Source of the DNA: an uncultured Alphaproteobacteria bacterium
Lineage (GTDB): Bacteria; Pseudomonadota; Alphaproteobacteria; CADEGL01
Reading direction: 5' to 3'
Length of the DNA stretch: 64,000 bases
Assembly (NCBI GenBank): GCA_902826885.1
Contig: CADEGL010000007.1
Span: 10,588 to 74,587 of the forward strand
The translations under genes were made by a program, and so were the position numbers. Positions 1-64,000 of this stretch are shown in pieces (positions within the stretch are counted from its first letter, which is position 1; each line of letters opens with the position of its first letter). The notes under the pieces were generated by a model. The model worked only from the letters and a program-made list of their open reading frames with translations. It made no database searches and had not been told where the DNA came from.

Positions 1-1
1 C

Positions 2-574
2 GACGAGGCTTTCGTCGCCCATGCCTTCGCGCGCACCCATGAAGCCGCGGGTCGTTTGGATTATCTGGTCAACGCCGCCGCGGTTCTGTGGTTCGACCGC
101 GATAAGTCGGCCGTCGAGATGACCGTCGCGGATTGGAACCGAATCATGGCGATCAACCTGACCGCCGCGGTGCTGACCGTCCGCCACGCCGTGCCGCTGA
201 TGAAGGCTGCTGGCGGCGGCGCCATGGTGCATGTCTCCTCCATCCAATGCCTGCGCGGCGACCCCATGCCCCAGGATGCCTACCAAGCGTCGAAGGCCGG
301 GTTGATCGCGCTCTCGAAATCCATGGCCATCCAATACGCGCGCGACGGTATCCGCTCGAACGCGCTGTTGCCGGGTCCCACCCTGTCGCCCATGCAGGCG
401 CGCTGGGAGGGCAAGCCCGAGACCCAGGCCCGCGTGGCGGAACGCATTCCCGTCGGCCGCCTGGGCACCGTCGCGGACCAGGCCAATGCCTGCCTGTTTC
501 TTTTGTCCGACAAGGCCTCCTATATCACCGGGATCGAGCTGATCGTGGACGGCGGCGTCACCGCCATGCCCTGA
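2..574 (+). CDS. SDR-family oxidoreductase; the N-terminal Rossmann motif lies upstream of the window (5' partial)
   Basis: The frame is open from the window start. The C-terminal SDR core includes a YxxxK-like SKAG motif, and the protein ends ...IVDGGVTAMP. Confidence 0.7.
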   Translation, partial: DEAFVAHAFARTHEAAGRLDYLVNAAAVLWFDRDKSAVEMTVADWNRIMAINLTAAVLTVRHAVPLMKAAGGGAMVHVSSIQCLRGDPMPQDAYQASKAGLIALSKSMAIQYARDGIRSNALLPGPTLSPMQARWEGKPETQARVAERIPVGRLGTVADQANACLFLLSDKASYITGIELIVDGGVTAMP

Positions 575-645
575 CGCGCGTTTGCCCGGCGCTAAGGTGG
601 CCGATAAGGTGCCACCGACGGATCGGACCGAAGGAAACCGGCGCC

Positions 646-1254
646 GTGCTGCCTTCCCTCTTCCCACGCCTCGCCGCCGCCCTTGCGTTCCTGGCGGCCC
701 TGGTCACGCCGCTGACCGCGATGGCGGACGAACGCTCGCTGGCGGGACAGCTGCTGGTCGCCGTGCCCGGCATGCCGGACCCGCGTTTCGCCGAGACAGT
801 GATCTTCATGCTCCGGCACGACAGCACGGGGGCCATGGGCATCGTCATCAATCGGCCGGTCGGCGTCATGAGCCTCGAAGACGTCTTGAGCTCCACCGGA
901 CAAGACCCGCAAGGCGCCGAAGGCGAAATCATCGTCCACACCGGCGGGCCGGTCGGACAGGAATTGGGTTTCCTGCTCCATTCGACCGATTACAAGACCG
1001 AAGGCACCATCCAGATCACCGAACGCATCGCCATGTCGGGGCGGCCCGAGGTGATGGCCGACGTGGCCAGAGGCAAGGGCCCTCGCCGCTTTCTGCTGGC
1101 CTTCGGCTATGCGGGCTGGTCGGCGGGGCAGCTCGAAGGGGAAATGTCGCACGCCGCTTGGTTCAGCGTACCCGCCGACGAGGCTATCATCTTCGACGAC
1201 GACGACATGACCAAATGGCAACGCGCCTCGGCCCGCCGCGGAATCGATCTCTAA
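646..1254 (+). CDS. YqgE/AlgH (UPF0301) family protein
   Basis: LAGQLLVAVPGMPDPRFAETVIFMLRHDSTGAMGIVINRPV aligns with E. coli YqgE. GTG 646 has an AAGGAAA RBS; the alternative start is ATG 721. The upstream part of the 373-aa ORF is an artefact. Confidence 0.7.
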   Translation: MLPSLFPRLAAALAFLAALVTPLTAMADERSLAGQLLVAVPGMPDPRFAETVIFMLRHDSTGAMGIVINRPVGVMSLEDVLSSTGQDPQGAEGEIIVHTGGPVGQELGFLLHSTDYKTEGTIQITERIAMSGRPEVMADVARGKGPRRFLLAFGYAGWSAGQLEGEMSHAAWFSVPADEAIIFDDDDMTKWQRASARRGIDL

Positions 1255-1303
1255 ACGCCCCTTCACCAACGCGAATTTCACCCAAGCGATTCGACGAAAA
1301 AGC

Positions 1304-2746
1304 ATGAAACCCGAAGGCCTCGCGGCGCTGGAGCGGCGTCTCGCTCACGATCTGGTTTGCCTCAATTATCCGCCCCCCAATTGGGTGAAGCCGCGCGCGC
1401 ACCCGAAAGCGCGCCATGTTCATGACGTGGCCTTCGTCGGCGCCGGCACCTGCGGCATGGCGGCCTCCTTCGCGCTGATGCGCGAGGGGATCGGCAACGT
1501 CGTGCTGTTCGACCGCAATCCCGAAGGCCATGAAGGCCCGTGGATCAACTATGCGCGCATGGCGACCTTGCGTTCGCCCAAGCATTTGACCGGCCCGGTG
1601 ATGGGCTTGCCAAGCTTGACCTTCCGCGCCTGGTACGAGGCGCAGCACGGCGATGAGGGCTGGCAGGCGTTGGGCAAGATTCCGACGCGGATGTGGATGG
1701 AGTATCTGCGCTGGTACCGCAAGGTGATGAATCTGCCGGTGCAGAACGATGTCGCGGTCGAGCGCCTGACGCCAGAGGACGGCTTGATCCGCTTCGACCT
1801 TCGACGCGGCGGCAAGCCCGACACCGCCTATGCCCGCAAGGTGGTTTTCGCCACGGGACGCGAAGGGCTGGGCGGCCCCGCCATCTTACCGGCATTCGCC
1901 GGATTGCCGCATAGCCACATCGCCCACACCATGGACGACATCGATTTCGCCGCGCTGAAGGGCAAGCGCGTCGCCGTGATCGGTTCGGGCGCCTCGGCCT
2001 TCGATAACGCGGTCACCGCGATGGATGCGGGCGCGGCCTCGATCGCCATGTTCGTGCGGCGCGACGACCTGCCGCGCTACAACCGCTTCAAGCAGATCGT
2101 CTATGGCGGCTTCATGCACGGCTTCGCGCAGTCGGACGACGCTTGGCGCTGGCACAGTCTCTATCAGGTGATGGGCGACCGCGTGGCCGCTCCGCGCGAA
2201 TCCGTCCTCAAGGTCACCGCGCGGCCCAACTACGCGCTGCATCTCGGCAGCCCGGTGACGTCATCGCGCATGGTCGGCCGCGAGGTCGAACTGACCACGC
2301 CCAAGGGCACGCATCGCGCCGACTTCGTCATCCTGGGCACGGGCTTCGCGGTCGATCCGAGCCTGCGGCCGGAGCTGGCCGGGTTCGCGGACGAGATCGC
2401 GCTGTGGCGCGACCGCTTCGCACCGCCCGCGGAAGAGCCGCTGGCCGAACTGGGCGGCTTCCCCTATCTCGGCCCCGCCTTCGAGTTCACGGAAAAGCAT
2501 CCGGGCAAGGCGCCGTTCCTGGCCGACATCCATTGCTTCAACTATGCCGCCACCATGAGCCATGGGCCGGTGGCGGGCGACATTCCCGGCGTGGAAGTGG
2601 GCGCCGAGCGGATGGCGCGGGCCATCGCGCGGACCTTCTATCTCCAAGACCGCACGCTCCACAGCCGCGATCTCGACAATTATGCTGAGCTGGAGCTTCT
2701 GGGCGACGAGTGGTCGGGCCTGCCGCCTTCGCCGCGCCGGCCATAG
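1304..2746 (+). CDS. FAD/NAD(P)-binding oxidoreductase, flavin monooxygenase-like
   Basis: It has a GxGxxG motif (VGAGTCG) and a second dinucleotide-binding motif (VIGSGASAFD). The protein is 480 aa. Confidence 0.7.
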   Translation: MKPEGLAALERRLAHDLVCLNYPPPNWVKPRAHPKARHVHDVAFVGAGTCGMAASFALMREGIGNVVLFDRNPEGHEGPWINYARMATLRSPKHLTGPVMGLPSLTFRAWYEAQHGDEGWQALGKIPTRMWMEYLRWYRKVMNLPVQNDVAVERLTPEDGLIRFDLRRGGKPDTAYARKVVFATGREGLGGPAILPAFAGLPHSHIAHTMDDIDFAALKGKRVAVIGSGASAFDNAVTAMDAGAASIAMFVRRDDLPRYNRFKQIVYGGFMHGFAQSDDAWRWHSLYQVMGDRVAAPRESVLKVTARPNYALHLGSPVTSSRMVGREVELTTPKGTHRADFVILGTGFAVDPSLRPELAGFADEIALWRDRFAPPAEEPLAELGGFPYLGPAFEFTEKHPGKAPFLADIHCFNYAATMSHGPVAGDIPGVEVGAERMARAIARTFYLQDRTLHSRDLDNYAELELLGDEWSGLPPSPRRP

Positions 2747-2750
2747 ACGA

Positions 2751-3542
2751 ATGAAGGGGATGGATCGCATGACCGCCGACAACGCACGTTCGCTTCAAGG
2801 GCGCGTCGCGCTCGTCACCGGCTCCGGCCGCGGCATGGGGCGCTGTCATGCGGAGTTGCTGGCCGAGCGCGGCGCCGCCGTGATCGTCCATGACATCATG
2901 CCCGAAGGCGCGGAGGAAACCGGCACGCTGATTCGCGGCAAAGGCGGCAAGGCGCACGTCATCGTGGCGGACGTGGCCGACACGGCGGCCATGGCGGAGG
3001 CCATCCGCGCAGGCGAGAAAGCGCTGGGCCCGGTCGACGTCCTGGTCAACAACGCCGGCATCGGCGCGGAGCGGACGGGCATCGAGGAAGTGACGCCCGA
3101 CTGGTTCCAGCGGATGTTCGACGTGCACGTGAAGGGCGCCTTCTTCGCGACCCAGGCCGTGGTGCCCGGCATGAAAGCGCGCAAGCGCGGCAAGATCGTC
3201 AACGTCTCGTCGATCTGGGGACAGACCGGCCACGAGTACGGCGCGACCTATTGCGCGGCCAAGGCCGCCCTGATCGGCCTGACCAAGGCATGGGCCAAGG
3301 AGTTCGCGCCGTGGAGCATCACGGTGAATTCGCTGTCGCCCGGCGCCGTCATCACCGAGCTTACCCTGCGCAAGGGCGGCATGGATTATATCCGCGAGAA
3401 GTCCAAGGCCGTGCCCGCCGGCCGCTTCGCCGAAGCGGTCGAGATGGCCTATACGGTCGGCTTCCTATGCTCGGGCGAATCCGACTTCATGACCGGCCAG
3501 GTCATCAGCGTGAACGGCGGCCAGGTCATTGTCGGAATATAG
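2751..3542 (+). CDS. SDR-family oxidoreductase
   Basis: It shows TGSGRGMG, NNAG, a YxxxK (YCAAK) motif and SPGAVITE. The start is ambiguous among ATG 2751, 2760 and 2769. Confidence 0.8.
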   Translation: MKGMDRMTADNARSLQGRVALVTGSGRGMGRCHAELLAERGAAVIVHDIMPEGAEETGTLIRGKGGKAHVIVADVADTAAMAEAIRAGEKALGPVDVLVNNAGIGAERTGIEEVTPDWFQRMFDVHVKGAFFATQAVVPGMKARKRGKIVNVSSIWGQTGHEYGATYCAAKAALIGLTKAWAKEFAPWSITVNSLSPGAVITELTLRKGGMDYIREKSKAVPAGRFAEAVEMAYTVGFLCSGESDFMTGQVISVNGGQVIVGI

Positions 3543-3548
3543 GGAAAC

Positions 3549-3573
3549 GGCGCGGACGCCGAGCGCCCGCGCC
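3549..3573. terminator. Candidate bidirectional hairpin between convergent genes
   Basis: GGCGCGG-11nt-CCGCGCC inverted repeat lies between the SDR stop (3542) and the stop of the PA14 gene (3581). There is no clear T-tract. Confidence 0.3.
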
Positions 3574-3580
3574 GATTCGT

Positions 3581-4168
3581 TTACGGTTTGAGCGAGGCGA
3601 ACGCCTCGGGCGGCACCACGACCATGGTTTGGCCCCCCGGCGGCTTCCAGCTCAGGCGCAGAGCCGAGGTGCCCTTGCGCTGAAAGTAATCGATCGAAAA
3701 CGGGTACCAGCCGGGCTCGGTCACGGCCAACTCGACCGGCGGCGAAGTCATATCGCTATGGATACCCGGGTCCTCGTGGATCAACACGCCACCGATGCTC
3801 AACTTCACGCCGTCGTTCGACAGAAGCTCGAACGTGTAGGTGCCGGGCTTATCGAGCTTGATGAAACCGTTGATCAACGCGCCGACGCCCATCGAGTTGG
3901 TCGCGGTCAGCACGTTGCCGCTGTCGGTACGGTGGTCGAGATTGGCCAGCACAGGGCCCGGCTTGCCCTTGCCCGCCTTCGGCACTTCGCTGACGTGGCT
4001 GAACATCATGTAGAGATAGTTGACCGAGAGGCCGGGCTGAAGCTTGTCGGCGGCCGGTTGCGGCTGGGCGGGCTTCGCGCCCATCAGCGGCGCGGCGATG
4101 GCCAAGGAAGCGGCCACGCAGGCCGCGGCGGCCACGGATGCAAGGCGAACGGCATAGGCGCGGATCAT
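3581..4168 (-). CDS. Secreted PA14-domain protein
   Basis: It has a signal peptide (MIRAYAVRLASVAAAACVAASLAIAAPL) and a PA14-like GWYPFSIDYFQRKGTSALRLSWKPPGG region. A strong RBS (GAGGGAGAG) precedes ATG 4168. Confidence 0.6.
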   Translation of the reverse strand: MIRAYAVRLASVAAAACVAASLAIAAPLMGAKPAQPQPAADKLQPGLSVNYLYMMFSHVSEVPKAGKGKPGPVLANLDHRTDSGNVLTATNSMGVGALINGFIKLDKPGTYTFELLSNDGVKLSIGGVLIHEDPGIHSDMTSPPVELAVTEPGWYPFSIDYFQRKGTSALRLSWKPPGGQTMVVVPPEAFASLKP

Positions 4169-4249
4169 TGAAACTCTCCCTCGGATCACACCAGTTCTTA
4201 TTTCGTGTTCGCCTGAAGGCGTCACAAGAGGACTGTTATCCTGGAACTG

Positions 4250-5359
4250 TTAAGCAAATGTTATGACCGTTCTGGTGTCGATACCAGCATCCAACTCCCG
4301 AAACGCGTCGTTGATCCCTTCCAGCGGGATCGTTTTTCCGATCAGCGCGTCCAAATCCAATTTGCCGTTGCCATAGAGCCCCAGGATGCGCAGGAAATCC
4401 TGCTCGGGCACGCCGCCGCCGTAATGGCTGCCGATGATGCGCTTCTGGGCCGCCATCAGATTGCGCCCCGAAGGAATGCGGAACGCCTCGCCCTTCGCGG
4501 CCTGGCCCACCACCACGATGGTGCCGCCCGCGCGCACCGAATCGAAGGCCTGCTCGAAGACAACCGACTTACCGATACAATCGAAGGTGGCGTCCGCGCC
4601 GCGGCCCTTGGTCAACCCCTTGATCGCGCCCGGCACGTCCCCCTCGGCCTTGGGATTGACGAAATGCGTGGCGCCGAAGCGGCGCGCGACGGCCTCTTTC
4701 TTCGGGTTGACGTCGACCGCGACGATGATTTCGGCGCCCGATAACTTGGCGCCCATCAGCGCCGACAGACCGACGCCGCCCAAGCCCCAGATGGCGACCG
4801 AATCGCCGGGCCGCACCTTGGCGTCGTTGACCGCGGCGCCGAAGCCCGTGGTCACCGCGCAGCCGACCAGGGCCGCCACGGGGCGAGAGACCGACGCCGG
4901 GATCGGCACGCAGCCCGTCTCCGGCATCACCGCGTATTCGGCGAACGAGGATTGGCAAGCAAAGGTGCTGATGCGCTCGCCGGATGGAAGCGACAGGCGC
5001 GAGGTGCCGTCCCACAGCCCGCCCGCCGCGCCCGCGGCGCCGCAGACCTCGCAACTGGTCGGAAACCCCGCGCGGCAGAAGAAGCAAGCGCCGCACGCGG
5101 GTGCCCAGGACAGGACGACGGAATCGCCCTTCTTCACGCGCGAGGTGCCGGGGCCGACGCGCTCGACCACGGCCGTCGCCTCATGACCCAGGATGGTCGG
5201 AAGCTGGACGTTGCCCTTGCCGTGCGCGGTCGAAAGATCGCTGTGGCAAACGCCGGCGGCGGTGATGCGCAACAACACCTCGCGATCCTTGGGGTCGGCC
5301 AGCCGGACCTCCTCGATCACCATGTCCTTGTCGAACTCGTATAGAACCGCCGCCTTCAT
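4250..5359 (-). CDS. Zn-dependent alcohol dehydrogenase family (class III / formaldehyde dehydrogenase-like)
   Basis: It has GHEATAVVERVG, the structural zinc cysteines (CGACFFC) and a GLGGVG NAD-binding motif. A GGAG RBS precedes ATG 5359. Confidence 0.85.
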   Translation of the reverse strand: MKAAVLYEFDKDMVIEEVRLADPKDREVLLRITAAGVCHSDLSTAHGKGNVQLPTILGHEATAVVERVGPGTSRVKKGDSVVLSWAPACGACFFCRAGFPTSCEVCGAAGAAGGLWDGTSRLSLPSGERISTFACQSSFAEYAVMPETGCVPIPASVSRPVAALVGCAVTTGFGAAVNDAKVRPGDSVAIWGLGGVGLSALMGAKLSGAEIIVAVDVNPKKEAVARRFGATHFVNPKAEGDVPGAIKGLTKGRGADATFDCIGKSVVFEQAFDSVRAGGTIVVVGQAAKGEAFRIPSGRNLMAAQKRIIGSHYGGGVPEQDFLRILGLYGNGKLDLDALIGKTIPLEGINDAFRELDAGIDTRTVITFA

Positions 5360-5486
5360 CAATCGCTCCGCCGAAAAATTAGGAATCGGAAAAGGGTCGA
5401 GATTGTCGTCTTCGCGCGCGAGGCTGACAAGCCGATGCTATGATCCGAACAAAGGCCAGTCCGGCCGCCACGCATGAGGGGGTGCG

Positions 5487-6299
5487 ATGCCGAAGGATCT
5501 GGGTTCCGTCGAGCAAGCCTACAGCGCCATCGCGGCATTCCTGGTCGCCTACAGTTTCCAGATCCTGGCTTCGCTGGCCATTTTGGTCATCGGCTGGAAA
5601 TTGTCCGGCTGGATGGGACGGCGGGTCGCGGCCTTCGCGCGCCGCAAGGGCGTCGAGGCCACGCTGGCCGGGCTCATGGGCGACGCCTCGCGCGTGGTGG
5701 CGCTGGGCTTCGTCATCATCATCACGCTGGGCAATTTCGGCATCGCCATCGCGCCCCTGATCGCCGCGGCGGGCGCGGCCGCCTTGGGCCTGACCGTCGC
5801 GATCCAAGGGCCGATCTCCAATTTCGCGGCCGGCCTGGTCATCATCCTGACGCGCCCCTTCGTGGTCGGAAACACCATCACCGTGCGCGGCGTGTCAGGC
5901 GTGGTGCAGGAGATCAAGCTGGGCGCGACCATCCTCAAGAACCCCGACGGCGCCGACGTGATCGTGCCCAATCGACAGATCGTCGGCGAGATCCTGGTCA
6001 ACTCGCGCGAAAACCAGATCGCCGAGACGCGCGCGCGGCTGGCCTACGATGCGCCCGTGGCGCAAGCGCTGGAGATCGTCGGCCGCGCGGTCGCGGGCGT
6101 GCCCGGCGTGGCCACCGCCCCGGCGCCCGAAATCGGCGTGTTCGATCTGGGCGACCATGGCCCGATCGTGATCGCGCGCTATTGGATTCCGAGCCGCGAC
6201 TATTTTCCGACGCGCTTCGCGGTCAATCGCGCCGTGCTCGATTCCCTGGCCGCGGAGGGGATCGCGCTGCAGCCGATCCCCATTCCCGCCCTTCGCTGA
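5487..6299 (+). CDS. Small mechanosensitive channel (MscS family)
   Basis: Transmembrane helices are followed by an MscS beta-domain (ITVRGVSGVVQEIKLGATILKNPDG). A GAGGGGG RBS is present. Confidence 0.8.
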   Translation: MPKDLGSVEQAYSAIAAFLVAYSFQILASLAILVIGWKLSGWMGRRVAAFARRKGVEATLAGLMGDASRVVALGFVIIITLGNFGIAIAPLIAAAGAAALGLTVAIQGPISNFAAGLVIILTRPFVVGNTITVRGVSGVVQEIKLGATILKNPDGADVIVPNRQIVGEILVNSRENQIAETRARLAYDAPVAQALEIVGRAVAGVPGVATAPAPEIGVFDLGDHGPIVIARYWIPSRDYFPTRFAVNRAVLDSLAAEGIALQPIPIPALR

Positions 6300-6315
6300 G
6301 CCACGCGCAAACGAA

Positions 6316-6343
6316 AAGCGCCCCGGCTTTCGCCGGAGCGCTT
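6316..6343. terminator. Candidate bidirectional terminator hairpin
   Basis: AAGCGCCCCGGC-TTTC-GCCGGAGCGCTT (one mismatch) lies between the convergent mscS-like and periplasmic-protein genes. Confidence 0.4.
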
Positions 6344-6366
6344 CGCTGTCGGATTACGAAAACCCG

Positions 6367-6972
6367 TTACGGCTTCGTCACCTCGGCCGCCATGGCCTCG
6401 GTATAGGTGATGTCGATCAGGTCACCCTTCTTCAGCTTCTTAAGCGCGGCCTGGGTATCCGGCTTCTTCGCCGCGACCGTATGCAAACCGCCGTTCGGGC
6501 CCTTCAACGTGACGGTGTTCTTCTTCAGATCGATGGCGGTAACTTCCGTCGTGACCGTCACCTGACGCGCGACAAGGCCGGCGGGAAGCTGGCTAGCCGG
6601 CGCACGCTCGGTCACTTGCTCGGCGACGGCGCTGGGCTTTGCCTTGGAGTTGCGGCGCAGATCGATCGCGACCGACTCGAAATAGCGCAGCTTGATCTTG
6701 TCGCCGGGCTTAATCTCGTCCAGCCGCTGGACGCCGTCTCCGACTCTCACCTTGGCCTGCTTGCCCTCGTCATTCTGCAGGACGACCGTGCGCGACGGTA
6801 CGTCGACCGAGACAACGGTCGCCATCAAGTCGACTTCCTCGGCCTCGGCGGCCAAAGGCGTCGTGGTCGGATTGGCCGCTTGCGCGGACAAGGCCGAAAC
6901 CGCGAGCAATGCGGTCACGGCGAAGGCACCAGCCAGCGATGCCAAGCCTCGTGCATGATTCTTCCGGGACAT
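6367..6972 (-). CDS. Periplasmic hypothetical protein (signal peptide, Lys-rich)
   Basis: It has a signal peptide (LASLAGAFAVTALLAVSALSAQA) and a GGAGGGG RBS before ATG 6972. Its function is not recognised. Confidence 0.55.
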   Translation of the reverse strand: MSRKNHARGLASLAGAFAVTALLAVSALSAQAANPTTTPLAAEAEEVDLMATVVSVDVPSRTVVLQNDEGKQAKVRVGDGVQRLDEIKPGDKIKLRYFESVAIDLRRNSKAKPSAVAEQVTERAPASQLPAGLVARQVTVTTEVTAIDLKKNTVTLKGPNGGLHTVAAKKPDTQAALKKLKKGDLIDITYTEAMAAEVTKP

Positions 6973-7257
6973 ATTCCCCTCCATTGTTTCCAGATGTGCA
7001 TCCAACGCGTGGCGTTGCATTTTCCCCTCATCCCGTCCGCCGCGCGGCGCGTGGCCGCGAAGATCGCCGGATCATGTTGCCGTCTTGTGACGGCGGCCGG
7101 CGCGGCGGGCGGCTTTTGGCGCCACCCAGCGCCATGTCTATCGTCGCGCCGCGCCGGACGCAATCCGACGCTTTCGCGCCCGCGTAAAGCCGGCACTCCC
7201 GCCTCTCGAAAGCTGATGGTATCTTTGCGTTCCGGGTTCGATGGCCAGAGGTGCGCG

Positions 7258-8250
7258 ATGGCTCTCCCACAACCGGTACGTGACGCCAACAACTGGATAG
7301 CCGCCGACTTTCCCAAGCCACGCGGCTGGGCCCGGGCGCTCACACCCGCCATGCTGGCCGAGATCGAGGGTGCCGCGCGACGCATGATCGCGGCCGGTAT
7401 ACCTTTCTGGCAGATCCGGCCGGAAGATGTGCCCCTTCCCCTGACCGAACCCTTCCTGGCCCGGGCCTTCGATGACCTGGAGAACGGCACCGGCTTCAGC
7501 GTCTTGTCCGGCCTGCCGGCCGAACGCTTCGACCGCGACGGCAATGCCGTCCTGTTCGCCGTCGTGGGCTGTCACCTCGGCCGCGTCGTGGATCAGACGG
7601 TCTCGCGCAAGAAGATCGAGGACATCGTCGACCGTGGCCTGCCGATGAACCACCAGCACCGCGGCTACATGGGCACGCACGCGCTGGCTTTCCACACGGA
7701 CGGCTCGGACTTCGCTGTCCTCTATTGCCTGGGAGAAGCCGCCGAAGGCGGTCATAGCGTGATCGTCAGCGTGACGTCCGTCTTCAACGCGATCCTGCGG
7801 GAGCGGCCCGACGTGATGGAGACGCTGCTGCGCGGCTTCCATCACCACCGGCGCGGCGAGCAGCCCGCGGGTGAGGCGCCCTATACCGAGCGCATTCCCG
7901 TCTTCGCTGTTCACGACGGTCTCGTGCATTGCTGCTACAACCGCAATCCCGTCTCGTGGATGGACAGTATCGGCCTGTCCTATGCGCCGCACGAGATCGA
8001 GGCGCTCGACTATCTCGACGCCGTCATCGCGCGGCCCGAGATGCAGCTCCATATGGGGCTGCAGACCGGCGACATGCAGTTCATCAACAACTACAACACC
8101 CTTCACGGTCGCACGGCCTATCGCGATGGGCCGGACAAGAAGCGCCATCTCTTGCGGCTTTGGCTAGCCAATCCGCGCTGCCGCCGGGCGGGCGACAACA
8201 TCATCGATCTCTACGCACCCTGGGAGAGCCGTCCACGCCGCGCGGCGTGA
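7258..8250 (+). CDS. TauD/TfdA-family Fe(II)/2-oxoglutarate-dependent dioxygenase
   Basis: It has an HTDGSD (HxD) motif, a distal His and a C-terminal Arg. An AGAGG RBS is present. The 5' 780 nt of the 589-aa ORF are antisense to the neighbouring gene and are an artefact. Confidence 0.7.
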   Translation: MALPQPVRDANNWIAADFPKPRGWARALTPAMLAEIEGAARRMIAAGIPFWQIRPEDVPLPLTEPFLARAFDDLENGTGFSVLSGLPAERFDRDGNAVLFAVVGCHLGRVVDQTVSRKKIEDIVDRGLPMNHQHRGYMGTHALAFHTDGSDFAVLYCLGEAAEGGHSVIVSVTSVFNAILRERPDVMETLLRGFHHHRRGEQPAGEAPYTERIPVFAVHDGLVHCCYNRNPVSWMDSIGLSYAPHEIEALDYLDAVIARPEMQLHMGLQTGDMQFINNYNTLHGRTAYRDGPDKKRHLLRLWLANPRCRRAGDNIIDLYAPWESRPRRAA

Positions 8251-8304
8251 TTTCGCAGAGCGCATCATCCGACTGTTCCGTCATCGACAACAAAGGGGGC
8301 TGTC

Positions 8305-8802
8305 ATGCCGTGCGTGTCGAAGGTGATCCGTCGCGTCAATAAGCTAGGCCGTCTTGTGGGCCTATCCATCCGCTGCGAAGGAACGTGCGTTAACGGTCAA
8401 GCCTGCCGCCCGAAGGATCGGCCCGATCCGGCGGGCGGACCTAACCACATTCTTCGCTTCTGCGCGTGCGATGAGGACATGACGATTCCGCCGCCCGATC
8501 CCTTGACGCGCGAAAACATCGTGCGCGGCTGCCGCGTCGCACTGCGCTTGCTGCGCCCGCCGCAAGGACCACCCAAGCCGGTCGAGCTCCTCTGCGTCGG
8601 CGCGTGCGCGGACAACGCCCAGACGGAATGCACGGCCGTGGTGACCGAGACGATCCAACTGGCCGATGGCGGCAAGCAGGAGATCATCGTTTGCCAGTGC
8701 ATCGACAAGGTCGAACCTGTCGCCGCGGCCGGCGCTTCCAAACCCGTCGCGGTCGCCTCCGCCAAGGGCGCCGCGGCGAAGAAACGGAAACGCCGGCGCT
8801 GA
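8305..8802 (+). CDS. Hypothetical Cys-rich protein (11 Cys) with a basic KKRKRRR C-terminal tail
   Basis: A GGGGG RBS lies 5 nt upstream. It shows coding-like codon usage. I recognise no domain. Confidence 0.55.
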   Translation: MPCVSKVIRRVNKLGRLVGLSIRCEGTCVNGQACRPKDRPDPAGGPNHILRFCACDEDMTIPPPDPLTRENIVRGCRVALRLLRPPQGPPKPVELLCVGACADNAQTECTAVVTETIQLADGGKQEIIVCQCIDKVEPVAAAGASKPVAVASAKGAAAKKRKRRR

Positions 8803-8806
8803 TCCG

Positions 8807-9223
8807 TCAGCCGCGTTGCTTCAAGAGGTCGCGGATCTCGGCCAGCAGGACTTCCTGATTGTTCGGCGGCGTGGGCGCGGGCGATTCCTCGGGCTTGCGG
8901 TAAAGGCGGTTGACCTGCTTGACCAGGATGAACACGGCCCACGCCACGATCAGGAACTTGATGATCGCGTTGATGAAGATGCCGTAAGCCACCACCGGCG
9001 CGCCCGCCGCGCGGGCGGCGTCCAGGCTTTCATAGCCCGTACCGCTCAGGTCGACATAGAAGCTCGAGAAATCGATTCCACCCAACAGAAGACCGATCGG
9101 CGGCATGATGATGTCGGCCACCAGCGAGTTCACGATCGCGGTGAAGGCCGCGCCCATGATGATGCCGACGGCCAAGTCGACGACGCTGCCGCGCGCGATG
9201 AAAGCCTTGAATTCTTTAAACAT
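8807..9223 (-). CDS. mscL: Large-conductance mechanosensitive channel MscL
   Basis: [31 protein letters not shown] is the canonical MscL N-terminus. A GGAGG RBS is present. Confidence 0.9.
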
Positions 9224-9318
9224 GCCGTGCCTCCGAACGTGGATGACTCCCGCGCCGCCTATTTCGCGGCGCACGTACCTGGGCATTATAGGATAAGGAC
9301 GCGCGGCGCGTCCGCCGC

Positions 9319-10506
9319 TTACCAGAAGCGTTGCTGCGCGTCGGTCAGAAGCTCGGTGCCTTCCTCGGTCAGGAGGATGGTCTCCTCGAAATCACCGACA
9401 TAGCCGTCGCGGCTGACCGTGCGTTCGTAGTTGAGCACCATGTTGGGCTTGAGTTCCGTCTTGTCGCCCATGACGAGCCACGGCTTGTCCCAGCCGAGGC
9501 CGAGCCCATGGCCCAACCCCGAGAAGACCCCGCCCAAGGGATAGCCCATGGCCTCCTGGCGCCGCAGTCCCGTCTCGGCCACCGCCCCCGCCGTGGTGCC
9601 CACGCGGGTCGCCTTGATGCCTTCCTGAACCGTGGCGATCGCGGTCTCGAAAGCGTCGATCTGATGATTGGTCGCGGGCCCGATGGCCTTGGAACGCGAA
9701 ACGTCGAAGACGTAGCCATCCAGCACGCCCGACAGGCCGACACGCAGCCACATACCTTTCTTGAGCGGCGTTTCGGAACGCCAGGTGGGAAAGGTCGAGC
9801 GAATCAGGGTCGGGCTGTCGCCGCCCGTGCCCGACGCCATGAAGGAGTTGTAAAGCGCGCCGCCGGCCGGCACGACGACCTGAAGCCCGGCGGCCATGAC
9901 GTCGCCGTGGCTCGCGCCGGGCTCGGCCGCCTTCATCATGGCTTCGATCATGCGCGAACCGATCTTGGCTGCCGCGCGCAGGCGTTGAATTTCCGCCGGC
10001 GATTTGATCATACGCATGGTGCCGACCACGTCGTCGGCCGGCTCCAGCCGCATCTCCGGCAATGCGGCCTGGATCATGCGCGCCATGCCGACGGGCAGCA
10101 CGTCGTCGCCGACCAGGCCCACCCGCGCGCGCGACAGACCGAAGCGGCCCAGCGCGGCGATGACGCTTTCGATCACGTTGTCCGTCACCTCGATCCGCTC
10201 GCGCGGCATGGCGACGCCGTCGAGATAAGGAATGTCGGCGACCAGAAGACCCGGGTCGCCCACCGGCAGGACGAGGAAACTGTGGGCGCGCCCGGTCCAA
10301 TGCGGCGCCAAGTCCGGCGTATAGGGGAACGAGGTGTAGAAGTTCGCCAGATACATGATGTCGGCATAGCGGTCGACCGGCCCGCCACCGCGCGAACACA
10401 CCAGCAGCGCGTCCAGACCGCGCGCCTTGGCGGCCTCTTGCGCCCGCGCGCGCCGGCCAGCGAATTCGGCCTCCTCGATGACGACCTTGGGAAGCGGCGT
10501 GCTCAT
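9319..10506 (-). CDS. M24-family metallopeptidase (Xaa-Pro peptidase / creatinase-like)
   Basis: It has a creatinase-type N-terminal domain and an M24 core with metal ligands (HGLGLG). A GAGGAGG RBS is present. Its ATG overlaps the upstream permease stop (ATGA). Confidence 0.8.
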
Positions 10507-11291
10507 GGCTGGGACCTCCTCAACAGGGCATAGACGGTGAAGACGAACACCGAAAGGCCGACCAGCATGACCGACACGGCGGCCACCACCGGGTTGATCT
10601 CGAAGCGGATGCCGGCCCACATCTGGACCGGCAAGGTGACCGTGTCGACGCCGGTCATGAACAGGGCCACGACCACCTCGTCGAACGACGTCAGGAACGC
10701 GAACAAGGCGCCCGCCATGACGCCGGGCTTGATGATCGGCAAGGTCACGCGCAGGAACGCCTGCAGGTGCGAGGCGCCCAGGCTGAGTGCGGCCTGCTCC
10801 ATGCGCCAGTCCATCCGATTTAACACGGCCGAGACATTGATGACGACGAAAGGCAGCGCCACGATCGTATGCGCCAACACCAGGCCCGGGATGGTGCCCG
10901 CCAGGCCCCAGACGGCGTAGGAGCGGTAAAGCGCCACGCCCGTCACGATGGCCGGCACCATCATGGGCAAAAGAAAAACGACCGCGACGGCGCCCTTGAG
11001 GCGAAAGCGGCTGCGCGCCAGCGCCATGGACGCCGCGGTGCCGACGATCGTCGCCACCGCCGTGGTCAGCAGGGCGACGATCAGGCTGTTGATGGCCGCG
11101 CCGTACCATTCGGAACGTTGAAAGAAGGTCGCGAACCAGCGCGTCGAATAGCCCGGCGGCGGAAAGACCAGCAGCTCCGCCGAGTTGAACGACATGGGGA
11201 TGACGGCCAAGGTCGGCAGCGCCAGGAACACCAGCACCAGCCCGACGAAGACGTTGAGCACGCTCTCGCTCCAATCGCGCTCGCGCTTCAC
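10503..11291 (-). CDS. ABC transporter permease (PotC/PotI-like)
   Basis: It has a polar-amino-acid/polyamine permease fold. The GTG start overlaps the upstream stop (GTGA). Confidence 0.75.
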   Translation of the reverse strand: MKRERDWSESVLNVFVGLVLVFLALPTLAVIPMSFNSAELLVFPPPGYSTRWFATFFQRSEWYGAAINSLIVALLTTAVATIVGTAASMALARSRFRLKGAVAVVFLLPMMVPAIVTGVALYRSYAVWGLAGTIPGLVLAHTIVALPFVVINVSAVLNRMDWRMEQAALSLGASHLQAFLRVTLPIIKPGVMAGALFAFLTSFDEVVVALFMTGVDTVTLPVQMWAGIRFEINPVVAAVSVMLVGLSVFVFTVYALLRRSQP

Positions 11292-12145
11292 CTTATATCT
11301 CCCCACAGGGCGCTGACCCGGAAGTAACGGTGCGCGATCGCATAGAGGAGCAGCGTCGTGACGACCAAGAGCGTCGAGAGCGCGGCCGCCAAGCCCCAAT
11401 TGAGCGTCGAGTTGATGTTCACCTCGACGAGCTGGGCCAGAAGAATGTCCCTCGTGCCGCCGAGCAGCGCGGGGATCACGAAAAAGCCCAGGCTGATGGT
11501 GAAGACCAGCAGAACCCCAGCCATGATTCCAGGCAAGGTCAGCGGCAGATAGATCCGCAGGAAGGCACGCACGGGTCCCGCCCCCAGAATGCGCGCCGCG
11601 CGCATCAGCGCGGGGTCCAACCGCACCATCACGGCCACGATGGGCAGGACCATGTAAGGCAGCATGATCTGGGTCATCCCGATCAGGACGCCCGTGGTGT
11701 TGTTGATGAGGATCAGCGGGCTGTCCAACAGGCCCGTGGAGATCAGCGCCTTGTTGAGGATGCCCTGCGGGTTGAGCATCACCATCCAGCCGTAGGTGCG
11801 GACCAGAAGGCTGGTCCAGAATGGGACCAGGATGCCCGCGATGAGGGCCGCCCGCGCCCGCCCGCTGGTGGTCGCGATGCGGTAGGCCAAGGGATAGCCC
11901 AGCAGAAGGCAAAGGAAGGCGGTAGCCGCGCCCATGATGAGCGTGCGCTGAAGCACGCGGACATAGGCCGGCACGTCGATCAGCCGCTGGTAATGGCGCA
12001 GCGTCCAATCGCCCTTCTCGTAGACGCTGATCCCGACCAGGGAGACCAGCGGATAGAGAAAAAGCGCGACGATCATCAGAAGCCCGGGCAGGACGAGCAG
12101 CTCCGCGCGCGGGCGCGTGAAGCCGGCGGCGCGCGTTGCGGCCAT
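11288..12145 (-). CDS. ABC transporter permease (PotB/PotH-like)
   Basis: It has six transmembrane segments and an EAA-like loop region. Confidence 0.75.
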   Translation of the reverse strand: MAATRAAGFTRPRAELLVLPGLLMIVALFLYPLVSLVGISVYEKGDWTLRHYQRLIDVPAYVRVLQRTLIMGAATAFLCLLLGYPLAYRIATTSGRARAALIAGILVPFWTSLLVRTYGWMVMLNPQGILNKALISTGLLDSPLILINNTTGVLIGMTQIMLPYMVLPIVAVMVRLDPALMRAARILGAGPVRAFLRIYLPLTLPGIMAGVLLVFTISLGFFVIPALLGGTRDILLAQLVEVNINSTLNWGLAAALSTLLVVTTLLLYAIAHRYFRVSALWGDIR

Positions 12146-12178
12146 CGCCCTGTCCCGGGTCTTCCGGTCAGCCGAAGC

Positions 12179-13267
12179 TCAGCCCAACCGCCACTGGTTG
12201 AACTTCTCCGTCACCTGGTCCTTGTTCTCGCCCCACCATTGCTCGTCCGTCATGACGTACTTGCCTTGCTGCTGGGGCCCACCCGACAGGATCGCGGCGC
12301 GGTCTTTGGGGATCTTCTCGTAGGCCTTCTGGACGATGGGCCCGTAGGTATAGGCCATGCCCATGTTGTACTGGCCCTCGGGCGAGACGCAGTAAGCCAG
12401 AAGCTGCATGGCGCCTTCGCGGTTGGGCGCACCGCGCGGAATCACCATGCTGGCCCAGCTCATCAGGCTCTGGTTGTACTCGATGTCGATGGGCGCGCCA
12501 TTCTTCTTGGCCGATAGCGCGCGGCCGTCCGGCACCAGGCCCAGCACGGCCTGGCCGTCGGTCATGTATTGCTCGCCCTGGGCATTGGTGTCGTACCAGA
12601 GAATGTGATCGCGGATCTTGGCTAGGCTCTTGAGCGCCCGGTCGACGTCCAGCGGAAACAGCTTGTCCATCGGCACGCCGTCGGCCAGCACCGCGGCTTC
12701 GAGCGCCGCGCTGCTGGTGCGCTGGCCGAAGGTGCGCTTGCCTGGATATTTCTTCACGTCCCACACCTCGGCCCACGTCCTCGGATGGTTGTCCGCCGAG
12801 AAAGCCTTGGTGTTGTAGAACATCACCTTGGACCAAATGACCTGCGGCACCGACACGTCGGTCACCAGGCCGGGCATCTTCATGATGTCGCTGGCGTTGA
12901 TGATCTTGAAGTCGAGCGGCTCGACCAGGTTGTCTTTCTTACCGATCCACTGGAAGTCCGGGTTGACCTCGACCACGTCCCATTCGGTCTTGCCGGCTTC
13001 GACCATGGCGCGAACCTTGGCGTAGCTGTTGCCGCCCACGGTCACGACCTCGATCCCCGTCTTCTTGGTGAACGGGTCGAACCAAGCCTCGCGCATCGCC
13101 TTTTCCCAGGAGCCGCCCCAGGTGGCGAACACCACGCGCTTCGATGCCTGCGCGCGGGCGCCGTGGGCGAACGGGCCCATGGCGGCCAAGACGCCGCCCA
13201 TGGCCGCGCTCTTCAGGACCGTGCGGCGCGTGGCGCCGGACGCTTTCGATCGGTCGATCTTCGTCAT
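12179..13267 (-). CDS. ABC transporter periplasmic substrate-binding protein (PotD/PotF-like), Tat/Sec signal
   Basis: It has an RRTVLKSAAMGGVLAA signal and an extracellular solute-binding family 1 fold. A GGGGAGGG RBS is present. Confidence 0.8.
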   Translation of the reverse strand: MTKIDRSKASGATRRTVLKSAAMGGVLAAMGPFAHGARAQASKRVVFATWGGSWEKAMREAWFDPFTKKTGIEVVTVGGNSYAKVRAMVEAGKTEWDVVEVNPDFQWIGKKDNLVEPLDFKIINASDIMKMPGLVTDVSVPQVIWSKVMFYNTKAFSADNHPRTWAEVWDVKKYPGKRTFGQRTSSAALEAAVLADGVPMDKLFPLDVDRALKSLAKIRDHILWYDTNAQGEQYMTDGQAVLGLVPDGRALSAKKNGAPIDIEYNQSLMSWASMVIPRGAPNREGAMQLLAYCVSPEGQYNMGMAYTYGPIVQKAYEKIPKDRAAILSGGPQQQGKYVMTDEQWWGENKDQVTEKFNQWRLG

Positions 13268-13385
13268 TCGCACCCTCCCCTATACGGCTCGCGCGACGAC
13301 GCCTCGAAGGAAGCGCGGCGCGCTTTGGCCCTCAGGCGCCAAGGATACGCAGGGGTAAGGGGCGCGGGGAAGGCCCGCTCCACGC

Positions 13386-14585
13386 TTAGGATGATGGTCC
13401 GTTGTTGTCCGGCGCGGGTTCGCCGTGCGGCAGGGCCAGATAATCCTCGGACTGCATCTCGATCAGGCGCGAGACCGTACGCTCGAACTCGAACAGCGCA
13501 TCCCCGCCATCGGGCCGAGTTCGGTAAAGCCCCGTAGGCTGCGCGGCGGCCGAGACGATCAGCTTCACCCGCCGGTCATAGAATGTGTCGACCAACGAGA
13601 CCAAGCGCAGCGCCTCGTCGCGCCGCTCGCGATTCAGAATTGGAATGTCATCGACGATGACCGTGTGATAGCGGTGCGCGACGGCCATGTAGTCGGACGG
13701 TCCCAGCGGCTTGGAACAAAGATCGGCGAAGGCGAAACGCGCCACGCCGCCGGCCGCCTGGGGTATTTCGAGGGGATGGCCCGTCACCATGAGTTTGGCC
13801 GGCGCGCCGCGCGCAGCACCGGACAGGCTGGTGAAGATGCGATCGAGCGCCACGCGCGAGGCTGGTCCGGCGGGCGTCAGATAGACCGGCTCCCCGGCAA
13901 GCTTCTCCAAGCGGAAATCCGTGCGCGCCTCGAGCCGCGCCACCTCCAGCCGTTCCTTGAACAAATCGATAAACGGCAGGAACAGCTCGCGGTTGATGCC
14001 GCCCGCGTAAAGACGGTCGGGCTCGACGTTCGAGGTCGCCACCACGACCACGCCATCCTTGAACAAGGCGCTGAAAAGCCGGCCAAGAATCATGGCGTCC
14101 GCGATGTTGTTCACCATGAACTCGTCGAAGCACAGAAGCGATGCTTCCGCGGCCAAGTCGCGCGCGACCGGCCCGATCGGATCGCCGTCGCCCTTTTGCT
14201 TGAATTCGTGAATGCGCGCATGCACGTCGGCCATGAATTCGTTGAAATGGGCGCGCCGCTTGCGCTCGATGGAGATGCTTTCGAAGAAAAGATCCATCAG
14301 CATCGTCTTGCCGCGGCCGACCGGGCCCCAGACGTAAAGGCCGCGGGGCGCCGCCTCGCGCGCACCAAACAGGCGCGCCAGGGTTCCCGGCTTCTTGCCC
14401 GCGAGGGACGCGGCCAGCGCATCGAGGCGGGATGCGATCTCCTCCTGCGCCGCATCGGCACCGATGGCGCCTGCCTCGGCCAGCGTTCGGTAGCGGCCCG
14501 AAACCGTGGACGCGCCCGCGCCACGCCCGTCGGCGGGCGCACGAAGGAAGAAGGAGGCGGACCGAGGCCGCATCGGAAAGCTCAT
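13386..14585 (-). CDS. zapE: Cell division protein ZapE (AFG1-like ATPase)
   Basis: It has a Walker A motif (GPVGRGKT) and AFG1-family sequence throughout. Confidence 0.8.
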   Translation of the reverse strand: MSFPMRPRSASFFLRAPADGRGAGASTVSGRYRTLAEAGAIGADAAQEEIASRLDALAASLAGKKPGTLARLFGAREAAPRGLYVWGPVGRGKTMLMDLFFESISIERKRRAHFNEFMADVHARIHEFKQKGDGDPIGPVARDLAAEASLLCFDEFMVNNIADAMILGRLFSALFKDGVVVVATSNVEPDRLYAGGINRELFLPFIDLFKERLEVARLEARTDFRLEKLAGEPVYLTPAGPASRVALDRIFTSLSGAARGAPAKLMVTGHPLEIPQAAGGVARFAFADLCSKPLGPSDYMAVAHRYHTVIVDDIPILNRERRDEALRLVSLVDTFYDRRVKLIVSAAAQPTGLYRTRPDGGDALFEFERTVSRLIEMQSEDYLALPHGEPAPDNNGPSS

Positions 14586-14657
14586 GTCGGTCGGAAGATT
14601 GGATAGACGCGGGGAGGCTGTGTGCCCCGCCCTTGCGCAGGGGTCAATAGCGGGAAG

Positions 14658-15449
14658 TCATTTTGCCGAGAGTTCCGCGATGGCGTAGCTGATGGCCTCC
14701 GGAGAAATGCTGATCTCGCCCCGGAACGGCCCGTCCAAGACCGCGAGGAAGGACACCATCAGCCCGATGGCGGTCAGCTTGATGCCGAGAAAAACGAAGC
14801 CATAAGGACGCACGATCAAAAGCCCCGCCAGAACACAGATGACGGCGATCAGGGCGCCGATCAGCCACCAGAAGATAGACAGCAGCCGCGTTTCCGACGC
14901 CGCGATGATACGGTCGTCGTGGTCCTGCTCCAGGTCGTTGACGGCGTCCAACATCCGGTCCGCGAGGCTGTTGTGGCCTTCCGGCAAGACGCTGATCGCG
15001 GCGCGAAGCCGCGCCATCAGGTCATAGACGCGATCGGAACCGTCGGGCGCACCGGCGCGCATCAGAGGCCAGTCTTCTTCGACCACGGCCTTGGCATAGT
15101 CGACGAGGATGCGCCGCGCTTCGGCCGTGCGTTCCTCACCGTAGTGGACCAGCATCCTGTCCAGGTGAACGAGGTTGAAAGCCTCCTCTTTCACCTTGCC
15201 GCCCAGCTTGGCCGTGGCTGTGCGCGCCTCGAGCGTGGAGAGCGACATCATCAACGCGGTCAGCGCGAAGATACCGATATAAACGATTTGGGCGTAATCG
15301 CGCGTCCTTTGATCGATTTCCAATCTCGTCAACCGCAGGGCGCGGTTGACCACCAAGCCCAGCAGCAGGCCCGCCGAAACGATGATCGCGATGAAGACGG
15401 CGAAAATCTGCCAATTCCGCGCGGCAGACAGAAAATGCTCGAGCCACAT
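14658..15449 (-). CDS. Membrane protein (DUF4239-like)
   Basis: It has two N-terminal and two C-terminal transmembrane segments. I chose the MWLEHF start over the MEIW start on RBS grounds. Confidence 0.5.
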   Translation of the reverse strand: MWLEHFLSAARNWQIFAVFIAIIVSAGLLLGLVVNRALRLTRLEIDQRTRDYAQIVYIGIFALTALMMSLSTLEARTATAKLGGKVKEEAFNLVHLDRMLVHYGEERTAEARRILVDYAKAVVEEDWPLMRAGAPDGSDRVYDLMARLRAAISVLPEGHNSLADRMLDAVNDLEQDHDDRIIAASETRLLSIFWWLIGALIAVICVLAGLLIVRPYGFVFLGIKLTAIGLMVSFLAVLDGPFRGEISISPEAISYAIAELSAK

Positions 15450-15599
15450 GCGCTTGCCCCCGCGTTCCGGCGCATCCCCTGCTGCATTCACCCATATTTC
15501 CATGCGATTTCAAAGCACAGGGGTGCTGTCGCCAGAGCCGTGGCGCTGGACTAGACTTTTCGTATCGTCCGGCAACGGCCACACAAGGAGAGGCATTCC

Positions 15600-15980
15600 A
15601 TGCTTGCCAACGTGATCTTTGGTGTGCGCGACATGAAGCGCGCCACTTCGTTCTATGACGCGATCTTCACGCCGCTCGGCTACAAGCGCGTCAGCACCGG
15701 CGAGAAGTTCACCGGCTATGGTCCGGCGGAGAAGGCCAACTTCTTCATCTGCATGCCGCGCAACGGCCAGCCGGCCACCGCGGGCAACGGCACCCAGGTC
15801 ACCGTCTCGGCGCCGGATACGGCCGCGGTGGACAAGTTTCACAAGGCAGCCCTGGCCTCCGGCGGCACCTGCGAGGGCGCACCGGGCTATCGCCCGCCCG
15901 AGAAGAAGACCTCTTATGCCGCGTATGTGCGCGATCCGGACGGCAACAAGGTCATGGCCGTCTGCAGCAATCCGAAATAA
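15600..15980 (+). CDS. VOC (glyoxalase/bleomycin-resistance) family protein
   Basis: VIFGVRDMKRATSFYDAIF is followed by a YVRDPDGNKV motif. An AAGGAGAGG RBS is present. Confidence 0.8.
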   Translation: MLANVIFGVRDMKRATSFYDAIFTPLGYKRVSTGEKFTGYGPAEKANFFICMPRNGQPATAGNGTQVTVSAPDTAAVDKFHKAALASGGTCEGAPGYRPPEKKTSYAAYVRDPDGNKVMAVCSNPK

Positions 15981-16025
15981 CGCCCAAGCCGGGCGGCCGC
16001 ATCGGCGGCCGCCCGGCACGGTACC

Positions 16026-16832
16026 GTGATGACGGCGCGCCGCTGGTTACCGCGATGGCTCCGTAGCTCGCCGCTTCTGGCGCTCCTGATGCTCGCGTGT
16101 ACCGCGGGGGCATGGGCGGCCACGACCTCTCCCGACGCCGACCGGGACGAGTTGGGCGAGTGCAAACGCGGCTATTACGCGTTGGGCCAAACCTGTATCC
16201 CGCTCGAGATGCCGGAAAACGCCCGGCTCGATTCCACCGGACACGCCTGGGTATGCCGCAGTGGCTTCTATCAGAGCGGTGCCCAGTGCCTGTCCGTGAA
16301 GATGCCCGTTCACGCCAAGTTGGATGGGACGGGGCACGCATGGGTCTGCGACAAGGGCTTCTATCGCGTGGACGACCATTGCGAGATCGTGTGCGAACGC
16401 GGCTTTCACAACGTGGGCCAGAAATGCGTTCCGATCTCGAAACCATCCCATGCGGCGCCGGCCGGCGGCACCCATGGCGACACGGCGGCGTGCCCGTATG
16501 GAACACGCGTGAACAGCGGCCAATGCGAACGGCTGAAACCGCCCGCGCACGCGTCGCTGGACAGGTCCGGACTCGATTGGGCCTGCGATGCCGGATTTTT
16601 CCGCTACGGCGAAGAATGCCGGCGCGTGTGCGGCAAGGGCTTCTACCGGGACGACAAGGATTCCTGCCAGCCCGTCGCGGTCCCGCCCAACGCCGCGCTC
16701 GACCGGTCGGGGCACAACTGGGCCTGCAACGCAGGCTTCATCGCCCAAGACAACGGTTGCGTCCCCGTTCCCCTCGACACAACGCCGCCGCGCAAATTCG
16801 GAGGCGGCGGCGCCAAGGAGAAAGCACCATGA
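16026..16832 (+). CDS. Secreted Cys-rich tandem-repeat protein (8 x CxxGFYxxxxxC modules)
   Basis: It has a signal peptide, then 8 Cys-pair modules. Linkers alternate between short and ~17-aa xPxNAxLDxSGHxW forms. Confidence 0.6.
   Translation: MMTARRWLPRWLRSSPLLALLMLACTAGAWAATTSPDADRDELGECKRGYYALGQTCIPLEMPENARLDSTGHAWVCRSGFYQSGAQCLSVKMPVHAKLDGTGHAWVCDKGFYRVDDHCEIVCERGFHNVGQKCVPISKPSHAAPAGGTHGDTAACPYGTRVNSGQCERLKPPAHASLDRSGLDWACDAGFFRYGEECRRVCGKGFYRDDKDSCQPVAVPPNAALDRSGHNWACNAGFIAQDNGCVPVPLDTTPPRKFGGGGAKEKAP
16161..16760 (+). repeat. Intragenic tandem repeats encoding CxxG[FY][YF]-x5-C modules with conserved P-x-[NH]A-x-LD-x-[ST]G[HL]-x-W linkers
   Basis: The repeated protein motifs are read directly from the translation. 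Confidence 0.6.
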
Positions 16833-17323
16833 ACTTGCCGAAGGAGCTGGTCGGTTATTGGGACCGCTATAAGGCCGAGACCGATCTTTATTGGGCACGC
16901 GTATGCAAGGAGAAGGGCATTTCCGGCGTGACGCCGCACATCTATCCCTGGACACAGGTTCCGGTGTTCGCCGACCTGATGCTGTTCCTGATCCTTCACG
17001 GCGGCAAAACCTCGACCGCGCATCTTCTTCTCGAACACGAGGTCAGCGGCAAGCCGCCGCACAAGGTGGGCGACTACAGCGTGGTGCTGGACGGATTCGG
17101 CCGTCCGGCCTGCGTCATCCGCACCACCTCGGTCGAGATCAAGCCGTTCCGCGCGGTGGACAAAAAATTCGCCATGGCCGAATCGGAAGGCGCGGGCGAC
17201 GTGCTCTATTGGAAGCAGGGCCACTGGTCCTTCTTCCAGCATTACTGCAAGGCACACGGCAAGGAGATGACCGAGGACACGCCGATGGTGTTCGAGTATT
17301 TCGAGCTGATCCACCCCGGCTAG
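16829..17323 (+). CDS. ASCH (PUA-like) domain protein
   Basis: It matches the ASCH consensus (LILHGGKTSTAH ... FAMAESEGAGDVLYWKQGHWSFF). An AAGGAG RBS is present and the start overlaps the upstream stop (ATGA). Confidence 0.65.
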   Translation: MNLPKELVGYWDRYKAETDLYWARVCKEKGISGVTPHIYPWTQVPVFADLMLFLILHGGKTSTAHLLLEHEVSGKPPHKVGDYSVVLDGFGRPACVIRTTSVEIKPFRAVDKKFAMAESEGAGDVLYWKQGHWSFFQHYCKAHGKEMTEDTPMVFEYFELIHPG

Positions 17324-17330
17324 GGGGCGT

Positions 17331-18020
17331 TTAACCCGGTAGGCGGTTGACCGCGTCGATGCGGTCGCCGGTGGCGGGATGCGAAGCGAAGAATCCGCCG
17401 CCGCCGGCGCCTTCGGTTTGATTGAGCCACGTGAGTGTACTGGCCATCAGCGTTTTGCCCGGATAGCCCGCGCGGTTGAGGATCTCGACACCGTGCGCGT
17501 CGGCCTCGGTCTCCTCGGAACGGCTGTAGGCGCTGGTCACCAGCGCGCCCGCCAGCGGCGTCAATTGACTGGAGCCCGGGACGATCTGTTCCAAGAGGAC
17601 GAAGCCGATATCCATGCCGGTTGCGAGGGTTTGGATCTTGGCCACGTGGCCCAAATCCTCGTGCGCGATCTCATGCGCCAAGATCGCGCGCAACTGATCG
17701 TCGTTGGCCTTCCGCAGCAGGCCGGTGGTGACGTAGAAATCGCCGCTGCCGCCATTGGCCGCGTTCACATGCGGATCGTCCCACACGGTGATCTTCACGC
17801 GATTCGCGGGGATGGGCCGATTCATCCTGGCAACGAGGGGTGTCATGATCGCCTGCAGGCGCTTGGCCTGATCCGGCGTGATCGCGATGGTCTTGGGTTC
17901 TTCGCTTTGTGCCTGCGGCGCGGGCTGGGACGAATCACCACCCTGGCCGCCGCCCTGCTGTGGGGCAACACAGCCGCCGAGGATCAGCACCAAGGCCACC
18001 GCGGACAGGAAAAGCTTCAA
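17331..18020 (-). CDS. M48-family metallopeptidase lipoprotein
   Basis: It has a lipobox (LILGGC) and an HEIAHE zinc motif. A GGAGG RBS precedes the TTG start. Confidence 0.75.
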   Translation of the reverse strand: MKLFLSAVALVLILGGCVAPQQGGGQGGDSSQPAPQAQSEEPKTIAITPDQAKRLQAIMTPLVARMNRPIPANRVKITVWDDPHVNAANGGSGDFYVTTGLLRKANDDQLRAILAHEIAHEDLGHVAKIQTLATGMDIGFVLLEQIVPGSSQLTPLAGALVTSAYSRSEETEADAHGVEILNRAGYPGKTLMASTLTWLNQTEGAGGGGFFASHPATGDRIDAVNRLPG

Positions 18021-18122
18021 TGATGCCTCCGCCTGAAACGGCGACAGGTTCGCCGTGACGACGGATCAACGCATCGCGATCAGGGCGGTTCCGGCCGAGC
18101 GGGAACGAACCGGCCGGCGCCG

Positions 18123-18521
18123 TCAGGCGGAGATTTCGGCGCGCGCCTTCTTCGATTCCTCGAAGCCGTGCATGCCCATGTGCCATTGCAGGGCGACGAT
18201 GACGCCCTTCATCGGCTGGAGCAGGCCGAGCGTCATCACGAGCGTGAGCGGCAGCCAAATGGCCAGATGCACCCACAGCGGCGGCTCCAACAGCTGCTCG
18301 GTCAGGAGCTGCGCGGGCACAATGATGTGGCCGACGATCAAGATCACCAGATAGGCGGGAAAGTCGTCGGCGCGATGATGGTGCATTTCCTCGCCGCAGG
18401 CCGGGCAGGCCGGCGCGATCTTAAGAAAACGTGCAAACAGGTGCCCCTTACCGCAAGCCGGACATTTGCACCGGAACCCGCGCCCCAGGGCGGTCAGAAG
18501 GGAAACCTGTGATCCAACCAT
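18123..18521 (-). CDS. DUF983 domain protein (zinc-ribbon plus 2 TM)
   Basis: It has CxxC...CxxC followed by hydrophobic helices. The alternative upstream start is GTG 18554. Confidence 0.55.
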   Translation of the reverse strand: MVGSQVSLLTALGRGFRCKCPACGKGHLFARFLKIAPACPACGEEMHHHRADDFPAYLVILIVGHIIVPAQLLTEQLLEPPLWVHLAIWLPLTLVMTLGLLQPMKGVIVALQWHMGMHGFEESKKARAEISA

Positions 18522-18615
18522 AGCCTTGATCCCTTTATCTTCTTGCCCGTTCACCGATCTTATCCATACAATAAAAATTCATGACCATACTAACAAGGCC
18601 ATAGGCGCATATTGT

Positions 18616-19992
18616 ATGGATTGGACCCCTACATTAAACGACCGTTCCGGGCCCGTCTATTTGGCGATCGCCGACGCGCTCGACGCCGACATCGCGAGCG
18701 GCCGCCTACGCCGCGGTCAGCAATTGCCGACGCATCGCGCCCTGGCCAAGGCGTTGGGCGTCGATCTGACCACGGTGACACGCGCCTATTCCGAGGCACG
18801 CGAGCGCGGCCTGACCGAGGCGCGCGTGGGGCAAGGCACCTTCGTGGCCGAGAGCCGCGCCACCGTCCATCATCCGGGCGCGCCGCGTATCCAGTTCGAC
18901 CTGTCGATGAACCTGCCGCCGCAGCCGCTAGAGGCCGATCTCGAAGGGCGCATCGCGCGCGGGATCGCCGCGCTGAAAAAGGAGAACGGTTTCTCCGCTT
19001 ACCTGAACTATCGCGAGATGGGCGGCAGCGACGACGAACGGTATGCGGCCGCCGCTTGGCTACGTGCACGTATCCCCGACGCGGACGCCGACCGTTTGTT
19101 GATCTGTCCCGGCACGCAGACCGCGATCTTCGCGTTGTTGATGATGCTGACCACGCCGGGCGACGTGGTTCTAACGGAAACGCTGACCTATCCTGGCCTC
19201 AAGGCTGCCGCGTCTTACATGGGCGTACGGCTGGTCGGCGTGACGATGGATGCAAACGGTATCCTGCCTGACGCATTGGAGCAGGCCTGCATCCGTCACG
19301 CGCCCAAGGCGCTCTATCTCGTACCGACGATCCACAATCCCACCACGGCGACCTTGCCGCCGGAGCGGCGCCGCGCGATTTCCGCCATCGTGCGCAAGCA
19401 TGGCCTGCATCTTCTGGAGGACGACGCATATGGCGCGCTCGACCCCGCTTCCGTGCCGCTGGCGGCGCTGATGCCGGAGCGGACCTATCACACGGCCAGC
19501 CTGTCCAAGTGCATCGCGCCGGGTCTGCGCGTCTCGCTTTTGCTAATGCCGTCGCGCGCGGAGGCGGCCACAGCCGGCAACGCCCTGCGCACGGTGGCGC
19601 AAATGCCGGTCTCGCTGATGGTGGCGTTAACCGCGCGATGGCTGCGTGATGGCAGCGCCGACGCGATCGTCGCCGCCATCCGCGACGAGGCCGCGGCGCG
19701 TCAGAAACTGGCGGCCCGCGCGATGGTCGGCCACGCGTTCGCCGCCCATCCCCGCGGTCACCATATCTGGGTGCCATTGCCGCGCGGCTGGGGTCGGGCG
19801 GAATTTGCTTCCCACGTGCAGCGCCAGGGCCTGGCCGTCGTCACCAGCGAGGCCTTCTCCGTGGAGGAAACGCCACCCCACGCGGTGCGCGTCTCGCTCG
19901 GCGCCGCCGCCAGCCGCGCCGAGTTGGCGCGCGCGCTGGAGCTGCTGGCCACTGCTCTTAAATCTTCGCCGATCGCTTCGCGGGTTGTGTAA
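18616..19992 (+). CDS. MocR-family regulator (GntR HTH plus PLP-dependent aminotransferase-like domain)
   Basis: It has an N-terminal wHTH (LPTHRALAKALGVDLTTVTRAY), a C-terminal fold-type I aminotransferase domain and a conserved SLSK lysine. Confidence 0.8.
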   Translation: MDWTPTLNDRSGPVYLAIADALDADIASGRLRRGQQLPTHRALAKALGVDLTTVTRAYSEARERGLTEARVGQGTFVAESRATVHHPGAPRIQFDLSMNLPPQPLEADLEGRIARGIAALKKENGFSAYLNYREMGGSDDERYAAAAWLRARIPDADADRLLICPGTQTAIFALLMMLTTPGDVVLTETLTYPGLKAAASYMGVRLVGVTMDANGILPDALEQACIRHAPKALYLVPTIHNPTTATLPPERRRAISAIVRKHGLHLLEDDAYGALDPASVPLAALMPERTYHTASLSKCIAPGLRVSLLLMPSRAEAATAGNALRTVAQMPVSLMVALTARWLRDGSADAIVAAIRDEAAARQKLAARAMVGHAFAAHPRGHHIWVPLPRGWGRAEFASHVQRQGLAVVTSEAFSVEETPPHAVRVSLGAAASRAELARALELLATALKSSPIASRVV

Positions 19993-20018
19993 GCGCGTTG
20001 GTACGCCGGGCGGCGCTT

Positions 20019-20537
20019 TCAAGCCTCCGACGCGCCCTTGCGTGAACCGGTTGCCGAAGCGGCCGCTTCTTTCAGGCTCTCGGCATATTGGGCGCGGAAA
20101 TAATCGCGCATCTTGCGCGGGTTGAAGTTCAGCAGCGTACCGCCGGATTCGAAGTGCGAGATGCAAACCTTGCCGACCGCATAGGTGATCGCCGCGGCCA
20201 CGCCCGGCACGGCGGCAACCGCGATCACCGGCCCCAGCACGGGAATGGCGCGAAAGCTGCTGAGCGCGACCATCTTGCCGAGGGTCACGCTTCCCAAGCT
20301 TCCGATCAGCGACAGGGCGATGCCCTTGGCCATATCCTTGCCGTAAGGCTGGCCGTAATGATCGGCCAGTTCCTTGATCAGCTTGACCTCGACCGCGGTG
20401 ATGGCCGCCAACTCGAGGAGGGGAACGGGGATCACCCCGGCGCCAGCGGACCACAACATGTTACGGCGGACGATTTCCATCGCCTCCGCAACCCTGGGCT
20501 CGACTTCAAGGTCATGAGCGAATGCCTGATCTGCCAT
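20019..20537 (-). CDS. DUF697/YcjF-like domain protein
   Basis: The region MLWSAGAGVIPVPLLELAAITAVEVKLIKELADHYG fits DUF697. A GAGGG RBS precedes ATG 20537. Confidence 0.45.
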   Translation of the reverse strand: MADQAFAHDLEVEPRVAEAMEIVRRNMLWSAGAGVIPVPLLELAAITAVEVKLIKELADHYGQPYGKDMAKGIALSLIGSLGSVTLGKMVALSSFRAIPVLGPVIAVAAVPGVAAAITYAVGKVCISHFESGGTLLNFNPRKMRDYFRAQYAESLKEAAASATGSRKGASEA

Positions 20538-20727
20538 GGCGGCCCTCAATTTTCGCGGTAAGACGTCTTAAACAGGATGATCCCAAACGATAGACATGAC
20601 AATGCTGAAGGTCCGGCCCGGAAACCACGCCTTCGGCATACACCCAGTCTGGCCGATCTTTCCATCCGGCATCGACTGGCTTGTTCGCGGTCTTGGCCCG
20701 CGGGTCCGCGCGGATGAGGCGCACCCG

Positions 20728-21363
20728 CTATTTGAGCGCCTCGACAACCTTCGGATCATTGAGAAGTTTAGCCAGCGATTCCTGGGCCAATGCCTTCACC
20801 TTCGGCGCCATATCCGACTCCGGCGTGAATGTGACGAATCGATTGGAAATGGCCTGGCGGTCCCGCACCGTATTCGTTGCCAACAGCGCGCCGGACGCGT
20901 CGTAAACATCCGCGATGAGGCCAACATCCGCGGAAGCATTGACATACATTTCCGTTTTCCAGTCCGTGATCGTGACCAGCAGCGAGCGGGGCGCTTTAAC
21001 ATCCTGCAGAAGCTTGATCGCCTGATCGCGCGAATCCGTGTACGGAATCGTCACGGTCGTCACCTTGATCTTTTTGGCTTCCAGGGCGCTCGAGATCGCG
21101 GTGGCGAAATCATCCGCCAAAGGGCGCCCTGATTGGGTGTGAATCCCATAAGGGATGCCCACGCCCGCTCGCGCGAGACCGACAAACTCGGGGCTTTTGT
21201 CACCGCTCGTCACATAGGGCCGCTGATCCTGCACGCCGAGCGCCACTTGTTTCTCGGTCGCCGCGTCCAAGTTCAAGGTTTGGTTTTGAAAATCATATTT
21301 CTGGCCGACAACGCATGCGCTGACCATCAGCGCCATCGCCGTAGAAAACAGCACTTTCAGCAT
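20728..21363 (-). CDS. Lipoprotein, hypothetical (YajG-like?); lower GC
   Basis: It has a lipobox (MVSAC) and a GGGGGA RBS. GC is ~52% against a ~67% background. Confidence 0.55.
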   Translation of the reverse strand: MLKVLFSTAMALMVSACVVGQKYDFQNQTLNLDAATEKQVALGVQDQRPYVTSGDKSPEFVGLARAGVGIPYGIHTQSGRPLADDFATAISSALEAKKIKVTTVTIPYTDSRDQAIKLLQDVKAPRSLLVTITDWKTEMYVNASADVGLIADVYDASGALLATNTVRDRQAISNRFVTFTPESDMAPKVKALAQESLAKLLNDPKVVEALK

Positions 21364-21400
21364 TGTTCATCCCCCGAGTTGATCGCTCAGCTTGCCGACA

Positions 21401-22144
21401 CTAAGTCGATTTCATCGCGACCGCATTGATAATGGTCCGTTCGTATTTTTCGGACAGCTTGAGGCCGAATGATTCCAAAATGCGCCAGTTCGGGTGGCTC
21501 CACCACATGTACGGAAGCGAGATGTGAGAATCCGAGAGCGTGAAACCCGCTGCGCGCACCAGCGCTACATATTCGTCCGCCGTTTTCTGGACCTCCATGG
21601 GATGGCGGAAAAACCCGCGGATTAACCAACTGTCGATATACGCTTTGGTCGATTCGGCAAGAAGAAGGCATCCCCCTGGCTTCAGCACCCGCAAGAATTC
21701 TCGCAGCGCTCTGTCCTGGTCCACGATGTGATGAAGACTTTGGTGGCAAAACACCATGTCTACGCTTTCATCGCACAAGCCGGTATGCGATGCGGTGGCC
21801 ACGACGATCTCGGCCGAACAGGGCGCCGCGACGGCCGCCTTCGCCGCCCACGCCGGCGCGCGCGGATCTGCATCCAGTCCGATGATCCGCTCCGCCGAGA
21901 ACCGTTTGGCCAAGTAGGCGAACGCGCCGCCATGGCCGCATCCCACGTCGAGGATGACAGGGAAGCGTTTGCCCAGCGGCAAGAGCCTGCGAAGATCGCG
22001 GATCGCGCGACGAACCACGAACTCCCGCCATATCCGCGTACCCAAGAACCAACAGCCGAAGCGGCTGTCGGGCACGAAGGGCGCCGGTGCCGGCGCCGTC
22101 GCGGTTCGGACGCTCGCTCGGTCATTCCATGCAGAAGCGGTCAT
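21401..22144 (-). CDS. Class I SAM-dependent methyltransferase
   Basis: It has motif I (ILDVGCGHGG) and a post-I acidic residue (IIGLDAD). Confidence 0.75.
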   Translation of the reverse strand: MTASAWNDRASVRTATAPAPAPFVPDSRFGCWFLGTRIWREFVVRRAIRDLRRLLPLGKRFPVILDVGCGHGGAFAYLAKRFSAERIIGLDADPRAPAWAAKAAVAAPCSAEIVVATASHTGLCDESVDMVFCHQSLHHIVDQDRALREFLRVLKPGGCLLLAESTKAYIDSWLIRGFFRHPMEVQKTADEYVALVRAAGFTLSDSHISLPYMWWSHPNWRILESFGLKLSEKYERTIINAVAMKST

Positions 22145-22158
22145 CGGAAACGAATCGA

Positions 22159-22569
22159 TCAGCTGCGTTCCAGATTGGCCTGGATCGTATCAACCAGATC
22201 GCGCGTCCATTTGTTATAGAACGGGTGAATTATGCCCGTGCCGGCATTGGGCTGATATTTCATGTTGATGCTTCCGGCATAGACGACGCTGAAGTTCTCC
22301 TTTGAATACGTGATGTTGACGATCACGGTGTGCTTGTTGCGTACAACCAAGGTTGCGGTCACCGAATTTTCGGTGGGGCCCTTGGTGATCGTCCAGCTGT
22401 TCATGGCGGCGGCCGTCACGATCGCTTGCTTGACCTGATCGATCGTGAGTGGCTTCGCGACGAGTTGATTCTCGTAATTGATGATCGGCACGGCCTCGCG
22501 CGCTTGCGCGGCCGTGGTCAGGAAAACGGACACAATCAGGATCGTCAGGCTTCGCAACGCGACTTTCAC
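22159..22569 (-). CDS. Secreted hypothetical protein; low GC (~48%)
   Basis: It has a signal peptide (ILIVSVFLTTAAQA) and an AAGGAG RBS. Its GTG start overlaps the PPTase stop (GTGA). Confidence 0.55.
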   Translation of the reverse strand: MKVALRSLTILIVSVFLTTAAQAREAVPIINYENQLVAKPLTIDQVKQAIVTAAAMNSWTITKGPTENSVTATLVVRNKHTVIVNITYSKENFSVVYAGSINMKYQPNAGTGIIHPFYNKWTRDLVDTIQANLERS

Positions 22570-23210
22570 GTTTGTTCTCCTTTGCGTTCGATCATGGCGT
22601 CTTCCGCGCCGTCTGCATCTGTCACGGTGATGTGCAGATTGCGTACAGCCTCGGCAATTTGCGTAGTTTCCAGGCCTAGGATGGCGACCGATAAAAAAAC
22701 TCCGGGGTGGGGGACATGGTGATGAAGAAGCAGCGTCTCGCCGCCGAAGACCGTCGGCCAGGTACCTTCGCGCGGCCCGAGATGCGCCCGATCCGTGCCA
22801 TCGGCCACATGATCCAAGCCTCTTCCGTGGGCCTTGGCCAGCGCCTCGCGCAACGTCCAGATGCGGTAGAACTCATGTTCCGTCGTAGACCGCGCGATTT
22901 CCCGCGGCCCAAATGCCGCGTGGGCAATGCCGCGCCAATCGCGTCCCGGCCGCGCCACCTCCACATCCACGCCGATCGTCCCTGCCGTGCTCATCGCGCA
23001 GGCGAACCAATCACGGCTGTGCGAGAGGGAAATGGACGGTCCCGGCTCATCACCCTGAAACGCCATCGGTTGTCCAGACGGTAAATGCGCAATTCCCCAC
23101 GCGCCACGCGCCGTACCGGCAAGTTCGGCAAGTATTTTGCTTGCCATAGTCTTGGTTCGGCCGGTCGACCAAAAATGACCAGCCAGGGGTGGAAACCCTC
23201 CCTCTCTCAT
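22566..23210 (-). CDS. 4'-phosphopantetheinyl transferase (Sfp/EntD-type)
   Basis: It has PPTase motifs (ISLSHSRDWFACAMS, GVDVE, WTLREALAKAHG). The start is uncertain between 23210 and 23147. Confidence 0.7.
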   Translation of the reverse strand: MREGGFPPLAGHFWSTGRTKTMASKILAELAGTARGAWGIAHLPSGQPMAFQGDEPGPSISLSHSRDWFACAMSTAGTIGVDVEVARPGRDWRGIAHAAFGPREIARSTTEHEFYRIWTLREALAKAHGRGLDHVADGTDRAHLGPREGTWPTVFGGETLLLHHHVPHPGVFLSVAILGLETTQIAEAVRNLHITVTDADGAEDAMIERKGEQT

Positions 23211-23439
23211 AGTAAGTAGATTTACCTTGTACACTGAATGCGCAATGACAGTGGAAATCACAGGGGTTGGCCCGCGATATCTTTTGCAGGTTGAATCTAC
23301 TAGAACTGTTTCGCGTACGGGAAGACAGATATTACTACCGAATAGCATTGTCGATTCGGGGGAACGACAATCCTAATGCTTTGTCATTCGAAGATATTTC
23401 TTTCAAAGACTTTCCATTTTTCTCGATTTGGGGCGCGTT
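23211..23439. promoter_or_regulatory. AT-rich divergent promoter region between the PPTase operon (-) and the APE-like operon (+)
   Basis: This 229-bp region is ~45% GC. It contains the inverted repeat CCGAAT-N10-ATTCGG (23338-23359) and a related TTGTC(G/A)ATTCG half-site downstream. Confidence 0.35.
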
Positions 23440-24165
23440 ATGACACGCCTTAATCCCATTGCGGTGGCCCAGTGGGATGCGTGGTCACCCGGCCGCGAGA
23501 GCCGCGCAGCGTGGTCTGCTTGGGCCGGCGCTCCGGCATCAGGCCAGGATGGCCCGCCACCTTCGGCGCCAGCCGCATTGCGCCGCCGCGTCACACCCCT
23601 CGGGCAAAAGACGCTGGCCAGCGCCTTAGCCTGCGGAACCGCGGCGAATGGACATTATGTGTTCGCATCGCGGCACGGAGAGTACGACCGCACCGTTTCA
23701 ATCTTCGAAGCGCTGGCGTCCGGCGAGCAGCCTTCACCCGCCGAATTCAGCATGTCGGTCCATCATTCGCTGGCTGGATTGCTATCGGTCCATGCCGGCA
23801 ACCGTGGCGTCCACACCGCCGTCGCGGCGGGCGCCGACAGCTTCGGCTTTGGTTTTCTCGAGGCCGTTTCGCTTGTATCCGAGCGCCCGGCGGACCCCGT
23901 GCTCTTCGTCTATTACGACGAACCTTTGCCCTCGCCGTACGAGCGGTTTCGGGAAGGCGGCGAAACGTTGCCGTTGGTGCTGGCCTTGGAGCTTCGCAAA
24001 CCGTCGGAAGACGACCGCGCAATCACCTTCACGGCCACGCCGGCCGAGAACAAAACGCCATCACCGAGCGCGGCCGAAGATTTCCTTCATTTCTATCTCT
24101 CCGGGGCACCGCAAGCGGCCTCGGATGGCCAGCGCATGCACTGGCGGTGGCGGCGCGATGCATAA
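23440..24165 (+). CDS. Ketosynthase-like chain-length-factor protein (ApeC-like)
   Basis: It matches the KS N-terminal-domain-like small proteins found at the head of aryl-polyene clusters. A GGGG RBS is present. Confidence 0.6.
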   Translation: MTRLNPIAVAQWDAWSPGRESRAAWSAWAGAPASGQDGPPPSAPAALRRRVTPLGQKTLASALACGTAANGHYVFASRHGEYDRTVSIFEALASGEQPSPAEFSMSVHHSLAGLLSVHAGNRGVHTAVAAGADSFGFGFLEAVSLVSERPADPVLFVYYDEPLPSPYERFREGGETLPLVLALELRKPSEDDRAITFTATPAENKTPSPSAAEDFLHFYLSGAPQAASDGQRMHWRWRRDA

Positions 24166-24931
24166 GCTCCTCGATCGCGCTTGGCGCCTGATCGGCACCG
24201 GCTTCGCCTTCGCATTCATCTTCGCGGGCGGCGCGCTGGCCGCGATGACTTTGTTCCCGATGATCGCGTGCCTGACCCGGCCGGGCGAGGTACGTCATCG
24301 CGCCACGCGCGAGGCGATCCGCCGCATCTTCCAATTCTATATCGGCATGCTGCAGGTATTGGGACTGATCCGGCTCAAGGTCGACGGCACGCAAGCCTTG
24401 GCCGAAACCACGGGCCGCTTGGTCGTGGCCAATCATCCGACCATCTTGGATGTGGTTCTGTTGATCGCATTGCTGCCGCGCGTGCAGTGCATCGTGAAAG
24501 GCGAGTTGTGGCGCAGCCGCTATCTGGGTGGCACCATGCGCGCGGCCGGCTATATCCGCAACGATCTTGGCGCGAGCGAATTGCTGGCGGCTTGCAAAAA
24601 GGCCATCGACGAAGGCAACAACGTTCTGATCTTTCCCGAGGGCACGCGCACCAAGCCGAACACGCCGCTTCACATGCAGCGCGGTTTCGCCAATATCGCC
24701 CTTCTGTCCGGCGCGCGCATTCAACTGGTCACCATCACCTGCCAGCCCATCACGTTGACGAAGGGCGAGCCGTGGTGGCGGATTCCAGCGCGACGTCCGG
24801 ATTTCTCGGTCTCGGCCGGCGAATGCCTGGAGACCGCGGACCTATTGAACAACGAAGTCCGCTCCCTGGCCGCGCGCCATCTCGTGAAGCGGCTCGAAAC
24901 CTATTATGCGGAGCGCCTATCGCATGCCTGA
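24158..24931 (+). CDS. Lysophospholipid acyltransferase (PlsC/LPLAT family; ApeD-like)
   Basis: It has an HxxxxD-like motif (NHPTILD) and an FPEGTRT motif. It overlaps the upstream gene by 8 nt. Confidence 0.75.
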   Translation: MHKLLDRAWRLIGTGFAFAFIFAGGALAAMTLFPMIACLTRPGEVRHRATREAIRRIFQFYIGMLQVLGLIRLKVDGTQALAETTGRLVVANHPTILDVVLLIALLPRVQCIVKGELWRSRYLGGTMRAAGYIRNDLGASELLAACKKAIDEGNNVLIFPEGTRTKPNTPLHMQRGFANIALLSGARIQLVTITCQPITLTKGEPWWRIPARRPDFSVSAGECLETADLLNNEVRSLAARHLVKRLETYYAERLSHA

Positions 24932-25184
24932 TCTCGAACAGGAATTGAAGGCGCTGATCGTCAAGACGCTCCGCCTCGAGGAAGTCCGGCCCGAGGAGAT
25001 CGACAGCGGAGAAGCCTTGTTCGCAGGCGGTCTCAACCTCGATTCCATCGACGCCCTGGAATTGGGCGTGGCGGTCCGCAAGACTTACGGCGTCAAGATC
25101 GAGAATGTGACGGAAGAAGTACGCGCCCATTTTGCCTCGGTGCGCGCTCTCGCCGCCTTCATCCGTTCACAGCGCGGAGCATAG
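24924..25184 (+). CDS. Acyl carrier protein 1 (ApeE-like)
   Basis: It has an LDSIDALEL phosphopantetheine-attachment motif. It overlaps the upstream gene by 8 nt. Confidence 0.8.
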   Translation: MPDLEQELKALIVKTLRLEEVRPEEIDSGEALFAGGLNLDSIDALELGVAVRKTYGVKIENVTEEVRAHFASVRALAAFIRSQRGA

Positions 25185-25187
25185 GGA

Positions 25188-25436
25188 ATGCTGTCGCGCG
25201 ATGAGATCTACGAAAAGGTGTCGGCCTATCTGGTGGAAATGTTCGAGGTTCCACCCGAGAAGATCACGCCCGAGGCGCGGCTTTTCGCGGACCTGGATCT
25301 CGACAGCATCGACGCCATCGATCTGATCGTCCAACTGCAGAACCTCACGGGCCGCAAGATCAAGGCCGAGGAATTCAAGACCGTCCGGACCATCCAGGAC
25401 GTGGTCGACCGCGTCCATGGCCTCCTGGCCCCATAA
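25188..25436 (+). CDS. Acyl carrier protein 2 (ApeF-like)
   Basis: It has an LDLDSIDAIDL motif. It lies 3 nt after ACP1. Confidence 0.8.
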   Translation: MLSRDEIYEKVSAYLVEMFEVPPEKITPEARLFADLDLDSIDAIDLIVQLQNLTGRKIKAEEFKTVRTIQDVVDRVHGLLAP

Positions 25437-25455
25437 GGCGGGCAAATTTTGGCCC

Positions 25456-25998
25456 ATGGCTCTGGTCGCGCTTGGCGCGGCCTATCCGGTGGCCGTGTTC
25501 CTGGGGCAAGGTCGCGTCGGTCTGTGGGTGCCGATCCTCCTGGCCGCGCTTCTCCTCCTCGCCCGCCTATGTGCAGTGCCATCCGATGCGGCGCGGGCTT
25601 GGCGGGGTTTAACCGCGGCGGCCTTTATCCTGCTGCTCGCGCTAGCGCTGTATAATTCCGGCCTGGCCGCAAAGGCCTATCCGGTTCTCGTCAGCGCCAT
25701 GCTGGCCGCCGTGTTCGGCCTCTCCTTATTGCGGCCACCCAGCGTGATCGAGCGGCTGGCGATGCTCTCCGAACCCGATTTGCCGCCGGCGGGCCGGCGC
25801 TATTGCCGCCGCGTGACGGTCATGTGGCTGGGCTGGCTCGTCTTCAACGCGCTTCTGTCCGCGGCCTTGGCGTTGTGGGGTTCCGTCGAGGCGTGGACCC
25901 TATGGTGCAGCGTCCTGTCGTATCTGGCGATGGGCGCCTTGTTCCTGGGCGAATACGCCGTGCGCCGCCACCAGCGCCGCCGCTGGGCCGTCTCGTGA
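25456..25998 (+). CDS. Integral membrane protein (ApeG/COG4648-like)
   Basis: It has 4-5 transmembrane helices. The alternative start ATG 25417 would overlap ACP2 by 20 nt. Confidence 0.5.
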   Translation: MALVALGAAYPVAVFLGQGRVGLWVPILLAALLLLARLCAVPSDAARAWRGLTAAAFILLLALALYNSGLAAKAYPVLVSAMLAAVFGLSLLRPPSVIERLAMLSEPDLPPAGRRYCRRVTVMWLGWLVFNALLSAALALWGSVEAWTLWCSVLSYLAMGALFLGEYAVRRHQRRRWAVS

Positions 25999-27683
25999 CG
26001 CTCGCGCCACTCTCGGATCTTTTCGCCGCCGGCCGGCCGGGCGGCCTGCCGATCGCGCGCAGCGGTGGCCGCCTGATCGTCTTGTCCGACTTCCGAGCGG
26101 ATGTGGCCGCGAACGCCGCCCGCTTGCGTGCGACCGGCTGCAACCGCGGCCAGGTTATGGCCGAAGACAGCTATTGGGCCGCGGTCGGCATCTTCGCTCT
26201 GCTTCATGCCGGCGCGTCGGTGGTCATGCCGCAGCATGCCGGCCAGCCGAATGACGCCGATACGCTGCGCCTGGTCGACCGCCCGGCCGGCGCGGATGAC
26301 TTTGTCCTGCGCCCGGCCGAGACATCCGGCCCGTGCCAGTTGCCATCGCTCGACGCCACATCGTGCCGCTTCGCGTTGCATACCGCCGGCTCGACCGGCG
26401 CCGCCAAGCCCGTGATCAAGACCCTGCTTCAACTCGAGCGCGAAACGGCGATCCTCGATCCCCTGTTGGCGCGCTTCGCACGCGCGGGCGCGTGGGTGCA
26501 TGGTTCGGTGCCGCACTACCACCTCTATGGCCTGACCTTCAGATTGGCTTGGCCGCTGGCCTCCGGCCGGCCCTTCATGGGCGAGCAAAACCTGTTCTGG
26601 GAACAGGTTTTGAGCAGCGGGATCGGGAACGGCGTGCTCGTCACAAGCCCCGCGCATCTGACTCGGTTGGGCGGGCTGGCGCCGCTGGCGGCACCACCCG
26701 ATTTGATTTTGTCCGCCGGCGCGCCCTTGCCGGCATCGGCCGTCGAGGACGCCGCCACGATCTTGGGCAAGGCACCGGTCGAGATTTTCGGCAGCACCGA
26801 GACAGGCGTGATGGCCTGGCGCGAACGCGCGCGGCCGGGCAGCGGCTGGCGGCCGTTTCCCGAGATCCACGTGGAACGCCGTCCGGACGGACGCATCGCG
26901 ATCCGCTCACCGCTTCTGCCGGACGGCGGACCCTATTTCGGCGAGGACCTGATCGAGTTCGCGAACGACGGCACTTTCACGCTACACGGCCGCGCCGATA
27001 CCGTGGTGAAGATCGAAGGCAAGCGCACCAACCTGACGGAGCTTGAAGCCCTGCTCGGGGCGCTCGAGGAAGTTCAGGACGCGGCCGTCATTCCACTCGG
27101 CGACGAACCGATGCGCCTTGGTGCCGCCGTGGTGCCGAGCCAAGCCGGGCGCCGTCTTTTGTCGTCCGTCGGTGCCTTTCGTTTGGGCCGCCACTTGCGC
27201 AACGCCCTGGCCGCGCGGCTCGATCCCGCGCTGCTGCCGCGCCAATGGCGCTTTGTGCCCGCCTTGGGTGATTCACCCTTGGGCAAGCGCCGCCGCGCCG
27301 ATCTGGCCGGGCTGTTCGCGCCCGCCGACAGCCTGAAAAGCGGCCCGATACAGCCGGCCGTGCGCGCCACCAAGGTAGGCGCCGAAAAGGCCGAGCTCTT
27401 GCTGCACGTGCCTCGGGACTTGGCCTATTTCGACGGGCATTTCCCGGGCTTTCCGCTGGTGCCCGGCGTGACCTTGCTGGATTGGGCGGTGAGCCTGGGC
27501 AGCCAGGCCTTGGCGCTCGAACTGGATGCCGCGCAGCATTTTCAAGTCAAATTCCTGCACCCCGTTTACCCCGGCGATGATCTCGCGCTCTCGATAGCGC
27601 GCTCGAAAGACCGGCTGTCGTTCGAGTATCGCGTGGGCGAACGGGTCGTCAGCGTCGGCAAAATCGCGCTCGGTGCGCCATGA
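25995..27683 (+). CDS. AMP-dependent synthetase/ligase fused to a C-terminal FabA/FabZ-type hotdog dehydratase (ApeH plus ApeI-like fusion)
   Basis: It has an adenylation core (LHTAGSTGAAKP, FGSTETG). The C-terminal region has HFPGFPLVPGV, a FabZ-like motif. Its GTG start overlaps the upstream stop (GTGA). Confidence 0.7.
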   Translation: MTLAPLSDLFAAGRPGGLPIARSGGRLIVLSDFRADVAANAARLRATGCNRGQVMAEDSYWAAVGIFALLHAGASVVMPQHAGQPNDADTLRLVDRPAGADDFVLRPAETSGPCQLPSLDATSCRFALHTAGSTGAAKPVIKTLLQLERETAILDPLLARFARAGAWVHGSVPHYHLYGLTFRLAWPLASGRPFMGEQNLFWEQVLSSGIGNGVLVTSPAHLTRLGGLAPLAAPPDLILSAGAPLPASAVEDAATILGKAPVEIFGSTETGVMAWRERARPGSGWRPFPEIHVERRPDGRIAIRSPLLPDGGPYFGEDLIEFANDGTFTLHGRADTVVKIEGKRTNLTELEALLGALEEVQDAAVIPLGDEPMRLGAAVVPSQAGRRLLSSVGAFRLGRHLRNALAARLDPALLPRQWRFVPALGDSPLGKRRRADLAGLFAPADSLKSGPIQPAVRATKVGAEKAELLLHVPRDLAYFDGHFPGFPLVPGVTLLDWAVSLGSQALALELDAAQHFQVKFLHPVYPGDDLALSIARSKDRLSFEYRVGERVVSVGKIALGAP

Positions 27684-29365
27684 CCGACCGGCTGCGCCTC
27701 TGCGCGGTGGTTCCGACCCATAACCATTGGCAGGCCCTTGGCGGCGTGCTCGACGAGCTGTGCAACCGCGATATCCCCGTCTTCCTGATCGACGACGGCA
27801 GCGATCCCGATGCCTCCGCCCGGATCGCCGGGATGGCGGCGGAGCGCACCGGCATCGAGCTGCATCGCTTCGCGGCCAATCGCGGCAAGGGCGCGGCCGT
27901 CCTGGCCGGCTTTCAGATGGCAAGCGCGGCCGGCTTTACCCACGCGATCCAGATTGATGCCGACGGTCAGCATGATTTGAACGCCTTGCCGCGACTGATC
28001 GCGCTGGCCCATCGGCATCCGGATACGCTCGTCAGCGGCATCGCCACCTACGACGCCTCGGTGCCGCTTGGCCGCAAGATCGGACGCTGGATCACCCATG
28101 TCTGGGTCTGGATCGAAACTCTCTCGTTCCGGGTTCGGGACAGCATGTGCGGCTTTCGGATCTATCCCTTGGCCGCCGTTTCCGCCCTGTCCGCCTCCGG
28201 CGCGCGGATCGGCACGCGGATGGATTTCGATACGGAAATTCTCGTGCGTTTGGTTTGGACGGGCGTGCCCCTGCTGGAGGTGCCGGTGGGCGTCATGTAT
28301 CCGCCCGGCAACCGGTCCAACTTCCGCATGGTAGCGGACAATTGGCGCATCTCGAAAATGCACACCCGTCTGGCCTTTGGGATGGTTGCGAATCTGCGCC
28401 GCGTGCTGGCCCACCCGCCGCGCGCGCCCGGACAGGGTCCCCATTGGTCATGGCTGATGGAACGCGGCGCCTATTGGGGTCTGCGCATCAGCGCGGCGTA
28501 TCTCCGCCTGTTCGGGCGGCGCGGCAGCATCATCGCGCTCTCGCCCATCATTTTTTATTTCTATCTATCGGGCGGTGTGCAGCGCCGCGCCTCGCGGGAT
28601 TTTCTGACGCGCGCCTTCGCCGCGTCCGGGATCAGGCGCACGCCCGGATTCGTCGATGGTTTCCGGCACTTCATGGCTTTCGCCGAACGGACCATCGATG
28701 CGTTCGCCGCTTGGACCGGGCGCATGCCCACGGGCGCGTTCGCCTACGGCGACGCGGCCGCACTGCATGGCGCGATCGCCGATCCGCGCGGCGCGCTGTT
28801 CATCGTGTCCCATCTGGGCAATATCGACATGACGCGCGCGCTTTTGGACGAGCCCACGCGACGGCGCCTCACGATCTTGGTTCATGATCGCCACGCGCGG
28901 AATTACGGGCGCATCCTGCGCGAGTTCGGCGCCGATGCCGAACGGAACACGATTCAAGTGACGGAAGTGGGCGCGGAGACCGCGGTCGCGCTGAAGGAGC
29001 GGGTCGAGGCCGGGTCCTGGATCGTCCTGGCCGGCGACCGGACACCCGTGAAAGGCCAAGGGCGCACCAGCCTGGCGCCGTTCATGGGCGCTCCCGCGCC
29101 TTTTCCCCAAGGCCCCTACATCATGGCCGCGCTTCTGGAGTGTCCAGTCTATTTGCTGTTCTGCCTCAAAATCGGAGGCCGGTACGTGCTCAACGCGGAG
29201 CGCTTCGCCGAGCGGATCGAACTGCCGCGCGGCGAACGCGCGGCGCGGCTCGACGCCTATGCGACGCGCTATGCCGCGCGGCTGGAGCACCACGCGCTGC
29301 GCGCGCCGTTCCAATGGTACAATTTCTTCGACTTCTGGGCCCCGCCACGGAACGACGCGCCATGA
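27680..29365 (+). CDS. Glycosyltransferase family 2 fused to an LpxL/HtrB-like lipid acyltransferase domain (ApeJ-like plus acyltransferase)
   Basis: The N-terminal GT-A fold has a DxD-like IDDGSD motif. The C-terminal ~300 aa resemble lauroyl/Kdo2-lipid IVA acyltransferases. The start overlaps the upstream stop (ATGA). Confidence 0.65.
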   Translation: MTDRLRLCAVVPTHNHWQALGGVLDELCNRDIPVFLIDDGSDPDASARIAGMAAERTGIELHRFAANRGKGAAVLAGFQMASAAGFTHAIQIDADGQHDLNALPRLIALAHRHPDTLVSGIATYDASVPLGRKIGRWITHVWVWIETLSFRVRDSMCGFRIYPLAAVSALSASGARIGTRMDFDTEILVRLVWTGVPLLEVPVGVMYPPGNRSNFRMVADNWRISKMHTRLAFGMVANLRRVLAHPPRAPGQGPHWSWLMERGAYWGLRISAAYLRLFGRRGSIIALSPIIFYFYLSGGVQRRASRDFLTRAFAASGIRRTPGFVDGFRHFMAFAERTIDAFAAWTGRMPTGAFAYGDAAALHGAIADPRGALFIVSHLGNIDMTRALLDEPTRRRLTILVHDRHARNYGRILREFGADAERNTIQVTEVGAETAVALKERVEAGSWIVLAGDRTPVKGQGRTSLAPFMGAPAPFPQGPYIMAALLECPVYLLFCLKIGGRYVLNAERFAERIELPRGERAARLDAYATRYAARLEHHALRAPFQWYNFFDFWAPPRNDAP

Positions 29366-29769
29366 TCTCCGCCAAGATCGCCATTACGCCGCAATTTTAC
29401 GACATCGACCCGATGCAGGTGGTCTGGCACGGCAATTACGCGCGGTTTTTCGAGATCGCGCGCTGTGCTCTTCTGGATCGAATCGGCTATGGCTACGAGG
29501 CCATGGCCGCCTCGGGCTATGCCTGGCCCATCGTCGATCTGCGCATCCGCTATGCCCGCCCCGTCAAGCTGTTCCAAGGCTTGGAGGTCGAGGCCAATCT
29601 GGTGGCCTATGAAAACTATCTGCGCATCGCCTATCGCTGCCGGGACGCCCAAAGCGGCGAAACCCTGACCAAGGGACAGACCACCCAGGTCGCCGTGTCC
29701 TTGCAGAGCGGCGAAACCTGTCTCGAATCGCCCGAGGTGTTTCTCGAAAAAGTCAGACGGCTCTTGTGA
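29362..29769 (+). CDS. Hotdog-fold acyl-CoA/acyl-ACP thioesterase (4HBT/YbgC-like; ApeK-like)
   Basis: YDIDPMQVVWHGNYARFFE is a 4HBT signature. The start overlaps the upstream stop (ATGA). Confidence 0.75.
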   Translation: MISAKIAITPQFYDIDPMQVVWHGNYARFFEIARCALLDRIGYGYEAMAASGYAWPIVDLRIRYARPVKLFQGLEVEANLVAYENYLRIAYRCRDAQSGETLTKGQTTQVAVSLQSGETCLESPEVFLEKVRRLL

Positions 29770-30395
29770 AACGTCTTCTCTCCATCCTCCTGGCCGCGCT
29801 CCTATCAGCCGCCGCGCCTGCTTGGGCCGCCGACGGAACCGTCACGGCCGGCATCCTGAAGCCCGGTGAAGCGCTCCGCGGCAAATTCCTGCAGGAGCGC
29901 AGGCTGCAGGGCTTCGACGCGCCGCTCAAGACCGAGGGCAGCTACCTGCTCTCGCCCGCCTCGGGCTTGCTGTGGCGCGCGGAAAAGCCCTTCGCCGTCG
30001 TGACCATGATCAACGGCGACGGGCTGGTTCAACTGGCGAACGGGCAAGAGACCCTGCGCCTGCCCGCCGCCCGCCTGCCCTTCCTGTCCCGCCTGTTCGC
30101 CGTCTTCGAGGGGGCCTTGCTTGGCGATTGGCGCAAGCTGTCCGACCAGTTCACCGTGGCGCAGTCCGGCAATGAGCGCGATTGGACCTTGGCGCTGACG
30201 CCGCTGAAAAACGGCGATGCCGAGGTCATGCCAATCTCGCGCATCAACGTTTCGGGCGGACGGTTCGTGCAGAAGGTGGAGATCGTCCGCGTCAACGGCG
30301 ATTCCGACCGTATCACCTTCAGCGACCAGACCGTGGTGCAAGACAAGCCCACGCCGGACGAGATTCAGCTCTTCTCCAAGGTGAAAACCCCGTGA
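29766..30395 (+). CDS. LolA-like outer-membrane lipoprotein carrier protein (ApeL-like)
   Basis: It has a signal peptide and is LolA-sized at 209 aa. Its GTG start overlaps the upstream stop (GTGA). Confidence 0.6.
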   Translation: MKRLLSILLAALLSAAAPAWAADGTVTAGILKPGEALRGKFLQERRLQGFDAPLKTEGSYLLSPASGLLWRAEKPFAVVTMINGDGLVQLANGQETLRLPAARLPFLSRLFAVFEGALLGDWRKLSDQFTVAQSGNERDWTLALTPLKNGDAEVMPISRINVSGGRFVQKVEIVRVNGDSDRITFSDQTVVQDKPTPDEIQLFSKVKTP

Positions 30396-32701
30396 GACGC
30401 ACGGCCGCGCTGATCTGGCTGGCGCTGGTCTGCCTGTCCGCCGGCTATGTCGGCTATCAGGCCGTGAACGGCATCGCCCTGCGCACCGATCTGACCGCGC
30501 TTCTGCCGCGCGACGAACGCGACCCCATCTTGCAGAAGGTCAACGATGCGGTGTCTTCGTCCCTGTCGCGCCGCGCGGTCTTCCTGGTCGGCCATGCCGA
30601 ACGCGCCAAGGCGCGCCAAGGCGCTGCGTCCGTCAGCCAGGCGCTGGCTGCCTCGGGAGCGTTCTCCATCGAACGCGACGCGTTGAACGCGGAGCGCCTG
30701 AAGCGGGTGGGCGCGCTCTACTGGCCGCACCGGGGTGCGCTTTTGTCCAACGCCGACCGCGCGGCACTTCAGGCCGATCAGGGCGAGGCCGTTGCCACCC
30801 GCGCCTTGTCGCAGGCTTACGGCTTTGTCGGGCTGTCGGATTCGCGGTTGCTGGTCGAGGACCCCTTTCTCCTTTTCCCGGCTTTCATGTCGCACCTGCC
30901 CTTTCCGATGTCCCGCCTGTCGGTCGACGACGGCATGCTGTCGGCCCACGCACAAGGCATGACCTGGATCCTGGTCACGGGGCTCGTCGGCGGCGACCCA
31001 TACGATCTCGCCGTGCAGGAAGCCGCCGTCGCGGCCTACGACACCGCCGTCGCCGCCGCACAAGCGCAGGCGCCGGGTCTTGCGGTCAAGCATCTGGGCG
31101 CGGTGTTCTTCGCGTTCCAGGCGGCGCGCGCCAGTTTGGACGAAGCGCGCATCCTTGCATTTACCGCGGCCGCGGGAACGATTCTCTTGGTCGTCTGCGT
31201 CTTCCGGCGCCTGTCCGTTCTCTGGCTCAACCTCCTCGCGGTCGGAACCGGATTGTTGGTCGGATTGGCCGCCAGCTTGGCCATCTTCGGCGAGATCCAT
31301 GTCGCCTCGCTCCTGTTCGGCACCAGCCTGATCGGTATCGCCGTGGATTACGCACTGCAGTACTCGGTCGGCTTTTTCGACGGCGATGCGCCTGATCCTG
31401 CGCGCCGGTTGAGCCATGTCCTGTCCGGCATCAGCCTGGGTCTGCTTTGCACCTTGATCGGCTATATCGCGCTCATGCTGGCCCCCTTTCCCGGCCTGCG
31501 GCAAATCGCCGTCTTTTCCGCCATTGGATTGGGCGCGGCCTTCGCCAGCGTCGTGCTGTGGTTTCCGCGGCTCGACCGCACGCCCATGCTGCACCATGGA
31601 CGGCCGGTGCTTGGCGCCATGGCCGCGCTTTGGCGGGTCTGGGAAACCCCCGTCGGCCGCCGCGCGGTTGCGGCGATTCTGGTTGCCTTGGCCATCGCGG
31701 GGACGGCGGGGCTCACGCGGCTGCATGCCAACGACGATGTGCGTTCCATGCAATCGCTGTCCAAGCCGCTCTTGCGCGAACAAGAGGAAGTGCGCGACAT
31801 CATCGGCGCAACCGTGTCGCCGCAGTTCATCCTCGTGCGCGCCGGCAGCGACGACGCGGCGTTACGCACGGAAGAGGAGCTGGCCGTGCGGCTCGCCCCG
31901 CTGGTGACGGACGGCGCCTTGTCCGGCTTTCAGACACCGGCCGCCTTCGTTCCCTCGCCCGAACGCCAGGCGGAGAACCGGAGACTGATCCGCGATCGGT
32001 TGGAGGCGCCGTTTCTTGCCCGTCAGCGCGCGGCCCTGGGTCTGGCGCCCGCGCCGCCGGGCGTCGAGCGCGACGATACCGTCCTGACGCTGGACGATGC
32101 GCTCGGCAGCGGCGCGGTCCCGTTCTTGAGCCAGCTGATCATCGCACCCGGTGTCCATGTCGTGATGCTGGAAGGGTTGACCGACGCCGACGCGCTGCGC
32201 GCCACGCTTGCGTCCTTGCCCGGCGTGCGTCTCGTAGACCCGACCGGGGATTTCAGCGCCCTGTTGTCCAAATACCGCCATCAAGCGCTGTGGCAATTGG
32301 CGCTGACCGCGGCGCTCGTCGCGCCGGTCTTGCTATGGCGCTATGGCTGGCGCCGCGGCGTCCTGGTGCTCGTGCCTTCCGTCGCGGCGGTGGTTCTGAC
32401 ACCCGCGCTCCTCGCACTGATCGGACAAGCCATGACGTTCTTCCACGCCATGGCGCTCGTCTTGGTTCTGGCGATCGGGGTCGATTACGCCGTGTTCTGC
32501 GCGGAAAGCAGCCACGCGCGCCGGCCGCTGACCATGCTGGCGATCCTCTTGGCGGCGATGACCACCACGCTTTCGTTCGGCCTTCTGGCCTTCAGCCGCG
32601 CCCATGCCGTCCATGTCTTCGGCTTGACCGTGTTGATCGGGATCACCTTAGCGTTCTTGCTCGCTCCCTTGGCGGCGGCCGGCAGGGCACGGAAGCCGTG
32701 A
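30392..32701 (+). CDS. MMPL/RND-superfamily exporter (ApeM-like)
   Basis: It is ~770 aa with 12 transmembrane segments and two periplasmic loops. The start overlaps the upstream stop (GTGA). Confidence 0.75.
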   Translation: MRRTAALIWLALVCLSAGYVGYQAVNGIALRTDLTALLPRDERDPILQKVNDAVSSSLSRRAVFLVGHAERAKARQGAASVSQALAASGAFSIERDALNAERLKRVGALYWPHRGALLSNADRAALQADQGEAVATRALSQAYGFVGLSDSRLLVEDPFLLFPAFMSHLPFPMSRLSVDDGMLSAHAQGMTWILVTGLVGGDPYDLAVQEAAVAAYDTAVAAAQAQAPGLAVKHLGAVFFAFQAARASLDEARILAFTAAAGTILLVVCVFRRLSVLWLNLLAVGTGLLVGLAASLAIFGEIHVASLLFGTSLIGIAVDYALQYSVGFFDGDAPDPARRLSHVLSGISLGLLCTLIGYIALMLAPFPGLRQIAVFSAIGLGAAFASVVLWFPRLDRTPMLHHGRPVLGAMAALWRVWETPVGRRAVAAILVALAIAGTAGLTRLHANDDVRSMQSLSKPLLREQEEVRDIIGATVSPQFILVRAGSDDAALRTEEELAVRLAPLVTDGALSGFQTPAAFVPSPERQAENRRLIRDRLEAPFLARQRAALGLAPAPPGVERDDTVLTLDDALGSGAVPFLSQLIIAPGVHVVMLEGLTDADALRATLASLPGVRLVDPTGDFSALLSKYRHQALWQLALTAALVAPVLLWRYGWRRGVLVLVPSVAAVVLTPALLALIGQAMTFFHAMALVLVLAIGVDYAVFCAESSHARRPLTMLAILLAAMTTTLSFGLLAFSRAHAVHVFGLTVLIGITLAFLLAPLAAAGRARKP

Positions 32702-33291
32702 GCACTCCGCTTCGCCCGCTCGGACTACTCGCGTCCGCGCTTATGCTGCTGCAAGCCTGCGCCAGCAGCCCGCCGCCGGCCGGCGATCAGGCGATGATCG
32801 CGCCAGGCCACGTCTTGACCCTGCCCGCGCCGGCCGAATATGGCCGCCGCGCCGAGGTGGCGCAGCTCGTCACCGTCCATTGGCGGGATCAGACATTCGG
32901 CTTCGAAGCGCGTATCTCGATCACACCGCAACAGGTGGTCATCGCGGGAATCGACGGTATGGGACGGCGCGCCATGACCATCACCTGGAACGATTCCGGC
33001 GTCAGCCAGGAAGCCGCCCCATGGCTGCCCGAGGCGATGCAGCCCGGCCCGGTGCTGGCGGACATTGTCGTGCTTTATTGGCCCGAAGACGCCGTGCGCC
33101 GCGCGCTTGCCGCGGCCGGCGCCACGTTGACGGCCGATGCCACGCGCCGCACGGTCCTGATTGACGGCAAGCCGGTGCTTGAAGCCGAATACCAGTTCGT
33201 GCCCGGCGTCGCATGGCCGCACAAGGTTCGATATCGTAATCTCGCCTGGGGATATTCGATGGAAATCGATTCCGTCGAATCGAACGGATAG
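32698..33291 (+). CDS. DUF3261-family lipoprotein (ApeN-like)
   Basis: It has a lipobox (LLQACAS). The start overlaps the upstream stop (GTGA). Confidence 0.6.
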   Translation: MSTPLRPLGLLASALMLLQACASSPPPAGDQAMIAPGHVLTLPAPAEYGRRAEVAQLVTVHWRDQTFGFEARISITPQQVVIAGIDGMGRRAMTITWNDSGVSQEAAPWLPEAMQPGPVLADIVVLYWPEDAVRRALAAAGATLTADATRRTVLIDGKPVLEAEYQFVPGVAWPHKVRYRNLAWGYSMEIDSVESNG

Positions 33292-33293
33292 CG

Positions 33294-34493
33294 ATGGGCG
33301 ATCAACTCGGCATTCCGGCGATGGGCATCATTGCGCCCATCGGATCGAACAAGGACGCAACGGCACAGGCCTTGTGGGCGGGCGGGCGCGCTGGCCTGTC
33401 CTTGCGCGCCGACATCGCCGTCGGGCGAAAGGTGTATGTCGGCGCCGTGGCGGACGAATTTCCCTCGATACCGGCGGGGCTCGAAGGTTTCGCTTCCCGC
33501 AACAACCGCATGATGCTGGCTGCGCTCGCGCAGATCGCCGACGCGGTGCGCGCCGCCGTCGCGCGCTACGGCTGCGCGCGCGTGGCCGTCATTCTCGGCA
33601 CCAGCACGGGCGGGCTGGCCGAAGGCGAGCATGCTTACGGGCAGCGTAAGACCACCGGCGTCTGGCCCAACAGCTACGCCTATACGCTGCAAGAGGTCGG
33701 CGGTCTGGCGGAATGCGCGGCGCAAGCCTTCGGTATTACCGGCCCGGCCTATACGGTCGCGACCGCCTGTTCTTCCAGCGCCAAGGTCTTCGCCTCGGCC
33801 CGGCGCCTGATCCGCGCGGGTTTTTGCGACGCGGCGGTGGTCGGCGGCTGCGACACGCTCTGCGGCACCACGGTGAACGGGTTCGGCGCGCTGGAATCTT
33901 TGTCGGCGGGCATCTGCAATCCATTCAGCGCCAACCGCGACGGGCTCAATATCGGCGAGGCCGCGGCCGCGTTCCTGCTGGTGCCCGAGGATGCGCCGGT
34001 CCAGTTGCTCGGCATCGGCGAAAGCTCGGACGCCTACCATATCAGCGCACCCGATCCGCAAGGGATCGGCGCCGCCGCCGCGATGACCAGAGCTTTGGAA
34101 GACGCCGGAATCGAGCCCAGCGACATCGGCTATATCAACCTGCACGGCACGGCCACGCGACTGAACGACGCGATGGAAGCCCGCGCCGTCGATTCCGTCT
34201 TCGGCCTCGAAACGCCGTGCAGCTCGACCAAGGCCATGACCGGCCACACGCTGGGCGCCGCAGGCGCGTGCGAGGCCGCGTTTCTATGGCTTGCGCTTCA
34301 TCCCCAATATGGCGACGGGCGCGTGCCGCCTCATCTGTGGGACGGCGTGCGCGACGACGATATCCCCTCTCTTGCTCTGGCGCCGAAGGGATTGCGCCTG
34401 CCGCCGACCGAACGGGCCGCGATGCTGAGCAATTCCTTCGCCTTCGGCGGCAGCAATTGCTCTCTCATCTTGGCGCGAGGTTTCCCGGCATGA
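33294..34493 (+). CDS. Beta-ketoacyl-ACP synthase (ApeO-like)
   Basis: It has an active-site Cys (TACSSS), catalytic His residues (HGTAT, GHTLGAAG) and an FAFGGSNCSLIL motif. Confidence 0.85.
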   Translation: MGDQLGIPAMGIIAPIGSNKDATAQALWAGGRAGLSLRADIAVGRKVYVGAVADEFPSIPAGLEGFASRNNRMMLAALAQIADAVRAAVARYGCARVAVILGTSTGGLAEGEHAYGQRKTTGVWPNSYAYTLQEVGGLAECAAQAFGITGPAYTVATACSSSAKVFASARRLIRAGFCDAAVVGGCDTLCGTTVNGFGALESLSAGICNPFSANRDGLNIGEAAAAFLLVPEDAPVQLLGIGESSDAYHISAPDPQGIGAAAAMTRALEDAGIEPSDIGYINLHGTATRLNDAMEARAVDSVFGLETPCSSTKAMTGHTLGAAGACEAAFLWLALHPQYGDGRVPPHLWDGVRDDDIPSLALAPKGLRLPPTERAAMLSNSFAFGGSNCSLILARGFPA

Positions 34494-34969
34494 GGCCCTG
34501 CGCCTATCCGATCGAATGGCTGGTGCCGCACGCGCGGCCCATGATCCTGATCGACGAGGTGCTGTATTGGGACGGCGCCTTGTTGAAGACAGGGCTGACG
34601 GTCCGGGCCGGCATGCCATTCTTCCGCGCCGGCCAGGGCGTGCCCGCCCATGTGGCGATCGAGTTCATGGCGCAAAGCTGTGGCGCCTTCATCGGCATGG
34701 AGGCGATGGAGAAGGGTGAGGATGTGCGCCTTGGCTTCCTGCTCGGCACGCGGAATTTCGCGTCGCAGATCCCCTGGTTCGCCGAGAAGGCGCGCCTGAC
34801 CATCGCGGCCTCCATGTCGTTCCGCGACGCGGAAGTCGGCGTTTTCGAATGCGCCGTCGATTGCGATGACGCACCGGCCGCGCAGGCATCCCTGACGCTG
34901 CACCGCCCGGCCGATGCCGGCAAGGCGTTTAATGCCATGCGCACGAGCGCGACCGGAGCCGCGCCATGA
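34490..34969 (+). CDS. 3-hydroxyacyl-ACP dehydratase, hotdog fold (ApeP-like)
   Basis: It has a hotdog fold with HVAIEFMAQS. The start overlaps the upstream stop (ATGA). Confidence 0.65.
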   Translation: MRPCAYPIEWLVPHARPMILIDEVLYWDGALLKTGLTVRAGMPFFRAGQGVPAHVAIEFMAQSCGAFIGMEAMEKGEDVRLGFLLGTRNFASQIPWFAEKARLTIAASMSFRDAEVGVFECAVDCDDAPAAQASLTLHRPADAGKAFNAMRTSATGAAP

Positions 34970-35694
34970 CCGCGCGCAGCATCTTGGTCACCGGCGCCAG
35001 CAAAGGCATCGGCCGCGCGATCGCCGTGCGCTTGGCGAAAGACGGGTTCGCCATCGTGGTCCACTACGGCCGCGATGCGGACGCGGCCGCGGACACGGCA
35101 CGGCAGATCGCCGGGATGGGCGGATCGGCGCGCACAATCGGTTTCGACATCGCCGACCGCGCCGTAACCAAAGCCGCGCTGGAAGCGGACATGGAGGCGC
35201 ACGGCGTCTATTGGGGCGTCGTGCTCAATGCCGGCATCGCACGCGACGCGGCCTTTCCCGCCATGGAAGACGGCGAGTGGGATGCCGTCTTGGGTACCAA
35301 TCTGGACGGATTCTACAACGTGCTGCGCCCCGTGGTCATGCCCATGGTATCCGCGCGACGCGGCGGGCGAATCGTCACGCTTTCATCGGTGTCTGGACTG
35401 ACCGGCAACCGCGGCCAGGTCAATTACAGTGCCGCCAAGGCTGGGATCATCGGCGCGACCAAGGCGCTGGCGGTCGAGCTGGCCAAGCGCGAGATCACCG
35501 TGAACTGCGTGGCGCCCGGCCTCATCCAAACCCAGATGATCGAAGGCGTACCGCTTGAGGAGGTGCAGAAGCTGATCCCGATGCGGCGGATCGGGCGGCC
35601 CGAGGATGTGGCCGGCGCGGTCGGTTTCCTTTGCTCCGACGATGCCGCCTACGTCACCCGGCAGGTCATCGCCGTTAACGGAGGCATGGTGTGA
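34966..35694 (+). CDS. fabG: 3-oxoacyl-ACP reductase (FabG-like; ApeQ-like)
   Basis: It has TGASKGIGRAIA, NAG and YSAAK motifs. The start overlaps the upstream stop (ATGA). Confidence 0.85.
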   Translation: MTARSILVTGASKGIGRAIAVRLAKDGFAIVVHYGRDADAAADTARQIAGMGGSARTIGFDIADRAVTKAALEADMEAHGVYWGVVLNAGIARDAAFPAMEDGEWDAVLGTNLDGFYNVLRPVVMPMVSARRGGRIVTLSSVSGLTGNRGQVNYSAAKAGIIGATKALAVELAKREITVNCVAPGLIQTQMIEGVPLEEVQKLIPMRRIGRPEDVAGAVGFLCSDDAAYVTRQVIAVNGGMV

Positions 35695-36920
35695 CGCGGC
35701 GCGTGGTCGTCACCGGCATGGGCGGAATCACGGCGCTGGGCCAAAGCTGGGCCGAGATCCGCACACCGATGCTGCGGGGCAAAACGGCCGTGCGCTATAT
35801 GCCCGAATGGGAACAGTACGAAGGCATCAGCACCCGCCTCGCGGCTCCCATCGCGGGCTTCTCGGTCGATGCGCTTTATCCGCGCAAGAAGACGCGCACC
35901 ATGGGGCCGGTGTCGAAGATGGCCGTGCGGGCAACCGACCTGGCGCTGGAAGATGCGGGCCTACGGCAGGACCCCGTGATCGGCGGCGGCCGGACTTGCG
36001 TTGCGTATGGATCGTCTTTCGGCAGTCCCGATCCCGTTCTAGGATTCGCCGAACTAAAAATGCACGGCACGTCCCGCAAGCTCAACGCGACGAGCTATGT
36101 GCAGATGATGAGCCACACGGCGGCGGTCAATATCGGGCTGTTCTTCGGCGTCACCGGCCGCATCATCCCGACCTCCAGCGCCTGCACCTCCGGCAGCCAA
36201 GGTATCGGCTACGCCTACGAAGCAATCCGCTGGGGACGCGCCGACCTGGCCATCGCCGGAGGGGCGGAAGAGATCGATATCACCCAATCCGCCGTGTTCG
36301 ACACGCTGTTCGCCACCAGCACGCGCAACGACCGGCCCGAAACCACGCCGCGCCCCTTTGACCGCGATCGGGACGGCCTGGTCATCGGCGAGGGTGCCGC
36401 GACATTGATCCTGGAGGAGCGCGAACGCGCCCTTGCCCGCGGGGCGACGATCTATGCCGAGATCGCGGGCTTCGCGTGTAATTCGGATGGCAACCACATC
36501 ACGCAGCCCCAGGCAGGCACCATGGCCAGCGCATTACGCCTGGCGCTCGAGGATGCCAGCCTGGATGCGGAAGCGATCGGCTTTATCAGCGGCCACGGCA
36601 CGGCGACGGACACGGGCGACATGGCTGAGTCCAAAGCCACGCACGACGTATTGGGGGCGCGCGTGCCGATCCATTCGCTGAAATCGTATCTCGGCCACAC
36701 GCTCGGCGCCTGTGGCGCCATCGAGACGTGGCTGGGTATCGAAATGATGCGGGAAGGTCACTTTGCCGCGACCGCCAACTTGGAAAATCCCGACCCGCAA
36801 TGCGCGGACCTGGATCATGTCATGGGTGCGCCGCGCCGCGCCGATGTCGAATACATGATTTGTAACAACTTCGCGTTTGGCGGGATCAATACCTCGATCG
36901 TCGTCCGCAACGCCCGATGA
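35691..36920 (+). CDS. Beta-ketoacyl-ACP synthase II-like (ApeR-like)
   Basis: It has an active-site Cys (SSACTSG), HGTAT and GHTLGAxG. Its GTG start overlaps the upstream stop (GTGA). Confidence 0.85.
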   Translation: MTRRVVVTGMGGITALGQSWAEIRTPMLRGKTAVRYMPEWEQYEGISTRLAAPIAGFSVDALYPRKKTRTMGPVSKMAVRATDLALEDAGLRQDPVIGGGRTCVAYGSSFGSPDPVLGFAELKMHGTSRKLNATSYVQMMSHTAAVNIGLFFGVTGRIIPTSSACTSGSQGIGYAYEAIRWGRADLAIAGGAEEIDITQSAVFDTLFATSTRNDRPETTPRPFDRDRDGLVIGEGAATLILEERERALARGATIYAEIAGFACNSDGNHITQPQAGTMASALRLALEDASLDAEAIGFISGHGTATDTGDMAESKATHDVLGARVPIHSLKSYLGHTLGACGAIETWLGIEMMREGHFAATANLENPDPQCADLDHVMGAPRRADVEYMICNNFAFGGINTSIVVRNAR

Positions 36921-36944
36921 CTGGGCCCAGCCCATCGAAGCTGC

Positions 36945-36970
36945 GCGCGATTTCTAATTTCGCGCTTTTC
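36945..36970 (+). terminator. Rho-independent terminator closing the 16-gene operon
   Basis: A GCGCGA-9nt-TCGCGC hairpin is followed by TTTTC. Confidence 0.55.
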
Positions 36971-37100
36971 AAAAATGACCGGCGGTGGCCATCGCCACTC
37001 CTGTTCGGCAGGAGCTGGGCTGCCCCCTTGCTCACCCGCTAGGTAAAACGGGTTGCCTCAAAACACCGCTATTGCTGCAAGTGATTGATTTTCAACGGAG

Positions 37101-37187
37101 TGGTGCCCCTGGCCGGACTCGAACCAGCACGATGTCGCCACCAACAGATTTTGAGTCTGCCGCGTCTACCAATTCCGCCACAGGGGC
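37101..37187 (-). tRNA. tRNA-Leu (anticodon CAA), class II with a long variable arm
   Basis: Manual fold gives a perfect 7-bp acceptor stem GCCCCTG/CAGGGGC, a GTTCGAGTC T-loop, the anticodon loop CTCAAAA and an encoded CCA. Confidence 0.85.
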
Positions 37188-37275
37188 TCCGACGCGCCGC
37201 TAGATCCGGCGCGGACGACGGCGCGGATCATACTCGGCGCCCGGAGGGCGTCAACCGCGGCTCTCCGAGGGCAAC

Positions 37276-38610
37276 TCAGCGCAGGCGATAGACCCGCACG
37301 CCCCAGGCCTCGATCCGTTCCGTCCAGCCGCCCCCGGCCACGGCGGGCCCGGGCGCGGCATCGAAGACCGGCTCGATCGCGGTCGGCGGTTCATCAAAAG
37401 TGAAGCGCGCCGTAACGGTGTCGGCATCGACATTGACCACGAGCAACACGGGACCTTCGGGCCCATCCTTGAGGAGGGTGCGGATGGGTACGGGCGAGGC
37501 GCTGCGTCCGCGCACAGCAACATGATAGTCGCGCCGCGAAGTGGGCGACAGAATCACGGGAGCCAATGTAGCCAGTTCCGCATTCAACCGTTCGATGACC
37601 CGCCACATCCGGCGCGACGACACAAGATCGCTCTTGGCGGCGGCAATCGGCTTGCCAGCCCTGGTCCGGCCAGACGGCGCAACATAGACGGGACGGGGAT
37701 CGGGCGAGGCACCGATCACGCGCCCGTCGCGGCTGGCATAGCTGTCTTGCGTGAACCAAATGATGCCGGTCGCGCCGTGGACGACGCCCGCATAGATCAT
37801 GACGCGCGCTTGTGTTTCGTCCGGCATGAACCAATTGTTGATCGGGCTGCGGAACGCCTGGGCCACGTACCAGACCGGCTTCCGCTCATGCGAAACCTCG
37901 GCGGCCAGCGTCGCCACTTCCGGCAGGCTGCGCGGCTGCATCATGCTGCGCACCGGCGCGTTGAAGAACGGGTATTTCCAAAAGCAGATCAGATCGCCGG
38001 CCTCGGCATAGGCCAGCCACGAGTTCCGGTAAGGCGGCGTGATACTCGGCGAATTCACGGTGAAAACCGGACGGTGCGGATCGAAGGCCCGCACGGCCTC
38101 AAGCCGGTCGCGGAACGCTTCCAGGCGCCAGAGCGCGGTTTCCGCCTGCGCATGCGCACTGGGCTCATGATCCAGTTCGTACCCCAGCACGAGCGGATCA
38201 TTCGCGAAGCGCGGAAGTTCGGCGTCGGTCGGATCGCGCACGACCACTTGCAGCCCGTTCGCGCGCGCGGCTTCCACCACGGCGGCGTAATCCTGATCGC
38301 GCCAAGGAAAGACGCTGTTGAATCCGGCCGAGGCGTAGAGGGAGAAATTGCCCGGCCCATCGCCCACATCCAGCAGACCGTTATAGATGCCGATGGGAAA
38401 GAAGGATTCGGCCGCGCCATACGACAAGCGCACCGCGCCCTGACGCGTCGTGTGCGGCGCGCCGTCGCGATACATCGTCTGCACGGCTTGCGGCGTCTCG
38501 CGAAAACCGTCATCCGCATTTACGGCCGCGGCGCCCGCCAATGACGCCGCCAACAGCGCGGCAAAAGCCCCGCTTGCCAAGCGGAGCGTCCTTGGATAAG
38601 CCCGCCGCAT
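37276..38610 (-). CDS. Secreted hypothetical protein, possible glycan hydrolase
   Basis: It has a signal peptide (MRRAYPRTLRLASGAFAALLAASLAGAAAVNA). The ORF portion upstream of 38610 is antisense to the next gene and is an artefact. Its family is not recognised. Confidence 0.5.
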   Translation of the reverse strand: MRRAYPRTLRLASGAFAALLAASLAGAAAVNADDGFRETPQAVQTMYRDGAPHTTRQGAVRLSYGAAESFFPIGIYNGLLDVGDGPGNFSLYASAGFNSVFPWRDQDYAAVVEAARANGLQVVVRDPTDAELPRFANDPLVLGYELDHEPSAHAQAETALWRLEAFRDRLEAVRAFDPHRPVFTVNSPSITPPYRNSWLAYAEAGDLICFWKYPFFNAPVRSMMQPRSLPEVATLAAEVSHERKPVWYVAQAFRSPINNWFMPDETQARVMIYAGVVHGATGIIWFTQDSYASRDGRVIGASPDPRPVYVAPSGRTRAGKPIAAAKSDLVSSRRMWRVIERLNAELATLAPVILSPTSRRDYHVAVRGRSASPVPIRTLLKDGPEGPVLLVVNVDADTVTARFTFDEPPTAIEPVFDAAPGPAVAGGGWTERIEAWGVRVYRLR

Positions 38611-39718
38611 GAGAGCACGCGCCCTCGCCGGCGCCGCCGTCGCGGCGCTCATCACGCTGGTCACGGCCGAGGTTGCGCTGCGGCTTTCATTCCTCATTCC
38701 CGTCTCGATCCCATCCAGTCCCTTTATCCCAGACGACGAGCTCGGCTTCAAATTGCGCCCGAGCGGACTAACGGATGCGGATGGTTTCAACAATCCGAGA
38801 AGCGAAGAAACACCCGCACCGGCCCGGATCGCGGCGCCCAACACAATCGTGTTTGTCGGCGATTCCTTCGCCTTCGGCACGTATCCCGCGGACGCCGTAT
38901 TTCCGGCGCTCGTGGCCACCGATTTGGGATCGGAGGGAATAGCCGCCCGCGCGGTCAATTTGGGTATTCCCGCCGCCGGACCGGATATCTACGTTCGCGC
39001 GATGCGCAGCTATCTGCCGCGACTGCAGCCGGCGGCCGTCGTGACCACCATCTACCTCGGCAACGATGTGGGACAATCCGACCCCCGGCGACCCACGACG
39101 CTGTGGTTCGGCCAGACGATTAATGACGGCGCCTCGTTCTCGCTCGATCCCGACGACTTCGTCATAACCCGCATGGTCAGCCGGCTGTGGAGGCTAGCAA
39201 GCGAGTTTCTGGCCTCGCGCGCCGCGCAAGGGCCGGTCACGCCGGACCCCGCGGAAGCCGATCGCAGCAGCAGCCCGTTCTCCCAGACGACGTTGGACCG
39301 GGTTCGATGGCAGGAGCTGAATGTGGCGCGTATCCGGCCCGATGCGAGCATCGCGCGCGGTTATGACGGGCTGGAAAAGCATCTAGAGCAGATGGCGGCC
39401 ATCGCACGGCAAAACGACGTCAAGTTTCTCGTTGTGCTGGCGCCTTCACGCGCCGCGATCGACCCGGAGTTGCGCACACACGTCATCGCGGCGTTCGACG
39501 CCGATCCCGGAGATTTCGACGGTGGTTTGCCCGCGCGGCGCGTGGGCGATGCGCTGACCGCCCGCGGCATCCCGTTCATCGATCTGACGGCGGCTTTGGT
39601 CGCCGCGGGACCGGAGCGCGTCTATAACCGTGGCGACACGCACTGGAACCGGCGCGGCAACGCCGTCGCCGCGGAGGCCATCGCCGTGGCACTCAAACCC
39701 ATGCTCGCCACGCCCTGA
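38609..39718 (+). CDS. SGNH/GDSL-like hydrolase with N-terminal TM anchor (AlgX/AlgJ-like)
   Basis: An N-terminal transmembrane helix is followed by a VFVGDSFAFG motif (GDS block I). Confidence 0.6.
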   Translation: MRARALAGAAVAALITLVTAEVALRLSFLIPVSIPSSPFIPDDELGFKLRPSGLTDADGFNNPRSEETPAPARIAAPNTIVFVGDSFAFGTYPADAVFPALVATDLGSEGIAARAVNLGIPAAGPDIYVRAMRSYLPRLQPAAVVTTIYLGNDVGQSDPRRPTTLWFGQTINDGASFSLDPDDFVITRMVSRLWRLASEFLASRAAQGPVTPDPAEADRSSSPFSQTTLDRVRWQELNVARIRPDASIARGYDGLEKHLEQMAAIARQNDVKFLVVLAPSRAAIDPELRTHVIAAFDADPGDFDGGLPARRVGDALTARGIPFIDLTAALVAAGPERVYNRGDTHWNRRGNAVAAEAIAVALKPMLATP

Positions 39719-39777
39719 CGGCTTGAAGCGGCCGGGTCCACGCGGTCTACTCGCCTGTCTTCACGAAGGAGGGACCG

Positions 39778-41265
39778 ATGGCCGAACTGCCCAAATATAA
39801 AATGTACATCGACGGCAAATGGGTCGAGGCCGCCTCGGGCGAGTATTTCGAGAGCTTCAATCCCTTCACCGGCAAGCCGTGGGCGTTGATCCCGCGCGGC
39901 GGCGCCGACGACGCGGCACGCGTGGCCGAGGCCGCCTACCGCGCCGGCACCAAGGGCGACTGGCCGAAGCTCAAGGCCAGTCAGCGCGGCGCGCTGCTGC
40001 GCAAGCTGGGCGATCTGATCGCGCGGGACGCCGAGAAACTGGCGCAGACGGAAGTGCGCGACAACGGCAAGTTGATTGCCGAGATGGGCGCGCAGCTTCG
40101 CTACATCCCCCAGTGGTACTATTACTTCGGCGGCTTGGCCGACAAGATCGAGGGCTCGGTCATCCCGACCGACAAGCCCGAGATGTTCAACTTCACGCGC
40201 CACGAGCCCTTGGGCCCGTGCCTTCTCATCACCGCGTGGAACTCCCCGCTCCTTCTTCTGGCCTACAAGCTGGGCCCGTGCCTGGCCGCGGGCAACACGG
40301 CGATCGTGAAGCCGTCCGAATTCACTTCGGCCTCGACGCTCGAATTCGCGAAGCTAGTGGAAGAGGCGGGCTTTCCACCCGGCGTGTTCAACGTGGTCAC
40401 CGGCTTCGGCAACGAGATCGGCGATCCGCTGGTCATTCATCCGCGCGTGGCTAAGGTGGCCTTCACCGGCAGCGAGCGCACGGGCGCCAAGGTCTACGAG
40501 CGCGCGGCCGCGCGGCTCAAGCGCGTGACGCTGGAGTTGGGCGGCAAGTCGCCCAATATCGTGTTCGCCGACGCGGATCTGGACAACGCGATGAAGGGCG
40601 CCATCTCCGGCATCTTCGCCGCCACGGGCCAGACCTGCGTCGCTGGCTCGCGCCTTTTGGTGCAAGAGTCGATTCACAACGAGTTCATGGACAAGCTGGT
40701 CGCCTTCGCCAAGACCGCGCGCATGGGCGACCCCTCGAAATTGGACACCCAGGTCGGCCCCGTCACCACACCGCCGCAATATAAGAAGGTGCTGGAGTAT
40801 ATCGACGTGGCCAAGGGCGAAGGCGCCACCTGCGTCATGGGGGGCGGCCCCGCCAAGCGGCCCGAATGCGGCGAAGGCTGGTTCGTGGAGCCCACCATCT
40901 TCACCGGCGTAAAGAATTCCATGCGCATCGCGCAAGAAGAGGTGTTCGGCCCGGTTCTCTCCGTCATTCCCTTCAAGGACGACGAGGACGCCATCGAGAT
41001 CGCCAACGACGTGCTCTATGGCCTGGCCGCGGGCGTCTGGACCCAGAACATCCGGCGCGCGATGACCATGGCCGAACGGCTGCAGGCCGGCACGGTGTGG
41101 ATCAACACCTATCGCGCGATCAGCTACATGACGCCGTTCGGCGGCTTCAAGCACTCCGGCATCGGCCGAGAGAACGGGCAGGAGGCCATCCGGTCCTACA
41201 TGCAGACCAAGGCCGTATGGATCAGCACGGCGACCGAGGTGCCGAATCCCTTCGTGATGCGGTGA
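39778..41265 (+). CDS. NAD(P)+-dependent aldehyde dehydrogenase
   Basis: It has a catalytic Cys (GQTCVAGSR), ELGGKSP and FTGSERTG. A GAAGGAGGG RBS is present. Confidence 0.9.
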   Translation: MAELPKYKMYIDGKWVEAASGEYFESFNPFTGKPWALIPRGGADDAARVAEAAYRAGTKGDWPKLKASQRGALLRKLGDLIARDAEKLAQTEVRDNGKLIAEMGAQLRYIPQWYYYFGGLADKIEGSVIPTDKPEMFNFTRHEPLGPCLLITAWNSPLLLLAYKLGPCLAAGNTAIVKPSEFTSASTLEFAKLVEEAGFPPGVFNVVTGFGNEIGDPLVIHPRVAKVAFTGSERTGAKVYERAAARLKRVTLELGGKSPNIVFADADLDNAMKGAISGIFAATGQTCVAGSRLLVQESIHNEFMDKLVAFAKTARMGDPSKLDTQVGPVTTPPQYKKVLEYIDVAKGEGATCVMGGGPAKRPECGEGWFVEPTIFTGVKNSMRIAQEEVFGPVLSVIPFKDDEDAIEIANDVLYGLAAGVWTQNIRRAMTMAERLQAGTVWINTYRAISYMTPFGGFKHSGIGRENGQEAIRSYMQTKAVWISTATEVPNPFVMR

Positions 41266-41272
41266 ATGCCGA

Positions 41273-41294
41273 GACGCCCGCGCTTGCGGGCGTC
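41273..41294 (+). terminator. Terminator hairpin after the aldehyde dehydrogenase
   Basis: GACGCCCGC-GCTT-GCGGGCGTC is a perfect 9-bp stem. No T-tract follows. Confidence 0.5.
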
Positions 41295-41343
41295 TCCCCG
41301 CCCTGGTATGGGCTGGCACCCGTAAGGCTGGCCGGAGAGCGTC

Positions 41344-41925
41344 TTGTTGCGAGGATTGTACGATTGGACCATCCGCCTGGCGGGTCACCGCCATGCCACA
41401 GCCGCGCTTTTCGCCGTCTCGTTCGCCGAGAGTTCCATTTTTCCGATCCCGCCGGACGCCATGCTGGTGCCCATGATCCTGGCGAATCCGCGCAAGGCGT
41501 GGCTGTTCGCGGGCGTCTGCACCGTGGCTTCGGTGCTGGGCGGCCTGGTCGGCTACGGCATCGGCTATTTCCTCTATGACACGCTCGGCAAGCCGATCCT
41601 GCAGCTTTACGGCCAGCAGGAACAGATCGAGCATGCCTTGGCCTGGTACCGCGAATGGGGCGCTTGGATCGTGGCGGTGAAGGGTTTCACCCCCATTCCC
41701 TATAAGGTCGTTACCATCACCAGCGGCTTCGCCCATCTCGATATCTGGGCCTTCGTCCTGGCCTCGATCGTCTCGCGCATTCCGCGCTTCTTCCTGGTCG
41801 CGGCCCTTTTGCGCCGTTATGGCGACCCCATCCGCGCTTTCATCGAGAAGCGCCTCTATCTCGTCACCACCCTGTTCCTGCTGTTCCTCATCGGTGGGTT
41901 CGTGGTGATCGAGTATCTGATCTAG
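41344..41925 (+). CDS. YqaA/DedA-like (VTT domain) membrane protein
   Basis: It shows a YqaA-family pattern (ESSIFPIPPD...GYGIGYF). Confidence 0.65.
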   Translation: MLRGLYDWTIRLAGHRHATAALFAVSFAESSIFPIPPDAMLVPMILANPRKAWLFAGVCTVASVLGGLVGYGIGYFLYDTLGKPILQLYGQQEQIEHALAWYREWGAWIVAVKGFTPIPYKVVTITSGFAHLDIWAFVLASIVSRIPRFFLVAALLRRYGDPIRAFIEKRLYLVTTLFLLFLIGGFVVIEYLI

Positions 41926-41958
41926 ACCGCAAGCCACGGGTCGGTCACCATCGCCGCG

Positions 41959-42465
41959 ATGGCGTCTTTTTTCTCCTCCCACAGCCACACGCCGCGCCGT
42001 GTCGCGCTGGCTCTGGCCGCGTGCGCGGCGGCGATCCTGCTAGGCGCGCTCGGTTTCCAGTATCTCGGCGGCCTGGCGCCCTGCCCGCTTTGCACCTGGC
42101 AACGCTATGCGTTGATCGCGGCCATGATGCTGGCGCTGGGCTCGGCTCTGTCGATGGACAACACAGCGCGCGTGATGCTGGCGCTCGCCGGTGTCGCGTT
42201 CGTGGCCAGCGCGGGCATCGGCGGCTTCCAGGTTGGGGTTGAGCAAGCCTGGTGGCAGGGCACGCAAGGATGCACGGGCGGCCAGCCCATGGCCGGCACG
42301 CTCGATCAGTTGATGACACAGGTGCAGGGCAAACCGCCCGCGCGCTGCGACGAGGTGGCTTGGTCGCTGTTCGGTATTTCCCTCGCGGGCTACAATTTCC
42401 TGATCTCGCTGGCGCTCGCCGCCACGGCGGCCGTGCGCGCCGCGATTCCCGAGCGCGCGAAATGA
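41959..42465 (+). CDS. dsbB: Disulfide bond formation protein B
   Basis: It has CPLC and a second Cys pair in a periplasmic loop, plus 4 transmembrane segments. Confidence 0.75.
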   Translation: MASFFSSHSHTPRRVALALAACAAAILLGALGFQYLGGLAPCPLCTWQRYALIAAMMLALGSALSMDNTARVMLALAGVAFVASAGIGGFQVGVEQAWWQGTQGCTGGQPMAGTLDQLMTQVQGKPPARCDEVAWSLFGISLAGYNFLISLALAATAAVRAAIPERAK

Positions 42466-43043
42466 CCGAAACCACGAAGCCGAGAAAGCAGGCACACGCG
42501 ACCGGTGAGGATTCCTGGCCGGGCGACCCCGACAAGGACGCGCTGGTCGAAAGCATGATCCGCGTCAACCAGGCGGGCGAATATGGCGCCATGCGCATCT
42601 ATGCCGGCCAATTGGCCGTGCTGCGCCATGGCGCGGCGGCCGAAAAGATCAAGGAGATGGCCGCGCAGGAGCGCGAGCATCTGGACGCGTTCAACAAGCT
42701 GGCGGCCGAGCGCCGCGTGCGTCCCACGGCTTTGGAACCCTTGTGGCACTTGGCGGGCTTCGCGCTGGGCGCGGCCACAGCGCTGATGGGTGAGAAGGCC
42801 GCCATGGCTTGCACGGTCGCCGTCGAAGAGGTGATCGAGGAGCACTATGCCGACCAGGCCGCGCAGCTGGGCCAGGACGAAGCGCCGCTGCGGGAGACGA
42901 TCGAGAAATTCCGCGCCGATGAATTGGAACACCGCGACACCGCGGTCGCGCACCACGCGCGCGAGACGCCGGGTTACGAGTTGCTGGCGTCGGCCATCAA
43001 GGCCGGCTCGCGCCTGGCCATCTGGCTGTCCACCCGCGTGTAG
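42462..43043 (+). CDS. coq7: Demethoxyubiquinone hydroxylase Coq7 (ubiquinone biosynthesis)
   Basis: It has di-iron carboxylate EXXH motifs (EREH, ELEH) and RVNQAGEYGA. It is ATGA-coupled to dsbB. Confidence 0.85.
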   Translation: MTETTKPRKQAHATGEDSWPGDPDKDALVESMIRVNQAGEYGAMRIYAGQLAVLRHGAAAEKIKEMAAQEREHLDAFNKLAAERRVRPTALEPLWHLAGFALGAATALMGEKAAMACTVAVEEVIEEHYADQAAQLGQDEAPLRETIEKFRADELEHRDTAVAHHARETPGYELLASAIKAGSRLAIWLSTRV

Positions 43044-43053
43044 GGCGCGGCGG

Positions 43054-43605
43054 CTAGACCGGATCGAGTTCGGAGTCCCAGTACAAGAAGTCGCGCCAGG
43101 ATTGGTGCAGGTAGTTGGGCGGATAGCAGCGCCCATGCTCCTGCAACAGCTCGCTGGACGGGCGCGCGGGCCAATGCAGCGGCATCATGCCCACCTCGTG
43201 CGGCAGGCGGCTGCCCTTGCGCAGGTTGCAGGTGGTGCAGGCGGTGACCACGTTGTCCCACGTCGCGCGCCCGCCGCGGCAGCGCGGGATGATGTGGTCG
43301 AAGGTCAGCTCCTGCGTCGGGAAAACCTGCGCGCAGTACTGGCAGGAAAAACGGTCACGCAGGAAGACGTTGAAGCGCGTGAAGGCCGGGCGGCGCTTGG
43401 GCGGAATGTACTGCTTCAGCGCGATCACGCTGGGCAGCTTCATTTTCATGCTGGGCGAGTGGACGAAACGATCGTACTCGGAAACGATCGCGACGCGGTC
43501 CATGAAGACCGCTTTGACGGCTTCCTGCCACGACCACACCGAGAGCGGGAAATAGCTCAACGGTCGGTAATCCGCGTTCAGGACCAAGGCCGGCGAGTCC
43601 TTCAT
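43054..43605 (-). CDS. HNH endonuclease (McrA-like)
   Basis: It has CQYC...HIIPRCRGG...NVVTACTTCN, an HNH motif with a zinc finger. The upstream part of the 263-aa ORF is not supported. Confidence 0.75.
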   Translation of the reverse strand: MKDSPALVLNADYRPLSYFPLSVWSWQEAVKAVFMDRVAIVSEYDRFVHSPSMKMKLPSVIALKQYIPPKRRPAFTRFNVFLRDRFSCQYCAQVFPTQELTFDHIIPRCRGGRATWDNVVTACTTCNLRKGSRLPHEVGMMPLHWPARPSSELLQEHGRCYPPNYLHQSWRDFLYWDSELDPV

Positions 43606-43759
43606 CGGCACCCTTGCGTTACAAGGGCTTCCCGGCCGCTCGCACGGCCGCGAAGCGCTCGGGAAATATGACGGCGGGCCGGGGAAAACACAACGGGTTG
43701 GGTGTTCCCGGAAGTTTCGCCCATCCGTCACACGGGCGTCATGTTCGCTTGTCCCACCG

Positions 43760-44257
43760 TTAAATCCCAAATGCGGCCGGATAACGCACCGCGCCGATCG
43801 CGCCAGCAAGGACGCCGGGCACCAGTTCGAGGGCCATGAAGGCATGGCCCGAAAACGGCGAGGCCAGTTTGGCGGCCAGCGAAGCCGAGAAACCGAAGCG
43901 AGGGTAGTAGCCCGGATGGCCGACGACGATCACGGCCTCGGCGCCGAGCTTCCGTGTGGCTTCAAGACCGGCTGCGACCAGTTGCGAACCAATCCCCCGC
44001 CGCTGACGATCCGGCCTCACCGCCATCGGCGCCAATGCGACGGCCCGCACCGCACGGCCGTCGATCTCGGTCGGCAGCCAACTGAAGACAATATGGCCAA
44101 GGATCGCGCCGTCCGCTTCGGCCACAAGCGCCACGGCGATGCGATTCTCGCGGTGCAGCCGCGCGACGATCTCTCCTTCGAGGTCGCCGCCGAACGCCTC
44201 GCGGTTCAGGCGCGAGACCGAGCACCAATCGCCCGGCGTTTCATCGCGGATATGCAT
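43760..44257 (-). CDS. GNAT-family N-acetyltransferase
   Basis: It has an RQRRGIGSQL acetyl-CoA-binding motif. The upstream Arg-rich ORF extension is an artefact. Confidence 0.75.
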   Translation of the reverse strand: MHIRDETPGDWCSVSRLNREAFGGDLEGEIVARLHRENRIAVALVAEADGAILGHIVFSWLPTEIDGRAVRAVALAPMAVRPDRQRRGIGSQLVAAGLEATRKLGAEAVIVVGHPGYYPRFGFSASLAAKLASPFSGHAFMALELVPGVLAGAIGAVRYPAAFGI

Positions 44258-44274
44258 GGGCAAACGAAACGTCC

Positions 44275-44934
44275 CTAGACGCCGAGAACGCGCTTCAGGA
44301 AGACCGCCGCCGCCGCGATCCCCTCGGGGTCGATACCGTGGGCCAAGCCGGGACGGCGCAGGGTTTCGACCGCGATTCCCACGGATTTCAACCCGGCTTC
44401 GGCGTGGTCGAGGTTGGCCACCGGCACCATCGAATCGGCGTCGCCATGGATCAGCAGCACGGGCGGGCGAACCTTCACCTCTTTCTCCAGTGCGGCGGCG
44501 TCGAGCAGCCGGCCGGAGAAACCGACCACGCCCGCGACCGGTGCCGCGCGGCGCGGCGCAACATCCAGCGCCATCATCGTGCCCTGGGAAAACCCGACCA
44601 GCGCCATGCGCCCGTCCTTGAGCGAGAAGCGCTGGAGCAACCCGTCGAGAAAACCGTTCAGGATTTCCGCCGCCGCAATCACCCCTTCCTTGATCTCGGC
44701 CGGGGTGCGGTTCTGGAAGCTGAACCATTGGCGGCCGAAGCCCATCTCGCATGGGAATGGCGCGTCAGGCGAGATGAACAGCGTCTTCGGCAGGCCTTGA
44801 GCCAGATGTGGCGCCAGGCCGATCAGGTCGTCGCCGTCGGCGCCATAGCCGTGCAGCAGCACGACTAGCGAATCCGCCGGGCCTCCGCCTTGAGGCGGCA
44901 GCGCGGGACCGTTGAGTTCGAACAGATCGCTCAT
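44275..44934 (-). CDS. Alpha/beta-hydrolase (carboxylesterase / phospholipase family)
   Basis: It has a GFSQG nucleophile elbow and an HGDADSMVP motif. Confidence 0.8.
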   Translation of the reverse strand: MSDLFELNGPALPPQGGGPADSLVVLLHGYGADGDDLIGLAPHLAQGLPKTLFISPDAPFPCEMGFGRQWFSFQNRTPAEIKEGVIAAAEILNGFLDGLLQRFSLKDGRMALVGFSQGTMMALDVAPRRAAPVAGVVGFSGRLLDAAALEKEVKVRPPVLLIHGDADSMVPVANLDHAEAGLKSVGIAVETLRRPGLAHGIDPEGIAAAAVFLKRVLGV

Positions 44935-45701
44935 CGCTTGCTGGTCCTCTTCCTATTCTTGCCCTTGCGGGCCAGCGTCTTTTTCTTCGTCGCCTTCGCG
45001 CGCGCATTCACGGGCTGGGCCGCCTTCTTCTTGCCGCGCGTCTTGTGGCGCGAAGGATCGTGCTTGGTGCCGCCGTTCGGCGTCATCAGCACATTGCGGA
45101 AATAGTGCCACATGAGGCGCGCGGCCACGCTGCGATAAGGCCGCCAGGTTTCGGCCAGACGGATCAGCGTGCGCCGCTTGGGCCGGACGCGAAACCCCTT
45201 CACCTTGCCGGTCGCGGTCGCGACGGCCAGATCGTCGACCGGCCAGACATCGGCGCGCGCCAGCGTGGTCAGAAGATAAACCTCGGCCGACCACCGGCCG
45301 ATGCCCTTGATCTTGACCAGTTCCGCGATGGCGGCTTCGTCCTCCATCGCGTCCAGCGCATCCAGGTCGACGCGCCCCTCCACGATGTCGAGCGCCAAGC
45401 CGCGCGCGTAGATCACCTTGCCGCGCGACAGGCCGCAGGCGCGCAGAGCCGCATCGTCGAGGGCCAAGAACGCGGCGGTCGTCGTCTCGCCCATGGCCGC
45501 CTCCAAACGCTCCCAGATGGCGCGCGCGGCGGCGACCGACACTTGCTGATCGACGATGATCTGGAGCAGCGCCGCGAAGCCCGGAGGCCGCGCGCGCAAG
45601 GGCGGATCGCCGTGGGCCGCGCGAATCTCGGCCAGGTGCGGATCGACCGCGACCAGATGATCGAGCGCTTTTTGGAACACCTCGGGCGTGAGGCGCGTCA
45701 C
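44931..45701 (-). CDS. HhH-GPD DNA glycosylase (AlkA-like) with a ~50-aa Lys/Arg-rich C-terminal tail
   Basis: It has an HhH-GPD core (VKIKGIGRWSAEVYL, catalytic D in WPVDD). The tail reads RGKKKAAQPVNARAKATKKKTLARKGKNRKRTSKR. It is ATGA-coupled to the hydrolase. Confidence 0.7.
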   Translation of the reverse strand: MTRLTPEVFQKALDHLVAVDPHLAEIRAAHGDPPLRARPPGFAALLQIIVDQQVSVAAARAIWERLEAAMGETTTAAFLALDDAALRACGLSRGKVIYARGLALDIVEGRVDLDALDAMEDEAAIAELVKIKGIGRWSAEVYLLTTLARADVWPVDDLAVATATGKVKGFRVRPKRRTLIRLAETWRPYRSVAARLMWHYFRNVLMTPNGGTKHDPSRHKTRGKKKAAQPVNARAKATKKKTLARKGKNRKRTSKR

Positions 45702-45708
45702 CGGCCGC

Positions 45709-46605
45709 TCAGCGGTGCAAACCCTGGACGATCGCCAGATAGTCGGGATCGTCGGGCGGGATGAGGCCGTTGCGAATCAGAAAGTCGATGATGACCAGGT
45801 TGCAGTTGTATTTGAACTCGCCCGTGCCGGAGACGACCTCCATCACTTTCTCGATCGGCCATAGCTCGAAATACTCGATCTCATCGTCCATCGGCTTGGG
45901 CGTGAAATCGGCGGGCAGTTCCAGATCGAAACAAAACTGCACGTCGGGCTTGAGGCCTTCCGGCATCTCCTTCACGTAGGAGACGGCGCCGACGGGCACG
46001 GCCCGGCGCGCGAGCGCGGGCGGGATGTTGGCCTCTTCCCCGCATTCCTTCACCAGATTGTCTACCAGCGACAGGCCGATGGGCTGGCCGCCCGCCACCA
46101 TGTTGTCGAGCATGCCGGGAAAGGTCGGCTTATGCTTCGAGCGCCGGCCGATCCACATCTTGATCGCCTTGCCGTCACGCACGACGCCGTTCATGTGCAC
46201 GCCGAAGGCGCGGATGCCAAGCAGCGGCACGGCCGCCCGCTCCAACTCGAACAGCGGCCGCATGCCGAAGGTCGGCTTGACCGGATAGATCTCGCCGCGC
46301 CAGCCGGAAATATGGCCCTTGTCCTTCAAGTCGCGCATCGCGGAGCCAACGGCTTCGCTGCGCGCCTCATAGCTGGCCAAAAGCGGCGACAGACGCACGG
46401 TCTCCTTACGGACCTCGAACACCTCGGGATAAGCCGAAAGAAGGTGGATCGTCTCGTCGCGCAGCCAGCCTACCCGTACGTCGTCCGCGAAGAGCGGCTT
46501 GAACTTCGCCAAATCGTGCTCATTGCACTCACGGATGCGGTCGAGAAAGCTCACGGCGGGTTCACCGGATAGCGGAAGACCGTTCCCGTGTACCCGTTGC
46601 GCCAA
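45709..46605 (-). CDS. NUDIX hydrolase with N-terminal DUF4743-like domain
   Basis: It has a Nudix box (GxxxxxE...REALEE-like: VKECGEEANIP). Confidence 0.65.
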   Translation of the reverse strand: MAQRVHGNGLPLSGEPAVSFLDRIRECNEHDLAKFKPLFADDVRVGWLRDETIHLLSAYPEVFEVRKETVRLSPLLASYEARSEAVGSAMRDLKDKGHISGWRGEIYPVKPTFGMRPLFELERAAVPLLGIRAFGVHMNGVVRDGKAIKMWIGRRSKHKPTFPGMLDNMVAGGQPIGLSLVDNLVKECGEEANIPPALARRAVPVGAVSYVKEMPEGLKPDVQFCFDLELPADFTPKPMDDEIEYFELWPIEKVMEVVSGTGEFKYNCNLVIIDFLIRNGLIPPDDPDYLAIVQGLHR

Positions 46606-46623
46606 CGCCCCGCAAGCCGCGCC

Positions 46624-46920
46624 TCAACCAGCCTGGCGAAGCTCCGGCCGTTTCTCCGCCGTCAGCACGAGCTGGACGTGGACGAGTTGGCGCAATGTCT
46701 CCGCGACGCGCGCGACGAGATCGGGCTCCATGGCCTCGACCTGAACATCGATATAAAGCTCGCGGCCCTGTGCGCCGCGCCCGAGCGAGCTATGCCATTG
46801 CAGCGGCACAATGTTGCGCTTGGCGAATTGCTCCAAGACGCGCGGCATCACCGAGGGCTCGGCCTCGGCTTGCACGGAAAAACAGGCAATGGAATGGGAG
46901 GGTTCAGAATAGGGATGCAT
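46624..46920 (-). CDS. Hypothetical small protein (98 aa)
   Basis: The ORF is in native GC. I recognise no domain. Confidence 0.4.
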   Translation of the reverse strand: MHPYSEPSHSIACFSVQAEAEPSVMPRVLEQFAKRNIVPLQWHSSLGRGAQGRELYIDVQVEAMEPDLVARVAETLRQLVHVQLVLTAEKRPELRQAG

Positions 46921-47049
46921 GACCAGCAGACTCCTTAAGACGGACGAGATTCTCCAAGACCCGGCACCGCGTGGGCGCCGGGAGGAGAATTCGCCGAATA
47001 AGGAGCGACATGGTCATGGCCAGGACGCTACGCCCGGACCCTTCGATCG

Positions 47050-47880
47050 TCAAGGCAGGGTAATGAAGACTGCGGCCAAACCCGGTAGCCCAGCCAGCGT
47101 GCCAATGACGAAAGCGCGCAGCCAGCGCAGCCGCCCCGTCGCCGGCCGGCGCCACACCAGATCGGCCGCGAAGGGCAACAGCAGGAGAAGGAACGACAAG
47201 CGCGGCAGCGCGGCATGCAGCCCGATGGTGACCATGAGCCCGAGCCATGCTCCGCCGCCGGTCAGCACGGCCGCCAGGGTGAACGGCCGGGGCAGACGAC
47301 CGAACGACACGGCGGCGAAAGCCAGACACGCCGCCCCAGCCGCCGCGAAAGGCGCCACCGTGGTCGTGATGCCCCAGGCCAACGCGGTGATCGACGCGAA
47401 GCCGCAGGATGCGGCCAGCATGAGCGGCGCATCGGCCTCGCGGCCGCGCGCCCGATCGAGGCGAAACAGCACGGCGACGCCCGCAACGCAAAGCGCCACG
47501 AGAAGCAGCGGATCTTCCGCGCGCGCGATCGACAGGCGCTGCCCCGCCACGACGGCAACCACGGCGAACGGCCAGAGCACGAGCGCGCACCGGCGGACAG
47601 CGGCGCCCGCGCGGCCGAAATCGAGCACAGCGCCCGCGGCGCCGCCGGCGAGCGCCAGGTAGAAGGTCCGGAAATCCGGCGGTCCCGGCGGCGGAAGCCA
47701 GACGAAAGTGGTCAGTTTCTGCACGAAGAACAGCGCGAGCGGCAACGCCAGGCCGGCCATGCGCCCGAGCCCGGCCGCCCGTAGCGCGATGACGAACGCC
47801 AGCGTGATGAAGAACGGATAGACCAGCCCCGCCGCCACATGACCGCCGCCCAAAGTGGAAAACAATAAGGTCAGACGTAT
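47050..47880 (-). CDS. Polytopic membrane protein, hypothetical
   Basis: It is strongly hydrophobic with multiple helices. The start is uncertain. The Arg-rich N-terminal part of the 343-aa ORF is an artefact, as is the competing ORF 46904-47923. Confidence 0.4.
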   Translation of the reverse strand: MRLTLLFSTLGGGHVAAGLVYPFFITLAFVIALRAAGLGRMAGLALPLALFFVQKLTTFVWLPPPGPPDFRTFYLALAGGAAGAVLDFGRAGAAVRRCALVLWPFAVVAVVAGQRLSIARAEDPLLLVALCVAGVAVLFRLDRARGREADAPLMLAASCGFASITALAWGITTTVAPFAAAGAACLAFAAVSFGRLPRPFTLAAVLTGGGAWLGLMVTIGLHAALPRLSFLLLLLPFAADLVWRRPATGRLRWLRAFVIGTLAGLPGLAAVFITLP

Positions 47881-47954
47881 CTCCCGCGGTCGGCTTCCTG
47901 GCCCGTGCGGCCTCGGATAACATGCCCTCCTGCCTTCCACGAGCGAAGAGTCCG

Positions 47955-49631
47955 ATGTCCAGCCTCGCCGCTTCCGCCGCGCCGTCCCCGGATGCCGTGA
48001 TGGCGGATCTCCTGCCCGCGTGCGCCGACGCGCTCGGCGCCGTCGATCACTATGTCGCGGCGGCACGCGACGCCTTGGCACGCGTCACGGGCGACGGAAA
48101 GGGCGACGTCTTCGAACGCCACCAATACGCCGCGCACGGATTCGCATGGGCGGCCACCTACGCGGCCGCCCTGCGCGAGTTGCTGGCCTGGGCGAAGCGT
48201 CTTGAGGAGGCGCGCACGCTGGGCGAGACCGAAGCCCTGATCCTACAGATCGGCTTCGGCGAGTATTTGGCGCAACTGAAGGGGGGCATTCCGCTAAGCC
48301 AGGGCGAGGTGGTGCGTGCCTCCGATCTGGGCCTCGACGAACGGGCGCTCGCGCCCCTGTATGCGGGCGCGGTCGAAACGCTGATCGCGCGCGGCACCGC
48401 GCATGGCGCGCGCATGCGCCTGGCCGCCCTCATCGCGGATGGAAATTTCGGCGATGACGGGCTGTCGGACGAGACGCTCGTCATGGTGCGCGATCAGTTC
48501 CGCCGCTTCGCCGACGAGCAGGTCGTCCCCCATGCCCATGGCTGGCACGTGCGCGACGAGCTGATCCCGCTCGCGGTGCTGGAAAAGATGGGCGAGCTGG
48601 GCGTGTTCGGCCTGACCGTGCCGCAGGAGCTGGGCGGCCTCGGCCTCGGTAAGATCGCCATGTGCGTGGTGACCGAGGAGTTAGCGCGCGCCTATATCGG
48701 CGTCGGCTCGCTGGGCACGCGCTCGGAGATCGCGGCCGAGCTGCTCGTCGCTTCGGGCACGCCGGACCAGCGCCAGCGCTGGCTGCCCGGCATCGTCGCG
48801 GGCGCCACCATCCCGACCGCCGTCTTCACCGAACCCAACACGGGCTCGGACTTGGCCAGCCTGCGCACCCGGGCGGAGCGCGCGGGCGACGCCTATCGCG
48901 TCACCGGCAACAAGACCTGGATCACCCACGCCGCGCGCGCCGACCTGATGACGCTCCTGGTCCGCACGGACCCGAAGGAGCCGGGCTACAAAGGCCTTTC
49001 CATGTTTCTGGCCGCCAAGCCGCGCGGCACGGCGGACAATCCCTTCCCCGCGAACGGCATGTCGGGCGGCGAGATCCGCGTGCTGGGCTATCGCGGCATG
49101 AAGGAATACGACATCGCCTTCGACGGCTTCGAGGTGCCCGCGCGCGACCTGTTGGGCGGCGTCGAGGGCCAGGGCTTCAAGCAGCTCATGGCCACGTTCG
49201 AATCGGCGCGGGTGCAGACCGCCGCGCGCGCCGTGGGCGTGGCGCGCAACGCGATGGAGCTGGCGCTGGACTATGCGCGCACGCGCGTCCAGTTCGGCCG
49301 GCCCATCGCGAACTTCCCGCGCGTGGCCGGCAAGATCGCCTGGATGGCGGTCGAAACCATGGTCGCGCGGCAGCTGACCCATTTCGCCGCGCGCGAGAAG
49401 GACTCTGGCCGCCGCTGCGACATCGAGGCCGGCATGGCCAAGCTTTTGGCCGCGCGCGTCGCATGGGCCAACGCCGACAACGCCGTCCAGGTCCATGGCG
49501 GCAACGGCTATGCCGTCGAGTTTCCCGTCAGCCGCGTGTTGTGCGACGCACGCATCCTCAACATCTTCGAGGGCACGGCCGAGATCCAGGCCACCGTCAT
49601 CGCGCGCGGTCTTTTGGCGCGACGAAATTGA
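47955..49631 (+). CDS. Acyl-CoA dehydrogenase family protein (long form)
   Basis: It has all three ACAD domains, GGNGYAVEFPVSRVLCDARILNIFEGTAEIQ and a catalytic Glu region. Confidence 0.8.
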   Translation: MSSLAASAAPSPDAVMADLLPACADALGAVDHYVAAARDALARVTGDGKGDVFERHQYAAHGFAWAATYAAALRELLAWAKRLEEARTLGETEALILQIGFGEYLAQLKGGIPLSQGEVVRASDLGLDERALAPLYAGAVETLIARGTAHGARMRLAALIADGNFGDDGLSDETLVMVRDQFRRFADEQVVPHAHGWHVRDELIPLAVLEKMGELGVFGLTVPQELGGLGLGKIAMCVVTEELARAYIGVGSLGTRSEIAAELLVASGTPDQRQRWLPGIVAGATIPTAVFTEPNTGSDLASLRTRAERAGDAYRVTGNKTWITHAARADLMTLLVRTDPKEPGYKGLSMFLAAKPRGTADNPFPANGMSGGEIRVLGYRGMKEYDIAFDGFEVPARDLLGGVEGQGFKQLMATFESARVQTAARAVGVARNAMELALDYARTRVQFGRPIANFPRVAGKIAWMAVETMVARQLTHFAAREKDSGRRCDIEAGMAKLLAARVAWANADNAVQVHGGNGYAVEFPVSRVLCDARILNIFEGTAEIQATVIARGLLARRN

Positions 49632-49635
49632 GCAA

Positions 49636-50397
49636 ATGGAAGATCCCGCATATACAGACAGCACCGTTTTATTTGCTGATGTATTGGGCTTCCGCGAGTT
49701 TGTCCAAAGATCGAAATCAGACCCACGGCTTATTAAAAGGTGGGCGGATTCCCTTAATAGCTTTCGTCAAAGTTCCTTAAATCCGGAAAGAGCCCCCGGC
49801 TATTGCCTCTCAACTTTTTCGGACTCGCTCTGTGCGTCCACGCCGTTTTCGGCCTCACATCTAGGCAGCTTCGTTGCCGGAATATCGTGCATCTCCATTT
49901 CCTTATTTATGTTAGGCCTGCCATTGCGAGGCGCTGTGGTTCGAGGAGCGCTCTATCATCCAAGTAGTGGTGTAGTGTTAGGACCAGCCCTCGTTCAGGC
50001 TTACGAGCTTGAGCAAACCGCCGTATATCCCAGGATATTGCTTCATCCCGAGTTACCTCAGATTTCCGACCCAGAAATTCAGGAGCTTGAGCTGACTTTT
50101 GAAGACTTTGACGGATGGCAAATCGTGAACTTTCTTGGCCCATTTCCAATTGTCTGCGGAAGCATATTTACCAACGAACCACCCGAAAAAATTGCCAAGG
50201 AAATTCGCGTGCGAATTGATGAGGCTGCCAATATGCCGCTGGAGCCGCGCATAAAGATGAAATACCAGTGGCTGCAAAAGTATTTTGATAGAGTTAATAG
50301 CCCCACCACGGACTATTCAAAGCCGCTGTCATTGGTCAGAAAGTCTATGGATGCGGCTAGAGTTGCCGCATCAGAAAAGTCGAACGCACAAAAATAA
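49636..50397 (+). CDS. Low-GC hypothetical protein with a divergent class III nucleotidyl-cyclase homology domain (CHD) plus an unknown ~110-aa C-terminal domain
   Basis: VLFADVLGF matches the FxDxxGFT metal-Asp motif. TFSDSLCAS matches the tiGDaymA second metal Asp. LRGAVVRGALYH...GVVLGPALVQAYELEQ matches the RiGihtG...GdtVNlAsRlE region. GC is ~48% against a 67% background. Confidence 0.5.
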   Translation: MEDPAYTDSTVLFADVLGFREFVQRSKSDPRLIKRWADSLNSFRQSSLNPERAPGYCLSTFSDSLCASTPFSASHLGSFVAGISCISISLFMLGLPLRGAVVRGALYHPSSGVVLGPALVQAYELEQTAVYPRILLHPELPQISDPEIQELELTFEDFDGWQIVNFLGPFPIVCGSIFTNEPPEKIAKEIRVRIDEAANMPLEPRIKMKYQWLQKYFDRVNSPTTDYSKPLSLVRKSMDAARVAASEKSNAQK

Positions 50398-50407
50398 AGC
50401 GATCACT

Positions 50408-50614
50408 ATGCAAACCCTGGCCGCCGTCTTTCCCTATCTGATCGGTTTCATGATGGCCGTCGTGCTGGCCATCCTGTTGACCGGCGTCGTCGGAATGCTG
50501 AGAGGGACCGAGTTCAACAAGCGCAACGGCAACAAGCTCATGCGCCTGCGCGTCGCGGCCCAGGCGGTGACCATCGTTCTGTTCGCGATCTACATGCTGT
50601 TCATCGACAAGTGA
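50408..50614 (+). CDS. Twin-transmembrane-helix small protein (HIG1 domain family)
   Basis: It is 68 aa with two transmembrane helices, native GC and a conserved (R/K)xNGNKLMRLRV motif. Confidence 0.7.
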   Translation: MQTLAAVFPYLIGFMMAVVLAILLTGVVGMLRGTEFNKRNGNKLMRLRVAAQAVTIVLFAIYMLFIDK

Positions 50615-50624
50615 GGTTGGCGCC

Positions 50625-51188
50625 GTGGTCCGTTTGACGCGCATCTACACCCGTGGCGGCGACAAGGGCGAAACCTCGCTGGGCGACGGCAGCCGGGTGA
50701 AGAAGCACGACCCGCGCGTGGTTGCCTATGGCGACGTGGACGAGGCCAACTCCGTCGTCGGGCTGGCGCGGCTGCACACGACGGGCGAGGCCGACGCCAT
50801 GCTGGCGCGTATTCAGAACGATCTGTTCGACCTGGGCGCGGACCTTTGCACGCCGGACGAGCCGAACCCCAAATACCCACCGCTGCGGGTCGCGAAGGAG
50901 CAAGTCACGCGCTTGGAGCGCGAGATCGACGCGATGAACGCGAAGCTAAAGCCGCTCGATTCCTTCATCCTGCCGGGCGGCTCGGCCGCCGCCGCCTATC
51001 TTCACCTCGCGCGCACCGTCTCGCGCCGGGCCGAGCGGCGCATGACCGAACTGGCCGAGCATGACGCGATCAATCCGGTCGCGATCGAATACATCAACCG
51101 CCTGTCGGACCACCTGTTCGTTCTGTCGCGCCATTTGAACGACGATGGCGCCAAGGATGTTCTGTGGGTGCCCGGCAAAAACCGCTGA
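50625..51188 (+). CDS. Cob(I)yrinic acid a,c-diamide adenosyltransferase (PduO-type ATP:cob(I)alamin adenosyltransferase)
   Basis: It has IYTRGGDKGETSL and a DLGADLC motif. Confidence 0.85.
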   Translation: MVRLTRIYTRGGDKGETSLGDGSRVKKHDPRVVAYGDVDEANSVVGLARLHTTGEADAMLARIQNDLFDLGADLCTPDEPNPKYPPLRVAKEQVTRLEREIDAMNAKLKPLDSFILPGGSAAAAYLHLARTVSRRAERRMTELAEHDAINPVAIEYINRLSDHLFVLSRHLNDDGAKDVLWVPGKNR

Positions 51189-51499
51189 AGAAAAGCTCCT
51201 CACCCCGGGCCCGTCGATGGGTGGGGTCCGAACACGGCCCAAGGGCCTCACGCTTCGACAAGCTCAGCATGAGGGCTTCATTTTCTTGAGCTTCCCCCGC
51301 TGATCACATGCTGATCGGGCTCGTCCCGTGGCGTTGACAGGCTCGCGGAGGCCCCCCTATGGTGCAGCGCGAAAAGGCCGGTCCAGGGCGGGTTTAGCCG
51401 CCTGAAAGCCAGCCGGCGCACGGCCCCTAAGGCCGCGGCGCGAAACGGAAATTCAACCCTTCGAACCAAGCCGCGCAAGATCCAGCGCAAGGGGAAAGC

Positions 51500-52249
51500 A
51501 TGAAGATCCTCGTCCCGGTGAAGCGGGTCGTCGACGCCAACATCAAGGTCCGCGTGAAGGCGGACGGTACCGGCGTCGAGACGCAGAACGTCAAGATGTC
51601 CATGAATCCGTTCTGCGAGATCGCGGTCGAGCAGGCCATCCGCCTGAAGGAAGCCGGCAAGGCGACCGAGATCATCGCCGTCTCTTGCGGCGTGGCGCAA
51701 AGCCAGGAAACGCTGCGCACGGCACTGGCCATGGGCGCCGACCGCGGCATCCTGGTCGAGACCGACGTAGCGCTTGAGCCCTTGGCCATCGCCAAGCTGC
51801 TCAAGGCCGTGGTGGAGAAGGAACAGCCGGGCCTGGTCATCCTGGGCAAGCAGGCCATCGACAACGATTGCAACCAGACCGGCCAGATGCTCTCCGCCCT
51901 CTTGGGCTGGTCGCAGGGCACCTTCATCTCGAAACTGGAATTGGGCGACGGCACGGCCGACGTCACGCGCGAGATCGACGGCGGCCTGGAGGTGATCAAG
52001 ATCAAGCTGCCCGCGATCGTCACCGTGGATCTGCGCCTGAACGAGCCGCGCTATGCCTCGCTGCCCAACATCATGAAGGCCAAGAAGAAACCCATCGAGA
52101 CGTTGAAGCCCGACGCGCTGGGCGTGGACGTGAATCCCCGCGTCGTCACGCTCAAGGTCGTCGAGCCGCCCAAGCGCAATGCCGGCGTCAAGGTGCCGGA
52201 CGTGAAGACGTTGATCGAGAAGCTCCGCAACGAGGCGAAGGTGATCTGA
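51500..52249 (+). CDS. etfB: Electron transfer flavoprotein beta subunit
   Basis: [12 protein letters not shown] is the canonical N-terminus. Confidence 0.9.
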
Positions 52250-52250
52250 C

Positions 52251-53186
52251 ATGTCCGTCCTGGTTCTGGCCGAACACGACAACAAAGAGATCAAGCCCTC
52301 GACCCTCAACACGGTAACCGCCGCGGCCAAGCTGGGCGGCGACGTGGTCTTGCTGGTCGCGGGCTCCGGTTGCGCCGATGCGGGCGCGGCCGCCGCCAAG
52401 ATCAAGGGCGTGTCCAAGGTCCTGGTCGCCGATTCGCCGGCCTATGCGCACCATCTGGCCGAGAACGTGGCGCCGTTGGTCGTGGGCCTCGCTTCCAACT
52501 ACAGCCACGTGCTGGCGCCCGCCTCCACCTACGGCAAGAACATCATGCCGCGCGTGGCCGCTCTCCTCGACGTGGGCCAGGTGTCCGACATCTCGGGTAT
52601 CGAATCGCCCGACACCTTCGTGCGTCCGATCTATGCCGGCAACGCGATGGCCACCGTCCAGTCCAAGGACAAGATCAAGGTCGTCACCGTCCGTTCGACC
52701 TCGTTCGACGCGGCACCCGCCGAAGGCGGCAGTGCGCCGGTCGAGAACGCGGCGGCCGGCAACGACACCGGCCTGACCCAGTTCCTGCGCCTCGAATCGC
52801 AGAAGAGCGAGCGCCCGGAACTGACCACCGCGCGCATCGTCATCTCGGGCGGCCGCGGCATGCAGGCCGGCGACAACTTCAAGATGCTGGAAGCCATCGC
52901 CGACAAGCTCAACGCCGCCGTGGGCGCCAGCCGCGCCGCGGTCGACGCGGGCTTCGTGCCCAACGACTATCAGGTCGGCCAGACCGGCAAGATCGTGGCG
53001 CCGGAGCTGTATATCGCCGTCGGCATCTCGGGCGCGATCCAGCACCTAGCCGGCATGAAGGACTCCAAGGTCATCGTCGCCATCAACAAGGACGAAGAGG
53101 CGCCCATTTTCCAGGTCGCCGATTACGGCCTGGTCGCCGACCTGTTCAAGGCGCTGCCGGAGTTGACCGAGGAACTGTCCAAGTAA
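52251..53186 (+). CDS. etfA: Electron transfer flavoprotein alpha subunit
   Basis: It has the C-terminal FAD-binding [19 protein letters not shown] motif. Confidence 0.9.
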
Positions 53187-53226
53187 GTCCGCGGCCGTTA
53201 TCGGCGCGCGGTAAGGAGCAAGGACC

Positions 53227-54099
53227 ATGATCAAGAAGATCGGCATCGTCGGCGCGGGCCAGATGGGCAACGGCATCGCGCATGTCTGCGCCTTGTCCGG
53301 CTATGACGTCGTGCTCGTCGACGTGAAGAAGGAGGCGCTGGAGAAGGCGCTCCAGACGATCGAGAAGAACATGGGCCGCCAGGTCGCGCGCGGCACGATC
53401 AAGGACGAGGACAAGTCGGCCGCGCAAAAGCGCATCCAGACCTCGGCCGACATCAAGTCGTTCGCCGACTGCGATCTGGTCATCGAATGCGCGACCGAGA
53501 ACGAGCAAGTCAAGCGCGAGATCCTGAAGTCCATCTGCCCGATCCTGAAGCCCGAGGCGATCGTCGCCACCAACACCTCGTCGATTTCGATCACGCGCCT
53601 GGCCGCGGCCACCGACCGGCCGGCCAAGTTCGTCGGCATGCACTTCATGAATCCCGTGCCGGTGATGGAGCTGGTCGAGCTGATCCGCGGCCTGGCGACC
53701 GACGAGCCCACCTATACCGCGGTGCGCGAACTGGCGATCAAGCTGGGCAAGCGCACGGCATCGGCCGAGGACTTTCCGGCCTTCATCGTCAACCGCATCC
53801 TGCTGCCGATGATCAACGAGGCCATCTACGTCCTCTACGAGGGCGTGGGCAACGTCGAGTCGATCGACACGGCGATGAAGCTGGGCGCCAATCACCCGAT
53901 GGGTCCCTTGGAACTGGCCGATTTCATCGGCCTCGACACCTGCCTGGCCGTCATGCAGGTGCTCTATGACGGGCTCGCGGATTCCAAGTATCGCCCCTGC
54001 CCGCTCCTGGTGAAGTACGTCGAGGCGGGCTGGCTGGGCCGCAAGGCCAAGCGCGGCTTCTACGACTACAGCAAGGAAAAGCCGGTTCCGACCCGCTGA
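53227..54099 (+). CDS. hbd: 3-hydroxybutyryl-CoA / 3-hydroxyacyl-CoA dehydrogenase
   Basis: It has [13 protein letters not shown] binding and an HFMNPVP motif. Confidence 0.85.
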
Positions 54100-54103
54100 A
54101 GCG

Positions 54104-54697
54104 TCAGCCGCCCTGGGGCTGATCCAGGTAGTGGCGGATCAGGCGCTTGCCGCCGGCGGAATCCCATTCTGCGGCACCTTCCATGCGTCCCACCGCCCGT
54201 CCGTCGCGGCCGATGATGTAGGTCACCGGCAAGGTCTTCTCCCCGAACGCGCGGAACAACGACGCGTCCGGATTCAGATAAGGCGTCAGGGACGAAAGCT
54301 GATAGCGAGCCAGAAACGGCTCGACCGGCTTCATCCCATCGCGATCGACCGAAACCGCGATAACCTCGAAATCGCCGCCGCCCAGCGCCTTCTGTAGCCG
54401 GTCGAGCGCCGGCATCTCGGCCACGCAAGGGGCGCACCAGGTGGCCCAGAAATTCACCAGCACCACCTTTCCTTTCCAGTCGGCCAGCGTGCGCGCGCGC
54501 CCGTCGCGGTCGGCGAACGAGGCCTCCGGCACTGGCCGGGGCGTGTCGAAGGGGCTAAAATTACTCGATTGGCCGGCGAAAGCCGGGGGCGGCGCCGCGC
54601 TTTCACGCGGCTGCCGCAGAACAAGGGCGAGAGCGGCCAGTCCCGCAAGCGCCGCCACGATGCCCAGGGTGCGGAGCCTTTTCCCGATGACGGTCAC
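54104..54697 (-). CDS. tlpA: TlpA-family periplasmic thiol:disulfide oxidoreductase
   Basis: It has a WATWCAPC thioredoxin motif and a transmembrane anchor. I chose the GTG start at 54697, because the longer ORF would overlap divergent argH. Confidence 0.65.
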
Positions 54698-54709
54698 GGA
54701 CGCCCTCGC

Positions 54710-56125
54710 ATGAGCGCGAGACGGAAAAAGGGCGGGACCAAGCCGCGCGCCAACGCGCTGTGGGGCGGCCGTTTCGCGGCGGGCCCGTCCGCGATCATGG
54801 AAAAAATCAACGCCTCCATCGGCTTCGACAAACGCCTGTACGCCCAGGACATCGCGGGCTCGCGCGCCCACGCCGCCATGCTGGCGCGGAAAGGTATCAT
54901 CTCGAAGACGGACGCGCTTGCCATCGATCGCGGTTTACAGAAGATCCTCGCCGAGATCGAGAGCGGCAAGTTCCGCTTCAAGACCGCGCTCGAGGACATC
55001 CATATGAATGTCGAGGCGCGGCTGGCCGATCTGATCGGACCGGCGGCCGGACGGCTGCACACCGCGCGCTCGCGCAACGACCAAGTCGCCACCGACTTCA
55101 AGCTGTGGGTGCGCGATTCGATCGACGCGCTCGATACCGCGCTCCAGGACCTGCAGGCCAAGCTGATCGCGCAGGCCGAGCGGCACGCGGACGCGATCAT
55201 GCCGGGCTTTACCCATCTGCAGGCCGCCCAGCCGGTGACCTTCGGCCATCACATGCTGGCCTATGTCGAGATGTTCGGACGCGACCGTGGCCGCTTGGCC
55301 GATTGCCGCGCGCGGCTCAACGAATCGCCCTTGGGCTCGGCGGCGCTTGCCGGCACGCCCTTTCCGATCGACCGGAATATGACGGCGAAGGCCCTGGGCT
55401 TCGCCCGCCCGGCGGCCAATTCGCTCGATGCCGTGTCCGACCGCGACTTCGCGCTGGAATACCTCTCCACCGCCGCGATCGCGGCCGTGCATCTGTCGCG
55501 CCTCGCGGAAGAGATGGTGATCTGGACCAGCGGGCCGTTCCGCTTCGTCCGGCTGTCCGATGCCTTCACCACCGGCAGCTCGATCATGCCGCAGAAGCGC
55601 AACCCGGACGCCGCCGAGCTGGTGCGCGCGAAGTGCGGCCGCATCGTGGGCAGCCTGAACGCGCTCCTGATGGTGATGAAGGGTCTGCCGCTGGCCTACG
55701 GCAAGGACATGCAGGAAGACAAGGAACCGGTCTTCGAGGCGACCGACGCGCTGGCGCTGGCCGTGGCGGCCACGTCCGGCATGATCGCCGACATGAAGCC
55801 CGACCGGAAGCGCATGCGCCAGGCCGCCGAGGACGGCTTCCTGACCGCGACCGACCTGGCCGATTGGCTGGTGCGCGAGCTGGGCCTGCCGTTCCGGCAG
55901 GCGCATCACGTGTGCGGCCGGGTGGTGAAACGCGCCGAGGAAAGCGGCAAGAGTCTGCAAGCCCTTACGCTTGCGGAACTGCGCGCGATCGAGCCGCGCA
56001 TCCACAAGGGCGTATACAAGGCCCTGTCGATCGAGAATTCCGTGGCCGCGCGCCGCAGCTTCGGCGGCACGGCGCCCGCGCAAGTGCGCCGCGCCGCGGC
56101 AACCGCGCGCCGGAGATACCTGTGA
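54710..56125 (+). CDS. argH: Argininosuccinate lyase
   Basis: It has [12 protein letters not shown] and a [12 protein letters not shown] fumarate-lyase signature. Confidence 0.9.
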
Positions 56126-56256
56126 CGCGCCGGCTGATCGCGCTCTTGCTCGCGCTGGCCGTGATCATGCCCATCGCGGCATGCGGCCGCAAAGGACCGC
56201 CCGAGGCGCCGCCCAACAAGGAAGACGAATTCCCGAGAAGGTATCCGAGTGGCTGA
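56122..56256 (+). CDS. Small lipoprotein (LptM/YifL-like)
   Basis: It is 44 aa with an AACGRKGP lipobox. Its GTGA overlap with argH places it in the position conserved between argH and lysA in alphaproteobacteria. Confidence 0.5.
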
Positions 56257-57520
56257 GTTCACCGTCCGCCGTGGCGCGCTCCAAGCCGAGGGCGTGTCGC
56301 TGGAGAGGCTCGCGCGCGAGGTCGGCACGCCGTTCTACGTTTATTCGGCCGCGTCCTTGCGCCGCGCCTATCGCGCCTATGCCGATGCGTTCGCGCATCT
56401 GCCGGCCACGATCTGCTACGCGCTCAAGGCCAATTCCAACCAAGCCGTGCTGCGCGTGCTGGCACGCGAGGGTGCCGGCGCCGACGTCGTCTCGGGCGGC
56501 GAGCTGAAGCGCGCACTGGCCGCGGGCATTCCCGCCGCGCGCATCGTCTTCTCCGGCGTCGGCAAGACCGACGACGAACTGGCCTATGCGCTGCGCCGCG
56601 GGGTGGGACAGATCAACGTCGAATCCGACGCCGAGCTCGACGCGCTCGACCGCGTCGCGCGCCGCCTGGGCAAGCGGCCCCATGTCTCGTTGCGCGTCAA
56701 TCCGGATGTCGACGCAGGCACCCACGCCAAGATCACCACGGGCACGGCCGAGAACAAGTTCGGCATCGATTTCGCGACCGCGCGCCGCCTGTTCGCCGGC
56801 GCTGGCAAGCGACAGGTGCGCCTCGACGGGCTTGCGCTCCATATCGGCTCGCAGCTGACCGACCTGAAGCCGCTTGCCCGCGCCTATGGCCGCGTCGCGG
56901 TCCTGGTGCGCGAACTGCGCGCGGCGGGACGCACCGTCGCGCGGCTCGATCTGGGCGGCGGCCTCGGCATCCGCTACCGCGACGAAACGCCGCCCACGCC
57001 CGCTTCCTTGGCGCGCGTGGTCGAGAAGGACGTGGGCAAGCTGGGCTGTGCGTTGACGCTCGAACCCGGCCGTTCCATCGTCGGCGAAGCGGGCCTCTTG
57101 GTCAGTCGTGTCATTTATGTGAAGGACGGCACCGCACGCCGCTTCGTCGTGGCCGACGCGGCCATGAACGACCTGATCCGCCCAGCCCTTTATGGCGCCT
57201 ATCACGAGATCCTGCCGGTCCGGCGGCGCAAGGGTGCCGCGCGCGCGGTCGACGTGGTGGGACCCGTGTGCGAATCGAGCGACACCTTCGCGGTCCAGCG
57301 CCGCCTGCCGCCTGTAAAAGCGGGTGACCTCCTTGTTTTCGGTTCGGCCGGTGCCTACGGTTCCGTGATGGCTTCGACCTACAACACGCGCCCGCTGGTG
57401 CCGGAAATTCTGGTGGACGGCAAGCGCCACGCCGTGGTGCGCCCGCGCATCGGGGTCGAGGCGCTGATCGCGCAGGACCGCGTCCCCACCTGGCTCGACC
57501 GAGGCGCGCGGCGGCGCTGA
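56249..57520 (+). CDS. lysA: Diaminopimelate decarboxylase
   Basis: It has GTPFYVY, a YALKAN PLP-lysine motif and EPGRS. Confidence 0.9.
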   Translation: MAEFTVRRGALQAEGVSLERLAREVGTPFYVYSAASLRRAYRAYADAFAHLPATICYALKANSNQAVLRVLAREGAGADVVSGGELKRALAAGIPAARIVFSGVGKTDDELAYALRRGVGQINVESDAELDALDRVARRLGKRPHVSLRVNPDVDAGTHAKITTGTAENKFGIDFATARRLFAGAGKRQVRLDGLALHIGSQLTDLKPLARAYGRVAVLVRELRAAGRTVARLDLGGGLGIRYRDETPPTPASLARVVEKDVGKLGCALTLEPGRSIVGEAGLLVSRVIYVKDGTARRFVVADAAMNDLIRPALYGAYHEILPVRRRKGAARAVDVVGPVCESSDTFAVQRRLPPVKAGDLLVFGSAGAYGSVMASTYNTRPLVPEILVDGKRHAVVRPRIGVEALIAQDRVPTWLDRGARRR

Positions 57521-59970
57521 TGGCGTTCCTGGCGCAGGGCCCGGGCCGCGCGCGTGGGGCTGCGTCGGACGCGAAGCGAATCCTGGCCAAGGCCGCACTC
57601 TTATGGGAGCGGCTGTGGCCCGCCCTTTGGCCCGCCACCGGCATCGCCGGCGCCTTCGTCGCCCTGGCCTGGTTCGACATGTTGCCCCGCCTGCCCGGCT
57701 GGCTTCACGCCACGATCCTCATCTTGTTCGGCCTGGCGCTTCTCTACGCGCTGTTCCGCGGCTTCCGCGGCTTCGCCTTGCCCCGGCCGGAGGAAGCGCT
57801 GCGCCGGCTCGAGCGCGGCGGACGTCTGACGCACCGGCCCTTGTCCGCCATGGGCGACCAGTTGGCGGCGGGCACGGGCGATACCTTCTCGGAAAGCCTA
57901 TGGCGTGCCCACCTCGCGCGCATGGCCGCTGCCGCGAAACGCGCGCGCGTCGGTCTGCCCTCGCCGGGCCTGGCCGCGCGTGACCCAAGGGGGCTGCGCG
58001 CCCTCGTCCTGCTTCTGCTCGCCGTCGCGCTGCCGGGCGCCTTGATCGACGGTTGGGACCGCATCGAGCGCGCCTTGTCGCCACAGTTCGGCGCCATAGG
58101 CGGCCCACCACCCAGTTTCGACGTCTGGGTCTCGCCGCCGGAATACACCAACCTGCCGCCCATCTACCTGCCGTCCGGGCACGGCGCGGAGCCGATCAAG
58201 ATTCCGGCCGGCAGCAGCGTCCTGGCGCGCCTACACGGCGGCCGCGGCACGCCGCGCCTGGAGATGGGCGACGATACGGTCAAGTTCGAACGGGTCGACA
58301 AGGCCGACTATGAAGGCCGCCTGACCCTGGCCAAGGGCGACAGGCTGGCGATTCGCCAGGGCGGACGCACGCTGGCCTCGTGGCCCTTGTCCATCGTGGC
58401 CGACAAGCCGCCCGAGGTGGGGTTCCTCGACGCGCCCACGGCGACGCCGCAATACGCGGTGCGCGTGGATTACGAAACAGTCGACGACTACGGCGTGGTG
58501 AAAGGCGAATTCATCATCCGCCGCGCGGGTCCCGAAGGCGCGTCTTCCGCCGCCAGCGCGGAGACGATCGTGCTGCCCCTCCCCCTCGCGGGCCAGGAGC
58601 CGGTGCAGCGCGGCACCGCCTATTTCGACGTCACCTCGCATCCCTGGGCCGGTTTGCCCGTGACCGGCAGCCTGAACGTCACCGACGCCGTCGGCCAGAC
58701 CGGCGGCAGCGTCCCGCTTAGCTTTGTGCTGCCCGAGCGCAAGTTCACCAATCCCTTGGCGCGCGTCATCGCGGAATTGCGCAAGCGCCTGACCATCGCG
58801 CCCGAGGAGCGCGACGGCGTGGCTGCGGCTCTCAACGAACTGACCGACCGCGCCTCGCGCGTGAACAAGGACTACCTGATCACGCTCGGCCTCTCCTCGG
58901 CGCACGGACGTTTGCGCTACGACCGAAGGCCGGAGGCGATTCCCGAGGCGCAGGCCCTGATGTGGGATTTGGCGCTGCGCGCGGAGGACGGCGACGTCTC
59001 GGTCGCGGCGCGCGATCTGCGCGCGGTGGAAGAGGCGCTACGGCAGGCCTTGGAGCGCGGCGCCCCGGATGCCGAGATCGAGAAGCTGATGAACGAACTG
59101 CGCCAAGCCATGGACCGCTATATGCAGGCGCTGCGCGAGCAACTGGAGCAGAAGCTGCGCAGCGGCCAGGACGTTCCGCGCACATCGCCGCAAGACATGG
59201 CGATGGAACGGCAGGATTTGCAGCGCATGCTGGAACAGGCGCGCGACCTGATGCGCGCGGGCGCGCGCGGCGCGGCGCAGGACCTTTTGAACCAGCTTCG
59301 CAACATGCTGGAGAACATGCGCGCGGGCGTGATGGAACAGCCGTCTGGTCAGCAGACCCAGGCCAATCGCATGATGCGCGACTTGCGCGATCTGGCCGAA
59401 CGCCAGCAGCAATTGATGGACCAGACCTTCCGCCAAGCCCAGCAAGGCAAGACGCAGCCGGGCGGCAAACAGCAAGGCAACCAGTCCGGCCCGGACGGTA
59501 CCGAAAGCCGCGCGGGCGCCCAGGCCCAGGAGAACATTCGCCAAGGACTGGGCGAGTTCATGAAACGCTACGGCAACATGGGCGGACAAGAACCCTTCAG
59601 CCAGGCCGAGCAAGCCATGCGTGAAGCGGCCGAAGCGCTGGAAGGCAGCCGGCCGGGCCAGGCCGTCGATCGTCAGGCCCAAGCCTTGGAGGCCTTGCGT
59701 CAAGGCGCAAGAGAGATGGCCCAGCGCCTGTCCGAGCGCAACGCGGGCCGCGCGGGCATGCCCAATCCCCGCGCACTCGGGCGCGGCCGAGACGGTGGCG
59801 GCAAACCCAACGGCCAGACCGGCGCCGGCACCGAGGATGTTGGGATTCCGGATGAGGCCGAACTGCGCCGTGCGCGAGAAATTCTGGAAGAGCTGCGCCG
59901 GCGCTCGGGTGACCGCAACCGCCCGCCCGTGGAACGCGAATATATCGACCGGTTGTTGCCGCGCTATTAG
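57520..59970 (+). CDS. DUF4175/TIGR02302-family large protein (N-terminal TM, C-terminal Q/R-rich coiled coil)
   Basis: This 816-aa protein sits in a conserved position downstream of lysA in alphaproteobacteria. It has low-complexity QQ/RR-rich segments. Confidence 0.6.
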   Translation: MAFLAQGPGRARGAASDAKRILAKAALLWERLWPALWPATGIAGAFVALAWFDMLPRLPGWLHATILILFGLALLYALFRGFRGFALPRPEEALRRLERGGRLTHRPLSAMGDQLAAGTGDTFSESLWRAHLARMAAAAKRARVGLPSPGLAARDPRGLRALVLLLLAVALPGALIDGWDRIERALSPQFGAIGGPPPSFDVWVSPPEYTNLPPIYLPSGHGAEPIKIPAGSSVLARLHGGRGTPRLEMGDDTVKFERVDKADYEGRLTLAKGDRLAIRQGGRTLASWPLSIVADKPPEVGFLDAPTATPQYAVRVDYETVDDYGVVKGEFIIRRAGPEGASSAASAETIVLPLPLAGQEPVQRGTAYFDVTSHPWAGLPVTGSLNVTDAVGQTGGSVPLSFVLPERKFTNPLARVIAELRKRLTIAPEERDGVAAALNELTDRASRVNKDYLITLGLSSAHGRLRYDRRPEAIPEAQALMWDLALRAEDGDVSVAARDLRAVEEALRQALERGAPDAEIEKLMNELRQAMDRYMQALREQLEQKLRSGQDVPRTSPQDMAMERQDLQRMLEQARDLMRAGARGAAQDLLNQLRNMLENMRAGVMEQPSGQQTQANRMMRDLRDLAERQQQLMDQTFRQAQQGKTQPGGKQQGNQSGPDGTESRAGAQAQENIRQGLGEFMKRYGNMGGQEPFSQAEQAMREAAEALEGSRPGQAVDRQAQALEALRQGAREMAQRLSERNAGRAGMPNPRALGRGRDGGGKPNGQTGAGTEDVGIPDEAELRRAREILEELRRRSGDRNRPPVEREYIDRLLPRY

Positions 59971-59979
59971 GCGGAGCGC

Positions 59980-60759
59980 CTAGCGCCGCGGCGGCGGCGT
60001 GAAGATGACGACGAGGTTGAGCGCCTCGGCCGGCGGCGTTTCGAGCCGCGTGTCGAAATCGACGCTTTCGCCGGGCTCCAACATCTGGCGCGGCAGGCCG
60101 AAATCCCAGCCCCGCACCTCTTCGCCGGCCGCGTTGCGCAGGCTGGCGCGAAGCGGCGGGATACGCCGCGTCGAACGCGAAATGTTGGCCACCCGCCCCT
60201 TCACCGACAGCACGGCGGGCGTGCCGTCCTCGGCTTGCGTGGTCATGGTGGCGATGTCCTGGATGGCCAGGCCCGCGCCGGGCGGCAAAGTGACCAAACC
60301 CAGCATCTCGTAAGCCTGGGTCGCGGGCGGCCAAATCTGCATCACACGCTCGCGCCCGATATAGAGGGCGCCCAGCACGACGGCCACGATCAGAAACAAC
60401 GCGATCCAACCGATGGTCACGCCGGCTCCGCCACCCCCATCGCGGCGGGGCGCGGCAAGGGGATCGTCGGCCGAGAGCGCCGGCGGCAGCATCTCGCGCA
60501 AATCGGGCCGCTCCGGCTCGAGCGGCGACATGGAAGCGGGCTCGGCCGCGACGGAAGCCTGCGGCGCGGGCGGCTCCACGGGCGGCGGAGGCGGCGCGAC
60601 CTCGGGGGCAACGGCGGGCGGCGCGGGTTCGGCGGCACGTTCGGGCGCCTGGACCCATTCGTGCTTGCAACGCGAACAGCGCACACGGCGGGCTTGTCCG
60701 CCGAGCCGCGACTCGTCGAGGTTGAAGCGCGTCGCGCAGGACGGGCAAACCAGGATCAT
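59980..60759 (-). CDS. MJ0042-type zinc-ribbon plus DUF3426 domain protein
   Basis: It starts MILVCPSCATRFNLDE...RCSRCKHEW, is Pro-rich in the middle and has a transmembrane helix. The ORF portion upstream of 60759 is unsupported. Confidence 0.6.
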   Translation of the reverse strand: MILVCPSCATRFNLDESRLGGQARRVRCSRCKHEWVQAPERAAEPAPPAVAPEVAPPPPPVEPPAPQASVAAEPASMSPLEPERPDLREMLPPALSADDPLAAPRRDGGGGAGVTIGWIALFLIVAVVLGALYIGRERVMQIWPPATQAYEMLGLVTLPPGAGLAIQDIATMTTQAEDGTPAVLSVKGRVANISRSTRRIPPLRASLRNAAGEEVRGWDFGLPRQMLEPGESVDFDTRLETPPAEALNLVVIFTPPPRR

Positions 60760-60883
60760 TGTGTGGCACTCTAGGCGCTCGCCTGGCGCGAGACAAGTTG
60801 GCGGCCATGCGCGCGGCGCGCGCTGGACGGCGCGCGAGAGCAATGTCATTCTCGCGCCACGTTTGCCGCATACATCGCGCGTG

Positions 60884-61585
60884 ATGGAGTCCGACAACCA
60901 ACCCATCGTCCGTTTCGAGAATGTCGGCCTGCGCTATGGCGTGGGGCCTGAGGTTCTGAACGACACCAGCTTCGCCATCGAGCGAGGCGCGTTCTGGTTC
61001 GTGATGGGCGAAAGCGGCGCGGGCAAATCCAGCCTCCTGAAGCTGATGTATCTGGCCTTGCGCCCGACCCGCGGCCACGTCTCGCTGTTCGGTCACGACG
61101 TGGCGACCTTGCCGCGACGCGAGCTTCCCGCTATCCGCCGCCGCATTGGTGTGGTGTTCCAGGATTTCCACCTGCTCGACCATCTTTCCACGCTCGACAA
61201 CGTGGCATTGCCGCTGCGCGTCGCGGGCGTGCCGGAGGCACAGGCGCGAGAGCATGTCACCGAGCTTCTGCGCTGGGTCGGATTGGCGGACCGCATGGAC
61301 GCCAAACCGCACACCCTGTCCGGCGGCGAGCAGCAGCGGGTGGCCATCGCCCGTGCCGTCATTAACCGCCCAAGCCTCCTGATCGCCGACGAGCCGACCG
61401 GAAACGTCGACGACCGCATGGCCGTGCGCCTGCTTTATTTGTTCGAGGAGTTGAACAAGATCGGCACCACGGTCGTCATCGCGACCCACAACCAAGCGCT
61501 GGTCTCCCGCTTCAACCATCCTTGCTATGTGCTGAAAGACGGCGCTTTGACGCGCACCGGCGGGCGCGAAGGCGAGGCCGCGTGA
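60884..61585 (+). CDS. ftsE: Cell division ATP-binding protein FtsE
   Basis: It has Walker A (GESGAGKSS), an LSGGEQQR signature and Walker B (LLIADEPTG). Confidence 0.9.
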
Positions 61586-62469
61586 TCCGCCGCCGATCCG
61601 CCCTGCCGCTCGCGACCGATCAGGCCAGCCGTTTCCTGCCCTGGTTGACGGCACTGATGGTTTATTTGGCGGCCCTGGCCTTGATCGGCGCGATCTCGCT
61701 ACGCGATGCGGCCTACCGCTGGGGCGGGCAGTTCGAAGGCACGCTGACCGTCCAGATCGTACCGTCGGAGGGCGTGAAGCTGCACGTCATCGACGAACAA
61801 GTGAAGAAGGCCGCTGCCATCCTGGAGACGACACCCGGCGTCGTCTCCGTCAAGCCATTGGACATCGACGCCACGGCCGCGCTCCTGGAACCCTGGCTCG
61901 GCCGCGGGCCGCTCGTGCGTGAACTGCCCTTGCCGCGCCTGATCGACGTGCGCACCGCCCCCGGTGCCAAGTTGGACGTTCCCCTGTTGGCCAAGCAATT
62001 GGGCGAGGTCGCGCCCGGCTCCCTGATCGACGATCACGGCGACTGGCTGCGTTCGCTGACCGCGCTGGCGCGGGCAATCGAAACCATCTCGCTGGGCGTC
62101 CTTTTGTTCATCGCCATGGTGGCCATCGCGGCCATGGTGTTCGCCACGCGTACGGGCCTCGCGCTGCATCACGACGTCGTCTCGGTTCTGCATATGGTCG
62201 GCGCGCGCGACGGCTTCATCGCGCGGCAGTTCGAGCGTCACGCGTTGTGGCTGTCGTTCAAAGGCGGCGTCATGGGCCTGGGCCTGGCCGGCACCACCCT
62301 GGTCGCCCTGGATCGGATCGGTGCCGAACTGGCACCTTCGCTTCTGCCGCGCTTCGAATTGGGCTGGCCGCAATGGCTGGCGCTCCTGGCCGTGCCCGTC
62401 GCCGGCATGGTCATCGCCACGGTGACCGCGCGCATCACGGTCATGCGGACCCTCGCCAAGGCCTTGTAA
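61582..62469 (+). CDS. ftsX: Cell division permease FtsX
   Basis: It shows GTGA coupling to ftsE and has a C-terminal 4-TM domain. Confidence 0.8.
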   Translation: MIRRRSALPLATDQASRFLPWLTALMVYLAALALIGAISLRDAAYRWGGQFEGTLTVQIVPSEGVKLHVIDEQVKKAAAILETTPGVVSVKPLDIDATAALLEPWLGRGPLVRELPLPRLIDVRTAPGAKLDVPLLAKQLGEVAPGSLIDDHGDWLRSLTALARAIETISLGVLLFIAMVAIAAMVFATRTGLALHHDVVSVLHMVGARDGFIARQFERHALWLSFKGGVMGLGLAGTTLVALDRIGAELAPSLLPRFELGWPQWLALLAVPVAGMVIATVTARITVMRTLAKAL

Positions 62470-63089
62470 TGGCGCGGCGCCGGGGGGGCGGCCTTTCCGT
62501 CGTTCTTCTTCTCCTGGCGGGAGCGTGGCTGGCGGGCTTGATCGTGTTCGCCGAGGCCATTCCCGATCACTCCGCCGACGACGGCCGCGCAACCGATGCC
62601 ATCGTCGTGTTGACCGGAGGCAGCGGCCGGATCGACGTCGGGTTGGAGCAGTTGGCCCAGGGGCGTGCGAAGAAGCTGTTCGTCTCGGGCGTGCCGCGCG
62701 GCGTGCTGCTGGCGGAACTGCCTGGCCTCGCCAACGCCACGCCCGAGCGGATCGCCTGCTGCGTCATCCTGGGCCACGAGGCCGACAACACGGTCGGCAA
62801 CGCACGCGAGACGGCGGCCTGGATGCTGGCCGAGGACTTTCATTCGCTGCGCCTGGTGACGTCGAACTATCACATGCCGCGTAGCCTGTTGGAGTTCCGC
62901 CGCGCCATGCCCGGAGTAGCGATCGTGCCGCACCCGGTCATTCCCGAACGCGTGCGCCAGAACGATTGGTGGCGCTGGCCCGGCACAACCATGCTAATCG
63001 TCACCGAATACAGCAAATACCTGCTGGCGCTGGTGCGCGAATGGGCGGGGGAGACGCTTACGCCGCGGGCGGCGGCTGGCGTGCCGTGA
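62469..63089 (+). CDS. YdcF/ElyC-like DUF218 protein
   Basis: It shows the DUF218 pattern (AIVVLTGGSGRIDVG...LVTSNYHMPR). Confidence 0.65.
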   Translation: MARRRGGGLSVVLLLLAGAWLAGLIVFAEAIPDHSADDGRATDAIVVLTGGSGRIDVGLEQLAQGRAKKLFVSGVPRGVLLAELPGLANATPERIACCVILGHEADNTVGNARETAAWMLAEDFHSLRLVTSNYHMPRSLLEFRRAMPGVAIVPHPVIPERVRQNDWWRWPGTTMLIVTEYSKYLLALVREWAGETLTPRAAAGVP

Positions 63090-63853
63090 CCAGCCGGGCG
63101 GGGCTGGTCCTGCGTTCGGTGGCGTTCAACCTTCTATTCGTCCTGTGGTCGACCGCCTTCTCATTGACCTTCTGGCCGCTGCTCGTCCTCCCTCCGCGCC
63201 GCATCACATGGCTCGGGCGATGGTGGGCGCGCGGTGTGCTGGCTTTTCTGACCTTGACCGTGGGCCTGCGCCACGAGGTGCGCGGGCTGGAGCACAAACC
63301 CGGCGGACCGGCCATCGTAGCTTCCAAGCATCAGTCGGCCTGGGACACGATCGTCTTCTTCCTGCTGCACGACCGGCTGGCCTATGTGCTGAAAGCCGAG
63401 TTGCTGCTGATCCCCATCATCGGCTGGTACCTGGCGCGGGTCGGCATGATCGCGATCGACCGGCGCGGCGGCGCCCGCGCCTTGCGCGGCCTGATCACAC
63501 GCGCCCGCCGGGCGGTGGCCGAGGACCGCACCATCGTCATCTTCCCCGAAGGCACCCGCACCGCGCCCGGTACCCGCCGCCCGTATCAGCCCGGCGTGGC
63601 GGCGCTGTATGCTCAACTCGACCTGCCGGTCGTGCCCGTCGCCCTCAACTCGGGGCACTATTGGCGTCGGCGCGGTTTCCTGAAGCGCCCGGGCACCATC
63701 GTTTTGGAATACCTGCCGCCTATCCCGCCGGGCCTCGGCCGCGAGGCCTTCACGGCCACGCTGGAGGCGCGCATCGAGGACGCCGTCGCGCGGCTGGATC
63801 AAGACGCCACATCGCCGGAATCCAAGGAACCGAATCGCGCCGCCGCCAGTTGA
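63086..63853 (+). CDS. plsC: 1-acyl-sn-glycerol-3-phosphate acyltransferase
   Basis: It has motifs H(x4)D (ASKHQSAWD) and FPEGTRT. Its GTG start overlaps the upstream stop (GTGA); the alternative start is ATG 63041. Confidence 0.75.
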   Translation: MTSRAGLVLRSVAFNLLFVLWSTAFSLTFWPLLVLPPRRITWLGRWWARGVLAFLTLTVGLRHEVRGLEHKPGGPAIVASKHQSAWDTIVFFLLHDRLAYVLKAELLLIPIIGWYLARVGMIAIDRRGGARALRGLITRARRAVAEDRTIVIFPEGTRTAPGTRRPYQPGVAALYAQLDLPVVPVALNSGHYWRRRGFLKRPGTIVLEYLPPIPPGLGREAFTATLEARIEDAVARLDQDATSPESKEPNRAAAS

Positions 63854-63898
63854 TGAACTCGGGCGGCGTCCCGCGCCGCCTGATTCCTGGAGGCGGCC

Positions 63899-64000
63899 AT
63901 GTACTCGATCGTCCCGTTTACGGCAGGCGCGGTCATCGCGGCCGGCATCCTGTCGGCATTTGCGCCCATGAACGCCATTTCGACCGAAGATTCTCCCGCG
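63899..64000 (+). CDS. Hypothetical protein, 3' partial (runs off the window)
   Basis: A GGAGG RBS is followed by ATG. Only 34 codons are visible. Confidence 0.35.
   Translation, partial: MYSIVPFTAGAVIAAGILSAFAPMNAISTEDSPA

Follow-up and report, generated by a model that had tools for sequence, protein, structure and literature searches.

Classical EGF domains carry six cysteines, joined in C1-C3, C2-C4 and C5-C6 disulfides. Eukaryotic EGF-like, TNFR cysteine-rich and furin-like repeats are elongated strings of disulfide-bonded beta-hairpin modules used in extracellular binding, and the bacterial protein described here is likewise predicted to be such a string. Closest to it is the Pfam family PF12946 (EGF_MSP1_1), whose type structures are those of Plasmodium MSP1-19 (1N1I, 1B9W, 8DFI) and which has in common with the bacterial repeat the pattern (V/I)P-x-N-A ... 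W-x-C-x2-(F/Y)-x6-C-V-P. For the YhfF-type ASCH proteins, to which the adjacent gene product is related, we know of no reported activity. ASCH proteins can, however, be small-molecule N4-acylcytosine amidohydrolases, as shown for YqfB (PMC6972931). Our search of the literature on PF12946 in bacteria, on bacterial EGF-like periplasmic repeats and on STK_OB found nothing relevant.

Here we analyze a locus within a 64,000-nucleotide stretch of DNA from an uncultured alphaproteobacterium (the window), in which a gene for a cysteine-rich repeat protein overlaps a gene for an ASCH-domain protein (Table 1). On sequence evidence, the repeat protein belongs, as a divergent member, to a bacterial repeat family that is known and widespread but functionally unstudied. 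The best explanation of the locus as a whole, which we hold to be reasonably probable, is that this is a Sec-exported, EGF-like hairpin-string protein that would act as an extracytoplasmic binder, and that the ASCH gene stands beside it by local juxtaposition.

Table 1. Features of the VOC-repeat-ASCH locus and its M48 neighbor (positions in the window)
Feature	Position	Strand	Details
VOC/glyoxalase-family gene	15600-15980	+	126 aa; PF00903, E 1.2e-6
Hairpin	15988-16017	+	Perfect 13-bp G+C stem, 4-nt loop; between VOC stop and repeat-gene start; without U tract
Repeat-protein gene	16029-16832	+	267 aa from conserved ATG; mechanical ORF from GTG 16026
Signal peptide (predicted)	16029-16118	+	Arg-rich n-region (MTARRWLPRWLR), hydrophobic core PLLALLMLA, AWA↓A cleavage motif; read directly from sequence
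Half unit 1, hairpin only	16158-16202	+	ECKRGYYALGQTCIP; unit HMM positions 17-31, 15.0 bits
Full 31-aa unit A	16203-16295	+	LEMPENARLDSTGHAWVCRSGFYQSGAQCLS; unit HMM 47.6 bits, E 5e-17; in AF2 model, pLDDT 93.7
Full 31-aa unit B	16296-16388	+	VKMPVHAKLDGTGHAWVCDKGFYRVDDHCEI; unit HMM 41.8 bits; within AF2 model
Half unit 2, hairpin only	16389-16433	+	VCERGFHNVGQKCVP; unit HMM 15.2 bits
Degenerate unit	16434-16532	+	ISKPSHAAPAGGTHGDTAACPYGTRVNSGQCER; below detection by unit HMM
Full 31-aa unit C	16533-16625	+	LKPPAHASLDRSGLDWACDAGFFRYGEECRR; unit HMM 39.0 bits
Half unit 3, hairpin only, 13-aa spacing	16626-16673	+	VCGKGFYRDDKDSCQP; motif present; Cys invariant in orthologues
Full 31-aa unit D	16674-16766	+	VAVPPNAALDRSGHNWACNAGFIAQDNGCVP; unit HMM 46.2 bits
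Shine-Dalgarno of ASCH gene	16815-16822	+	AAGGAGAA; in last codons of repeat gene (K-E-K)
ATGA start/stop overlap	16829-16832	+	ATG 16829-16831, TGA 16830-16832
YhfF-type ASCH gene	16829-17323	+	164 aa; PF04266, 63.4 bits, E 3.5e-17 (cut-off 21.2 bits)
M48 metallopeptidase lipoprotein gene	17331-18020	-	PF01435, E 1.6e-24; LGGC lipobox

The repeat ORF reads as a real gene. A preliminary description of this DNA had given it as a 268-aa frame; the frame stands and the length does not, since in the locus alignment ATG 16029 is kept in four orthologous loci and GTG 16026 is not, so that the true start is most likely the ATG and the product 267 aa long. The protein has six close homologues (the orthologues are 63-83% identical), and an orthologue is carried at five distinct syntenic loci. 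A search of genome contigs returned one in a single species representative, an uncultured Rhizobiaceae MAG, implying that the source lineage is poorly sampled. Other frames of the region also hold several long spurious ORFs, a common feature at this G+C content (66%), and the repeat frame might be thought another such opening in G+C-rich DNA. We give this practically no credence. Codon statistics are normal (GC3 0.79 with GC2 0.56; GC3 of the neighbors 0.80-0.85), which disposes of the atypical GC3 that had been named as grounds for doubt. Comparison of orthologues gives a dN/dS of 0.20-0.26 at dS 0.6-0.9, all 16 module cysteines are conserved in each orthologue that covers them, and homologous repeats occur in more than 1300 clusters. 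We count the spurious-frame reading as already refuted by these GC3, dN/dS, cysteine and cluster results.

The proposal that the product is a secreted, disulfide-rich repeat protein is borne out by its signal-peptide-like N terminus together with the conserved module cysteines. A hydrophobic segment was found at residue 14, and the N-terminal region is kept in orthologues; export is predicted by eye from this sequence, with cleavage likely at AWA↓A. The conserved RR of the n-region is compatible with Tat export as a formal alternative. The earlier count of 16 cysteines is right for the modules but not for the whole ORF, which has 17; the extra one, C25, lies inside the signal peptide and is not kept in orthologues. 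A lipoprotein reading of this residue (LMLAC) was rejected, as it is Gly in P0001, P0003 and P0005.

All eight of the Cys-pair modules previously noted are found in the translation. They have the form C-x2-G-x-x-x(4-6)-C, typically C-x2-G-[FY]-x6-C, and occupy residues 46-57, 77-88, 108-119, 123-134, 156-167, 187-198, 202-214 and 234-245 (GTG numbering). Their supposed regular alternation with 17-aa linkers did not hold: the linker, PxNAxLDxxGHxW, is present at four junctions, a fifth has it in degenerate form (KPSHAAPAGGTHGDTAA), and the other two measure only 3 aa (EIV, RRV). The natural unit is 31 aa long, (V/I)xVPxNAxLDxxGxxWxCxRG(F/Y)xxxGxxC, also written (V/I)xVPxNAxLDxxGxxWxCxxG(F/Y)x6C, and the window protein is made up of four full units, three half units that comprise the hairpin alone, and one degenerate unit. 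Built only from 88 foreign units, taken from unrelated members, an HMM of 31 positions detects all four full units, each of which scores 39-48 bits (E 1e-14 to 1e-17). Two of the half units reach about 15 bits with it, and half unit 3 scores just -0.4 bits because of its extra residue. For unit A, an hhalign comparison of the unit HMM (A4) with A1 gave E 2.4e-14. In the degenerate unit the N-terminal half is variable and modeled with low confidence (pLDDT <50 at residues 140-153), and the alignment places an additional Cys hairpin of orthologue P0005 within this region.

Self-alignment, which had been suggested as a check, was blind to these repeats: self-BLASTP did not pick them up because the units are too diverged, and it was the foreign-unit profile, used instead, that found the four full and two half units. 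Tandem Repeats Finder detected no DNA-level tandem repeat in the window DNA, implying that the units are of old date and did not arise by recent duplication. Metal binding through the His of GHxW was considered and rejected, as only 30% of units family-wide have a His there.

An exhaustive HMMER search, another check that had been proposed, found the repeat in 1301 protein clusters (50% identity) at E<=1e-3 and in 657 at E<=1e-10. The repeat, first described as unrecognized, therefore proves to belong to a large family, and 87 of 124 relatives match PF12946 at E<=1e-3; among the relatives scanned one by one, the scores were 61.1 bits for P0010 and 45.1 bits for P0008 (cut-off 27 bits). At 16.4 bits (E 0.009), the window protein falls under the 27-bit gathering cut-off and hence outside PF12946 by its own score, which is why it looked unfamiliar. 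Searched alone against Pfam and NCBIfam, it gave sub-threshold matches only (VSP, EGF_MSP1_1, Sushi, MXAN_6577), and its assignment was reached only via relatives. Through them it is placed, by sequence, in the bacterial single-disulfide EGF-like repeat family, that is, the bacterial sequences under PF12946. The preliminary description had held that a match to a known Pfam repeat of defined function would overturn its view; the known family exists, the defined function in bacteria does not. All named homologues are annotated "hypothetical protein", and a search with a 62-aa profile returned short hypothetical fragments only.

Relatives carry 3-10 tandem copies, placed behind a signal peptide or membrane anchor; a hydrophobic segment precedes the repeats in 125 of 143. 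Fusions to PG_binding_1 (13/124), PG_binding_3, PEGA, EAL and TerB domains occur, and in P0014 and P0022 the repeats form the C-terminal end of STK_OB kinases (kinase E 1e-185 and 1e-238), after a hydrophobic segment.

AlphaFold modeling, also suggested earlier, rendered the modules as a string of beta-hairpins, with pLDDT of 80-90 in the units of the full-length model. In a two-unit AF2 model (pLDDT 93.7), each unit folds into four short strands. The best Foldseek matches of this model are to Plasmodium MSP1-19, and its top matches also include TNFR cysteine-rich domains, NELL EGF and R-spondin; the eukaryotic matches of this bacterial protein also include Pfs25, uromodulin EGF, TNFR1 and the EphA2 cysteine-rich domain. 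These matches are statistically weak (E about 0.001-0.5, with 0.03 cited as best; TM 0.15-0.45), as expected for units of only 30 aa. A PDB profile search with the bacterial units likewise retrieved MSP1-19 chains, in which IPANA and WRCLLGYKKNNNTC align. The repeat has two cysteines per unit rather than the six of classical EGF. The AF2 model predicts the two small two-stranded beta-sheets of EGF, the major and minor hairpins, and in this model the unit disulfide would be the counterpart of the C5-C6 hairpin.

These data suggest a Sec-exported product with some 236 residues when mature, in which disulfide-stapled beta-hairpin units follow one another as a string; their disulfides would form in the periplasm. 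Each full unit would comprise two small hairpins, the second closed by its single Cys pair. Family-wide, the repeat may face outward from membrane-anchored proteins whose cytoplasmic or periplasmic partners differ widely. By analogy with the domain architecture of these relatives, we infer that it is an extracytoplasmic binding or sensor module, and the window protein would be an elongated form of it, directed at an envelope or external ligand. The dN/dS of the repeat gene is 4-13 times that of the ASCH, VOC or M48 gene, and the motif residues are kept. Fast evolution with motif retention is typical of exposed binding proteins, and we count this pattern toward the proposed role.

The earlier placement of the gene pair between a VOC-family gene and an M48 lipoprotein gene was correct, as was its 4-nt ATGA coupling. 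The VOC protein is 94-96% identical across orthologous loci, and its gene is probably co-transcribed with the repeat gene because the gap is only 48 nt; a scan of 15300-17600 gave no promoter-like site. The hairpin in this gap (dG -44.7 kcal/mol, z -3.75) is kept in loci L001, L003 and L100 with compensatory changes. It occurs once in the window, and a dispersed palindromic element was rejected for that reason. The Shine-Dalgarno of the ASCH gene is kept in the window, L001, L003, L100 and L097, which accounts for the invariance of K264 and P268 in an otherwise variable tail. The ASCH N terminus from ATG 16829 is kept in L100; a repeat-ASCH fusion or frameshift product was rejected, the ASCH-frame ORF 16097-17323 being a G+C artefact. 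VOC, repeat and ASCH genes are probably transcribed together, with the conserved hairpin probably modulating read-through or mRNA stability, and the overlap is a true operon junction, for which a separate Shine-Dalgarno lies inside the upstream gene.

The ASCH identification holds well above the Pfam cut-off, and by sequence the gene belongs to the YhfF type. This type is COG4405-like, and residues 48 to 162 of the product, GxKT and AEGEG motifs included, align with its PDB relatives 1T62 and 3S9X (E about 1e-15); homologues are named "uncharacterized protein YhfF" by JGI. Having no signal peptide, it should be cytoplasmic.

Might the two overlapping genes encode a functional pair, in which coupling sets the stoichiometry and the ASCH enzyme acts on what the repeat protein binds or imports? 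The ATGA and the AAGGAGAA Shine-Dalgarno are kept in all five loci that have both genes, and the genes are still together down to 63% repeat-protein identity. This strict conservation is confined to the close orthologue clade, where a clade-specific functional link is thus possible. Beyond it the partnership dissolves: ASCH homologues of 74, 71 and 61% identity have three unrelated sets of neighbors (IS elements; PhyH and a tautomerase; a deacetylase, a cytosine/purine permease and a creatininase) with no trace of a repeat gene nearby by tblastn, and no ASCH neighbor was found at six distant repeat-family loci. Even in P0004, a 64%-identical orthologue, a minus-strand gene follows 13 nt on instead, and the contig appears to be without ASCH. 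The two proteins would also sit in different compartments, and their dN/dS values differ greatly (0.20-0.26 against 0.015-0.05 for ASCH). Within this small sample of three ASCH and six repeat contexts there is no conserved two-gene system, and a functional link behind the coupling finds no support here; we consider such a pair very unlikely and conclude from these comparisons that the overlap is a lineage-specific juxtaposition. A partnership with the M48 lipoprotein metalloprotease, as its envelope partner, substrate or inhibitor, is no less improbable. Both products are predicted to be extracytoplasmic, their adjacency is kept in L001, L003 and L097, one relative adjoins an M23 peptidase and another lies near a trypsin-like peptidase, and four of 124 relatives match cysteine-rich inhibitor families such as Antistasin weakly. 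The last are most simply Cys-pattern noise, however, and the M48 gene is not co-transcribed with the pair because it is convergent. Its homologues, at most 63% identical, occur at 79 metagenome loci in unrelated contexts without any of the window's flanking genes, and the six distant repeat-family loci have no M48 gene beside the repeat gene. The closest NCBIfam model to the M48 protein is LoiP, at 70.5 bits far under its 365-bit cut-off.

The relatives also raise the idea that the family serves at the surface in sensing or shielding, with ties to mobile elements and phage defence. In that case the window protein, secreted and free, would bind phage or conjugation-related structures. The STK_OB kinases with C-terminal repeats are defence candidates, and family members occur in 28 plasmid or chromid records. 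The mobile-element contexts rest on three metagenome loci: P0037 lies between an M23 peptidase and a group made up of an integrase, AlpA and a D5-type primase; P0007 is near TraG_N and SLT, and P0049 near an integrase and a PIN/RHH pair. The window locus, however, shows stable chromosomal synteny; its neighbors are housekeeping genes (AFG1, an ABC transporter, DUF983), and genes of mobile elements are absent. The repeat protein has no PADLOC or PHROG match and the ASCH protein none in PADLOC, whose STK_OB models match only the kinase parts of P0014 and P0022; no family member was found among phage records. We judge a defence role quite unlikely, and favor the reading of an exported binder of envelope or external ligands.

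For the window itself these results carry little weight: a divergent member of a Pfam-covered family, and an operon junction without a conserved partnership. The value lies with the family, a single-disulfide EGF-like repeat present in at least 1300 clusters, predicted to lie outside the cytoplasm throughout, and fused to peptidoglycan-binding domains and defence-candidate kinases. Identification of its ligand would annotate thousands of proteins now called hypothetical, and would account for the finding that a domain of a malaria surface antigen matches best in both structure and sequence. One can picture, though as an unlikely case, the 31-aa unit as a distinct and ancient extracytoplasmic recognition module of bacteria, truly homologous to the apicomplexan MSP1-19 EGF domain, which serves unrelated signaling and defence proteins (STK_OB kinases, EAL, TerB, peptidoglycan-binding anchors) as an outward ligand sensor. 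The window protein and other free secreted forms would then recognize ligands of that class on the envelope or on foreign surfaces; in this clade the protein would also have joined a VOC enzyme and an ASCH amidohydrolase in one operon that serves a common purpose.

The closest counterparts in design are secreted alphaproteobacterial proteins, annotated as hypothetical, of Methylocystis parvus (WP_154420398.1), Rhizobium lentis (WP_207244941.1) and Phaeobacter porticola (WP_237029059.1). In these, too, a signal peptide is followed almost solely by units, in about 257-279 aa with ~30% identity over 75-84% of the window query. They have seven regular full units and 14-15 cysteines and lack the half units of the window protein. 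Unlike it, they are encoded by monocistronic-looking genes without an ASCH neighbor, on plasmids or chromids, beside cold-shock, BON, DUF1488 and peptidase genes. Conversely, the YhfF-type homologues of the window ASCH protein occur in small-molecule catabolic contexts and not beside repeat proteins. MSP1-19 and the bacterial unit are alike as extracellular, disulfide-stabilized two-hairpin modules, on the bacterial side by prediction. They differ in disulfides, one of the C5-C6 type per bacterial unit against two or three in MSP1-19, and in number, a packed EGF-domain pair against 3-10 tandem copies. In the window protein three units are, moreover, cut down to the hairpin alone relative to the PF12946 type. 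The MSP1-19 structures superpose poorly on the unit pair (rmsd about 11 A), suggesting that the bacterial units are set against one another in a geometry different from that of MSP1-19.

The repeat gene is genuine, although its orthologues have a narrow distribution. Its GC content by codon position (0.64/0.56/0.79, the last against 0.80-0.85 in its neighbours) makes its coding statistics normal for the window, which has 65.7% G+C. Only six close homologues, with 63-83% identity, came up in a word-index search, and a scan of species-representative genomes found one orthologue, in an uncultured Rhizobiaceae MAG. The mechanical ORF starts at a GTG, which corresponds to the 268 aa of the preliminary description. 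In orthologues this codon is GCG or GCA and the following ATG is kept; the conserved start is therefore the ATG, giving 267 aa. Public gene calls at two orthologous loci begin later still, at Met22 (16089 in the window rather than 16029), giving 247 aa and losing the signal peptide. This public start is probably wrong, because the upstream ATG and an Arg-rich n-region are conserved in orthologues.

All 16 module cysteines and the motif residues are invariant among orthologues. Compared pairwise with three orthologous loci, the gene has a dN/dS of 0.20-0.26 (dS 0.6-0.9) and is therefore under purifying selection. The constraint is 4-13 times looser than on its neighbours (ASCH 0.015-0.05, VOC 0.04-0.07, M48 0.09-0.13), making it the fastest-evolving gene of the locus by dN/dS. 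Relative to orthologous locus L001, the repeat protein is 70% identical, ASCH 95%, VOC 94% and most neighbours 82-95%; only a bestrophin-like gene (68%) is similarly divergent.

Eight C-x2-G-x-x-x(4-6)-C modules are present, as first described, at residues 46-57, 77-88, 108-119, 123-134, 156-167, 187-198, 202-214 and 234-245. The 17-aa linkers said to alternate with them fared less well: the PxNAxLDxxGHxW linker is complete at only four junctions, degenerate at one and 3 aa long at two. There are also 17 cysteines, rather than 16; the extra one, a signal-peptide residue, is not conserved, and a lipoprotein reading was rejected for that reason. Because the natural unit is 31 aa long, (V/I)x(V/I)PxNAxLDxxGxxWxCxRG(F/Y)xxxGxxC in 506 units from 143 proteins, the original module and linker each make up half of a single unit. 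Searched with an HMM of 88 foreign units, the window protein gave four full units, at 39-48 bits each, and two half units, reduced to the hairpin, with scores near 15 bits; a further half unit with 13-residue spacing scored poorly. The same HMM did not detect the CPYGTRVNSGQC unit, the N-terminal half of which is a variable, low-confidence stretch. The window protein is thus a derived member of its family, with half units and a fast-evolving sequence. In the orthologue P0005, an extra CKAGFTQLGDGTC hairpin is inserted exactly at the degenerate stretch (columns 155-165 of the orthologue alignment A1), which shows that modules are gained or lost within the orthologue clade. No further copies of the repeat were found elsewhere in the 64-kb window.

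Coordinates of the repeat gene and of features discussed with it
Feature	Locus	Coordinates	Strand	Remark
Mechanical ORF of repeat protein	window	16026-16832	+	GTG start
Repeat gene	window	16029-16832	+	conserved ATG start
C-terminal tail of repeat protein	window	16767-16832	+	
ASCH gene	window	16829-17323	+	Pfam ASCH, 63.4 bits
VOC/glyoxalase gene	window	upstream of repeat gene		PF00903
M48 peptidase gene	window	downstream of the pair	-	opposite strand; LGGC lipobox
VOC-repeat hairpin	window	15988-16017		
tRNA-Leu(CAA)	window	37101-37187	-	only RNA gene detected in the window (ARAGORN and Rfam)
Public repeat-gene call	L097	1049-1792		begins at Met22
Public repeat-gene call	L098	2071-2814		begins at Met22
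P0005 repeat gene	L100	594-1421		
ASCH homologue	L004	5001-5498		
ASCH homologue	L008	5001-5498		
ASCH homologue	L012	5001-5495		

The reported setting of the gene, after a VOC gene and before an M48 lipoprotein gene, was borne out, as was its ATGA overlap with the ASCH gene. The gap between the VOC stop and the start of the repeat gene is just 48 nt, and a search of 15300-17600 gave no sigma-70-like site. Most of the gap is filled by a perfect 13-bp G+C hairpin, GCCGGGCGGCCGC-atcg-GCGGCCGCCCGGC (dG -44.7 kcal/mol, z -3.75), which ends 11 nt ahead of the ATG. A U tract is lacking, and the window contains no second copy. Three other loci conserve the hairpin, and substitutions in its stem are compensatory: L100 pairs a G-to-A with a C-to-T, and the top of the stem shows C/G swaps in both L001 and L100. 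We infer that VOC, repeat and ASCH genes likely form an operon, in which the internal stem-loop would attenuate transcription or make the upstream mRNA more stable; a role in translation control is a third possibility for the hairpin.

The ATGA, with a AAGGAGAA Shine-Dalgarno 6 nt upstream, is conserved in the window and at L001, L003, L100 and L097. The C-terminal tail of the repeat protein is variable save for an invariant K-E-K...P (K264, P268). This conservation appears to reflect constraint at the nucleotide level, since the codons apparently form the Shine-Dalgarno and the ATGA junction of ASCH.

Does this coupling, originally considered strange, reflect a conserved functional system? 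The ASCH protein is of YhfF type (PDB relatives 1T62 and 3S9X) and has no signal peptide. Homologues with 74, 71 and 61% identity lie in three different settings: one is surrounded by IS elements, one lies in a catabolic cluster with PhyH on one side and a tautomerase on the other, and one is flanked by polysaccharide deacetylase, cytosine/purine permease and creatininase/SDR genes, with an arginase nearby. In these three loci, tblastn detected no remnant of the repeat gene; six distant repeat-relative loci, three metagenomic and three from cultured bacteria, lack an ASCH neighbour. In P0004, an orthologue with 64% identity, a minus-strand gene lies 13 nt downstream, apparently in place of ASCH. 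Because both the ASCH homologues and the distant repeat relatives at these loci lack the partner, the pairing is a feature of one small clade, and it is a sign of co-transcription rather than of a conserved functional system. The small-molecule catabolic settings of the closest ASCH homologues (L004, L008, L012) would fit a YqfB-like amidohydrolase role for ASCH rather than RNA binding.

The repeat, too, proved less isolated than had been thought. When the orthologue profile was run in an exhaustive HMMER search, 1301 clusters, defined at 50% identity, passed E<=1e-3, of which 657 also passed E<=1e-10; query residues 44-121 were the best matched stretch every time. Pfam EGF_MSP1_1 (PF12946; cut-off 27 bits) was matched by 87 of 124 relatives at E<=1e-3, canonical ones reaching 61.1 (P0010), 45.1 (P0008), 39.7 (P0007) and 38.6 bits (P0087); the window protein itself scored only 16.4 bits, under the cut-off. 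Profile comparison indicates that this likeness is not merely a property of the Pfam model, because the bacterial-unit profile itself retrieves Plasmodium MSP1-19 chains from the PDB (9FP9, E 0.0075; 1N1I, E 0.026), the alignment covering IPANA and xWRCLLGYKKNNNTC. The window repeat therefore belongs to a large family filed by Pfam under EGF_MSP1_1. With this, and with the ASCH overlap a local operon junction, the original observation is real, but both of its claims to strangeness fall away.

Across the family, the repeat is extracytoplasmic and modularly reused. Units were recognisable in 143 relatives; the N-terminus resembles a signal peptide in 68 of these, and another 57 have an internal hydrophobic segment ahead of the repeats. 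Domains co-occurring in 124 relatives are PG_binding_1 (13), PG_binding_3 (2), PEGA (2), EAL (1) and TerB (1). In P0014 (898 aa) and P0022 (944 aa), the first 520-560 residues match PADLOC STK_OB (E 1e-185 and 1e-238), followed by a hydrophobic segment and 5-7 EGF-like units at the C-terminal end. This layout suggests that the repeat can serve as the external sensor of a candidate-defence kinase, and family architecture as a whole points to a binding or sensor module. Six membrane-anchored relatives (P0007-P0010, P0022, P0027) share a segment (…LRYC…E..R.D……FN..V.DYNSRC..FRYR.G…) between membrane span and repeats. The segment, conserved among them, had no match in Pfam, and PG_binding_1 often comes after it.

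Cultured Alphaproteobacteria (Methylocystis parvus, Rhizobium lentis, Phaeobacter porticola, Ensifer, Sinorhizobium, Paracoccus) carry proteins of 257-279 aa with a signal peptide and seven units, encoded on plasmids or chromids and all annotated hypothetical; homologues from every source bear the name 'hypothetical protein'. In two distant Hyphomicrobiales, M. parvus (pMpar-1, L101) and R. lentis (p1, L103), the seven-unit paralogue-like genes have neighbours in common, a cold-shock protein gene and several tiny hypothetical ones (BON, DUF1488, rpsU paralogue), which hints at a stress-related island. Three metagenomic relatives (L013, L014, L016) lie beside mobile-element genes: P0037 adjoins an integrase, AlpA, a D5-type primase and an M23 peptidase; P0049 has an integrase and a PIN/RHH pair in its vicinity, and P0007 has TraG_N and SLT. 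The family was not found in phage records. The lasting interest lies in this whole family: its single-disulfide EGF-like repeat is widespread, lies outside the cytoplasm and is found in both defence-candidate kinases and cell-wall-anchored proteins.

AlphaFold2, run on the orthologue alignment, predicted a chain of short hairpins, with pLDDT of 80-90 in the units and low values in the signal peptide, degenerate stretch and tail. Foldseek matches of this full-length model were all weak (NELL EGF repeats, Pfs25, uromodulin EGF, EphA2 cysteine-rich domain, TNFR). Units A-B, the first two full units, were modelled from an alignment of 48 foreign double units (pLDDT 93.7, pTM 0.69), giving four short strands per unit. 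Their best PDB matches were MSP1-19 structures, 8DFI (probability 0.92) ahead of 1B9W and 1N1I, with TNFR1, NELL2 and R-spondin ranking below; no E-value was under 0.03, which is weak but in keeping with the small size of the units. The predicted unit fold is EGF-like, carrying only the C5-C6-type disulfide; a canonical EGF domain has six cysteines, and the window unit is not such a domain. Pairs of units superpose badly on MSP1-19 (rmsd about 11 A), and they are therefore strung together differently from those of MSP1-19.

Follow-up and report, generated by a model that had tools for sequence, protein, structure and literature searches.

The locus described here lies on the chromosome of an uncultured alphaproteobacterium, within a window of 64,000 nucleotides (the whole stretch analysed), and raises the question of whether its ketosynthase, acyl carrier and export genes make an aryl polyene, another exported lipid or no specialised product. 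The original prediction, of an operon that encodes an aryl-polyene-type type II PKS together with lipid attachment and export and whose genes are ordered as ApeC-ApeR, is borne out by four independent tests. We consider the locus very probably an E. coli/Xenorhabdus-type gene cluster for the biosynthesis of aryl-polyene lipids (APE/APEL), with the product predicted from sequence. The cluster is of an already known type. In BLASTP against the RefSeq-annotated E. coli ape locus, all 15 plus-strand proteins matched ApeC to ApeR one-to-one and strictly collinearly (26-64% identity), and the synteny comparison with the E. coli cluster accordingly found the order kept from ApeC to ApeR. Family-specific Pfam models (ApeI-like, ApeP-like, Ketoacyl-synt_2, DUF3261, LolA_3) were matched, and the top structure matches were Xenorhabdus ApeO/ApeC (6QSP) and ApeI/ApeP (6QSR) and Acinetobacter ApeO/ApeC (7F28), ApeR (7F27) and ApeQ (7CZC/7CAW).

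Organisation of the plus-strand genes

An unbroken co-directional chain of 15 intact ORFs occupies positions 23440-36920 of the plus strand, where a CLF-like half-ketosynthase (KS), an LPLAT, two ACPs, a membrane protein, an AMP-ligase joined to a dehydratase, a GT2 joined to an acyltransferase and a thioesterase are followed by LolA-like, RND/MMPL-like and DUF3261 proteins, a KS, a dehydratase, a KR and a further KS.

23440..24165, plus strand: ApeC, chain-length-factor half-KS, 241 aa (PF13723, E=3.7e-50)
24158..24931, plus strand: ApeD, lysophospholipid acyltransferase, 257 aa (PF01553, E=2.7e-17)
24924..25184, plus strand: ApeE, acyl carrier protein of 86 aa with a DSID motif (51% identical to its E. 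coli counterpart)
25188..25436, plus strand: ApeF, acyl carrier protein of 82 aa with a DSID motif (61% identical to its E. coli counterpart)
25417..25998, plus strand: ApeG, integral membrane protein, 193 aa (alternative start 25456)
25995..27683, plus strand: ApeH-ApeI fusion, 562 aa (PF00501 plus PF22818, ApeI-like)
27680..29365, plus strand: ApeJ, GT2 glycosyltransferase with lipid-A-type acyltransferase domain, 561 aa (PF00535, E=1.4e-17)
29362..29769, plus strand: ApeK, hotdog (4HBT/YbgC-type) thioesterase, 135 aa (PF13279; 45% identity to E. coli ApeK)
29766..30395, plus strand: ApeL, LolA-like periplasmic carrier, 209 aa, signal peptide (PF19574, LolA_3)
30392..32701, plus strand: ApeM, RND/MMPL-type transporter, 769 aa (32% identity to E. 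coli ApeM over 781 aa)
32698..33291, plus strand: ApeN, DUF3261 (LolB-like) lipoprotein, 197 aa, lipobox LQAC (PF11659, E=3.8e-30)
33294..34493, plus strand: ApeO, elongating ketosynthase, 399 aa (48% identity to E. coli ApeO)
34490..34969, plus strand: ApeP, hotdog dehydratase subunit, 159 aa (PF22817, ApeP-like)
34966..35694, plus strand: ApeQ, FabG2-type ketoreductase, 242 aa (64% identity to E. coli ApeQ)
35691..36920, plus strand: ApeR, initiating ketosynthase, 409 aa (59% identity to E. coli ApeR)
36945-36970, plus strand: candidate intrinsic terminator with a GC stem of 6 bp, a loop of 9 nt and UUUU

The original prediction was right about the co-directional chain but counted 16 genes, although its own list held 15 items; there are 15 ORFs rather than 16 because ApeH and ApeI are fused. 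The LPLAT gene is 24158-24931; the ORF at 24181-24948, listed among the open reading frames, was rejected as a shadow frame, since its translation is junk and its codon-position GC is wrong. Overlaps of 1-8 nt had been claimed for every junction and occur at 11 of 14: nine are 4-nt ATGA/GTGA overlaps, and ApeC/D and ApeD/E are 8-nt overlaps, whereas ApeE/F and ApeN/O are separated by spacers of 3 and 2 nt, and ApeF/G either overlap by 20 nt or lie 19 nt apart, depending on the ApeG start. Overlaps this tight between stop and start codons suggest that the 15 genes are co-translated. The single terminator proposed at 36945-36970 fared less well, since the hairpin (36945-36965) and the adjoining UUUU are present, but the 65-nt stretch around them folds no better than shuffles (z = -0.57) and the terminator scan did not report the hairpin, which makes it a weak candidate.

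The divergent operon and the head group

The 5' boundary initially placed at 23440 cut the cluster too short. It extends upstream into a divergent minus-strand operon (21401-23147, possibly from 20728) whose PPTase, ApeA homologue and methyltransferase had been missed, the last of these being of special relevance to the head group.

20728..21363, minus strand: predicted lipoprotein, 211 aa, lipobox VSAC; cluster membership doubtful
21401..22144, minus strand: class I SAM-dependent methyltransferase, 247 aa (Pfam Methyltransf_11/25, E=1.8e-23)
22159..22569, minus strand: ApeA homologue, 136 aa (30% identical to E. coli ApeA across 128 aa, E=8.5e-14)
22566..23147, minus strand: AcpT-like (Sfp-type) 4'-phosphopantetheinyl transferase (PPTase; Pfam ACPS, E=6.3e-10)
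23148..23439, no strand: divergent intergenic (putative promoter) region, 292 bp, GC 0.46

The methyltransferase had no BLASTP match to E. coli ApeB and is likely the head-group methylase, a functional counterpart rather than a homologue of ApeB. Its substrate is uncertain because its nearest models include both UbiE and carboxyl O-methyltransferases such as BioC and Mtf2. It is 71% identical in the Logan contig L003, and homologues with 44-46% identity lie inside Pseudomonas and Acetobacteraceae ape loci. The ApeA homologue (85% identity in L003) carries a Sec signal peptide, as read from its sequence, and no lipobox. The PPTase ORF is open to 23348, with the ATG at 23147 as likely start (193 aa), and its top NCBIfam match is AcpT (E=1.9e-13), under that model's cut-off; a divergent PPTase homologue lies immediately 5' of ApeC in L008, L014, L016, L020, L022 and L026. 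The 211-aa lipoprotein had no match in Pfam or NCBIfam; its position is kept in the relatives L003 and L004 (68% identity), and about 30 further homologues do not adjoin ape genes. Both promoters probably lie in the AT-rich 292-bp divergent region, where no sigma-70 consensus site was found (23148-23439). An inverted repeat within it, ATTGTCG-N11-CGACAAT at 23347-23371, is identical in L003 together with several other blocks, the region as a whole being merely 66% identical.

Starter unit

The ApeH-ApeI fusion combines an aryl-acid adenylating and ACP-loading domain, with intact adenylation motifs, and an ApeI-type hotdog dehydratase (GHFP motif). Residues 6-441 are 35% identical to E. coli ApeH and residues 461-559 31% identical to ApeI, and in the PDB the C-terminal domain matched an uncharacterised protein, 3ESI, best (E=2e-12) and also 6QSR_A. 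This fusion is common: the loci that carry it number in the hundreds across Alpha-, Beta- and Gammaproteobacteria.

The original prediction had noted that the cluster contains no starter-unit gene, which is correct, but more was read into this than it bears. Absence of such a gene is normal for the family because E. coli takes 4-hydroxybenzoate (4-HBA) from ubiquinone metabolism, and in E. coli and Xenorhabdus-type clusters 4-HBA is supplied by UbiC (PMC8253772). A COQ7 gene at 42243-43043 in the window indicates ubiquinone synthesis and, by inference, 4-HBA supply. We regard it as improbable that an APE-like cluster is here primed by a non-aryl or different starter to give an exported conjugated or hydroxy fatty-acyl lipid. 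The missing starter-unit gene, the low identity of the ApeH domain and the 4-coumarate ligase model match of 92.8 bits, far under the cut-off of 334.7, agree with such a starter, and in Xenorhabdus the same machinery also builds, on ApeF, a conjugated fatty acid (C26:5) that is non-aryl; yet the E. coli and Xenorhabdus clusters lack a starter-unit gene too, the weak matches of the adenylation domain are all to aryl-acid ligases (4-coumarate, 4-chlorobenzoate, benzoate, 3-hydroxybenzoate), other ape loci, like this one, have a linked methyltransferase of the head-group type, and the full ApeA-R set is kept.

Predicted lipid attachment and export

ApeD has the HX4D motif HPTILD and 39% identity to E. 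coli ApeD from residue 1, while ApeJ is 42% identical to its E. coli counterpart over its full length, matches acyltransferase models in its C-terminal half and carries DDGS/DAD and HLGNID motifs. ApeM and ApeG, neither with a Pfam match (for ApeM, at E<0.01), are assigned on 32-43% identity to E. coli proteins: ApeM gave weak HpnN and HAE3 matches and its E. coli counterpart is annotated as an MMPL family transporter, and the C-terminal 102 aa of ApeG are 43% identical to E. coli ApeG, total lengths being equal. ApeL (26%) and ApeN (29%), like ApeP, have modest identity (26-29%) to functionally tested proteins.

A pigment cluster of the xanthomonadin type (brominated, 3-HBA-primed) or the flexirubin type (dialkylresorcinol ester) could be argued from the sub-threshold matches of ApeL and ApeQ to the flexirubin models LolA2 and FlxB (the former weak, in NCBIfam) and from the presence of Lysobacter, Arenimonas and Stenotrophomonas among the fused ApeH-I loci. 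That the locus is of either kind rather than of the APEL type is nevertheless very unlikely: Pfam searches of the window ORFs, apart from 53215-63853 and two at about 9319-11300, gave no halogenase, chorismatase/XanB2-like, ammonia-lyase or DarA/DarB-type match, DarB reached merely 23 bits against a cut-off of 550, and the locus has the two proteins typical of a phospholipid-sugar anchor route, ApeD and a two-domain ApeJ, with the above identity to E. coli.

Predicted enzymes of polyene synthesis

Catalytic motifs are intact in every enzyme according to the motif check, with the Cys-His-His triad in place in ApeO and ApeR; ApeC has neither the C-terminal domain of a KS nor the HGT motif, finds its top PDB match in 6QSP_B (Xenorhabdus ApeC) and is 32% identical to E. 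coli ApeC. ApeP matched 6QSR_B best and is 27% identical to E. coli ApeP. A test set beforehand, between housekeeping and APE affinity of the KS/CLF/ACP set, fell on the APE side: paralogue-specific NCBIfam models passed their curated cut-offs, fabF and acyl_carrier failed theirs, and gene order was kept. ApeO scored 510 bits with PRK09185 (cut-off 407) and 212 with fabF (493.75), ApeR 650 with PRK09116 (470) and 338 with fabF (493.75), ApeE 82.9 with PRK09184 (70) and 26 with acyl_carrier (70.45), ApeF 125 with PRK05350 (65) and ApeQ 379 with TIGR01831 fabG_rel (338.85). Scores with APE structures were about double those with FabF or FabG: 348 bits for ApeO with 6QSP_A vs about 157 for FabF, 478 for ApeR with 7F27 vs about 245 for FabF, and about 330 for ApeQ with 7CZC/7CAW vs about 190-200 for the highest-scoring chains of other 3-oxoacyl-ACP reductases. 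ApeR also scored 536 bits with 4EWG. In a DNA comparison with 5426 E. coli genomes, ApeO-ApeR aligned with the ape locus of 826 of them (65% identity) and did not align with fabF or fabB. Although KS, KR, DH and ACP share superfamilies with FAS II enzymes, spare housekeeping paralogues (FabF/FabB/FabG/FabZ/AcpP) with no specialised product are refuted by these profile and PDB scores, by the failed fabZ equivalog cut-off and by linkage to CLF, LPLAT, GT2, LolA-like, RND and DUF3261 genes in conserved ape order.

Proposed pathway

Gene roles were taken from PMC8253772, bioRxiv 10.1101/2020.12.19.423268 and PMC8358021, and the mechanism follows by homology to characterised systems. The cluster's PPTase would convert ApeE and ApeF to their holo forms, and the ApeH domain would adenylate an aromatic acid, most likely 4-hydroxybenzoate out of the ubiquinone pathway, and load it directly onto ApeE. 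Of the malonyl-ACP condensations, the first would fall to ApeR and the later ones to the KS:CLF heterodimer ApeO:ApeC, each followed by beta-keto reduction by ApeQ and dehydration by a hotdog heterodimer of the ApeI domain and ApeP, to give a conjugated polyene. The small class I methyltransferase may methylate the head group; ApeD, ApeJ and the ApeK thioesterase would join the polyene to a glycerophospholipid-sugar anchor, and ApeM, ApeG, ApeL, ApeN and the ApeA homologue would move the product to the outer membrane, where pigments of this type guard against reactive oxygen.

Comparison with known clusters

The ape clusters of E. coli CFT073 (apeA-apeR, c1204-c1186) and Xenorhabdus doucetiae make APELs. 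Shared with them are the ApeC-ApeR functions and order, an ApeA homologue, the KS:CLF, the two-subunit dehydratase logic, two ACPs, the LPLAT and GT2/acyltransferase attachment pair, the LolA-like/RND/DUF3261 export set, many overlapping junctions and the absence from the cluster of any starter-unit gene or regulator. Protein identity to E. coli ape is merely 26-64%, however, and in contrast to both clusters ApeH and ApeI form a single protein, the ApeA homologue has no lipobox, and ApeA, methyltransferase and PPTase genes stand in a divergent operon on the opposite strand rather than co-directionally upstream. E. coli moreover has an unrelated 352-aa ApeB in place of the 247-aa class I methyltransferase, and an unlinked AcpT where the AcpT-like PPTase here is in the cluster.

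Elsewhere among Alpha-, Beta- and Gammaproteobacteria, 80 loci of other genomes show the same gene order. The structures from the gammaproteobacterium Acinetobacter baumannii (ApeO-ApeC 7F28, ApeR 7F27, ApeQ 7CZC/7CAW) were top or second-best PDB matches, a comparison covering individual enzymes. Alphaproteobacterial clusters with fused ApeHI, known in silico only, occur in Azospirillum, Dongia, Thalassospira, Terasakiella and Acetobacteraceae MAGs; they share the fusion of AMP-binding and ApeI-like domains and the ApeC-ApeR order, and several have the divergent PPTase immediately 5' of ApeC, as here. Azospirillum differs in that ApeJ has moved downstream to the opposite strand and an IclR regulator lies upstream. 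Among named genomes ApeHI is at most about 50% identical to that described here, and the nearest relative is L003 (64-87% identity), which has the same minus-strand trio of ApeA, methyltransferase and 211-aa lipoprotein but, unlike the present locus, lacks the PPTase.

Architecture of the cluster

Judged from its genes, the window carries an aryl-polyene (APE) gene cluster, a known system that had been recognised correctly in the original prediction. Its main part is a chain of 15 consecutive coding sequences, delimited by following the open reading frames and examining each start near the preceding stop, for which the following features are relevant:

23440-36920, + strand, ape genes from ApeC to ApeR
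24158-24931, + strand, ApeD, acyltransferase (LPLAT)
25995-27683, + strand, ApeHI, 562-aa ApeH-ApeI fusion
36945-36965, hairpin downstream of ApeR

Sixteen genes had been counted originally, but there are 15, the AMP-ligase and the first dehydratase forming the single 562-aa ORF. The claim that all junctions are overlaps of 1-8 nt holds for 11 of the 14: with the best-supported starts, nine are 4-nt ATGA/GTGA overlaps and two (ApeC/D and ApeD/E) are 8-nt overlaps, while ApeE/F and ApeN/O are separated by spacers of 3 and 2 nt, respectively, and ApeF/G is ambiguous, its 20-nt overlap turning into a 19-nt gap if the alternative start is used. The starts of ApeD, ApeE, ApeHI and ApeR are backed by E. 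coli protein alignments beginning within the first seven residues. The terminator placed at 36945-36970 is retained only in part, as a hairpin (6-bp stem, 9-nt loop) followed by UUUU is present, but it was not reported by a terminator scan and the 65 nt around it fold no better than their own shuffles (z = -0.57).

The window is rich in shadow ORFs due to its GC content of about 65%, at which ORF length by itself is misleading. Two of them, of 427 aa (23648-24931, + strand) and 255 aa (24181-24948, + strand), overlap ApeC/ApeD in other frames. The former is genuine from 24158 onward only. The latter was considered as the LPLAT gene and rejected, since it gives an Arg/His/Gly-rich junk translation with codon-position GC of 0.79/0.60/0.48 and no Pfam match; the true LPLAT frame encodes a PF01553 acyltransferase domain with an HPTILD motif.

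Relationship to the ape family

The synteny reference was a single RefSeq-annotated E. coli ape locus (L005, 18 products), compared by BLASTP with the window proteins. The matches were strictly one-to-one and collinear (see table), the E. coli ApeH and ApeI aligning with the N- and C-terminal parts of ApeHI, respectively, so that the conserved order ApeC-D-E-F-G-H-I-J-K-L-M-N-O-P-Q-R is kept with ApeH and ApeI fused. This contradicts a gene order not conserved with ape clusters, the outcome that would have spoken against the original assignment. At the DNA level (blastn), out of 5426 complete E. coli genomes, 826 had matches to ApeO-ApeR with an identity of about 65%, and all the E. coli matches listed fell on the ape locus, not on fabF or fabB.

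Table. Pfam assignment and identity to the E. coli homologue of the proteins encoded by the ape chain, in gene order.
Protein; Pfam assignment; identity
ApeC (first gene); Ketoacyl-synt_2 (E=3.7e-50); 32%
ApeD; Acyltransferase; 39%
ApeE; PP-binding; 51%
ApeF; PP-binding; 61%
ApeG; none given; 43%
ApeHI, ApeH part; AMP-binding; 35%
ApeHI, ApeI part; ApeI-like; 31%
ApeJ; Glycos_transf_2; 42% (full length)
ApeK; 4HBT_2; 45%
ApeL; LolA_3; 26%
ApeM; none given; 32%
ApeN; DUF3261; 29%
ApeO; full ketosynthase; 48%
ApeP; ApeP-like; 27%
ApeQ; SDR; 64%
ApeR; second full ketosynthase; 59%

The ape family is recognised by its ketosynthases (KS; apeO and apeR), the chain-length factor (CLF) apeC, the ACPs (acyl carrier proteins) apeE and apeF, the dehydratases (DH) apeI and apeP, the ketoreductase (KR) apeQ and the transporter apeM (bioRxiv 10.1101/2020.12.19.423268). 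This core set is complete in the window according to the one-to-one BLASTP matches, with support from Pfam, NCBIfam and PDB. ApeC is a shortened KS devoid of catalytic residues, as the CLFs of the family are, having 241 aa and PF13723 only, with neither the C-terminal KS domain nor the HGT motif.

The KS, KR and ACPs belong with the APE-specific enzymes and not with FabF, FabB, FabG or AcpP, clade membership being judged here by family cut-offs and PDB scores, not by phylogeny. The two KSs fall in NCBIfam PRK09185 (510 bits, cut-off 407) and PRK09116 (650 bits, cut-off 470) and miss the fabF cut-off of 493.75, with 212 and 338 bits. The ACPs lie above the curated cut-offs of PRK09184 and PRK05350 and below that of acyl_carrier (26 and 49 bits, cut-off 70.45), ApeQ exceeds that of TIGR01831 ('FabG2', fabG_rel), and the fabZ cut-off of 155 was missed with scores of 24-26. 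The best PDB matches of ApeO and ApeC are their Xenorhabdus doucetiae namesakes (6QSP_A, E=8e-103, and 6QSP_B), and the dehydratases match ApeP and ApeI of the same species (6QSR_B and 6QSR_A); the leading matches also include the Acinetobacter baumannii ApeO/ApeC (7F28), ApeR (7F27) and ApeQ (7CZC/7CAW), and all of these have been characterised experimentally. Their scores are about double those of FabF or FabG (348 vs. 157 bits for ApeO, 478-536 vs. 245 for ApeR and 330 vs. about 190 for ApeQ). Overall, the E. coli collinearity, NCBIfam and PDB bear out the ape-type cluster in ApeC-ApeR order.

Divergent operon and promoter region

The original prediction started the cluster at 23440 and missed a minus-strand operon on the other side of the intergenic region upstream of ApeC:

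23148-23439, divergent intergenic region, 292 bp, 46% GC
23347-23371, perfect 7-bp inverted repeat, ATTGTCG-N11-CGACAAT
23147 (likely start), - strand, 4'-phosphopantetheinyl transferase (PPTase), best NCBIfam match AcpT
between the PPTase and the methyltransferase, - strand, secreted 136-aa ApeA homologue, 30% identical to E. coli ApeA
21401-22144, - strand, class I SAM methyltransferase (by domain match), 247 aa
20728-21363, - strand, predicted lipoprotein, 211 aa, without Pfam or NCBIfam model

AcpT is the E. coli PPTase reported as the activator of ApeE/F homologues. A divergent PPTase adjoins ApeC upstream also in Dongia, Thalassospira, Terasakiella and several alphaproteobacterial MAGs, and methyltransferase homologues (44-46% identity) occur within the ape loci of Pseudomonas and an Acetobacteraceae MAG. 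The ApeA homologue, the methyltransferase and the lipoprotein are all kept in Logan contigs L003/L004, the nearest relative, which shows 64-87% identity across the cluster. This recurrence in relatives and other ape loci makes the PPTase, the ApeA homologue and the methyltransferase cluster members. The lipoprotein and its homologues, about 30 hypothetical proteins, make up a small family (about 31 members) that was observed only in alphaproteobacterial MAGs and metagenomes and whose gene neighbourhoods vary. It was considered as a new ape accessory and rejected: since its homologues in three other genomes sit in neighbourhoods unrelated to ape genes, its membership is doubtful and it probably lies outside the cluster.

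The genes at 20728-23147 have GC of 0.55-0.62 and GC3 of 0.65-0.76, below both the rest of the window and the + strand ape genes (mostly 0.65-0.68, with GC3 about 0.8), which could reflect a different origin or a weaker codon bias.

The inverted repeat is found some 70-90 bp upstream of where ApeC starts, and its block is identical in L003, though identity over the whole region is only 66%; other identical blocks include GTAAGTA.ATTTAC and TACTAGAAC. The repeat may be an operator or promoter element at which an unlinked regulator acts. A sigma-70 consensus scan gave nothing useful in the divergent region, and a tRNA was the sole match of an Rfam scan of the window, which therefore revealed no riboswitch or known leader.

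Proposed pathway and product

Going by homology and by the gene roles described in previous work (PMC8253772; bioRxiv 10.1101/2020.12.19.423268; PMC8358021), the PPTase would convert ApeE and ApeF to their holo forms, and the ApeH domain would activate an aromatic acid and load it on ApeE without a CoA intermediate. ApeR would start the chain, to be extended by ApeO with the catalytically dead half-KS ApeC, the beta-keto group would be reduced by ApeQ and the intermediate dehydrated by the ApeI domain and ApeP to give the polyene. The methyltransferase would decorate the head group, ApeD and ApeJ would build and acylate a phosphoglycerol-sugar anchor, and ApeM, ApeG, ApeL and ApeN, with ApeA, would export the lipid to the outer membrane. 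The motifs are consistent with these roles: the adenylation core motifs of the ApeH domain are intact (TAGSTGAAK, GSTE, GRADTVVKIEG, GK), the ApeI domain has a FabZ-type GHFP histidine motif, ApeP a FabZ-type IE-MAQ helix, and ApeD/ApeJ the HX4D and DxD motifs.

No starter-unit gene (ammonia-lyase or chorismatase) was found by Pfam among the window ORFs scanned, that is all except 53215-63853 and two ORFs at about 9319-11300. The E. coli and Xenorhabdus clusters likewise have no such gene inside and draw their starter from the ubiquinone-pathway pool; COQ7 is encoded in the window, which implies ubiquinone synthesis. By analogy, the aryl starter would most likely be 4-hydroxybenzoate. A non-aryl starter is less likely. 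The product expected of the family, a yellow, cell-bound aryl polyene carboxylate made from an aromatic acid primer, has indirect support only, from the weak matches of the adenylation domain, which are all aryl-acid ligases.

The hallmark genes of the xanthomonadin and flexirubin subtypes are lacking from the scanned ORFs. In a comparison by Pfam domains, without direct alignment to xanthomonadin reference sequences, neither a XanB2-type 3-/4-HBA synthase nor a halogenase was matched in the flanking and other window ORFs scanned (outside 53215-63853 and the two ORFs at about 9319-11300). Flexirubin clusters have the dialkylresorcinol genes DarA/DarB and a tyrosine ammonia-lyase; here, DarB scored 23 bits against a cut-off of 550, and the ORFs scanned gave no ammonia-lyase domain. 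ApeD and ApeJ point instead to the aryl-polyene lipid (APEL) route. Finally, spare housekeeping FAS II paralogues are excluded, as the family cut-offs and PDB score gaps contradict a grouping with FabF, FabB and AcpP, the other outcome that could have overturned the assignment.

The APE cluster shares with the APEL subtype of E. coli and Xenorhabdus the attachment genes ApeD and two-domain ApeJ and the export genes ApeG/L/M/N. In contrast, that subtype has an ApeB-type methyltransferase upstream of apeC, whereas the window has an unrelated class I methyltransferase in the divergent operon, and E. coli ApeB found no match among the window proteins at E<0.01 (BLASTP). Chain length, methylation position and sugar are beyond what sequence can tell. 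Together with L003/L004, the window represents an alphaproteobacterial sub-lineage in which ApeH and ApeI are fused, the class I methyltransferase is not an ApeB, ApeA is not a lipoprotein and the AcpT-like PPTase is self-contained. It seems rather unlikely that this sub-lineage makes an APE lipid with a head-group decoration or anchor unlike that of every characterised APE, the inverted repeat perhaps being the operator of an unlinked regulator; in such a lipid, for example, O-methylation or methyl-ester formation might replace ring C-methylation.

Distribution of the fused layout

APE clusters are the most abundant family of biosynthetic gene clusters known in Gram-negative bacteria. A single-sequence search of genome contigs with ApeHI found no relative, but, when repeated with an alignment of 24 homologues, it returned at least 581 loci with the AMP-binding and ApeI-like fusion, which was also present in each of the 120 best database matches. 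That the fusion recurs implies that starter loading and dehydration take place in physical proximity. The 80 loci retrieved include Azospirillum, Dongia, Magnetospirillum, Acetobacteraceae, Thalassospira, Paraburkholderia, Caballeronia, Burkholderia, Pseudomonas, Lysobacter, Arenimonas, Methylomonas and Chromobacterium, and nearly all keep the ApeC-to-ApeR order (tblastn matrix); Azospirillum differs in that its ApeJ is displaced, lying on the opposite strand, and in the presence of an IclR regulator upstream. Three fused-ApeHI loci (L020, L025 and L062) lie on contigs whose bins are labelled Solirubrobacterales (Actinomycetota), Treponema and Spirochaetota, reflecting either mis-binning or APE clusters beyond Proteobacteria and Bacteroidota.

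Many other genomes have the fusion, a linked PPTase or a methyltransferase that is not an ApeB, each of which recurs, and Alphaproteobacteria already have catalogued APE clusters (PMC8776678). There appears to be no chemically characterised APE product from Alphaproteobacteria, which a survey of Acetobacteraceae states for that family, none of its predicted metabolites having been purified (PMC8776678). As predicted from its gene content, the cluster adds an intact, self-sufficient APE set that includes its own PPTase and comes from an uncultured lineage of Alphaproteobacteria, and its compact 19-gene layout with a dedicated PPTase would make a convenient construct for heterologous expression. 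Its importance beyond annotation is small and it opens no new question.

Genomic setting

The cluster is flanked by ordinary chromosomal genes. The ZapE of the window shares 87% identity with proteins labelled 'MAG: Alphaproteobacteria bacterium' and about 60% with those of Microvirga and Bosea. Downstream of ApeR, 180 nt from its stop, is a tRNA-Leu(CAA) (37101-37187, - strand) oriented with the 3' end towards the cluster. An island inserted at this tRNA was considered and rejected for lack of evidence: the tRNA 3' end has no second copy in the window, no integrase adjoins the tRNA and no meaningful long direct repeats were found.

Some neighbouring ORFs deserve mention. A 560-aa ORF without family match (37276-38958, - strand), probably with an internal start at the signal-peptide-like MRRAYPRTLRLASGAFAALLAASLAGAAA, overlaps an AlgX-like SGNH hydrolase ORF (38609-39718, + strand) by 350 nt on opposite strands, hence one of the two starts is wrong. 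Farther away are a PA14-domain protein (3581-4249, - strand), a 692-aa protein (6172-8250, + strand) whose C-terminal domain is a TauD/TfdA dioxygenase and whose long N-terminal half is unassigned, and an HNH endonuclease (43054-43929, - strand) adjoining COQ7 and DsbB.

Follow-up and report, generated by a model that had tools for sequence, protein, structure and literature searches.

The locus analysed here raises the question of what a small gene of foreign composition is doing between two housekeeping genes of an alphaproteobacterial operon, and whether its product is a cyclic nucleotide signal generator fused to its effector, as was proposed in a preliminary description. In the window, i.e. 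the whole 64-kb stretch of DNA that was analysed, this gene is a complete + strand ORF of 253 aa plus stop (49636-50397), running from an ATG to a TAA at 50395-50397. The gene upstream (47922-49631) codes for a 569-aa acyl-CoA dehydrogenase (ACAD) with the Acyl-CoA_dh N, M and C domains of Pfam; its TGA stop codon (49629-49631) is followed by the 4-nt spacer GCAA and then by the ATG at 49636, stop codon and spacer together (49629-49635, +) forming the left junction. The right junction (50398-50407, +) is the 10-nt spacer AGCGATCACT lying between the TAA and the ATG at 50408, which opens a 68-aa HIG_1_N protein (HIG1; PF04588, E 1e-8). Size, position and both spacers are those first described. 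Further downstream are found the genes of a PduO-type cobalamin adenosyltransferase, EtfB, EtfA and a 3-hydroxyacyl-CoA dehydrogenase (Hbd). An alternative, longer mechanical ORF opens at 49495 and overlaps ACAD; the ATG at 49636 is favoured because both the family homology described below and the break in GC content begin there. Homologs of the ACAD are called (2S)-methylsuccinyl-CoA dehydrogenase (ethylmalonyl-CoA pathway) by JGI, and the ACAD-HIG1-PduO-EtfBA-Hbd order is kept across many Rhodospirillales-like genomes. Upstream of the ACAD and divergent from it, an Ala/Leu/Gly-rich, membrane-like ORF without Pfam match (47050-48081, -) lies under a strong AT skew of +0.5 to +0.6 on the + strand; in two of the relatives (L110 and L111) a 262-aa protein without Pfam match is found in its place.

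The ORF has a GC content of 48.2% in a window that averages 65.7%, and its GC3 is 48.4%, against 88% for ACAD, 88% for HIG1, 86% for PduO and 90-92% for the Etf and Hbd genes. Among all 762-nt windows of the 64 kb, the ORF has the lowest GC (z = -5.4). These values are in agreement with the composition of about 48% GC, judged foreign in the preliminary description, and with the native GC attributed there to HIG1. A second and milder low-GC stretch (58-61% vs 65.7%) extends from 20000 to 24000 and contains three ORFs on the - strand, one lipoprotein-like (20728-21363), one methyltransferase-like (21401-22144) and a further one (22566-23348); it may be another acquired segment.

The origin of the ORF was approached through the relatives of its neighbours. 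A search with the ACAD returned four full-length proteins of 92-95% identity and a partial one of 96% identity, all from alphaproteobacterial MAGs. Three of the relatives' contigs (ACAD 94-96% identical) share the synteny of the window, with the common gene order HhH-GPD, DUF4743, ACT_12, 262-aa protein, ACAD, HIG1, PduO, EtfB, EtfA and Hbd, and in these the gap between ACAD and HIG1 is only 11-12 nt, so that the ORF must be a recent insertion. The spacer of the three empty sites reads TAG AAAGCCCGAAT ATG (e.g. L110:4675-4690), whereas its counterpart in the window reads TGA GCAA, then the ORF up to its TAA, then AGCGATCACT ATG; the ACAD stop codon is therefore TGA in the window and TAG in the relatives. 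In DNA alignments with these empty-site relatives (L110-L112), the homology extends to the last ACAD codon and is recovered at the right junction and the HIG1 start. The lineages GCA_050247585.1 and GCA_026400755.1 are among the relatives with an empty site. From these break points the insert measures at most ~779 nt (about 770 nt) and is essentially the ORF alone. The family gene was also absent from all 80 more distant loci inspected (ACAD 58-70% identical; Azospirillum, Rhodospirillales and others), in many of which ACAD, HIG1, PduO and Etf are contiguous. The ORF was thus gained recently, horizontally and as a single gene. Horizontal acquisition of a single gene had been proposed in the preliminary description, which had named orthologs of native GC and housekeeping function in all relatives among the observations that would speak against its reading; the gene is missing from the three close and the 80 distant relatives.

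The way in which the gene entered has left little trace. No flanking repeats or target-site duplication were detected at the junctions, where only short imperfect GC-rich matches within the flanking coding regions were seen; a candidate AAAGC microhomology is present at the right edge of the insert. No integrase or IS element adjoins the ORF and no tRNA gene is near it, the sole tRNA of the window, a tRNA-Leu(CAA) at 37101-37187 (-), being unconnected with the insertion. Within the insert, no promoter- or terminator-like site was found on the + strand, and the next terminator-like site downstream comes after PduO. In view of this lack of internal + strand signals, the ORF is most likely transcribed together with the ACAD-HIG1 operon.

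The ORF product gave no match in Pfam, NCBIfam or PADLOC even at E<=10, and no match in a sequence search of the PDB. In a word-indexed search, no more than 22 homologs were detected, none above 36% identity and each one annotated as 'hypothetical'; with a best database relative of just 33-36% identity, the ORF product is an unusually divergent member of its family. When a profile built from these 22 homologs was run against 1.84 billion cluster representatives (clusters at 50% identity), 15,244 of them were matched at E<=1e-3, of which 3,140 passed the stricter limit of E<=1e-30, the majority of the matched proteins being of 240-280 aa and aligned over their full length. The ORF product is also matched over its full length by phrog_23933 (E 2e-23), a PHROG of unknown function. 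The family is spread over Proteobacteria, plasmids of Bacillus and Acinetobacter, and temperate phages. Several architectures were observed among its members (P0023, P0044, P0089, P0166 and P0026): in some, the entire module is repeated in tandem (475-531 aa); a sizeable subgroup of ~330-350 aa shares a conserved extension of ~85 aa at the N-terminus; and P0166 is fused to ~350 aa of TPR_12/TPR_10 repeats, an architecture of the effector-sensor type.

Conservation was assessed by aligning 113 diverse family members, whose identity to the ORF product is 20-31% and whose mean column identity is 19%. Despite this divergence, 11 residues are invariant (D15, G18, S62, D63, R98, G99, G104, G116, P132, R133 and K209) and 13 are conserved in at least 90% of the sequences (Y6, L17, F61, S68, H108, P117, A118, A122, E126, A129, D157, D159 and W212). 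All 24 are kept in the ORF product. The FADVLGF, FSD, RG and GPA motifs are consequently not chance resemblances, their key residues being invariant across 113 diverse homologs. Two deviations were seen in the ORF product: residue 9 (codon 49660-49662) is a Ser where 94 of the 113 sequences have the Arg of a Y-E-x-R motif preceding beta1, and residue 155 is a Phe where most family members have Arg or Lys.

These data bear on one explanation of the locus, in which the gene would be a functionless passenger, brought in by recent illegitimate recombination, neutral or slightly deleterious, and intact only because there has been no time for decay. Its composition is indeed wholly unameliorated (GC3 48% vs 86-92%), it is absent from relatives whose ACAD is 94-96% identical, neither a promoter nor an antitoxin or partner came with it, and the near-conserved R9 is missing. 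Against this, the reading frame is full-length and retains the complete set of invariant and near-invariant residues, and the insertion is remarkably clean, the 4-nt and 10-nt spacers keeping the operon compact and allowing co-translation. A mere passenger is consequently considered unlikely.

The N-terminal part of the protein (residues 1 to ~165; 49636-50130, +) is best described as a class III cyclase-homology (palm) domain, with the succession beta1-alpha1-alpha2-beta2-beta3-alpha3-beta4/5-alpha4-beta6 and following strands; the beta-alpha-alpha-beta-beta-alpha-beta order of the cyclase palm was thus found in the ORF product. In Foldseek comparisons, the top 50 matches were all adenylate or guanylate cyclases (AC/GC; best E 1.3e-5, probability 1.00), in support of the class III cyclase homology first proposed from the motifs. 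The fold-comparison figures were 9.7-11 for Pycsar cyclases, about 9-10 for GGDEF proteins, 8.7 for Cas10 and 8.4 for mCpol. GGDEF diguanylate cyclases, the Cas10 palm and mCpol (Panoptes OptS, 9mnr) were clearly weaker matches than cyclase-homology domains, and the ORF product, unlike these proteins, carries neither a GG(D/E)EF nor a GGDD motif and is not accompanied by a 2TM-beta or CARF partner; nor is its best structural match found among them. In profile searches with PF00211, 11 of the 113 family members were matched at E<1, and the TPR-fused P0166, scored separately, reached 19.3 bits for a cut-off of 21.9; the ORF product itself stays below the Pfam gathering threshold, without any match at E<=10.

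The family profile matched AC and GC chains of the PDB at equivalent motifs. The beta1 motif FADVLGF (49672-49692, +), which holds the putative first metal aspartate D15 and the invariant G18, aligns with FSDIVGFT of GC-C and FADIVGFT of Rv1625c, the family sequence YeerivaFiDILGF being equivalent to YEEVTIYFSDIVGF of GC-C. The putative second metal aspartate, D63, lies in F61-S62-D63 (49816-49824, +), where S62 and D63 are invariant and where the beta2-beta3 turn was positioned from the model. Both aspartates are thus present in 113 of the 113 sequences, D15 being assigned by alignment and D63 by the modelled hairpin. The RxG strand and alpha4 (R98-G99...G104...H108...G116-P117-A118...E126...P132-R133; 49927-50034, +) were placed by profile alignment to 3mr7, in which the family sequence RGgitvG..fGPAlveAYelE corresponds to RIGINIG..FGDAVNVAARLE and, more narrowly, GPAlveAYelE to GDAVNVAARLE; in the ORF product, GPALVQAYELE..YPR is encoded by 49981-50034. 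The motifs FADVLGF, FSD and RxG..G..E had been pointed out in the preliminary description, together with the remark that the canonical NxxxR residues were not evident, and both points agree with the alignments.

The transition-state Asn/Arg pair of alpha4 (NxxxR) is indeed missing, the aligned residues of the ORF product being V120 and E124. In the 113 sequences, column 120 is occupied by V (55), I (37) or N (13) and column 124 by E (41), K (13), L (10), D (8) or R (6). Compared with the catalytic domains of class III AC/GC (Rv1900c 1ybt, CyaB 3r5g, sGC 3uvj, mammalian AC C1/C2), the ORF product therefore lacks Asn and Arg, and its family has no conserved base-specifying Lys: the residue four positions before the second aspartate is T or S, and the second base-specificity position is aligned without confidence. 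The metal-binding half of the cyclase site and the RxG arginine are strictly kept, whereas the half normally supplied by the partner subunit is missing. From the model and the alignments, the N-terminal domain is a divergent class III cyclase-homology fold with both metal aspartates and without the Asn/Arg pair.

A further difference from class III AC/GC is an extra C-terminal helical module (residues ~166-253; 50131-50394, +), which is specific to the family and contains the invariant K209 and the near-invariant W212 within a KYxW motif (50260-50271); the hairpin that precedes it holds D157 and D159. The preliminary description had recognised nothing in the last ~110 aa. That part gave no fold match here either; it is soluble and helical, with no transmembrane segment, TIR fold or cNMP-binding fold, and its conservation is family-wide. 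Judging from the alignments, the C-terminal module is an integral part of the protein, with an invariant Lys, rather than an add-on.

The functional comparison came from phages. In a tblastn search of phage genomes, six P2-like Burkholderia phages were matched. In phi52237, the match is gp8 (YP_293707.1, 314 aa), whose gene is separated by 3 nt from that of the SocA_Panacea protein gp9 (PF13274, E 8e-18) upstream, and the two genes sit between the integrase and the portal gene. These are the genes described by Kurata et al., PNAS 2022 (PMC8832971), as PanA and PanT(Bur. phage), a type II toxin-antitoxin pair with a Panacea (DUF4065) antitoxin; among the relatives of the ORF product, PanT is the only one studied experimentally. 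In that study, PanT(Bur. phage) was lethal in E. coli and was neutralised by PanA through complex formation, and it was assigned to the adenylate/guanylate cyclases by HHpred (97%). It inhibited transcription more than translation, and translation more than replication, independently of RelA, and it induced RelA-dependent ppGpp as a side effect; ATP was unchanged, GTP was slightly lowered and no enzymatic product was identified (PMC8832971), so that catalysis is unproven even for PanT. A literature search found no follow-up work on this class of cyclase-like toxins.

By BLASTP, the ORF product and PanT are 28% identical over residues 5-150 only (E 2e-14). With hhalign, however, the family profile was aligned to residues 42-295 of PanT over 240 columns (99.9%, E 2.5e-33), and this alignment takes in the C-terminal module with its Lys. 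The homology therefore covers essentially the whole length, and the two proteins share the invariant D, SD, RG, GPA..E and PR motifs and the C-terminal K, as well as the assignment to a cyclase-like fold and the carriage on mobile DNA. PanT differs from the ORF product by an extra N-terminal stretch of ~45 aa, by its PHROG (21097 vs 23933) and by its pairing with an adjoining Panacea antitoxin. Beside the ORF, where the neighbours are the native ACAD and HIG_1_N genes, no SocA_Panacea (PF13274) gene was found; no PanA homolog was detected by phmmer in the 64-kb window; and the Panacea domain was absent from the 25 most frequent Pfam families among the neighbours of ~23 related loci. The locus thus has a homolog of the toxin of the PanAT pair and lacks the adjoining Panacea antitoxin. 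The ORF product very probably belongs to the PanT-type family of cyclase-homology proteins, and on the sequence comparisons the gene is an antitoxin-less, standalone variant from a much larger branch of that family. Because one relative has already been shown to be a toxin, it does not represent a new kind of system.

These results were set against the original interpretation, a Pycsar-like or orphan signalling module in which the cyclase-homology domain would produce a cyclic mononucleotide, of pyrimidine or purine type, and thereby activate the C-terminal part, a fused effector or receptor. The resemblance to Pycsar cyclases (PycC; 7r65 cUMP synthase, 8jsz and 8jsf) is at the level of the fold only. 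Neither the ORF product nor its 113 relatives matched PycC or any other PADLOC model, and the catalytic Asn/Arg pair is missing. Nothing that could be activated by a cNMP was found fused or adjacent to the domain: the C-terminal part has none of the membrane, TIR or cNMP-binding folds that were looked for, and the neighbouring genes are housekeeping genes. HIG1 was considered as a membrane effector partner and was rejected because its GC3 is native (88%) and it is present at the empty site of the relatives. Moreover, the C-terminal part is also conserved in PanT, whose toxicity is displayed by the protein alone and calls for an antitoxin, not for a signal. The Pycsar-like fusion is consequently judged very improbable, and the functional analogy should move, on the homology described above, from Pycsar to the Panacea-associated cyclase-like toxin. 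More generally, the production of a cyclic nucleotide by the ORF product seems doubtful.

Another explanation dispenses with catalysis altogether. The domain would then be a pseudo-cyclase which binds an NTP, a protein or a nucleic acid and acts stoichiometrically, for example on the transcription machinery, or serves as a nucleotide sensor. Such a behaviour has a precedent in the class III AC-like ATP-binding protein of P. aeruginosa (6yii) and is favoured by the unchanged nucleotide pools in the PanT study. On the other hand, 6yii is part of a large regulator, whereas the family analysed here strictly keeps the metal ligands and includes one relative which is a toxin; the invariance or near-invariance of the metal aspartates, the RxG Arg, R133, K209, D157/D159 and H108 in 113 sequences is the pattern of an active site. 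A non-catalytic domain is therefore regarded as unlikely.

The genomic context of other members is in agreement with a mobile effector. In an Oxalobacteraceae genome (L001), the family gene was found beside McrBC, SMEK and an AAA_15 ATPase; in L004 an integrase, AbiTii and Ymh are close by, and in L008 GmrSD, SIR2 and WYL. In L009 it lies inside a prophage, on the strand opposite to its neighbours. On an Agrobacterium plasmid, it lies between AbiEii/PP2C/DUF6615 and PLD, AAA and UvrD genes; on pSymA of S. meliloti it adjoins DUF4238 and IS66, and on a Thauera plasmid IS21. Many Bacillus cereus and Acinetobacter plasmids also carry it. The 100 neighbour proteins from ~23 loci include GajA, PtuA-like ATPases, AbiLi, restriction-modification, integrase, terminase and IS/transposase genes; no recurrent partner was evident, since no family occurred more than 3 times. 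In the Oxalobacteraceae genome (L001:6144-7826) and in two metagenome contigs (L002 and L003), a 560-aa AAA_15/AAA_21 (GajA/PtuA-like) ATPase precedes the family gene by 175 nt, an arrangement that may be a two-gene variant, and in L004 a truncated AAA_23 ORF lies upstream of the family gene. Most often the family gene stands alone, whether in a defence island, a prophage or a plasmid, in line with the defence contexts to which the preliminary description had pointed. Its distribution is suggestive of an autonomous mobile effector; the sample being small (~23 loci) and without statistical control, it is not conclusive. The family is not modelled in PADLOC (2023), so that a defence role would be deduced from this context only.

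Taken together, these data favour a reading, to which we give a probability of about 0.6, in which the ORF is an intact foreign gene encoding a standalone toxin or abortive-infection effector that would act by non-canonical nucleotidyl transfer and would stay latent until triggered. The gene has come to lie, with no accompanying DNA, in the 11-12-nt gap that separates ACAD from HIG1, and is now most likely read within a housekeeping operon. In the protein, D15, D63 and the RxG arginine (R98) would bind Mg2+ and an NTP in the manner of a cyclase, and H108, R133, D157/D159 and K209, some of them from the C-terminal extension, would replace the Asn and Arg of the partner subunit. The resulting non-canonical nucleotidyl transfer would lead, through its product or its target, to the arrest of transcription and growth. 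Lone copies, devoid of a Panacea antitoxin, would be held inactive until a trigger such as phage infection, upon which each would serve as a one-gene effector of abortive infection or exclusion, borne on mobile DNA. The data show the insertion, the fold, the conserved residues, the homology to a validated toxin and the mobile and defence contexts of relatives; catalysis, the toxicity of the copy in the window, its trigger and its defence role are inferred from them. That the ORF product is an active toxin or defence effector is slightly favoured; against it stand the identity of only 28% with PanT, the absence of Asn/Arg and the missing R9. Furthermore, the constitutive transcription of an antitoxin-less toxin gene in a housekeeping operon is difficult to account for, except if the toxin is latent or inactive.

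A more specific and rather tentative proposal concerns the whole phrog_23933-type standalone clade, which could be a widespread, phage-triggered, single-gene abortive-infection system. Its members would be monomeric cyclase-derived enzymes whose own C-terminal module, with K209, replaces the dimer partner, and which would either make a toxic nucleotide or nucleotidylate the transcription machinery.

The locus constitutes a convenient natural experiment: the clean gain of one gene in a conserved operon, with near-identical relatives as empty-site controls, and a gene that was spliced into an 11-nt spacer without visible mobility signature. The family to which the gene belongs is very large (~15,000 clusters at 50% identity) and yet is not covered by any model of Pfam, NCBIfam or PADLOC. 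Should the standalone form be an active effector, bacterial immunity and toxin biology would gain a novel branch of cyclase-fold enzymes.
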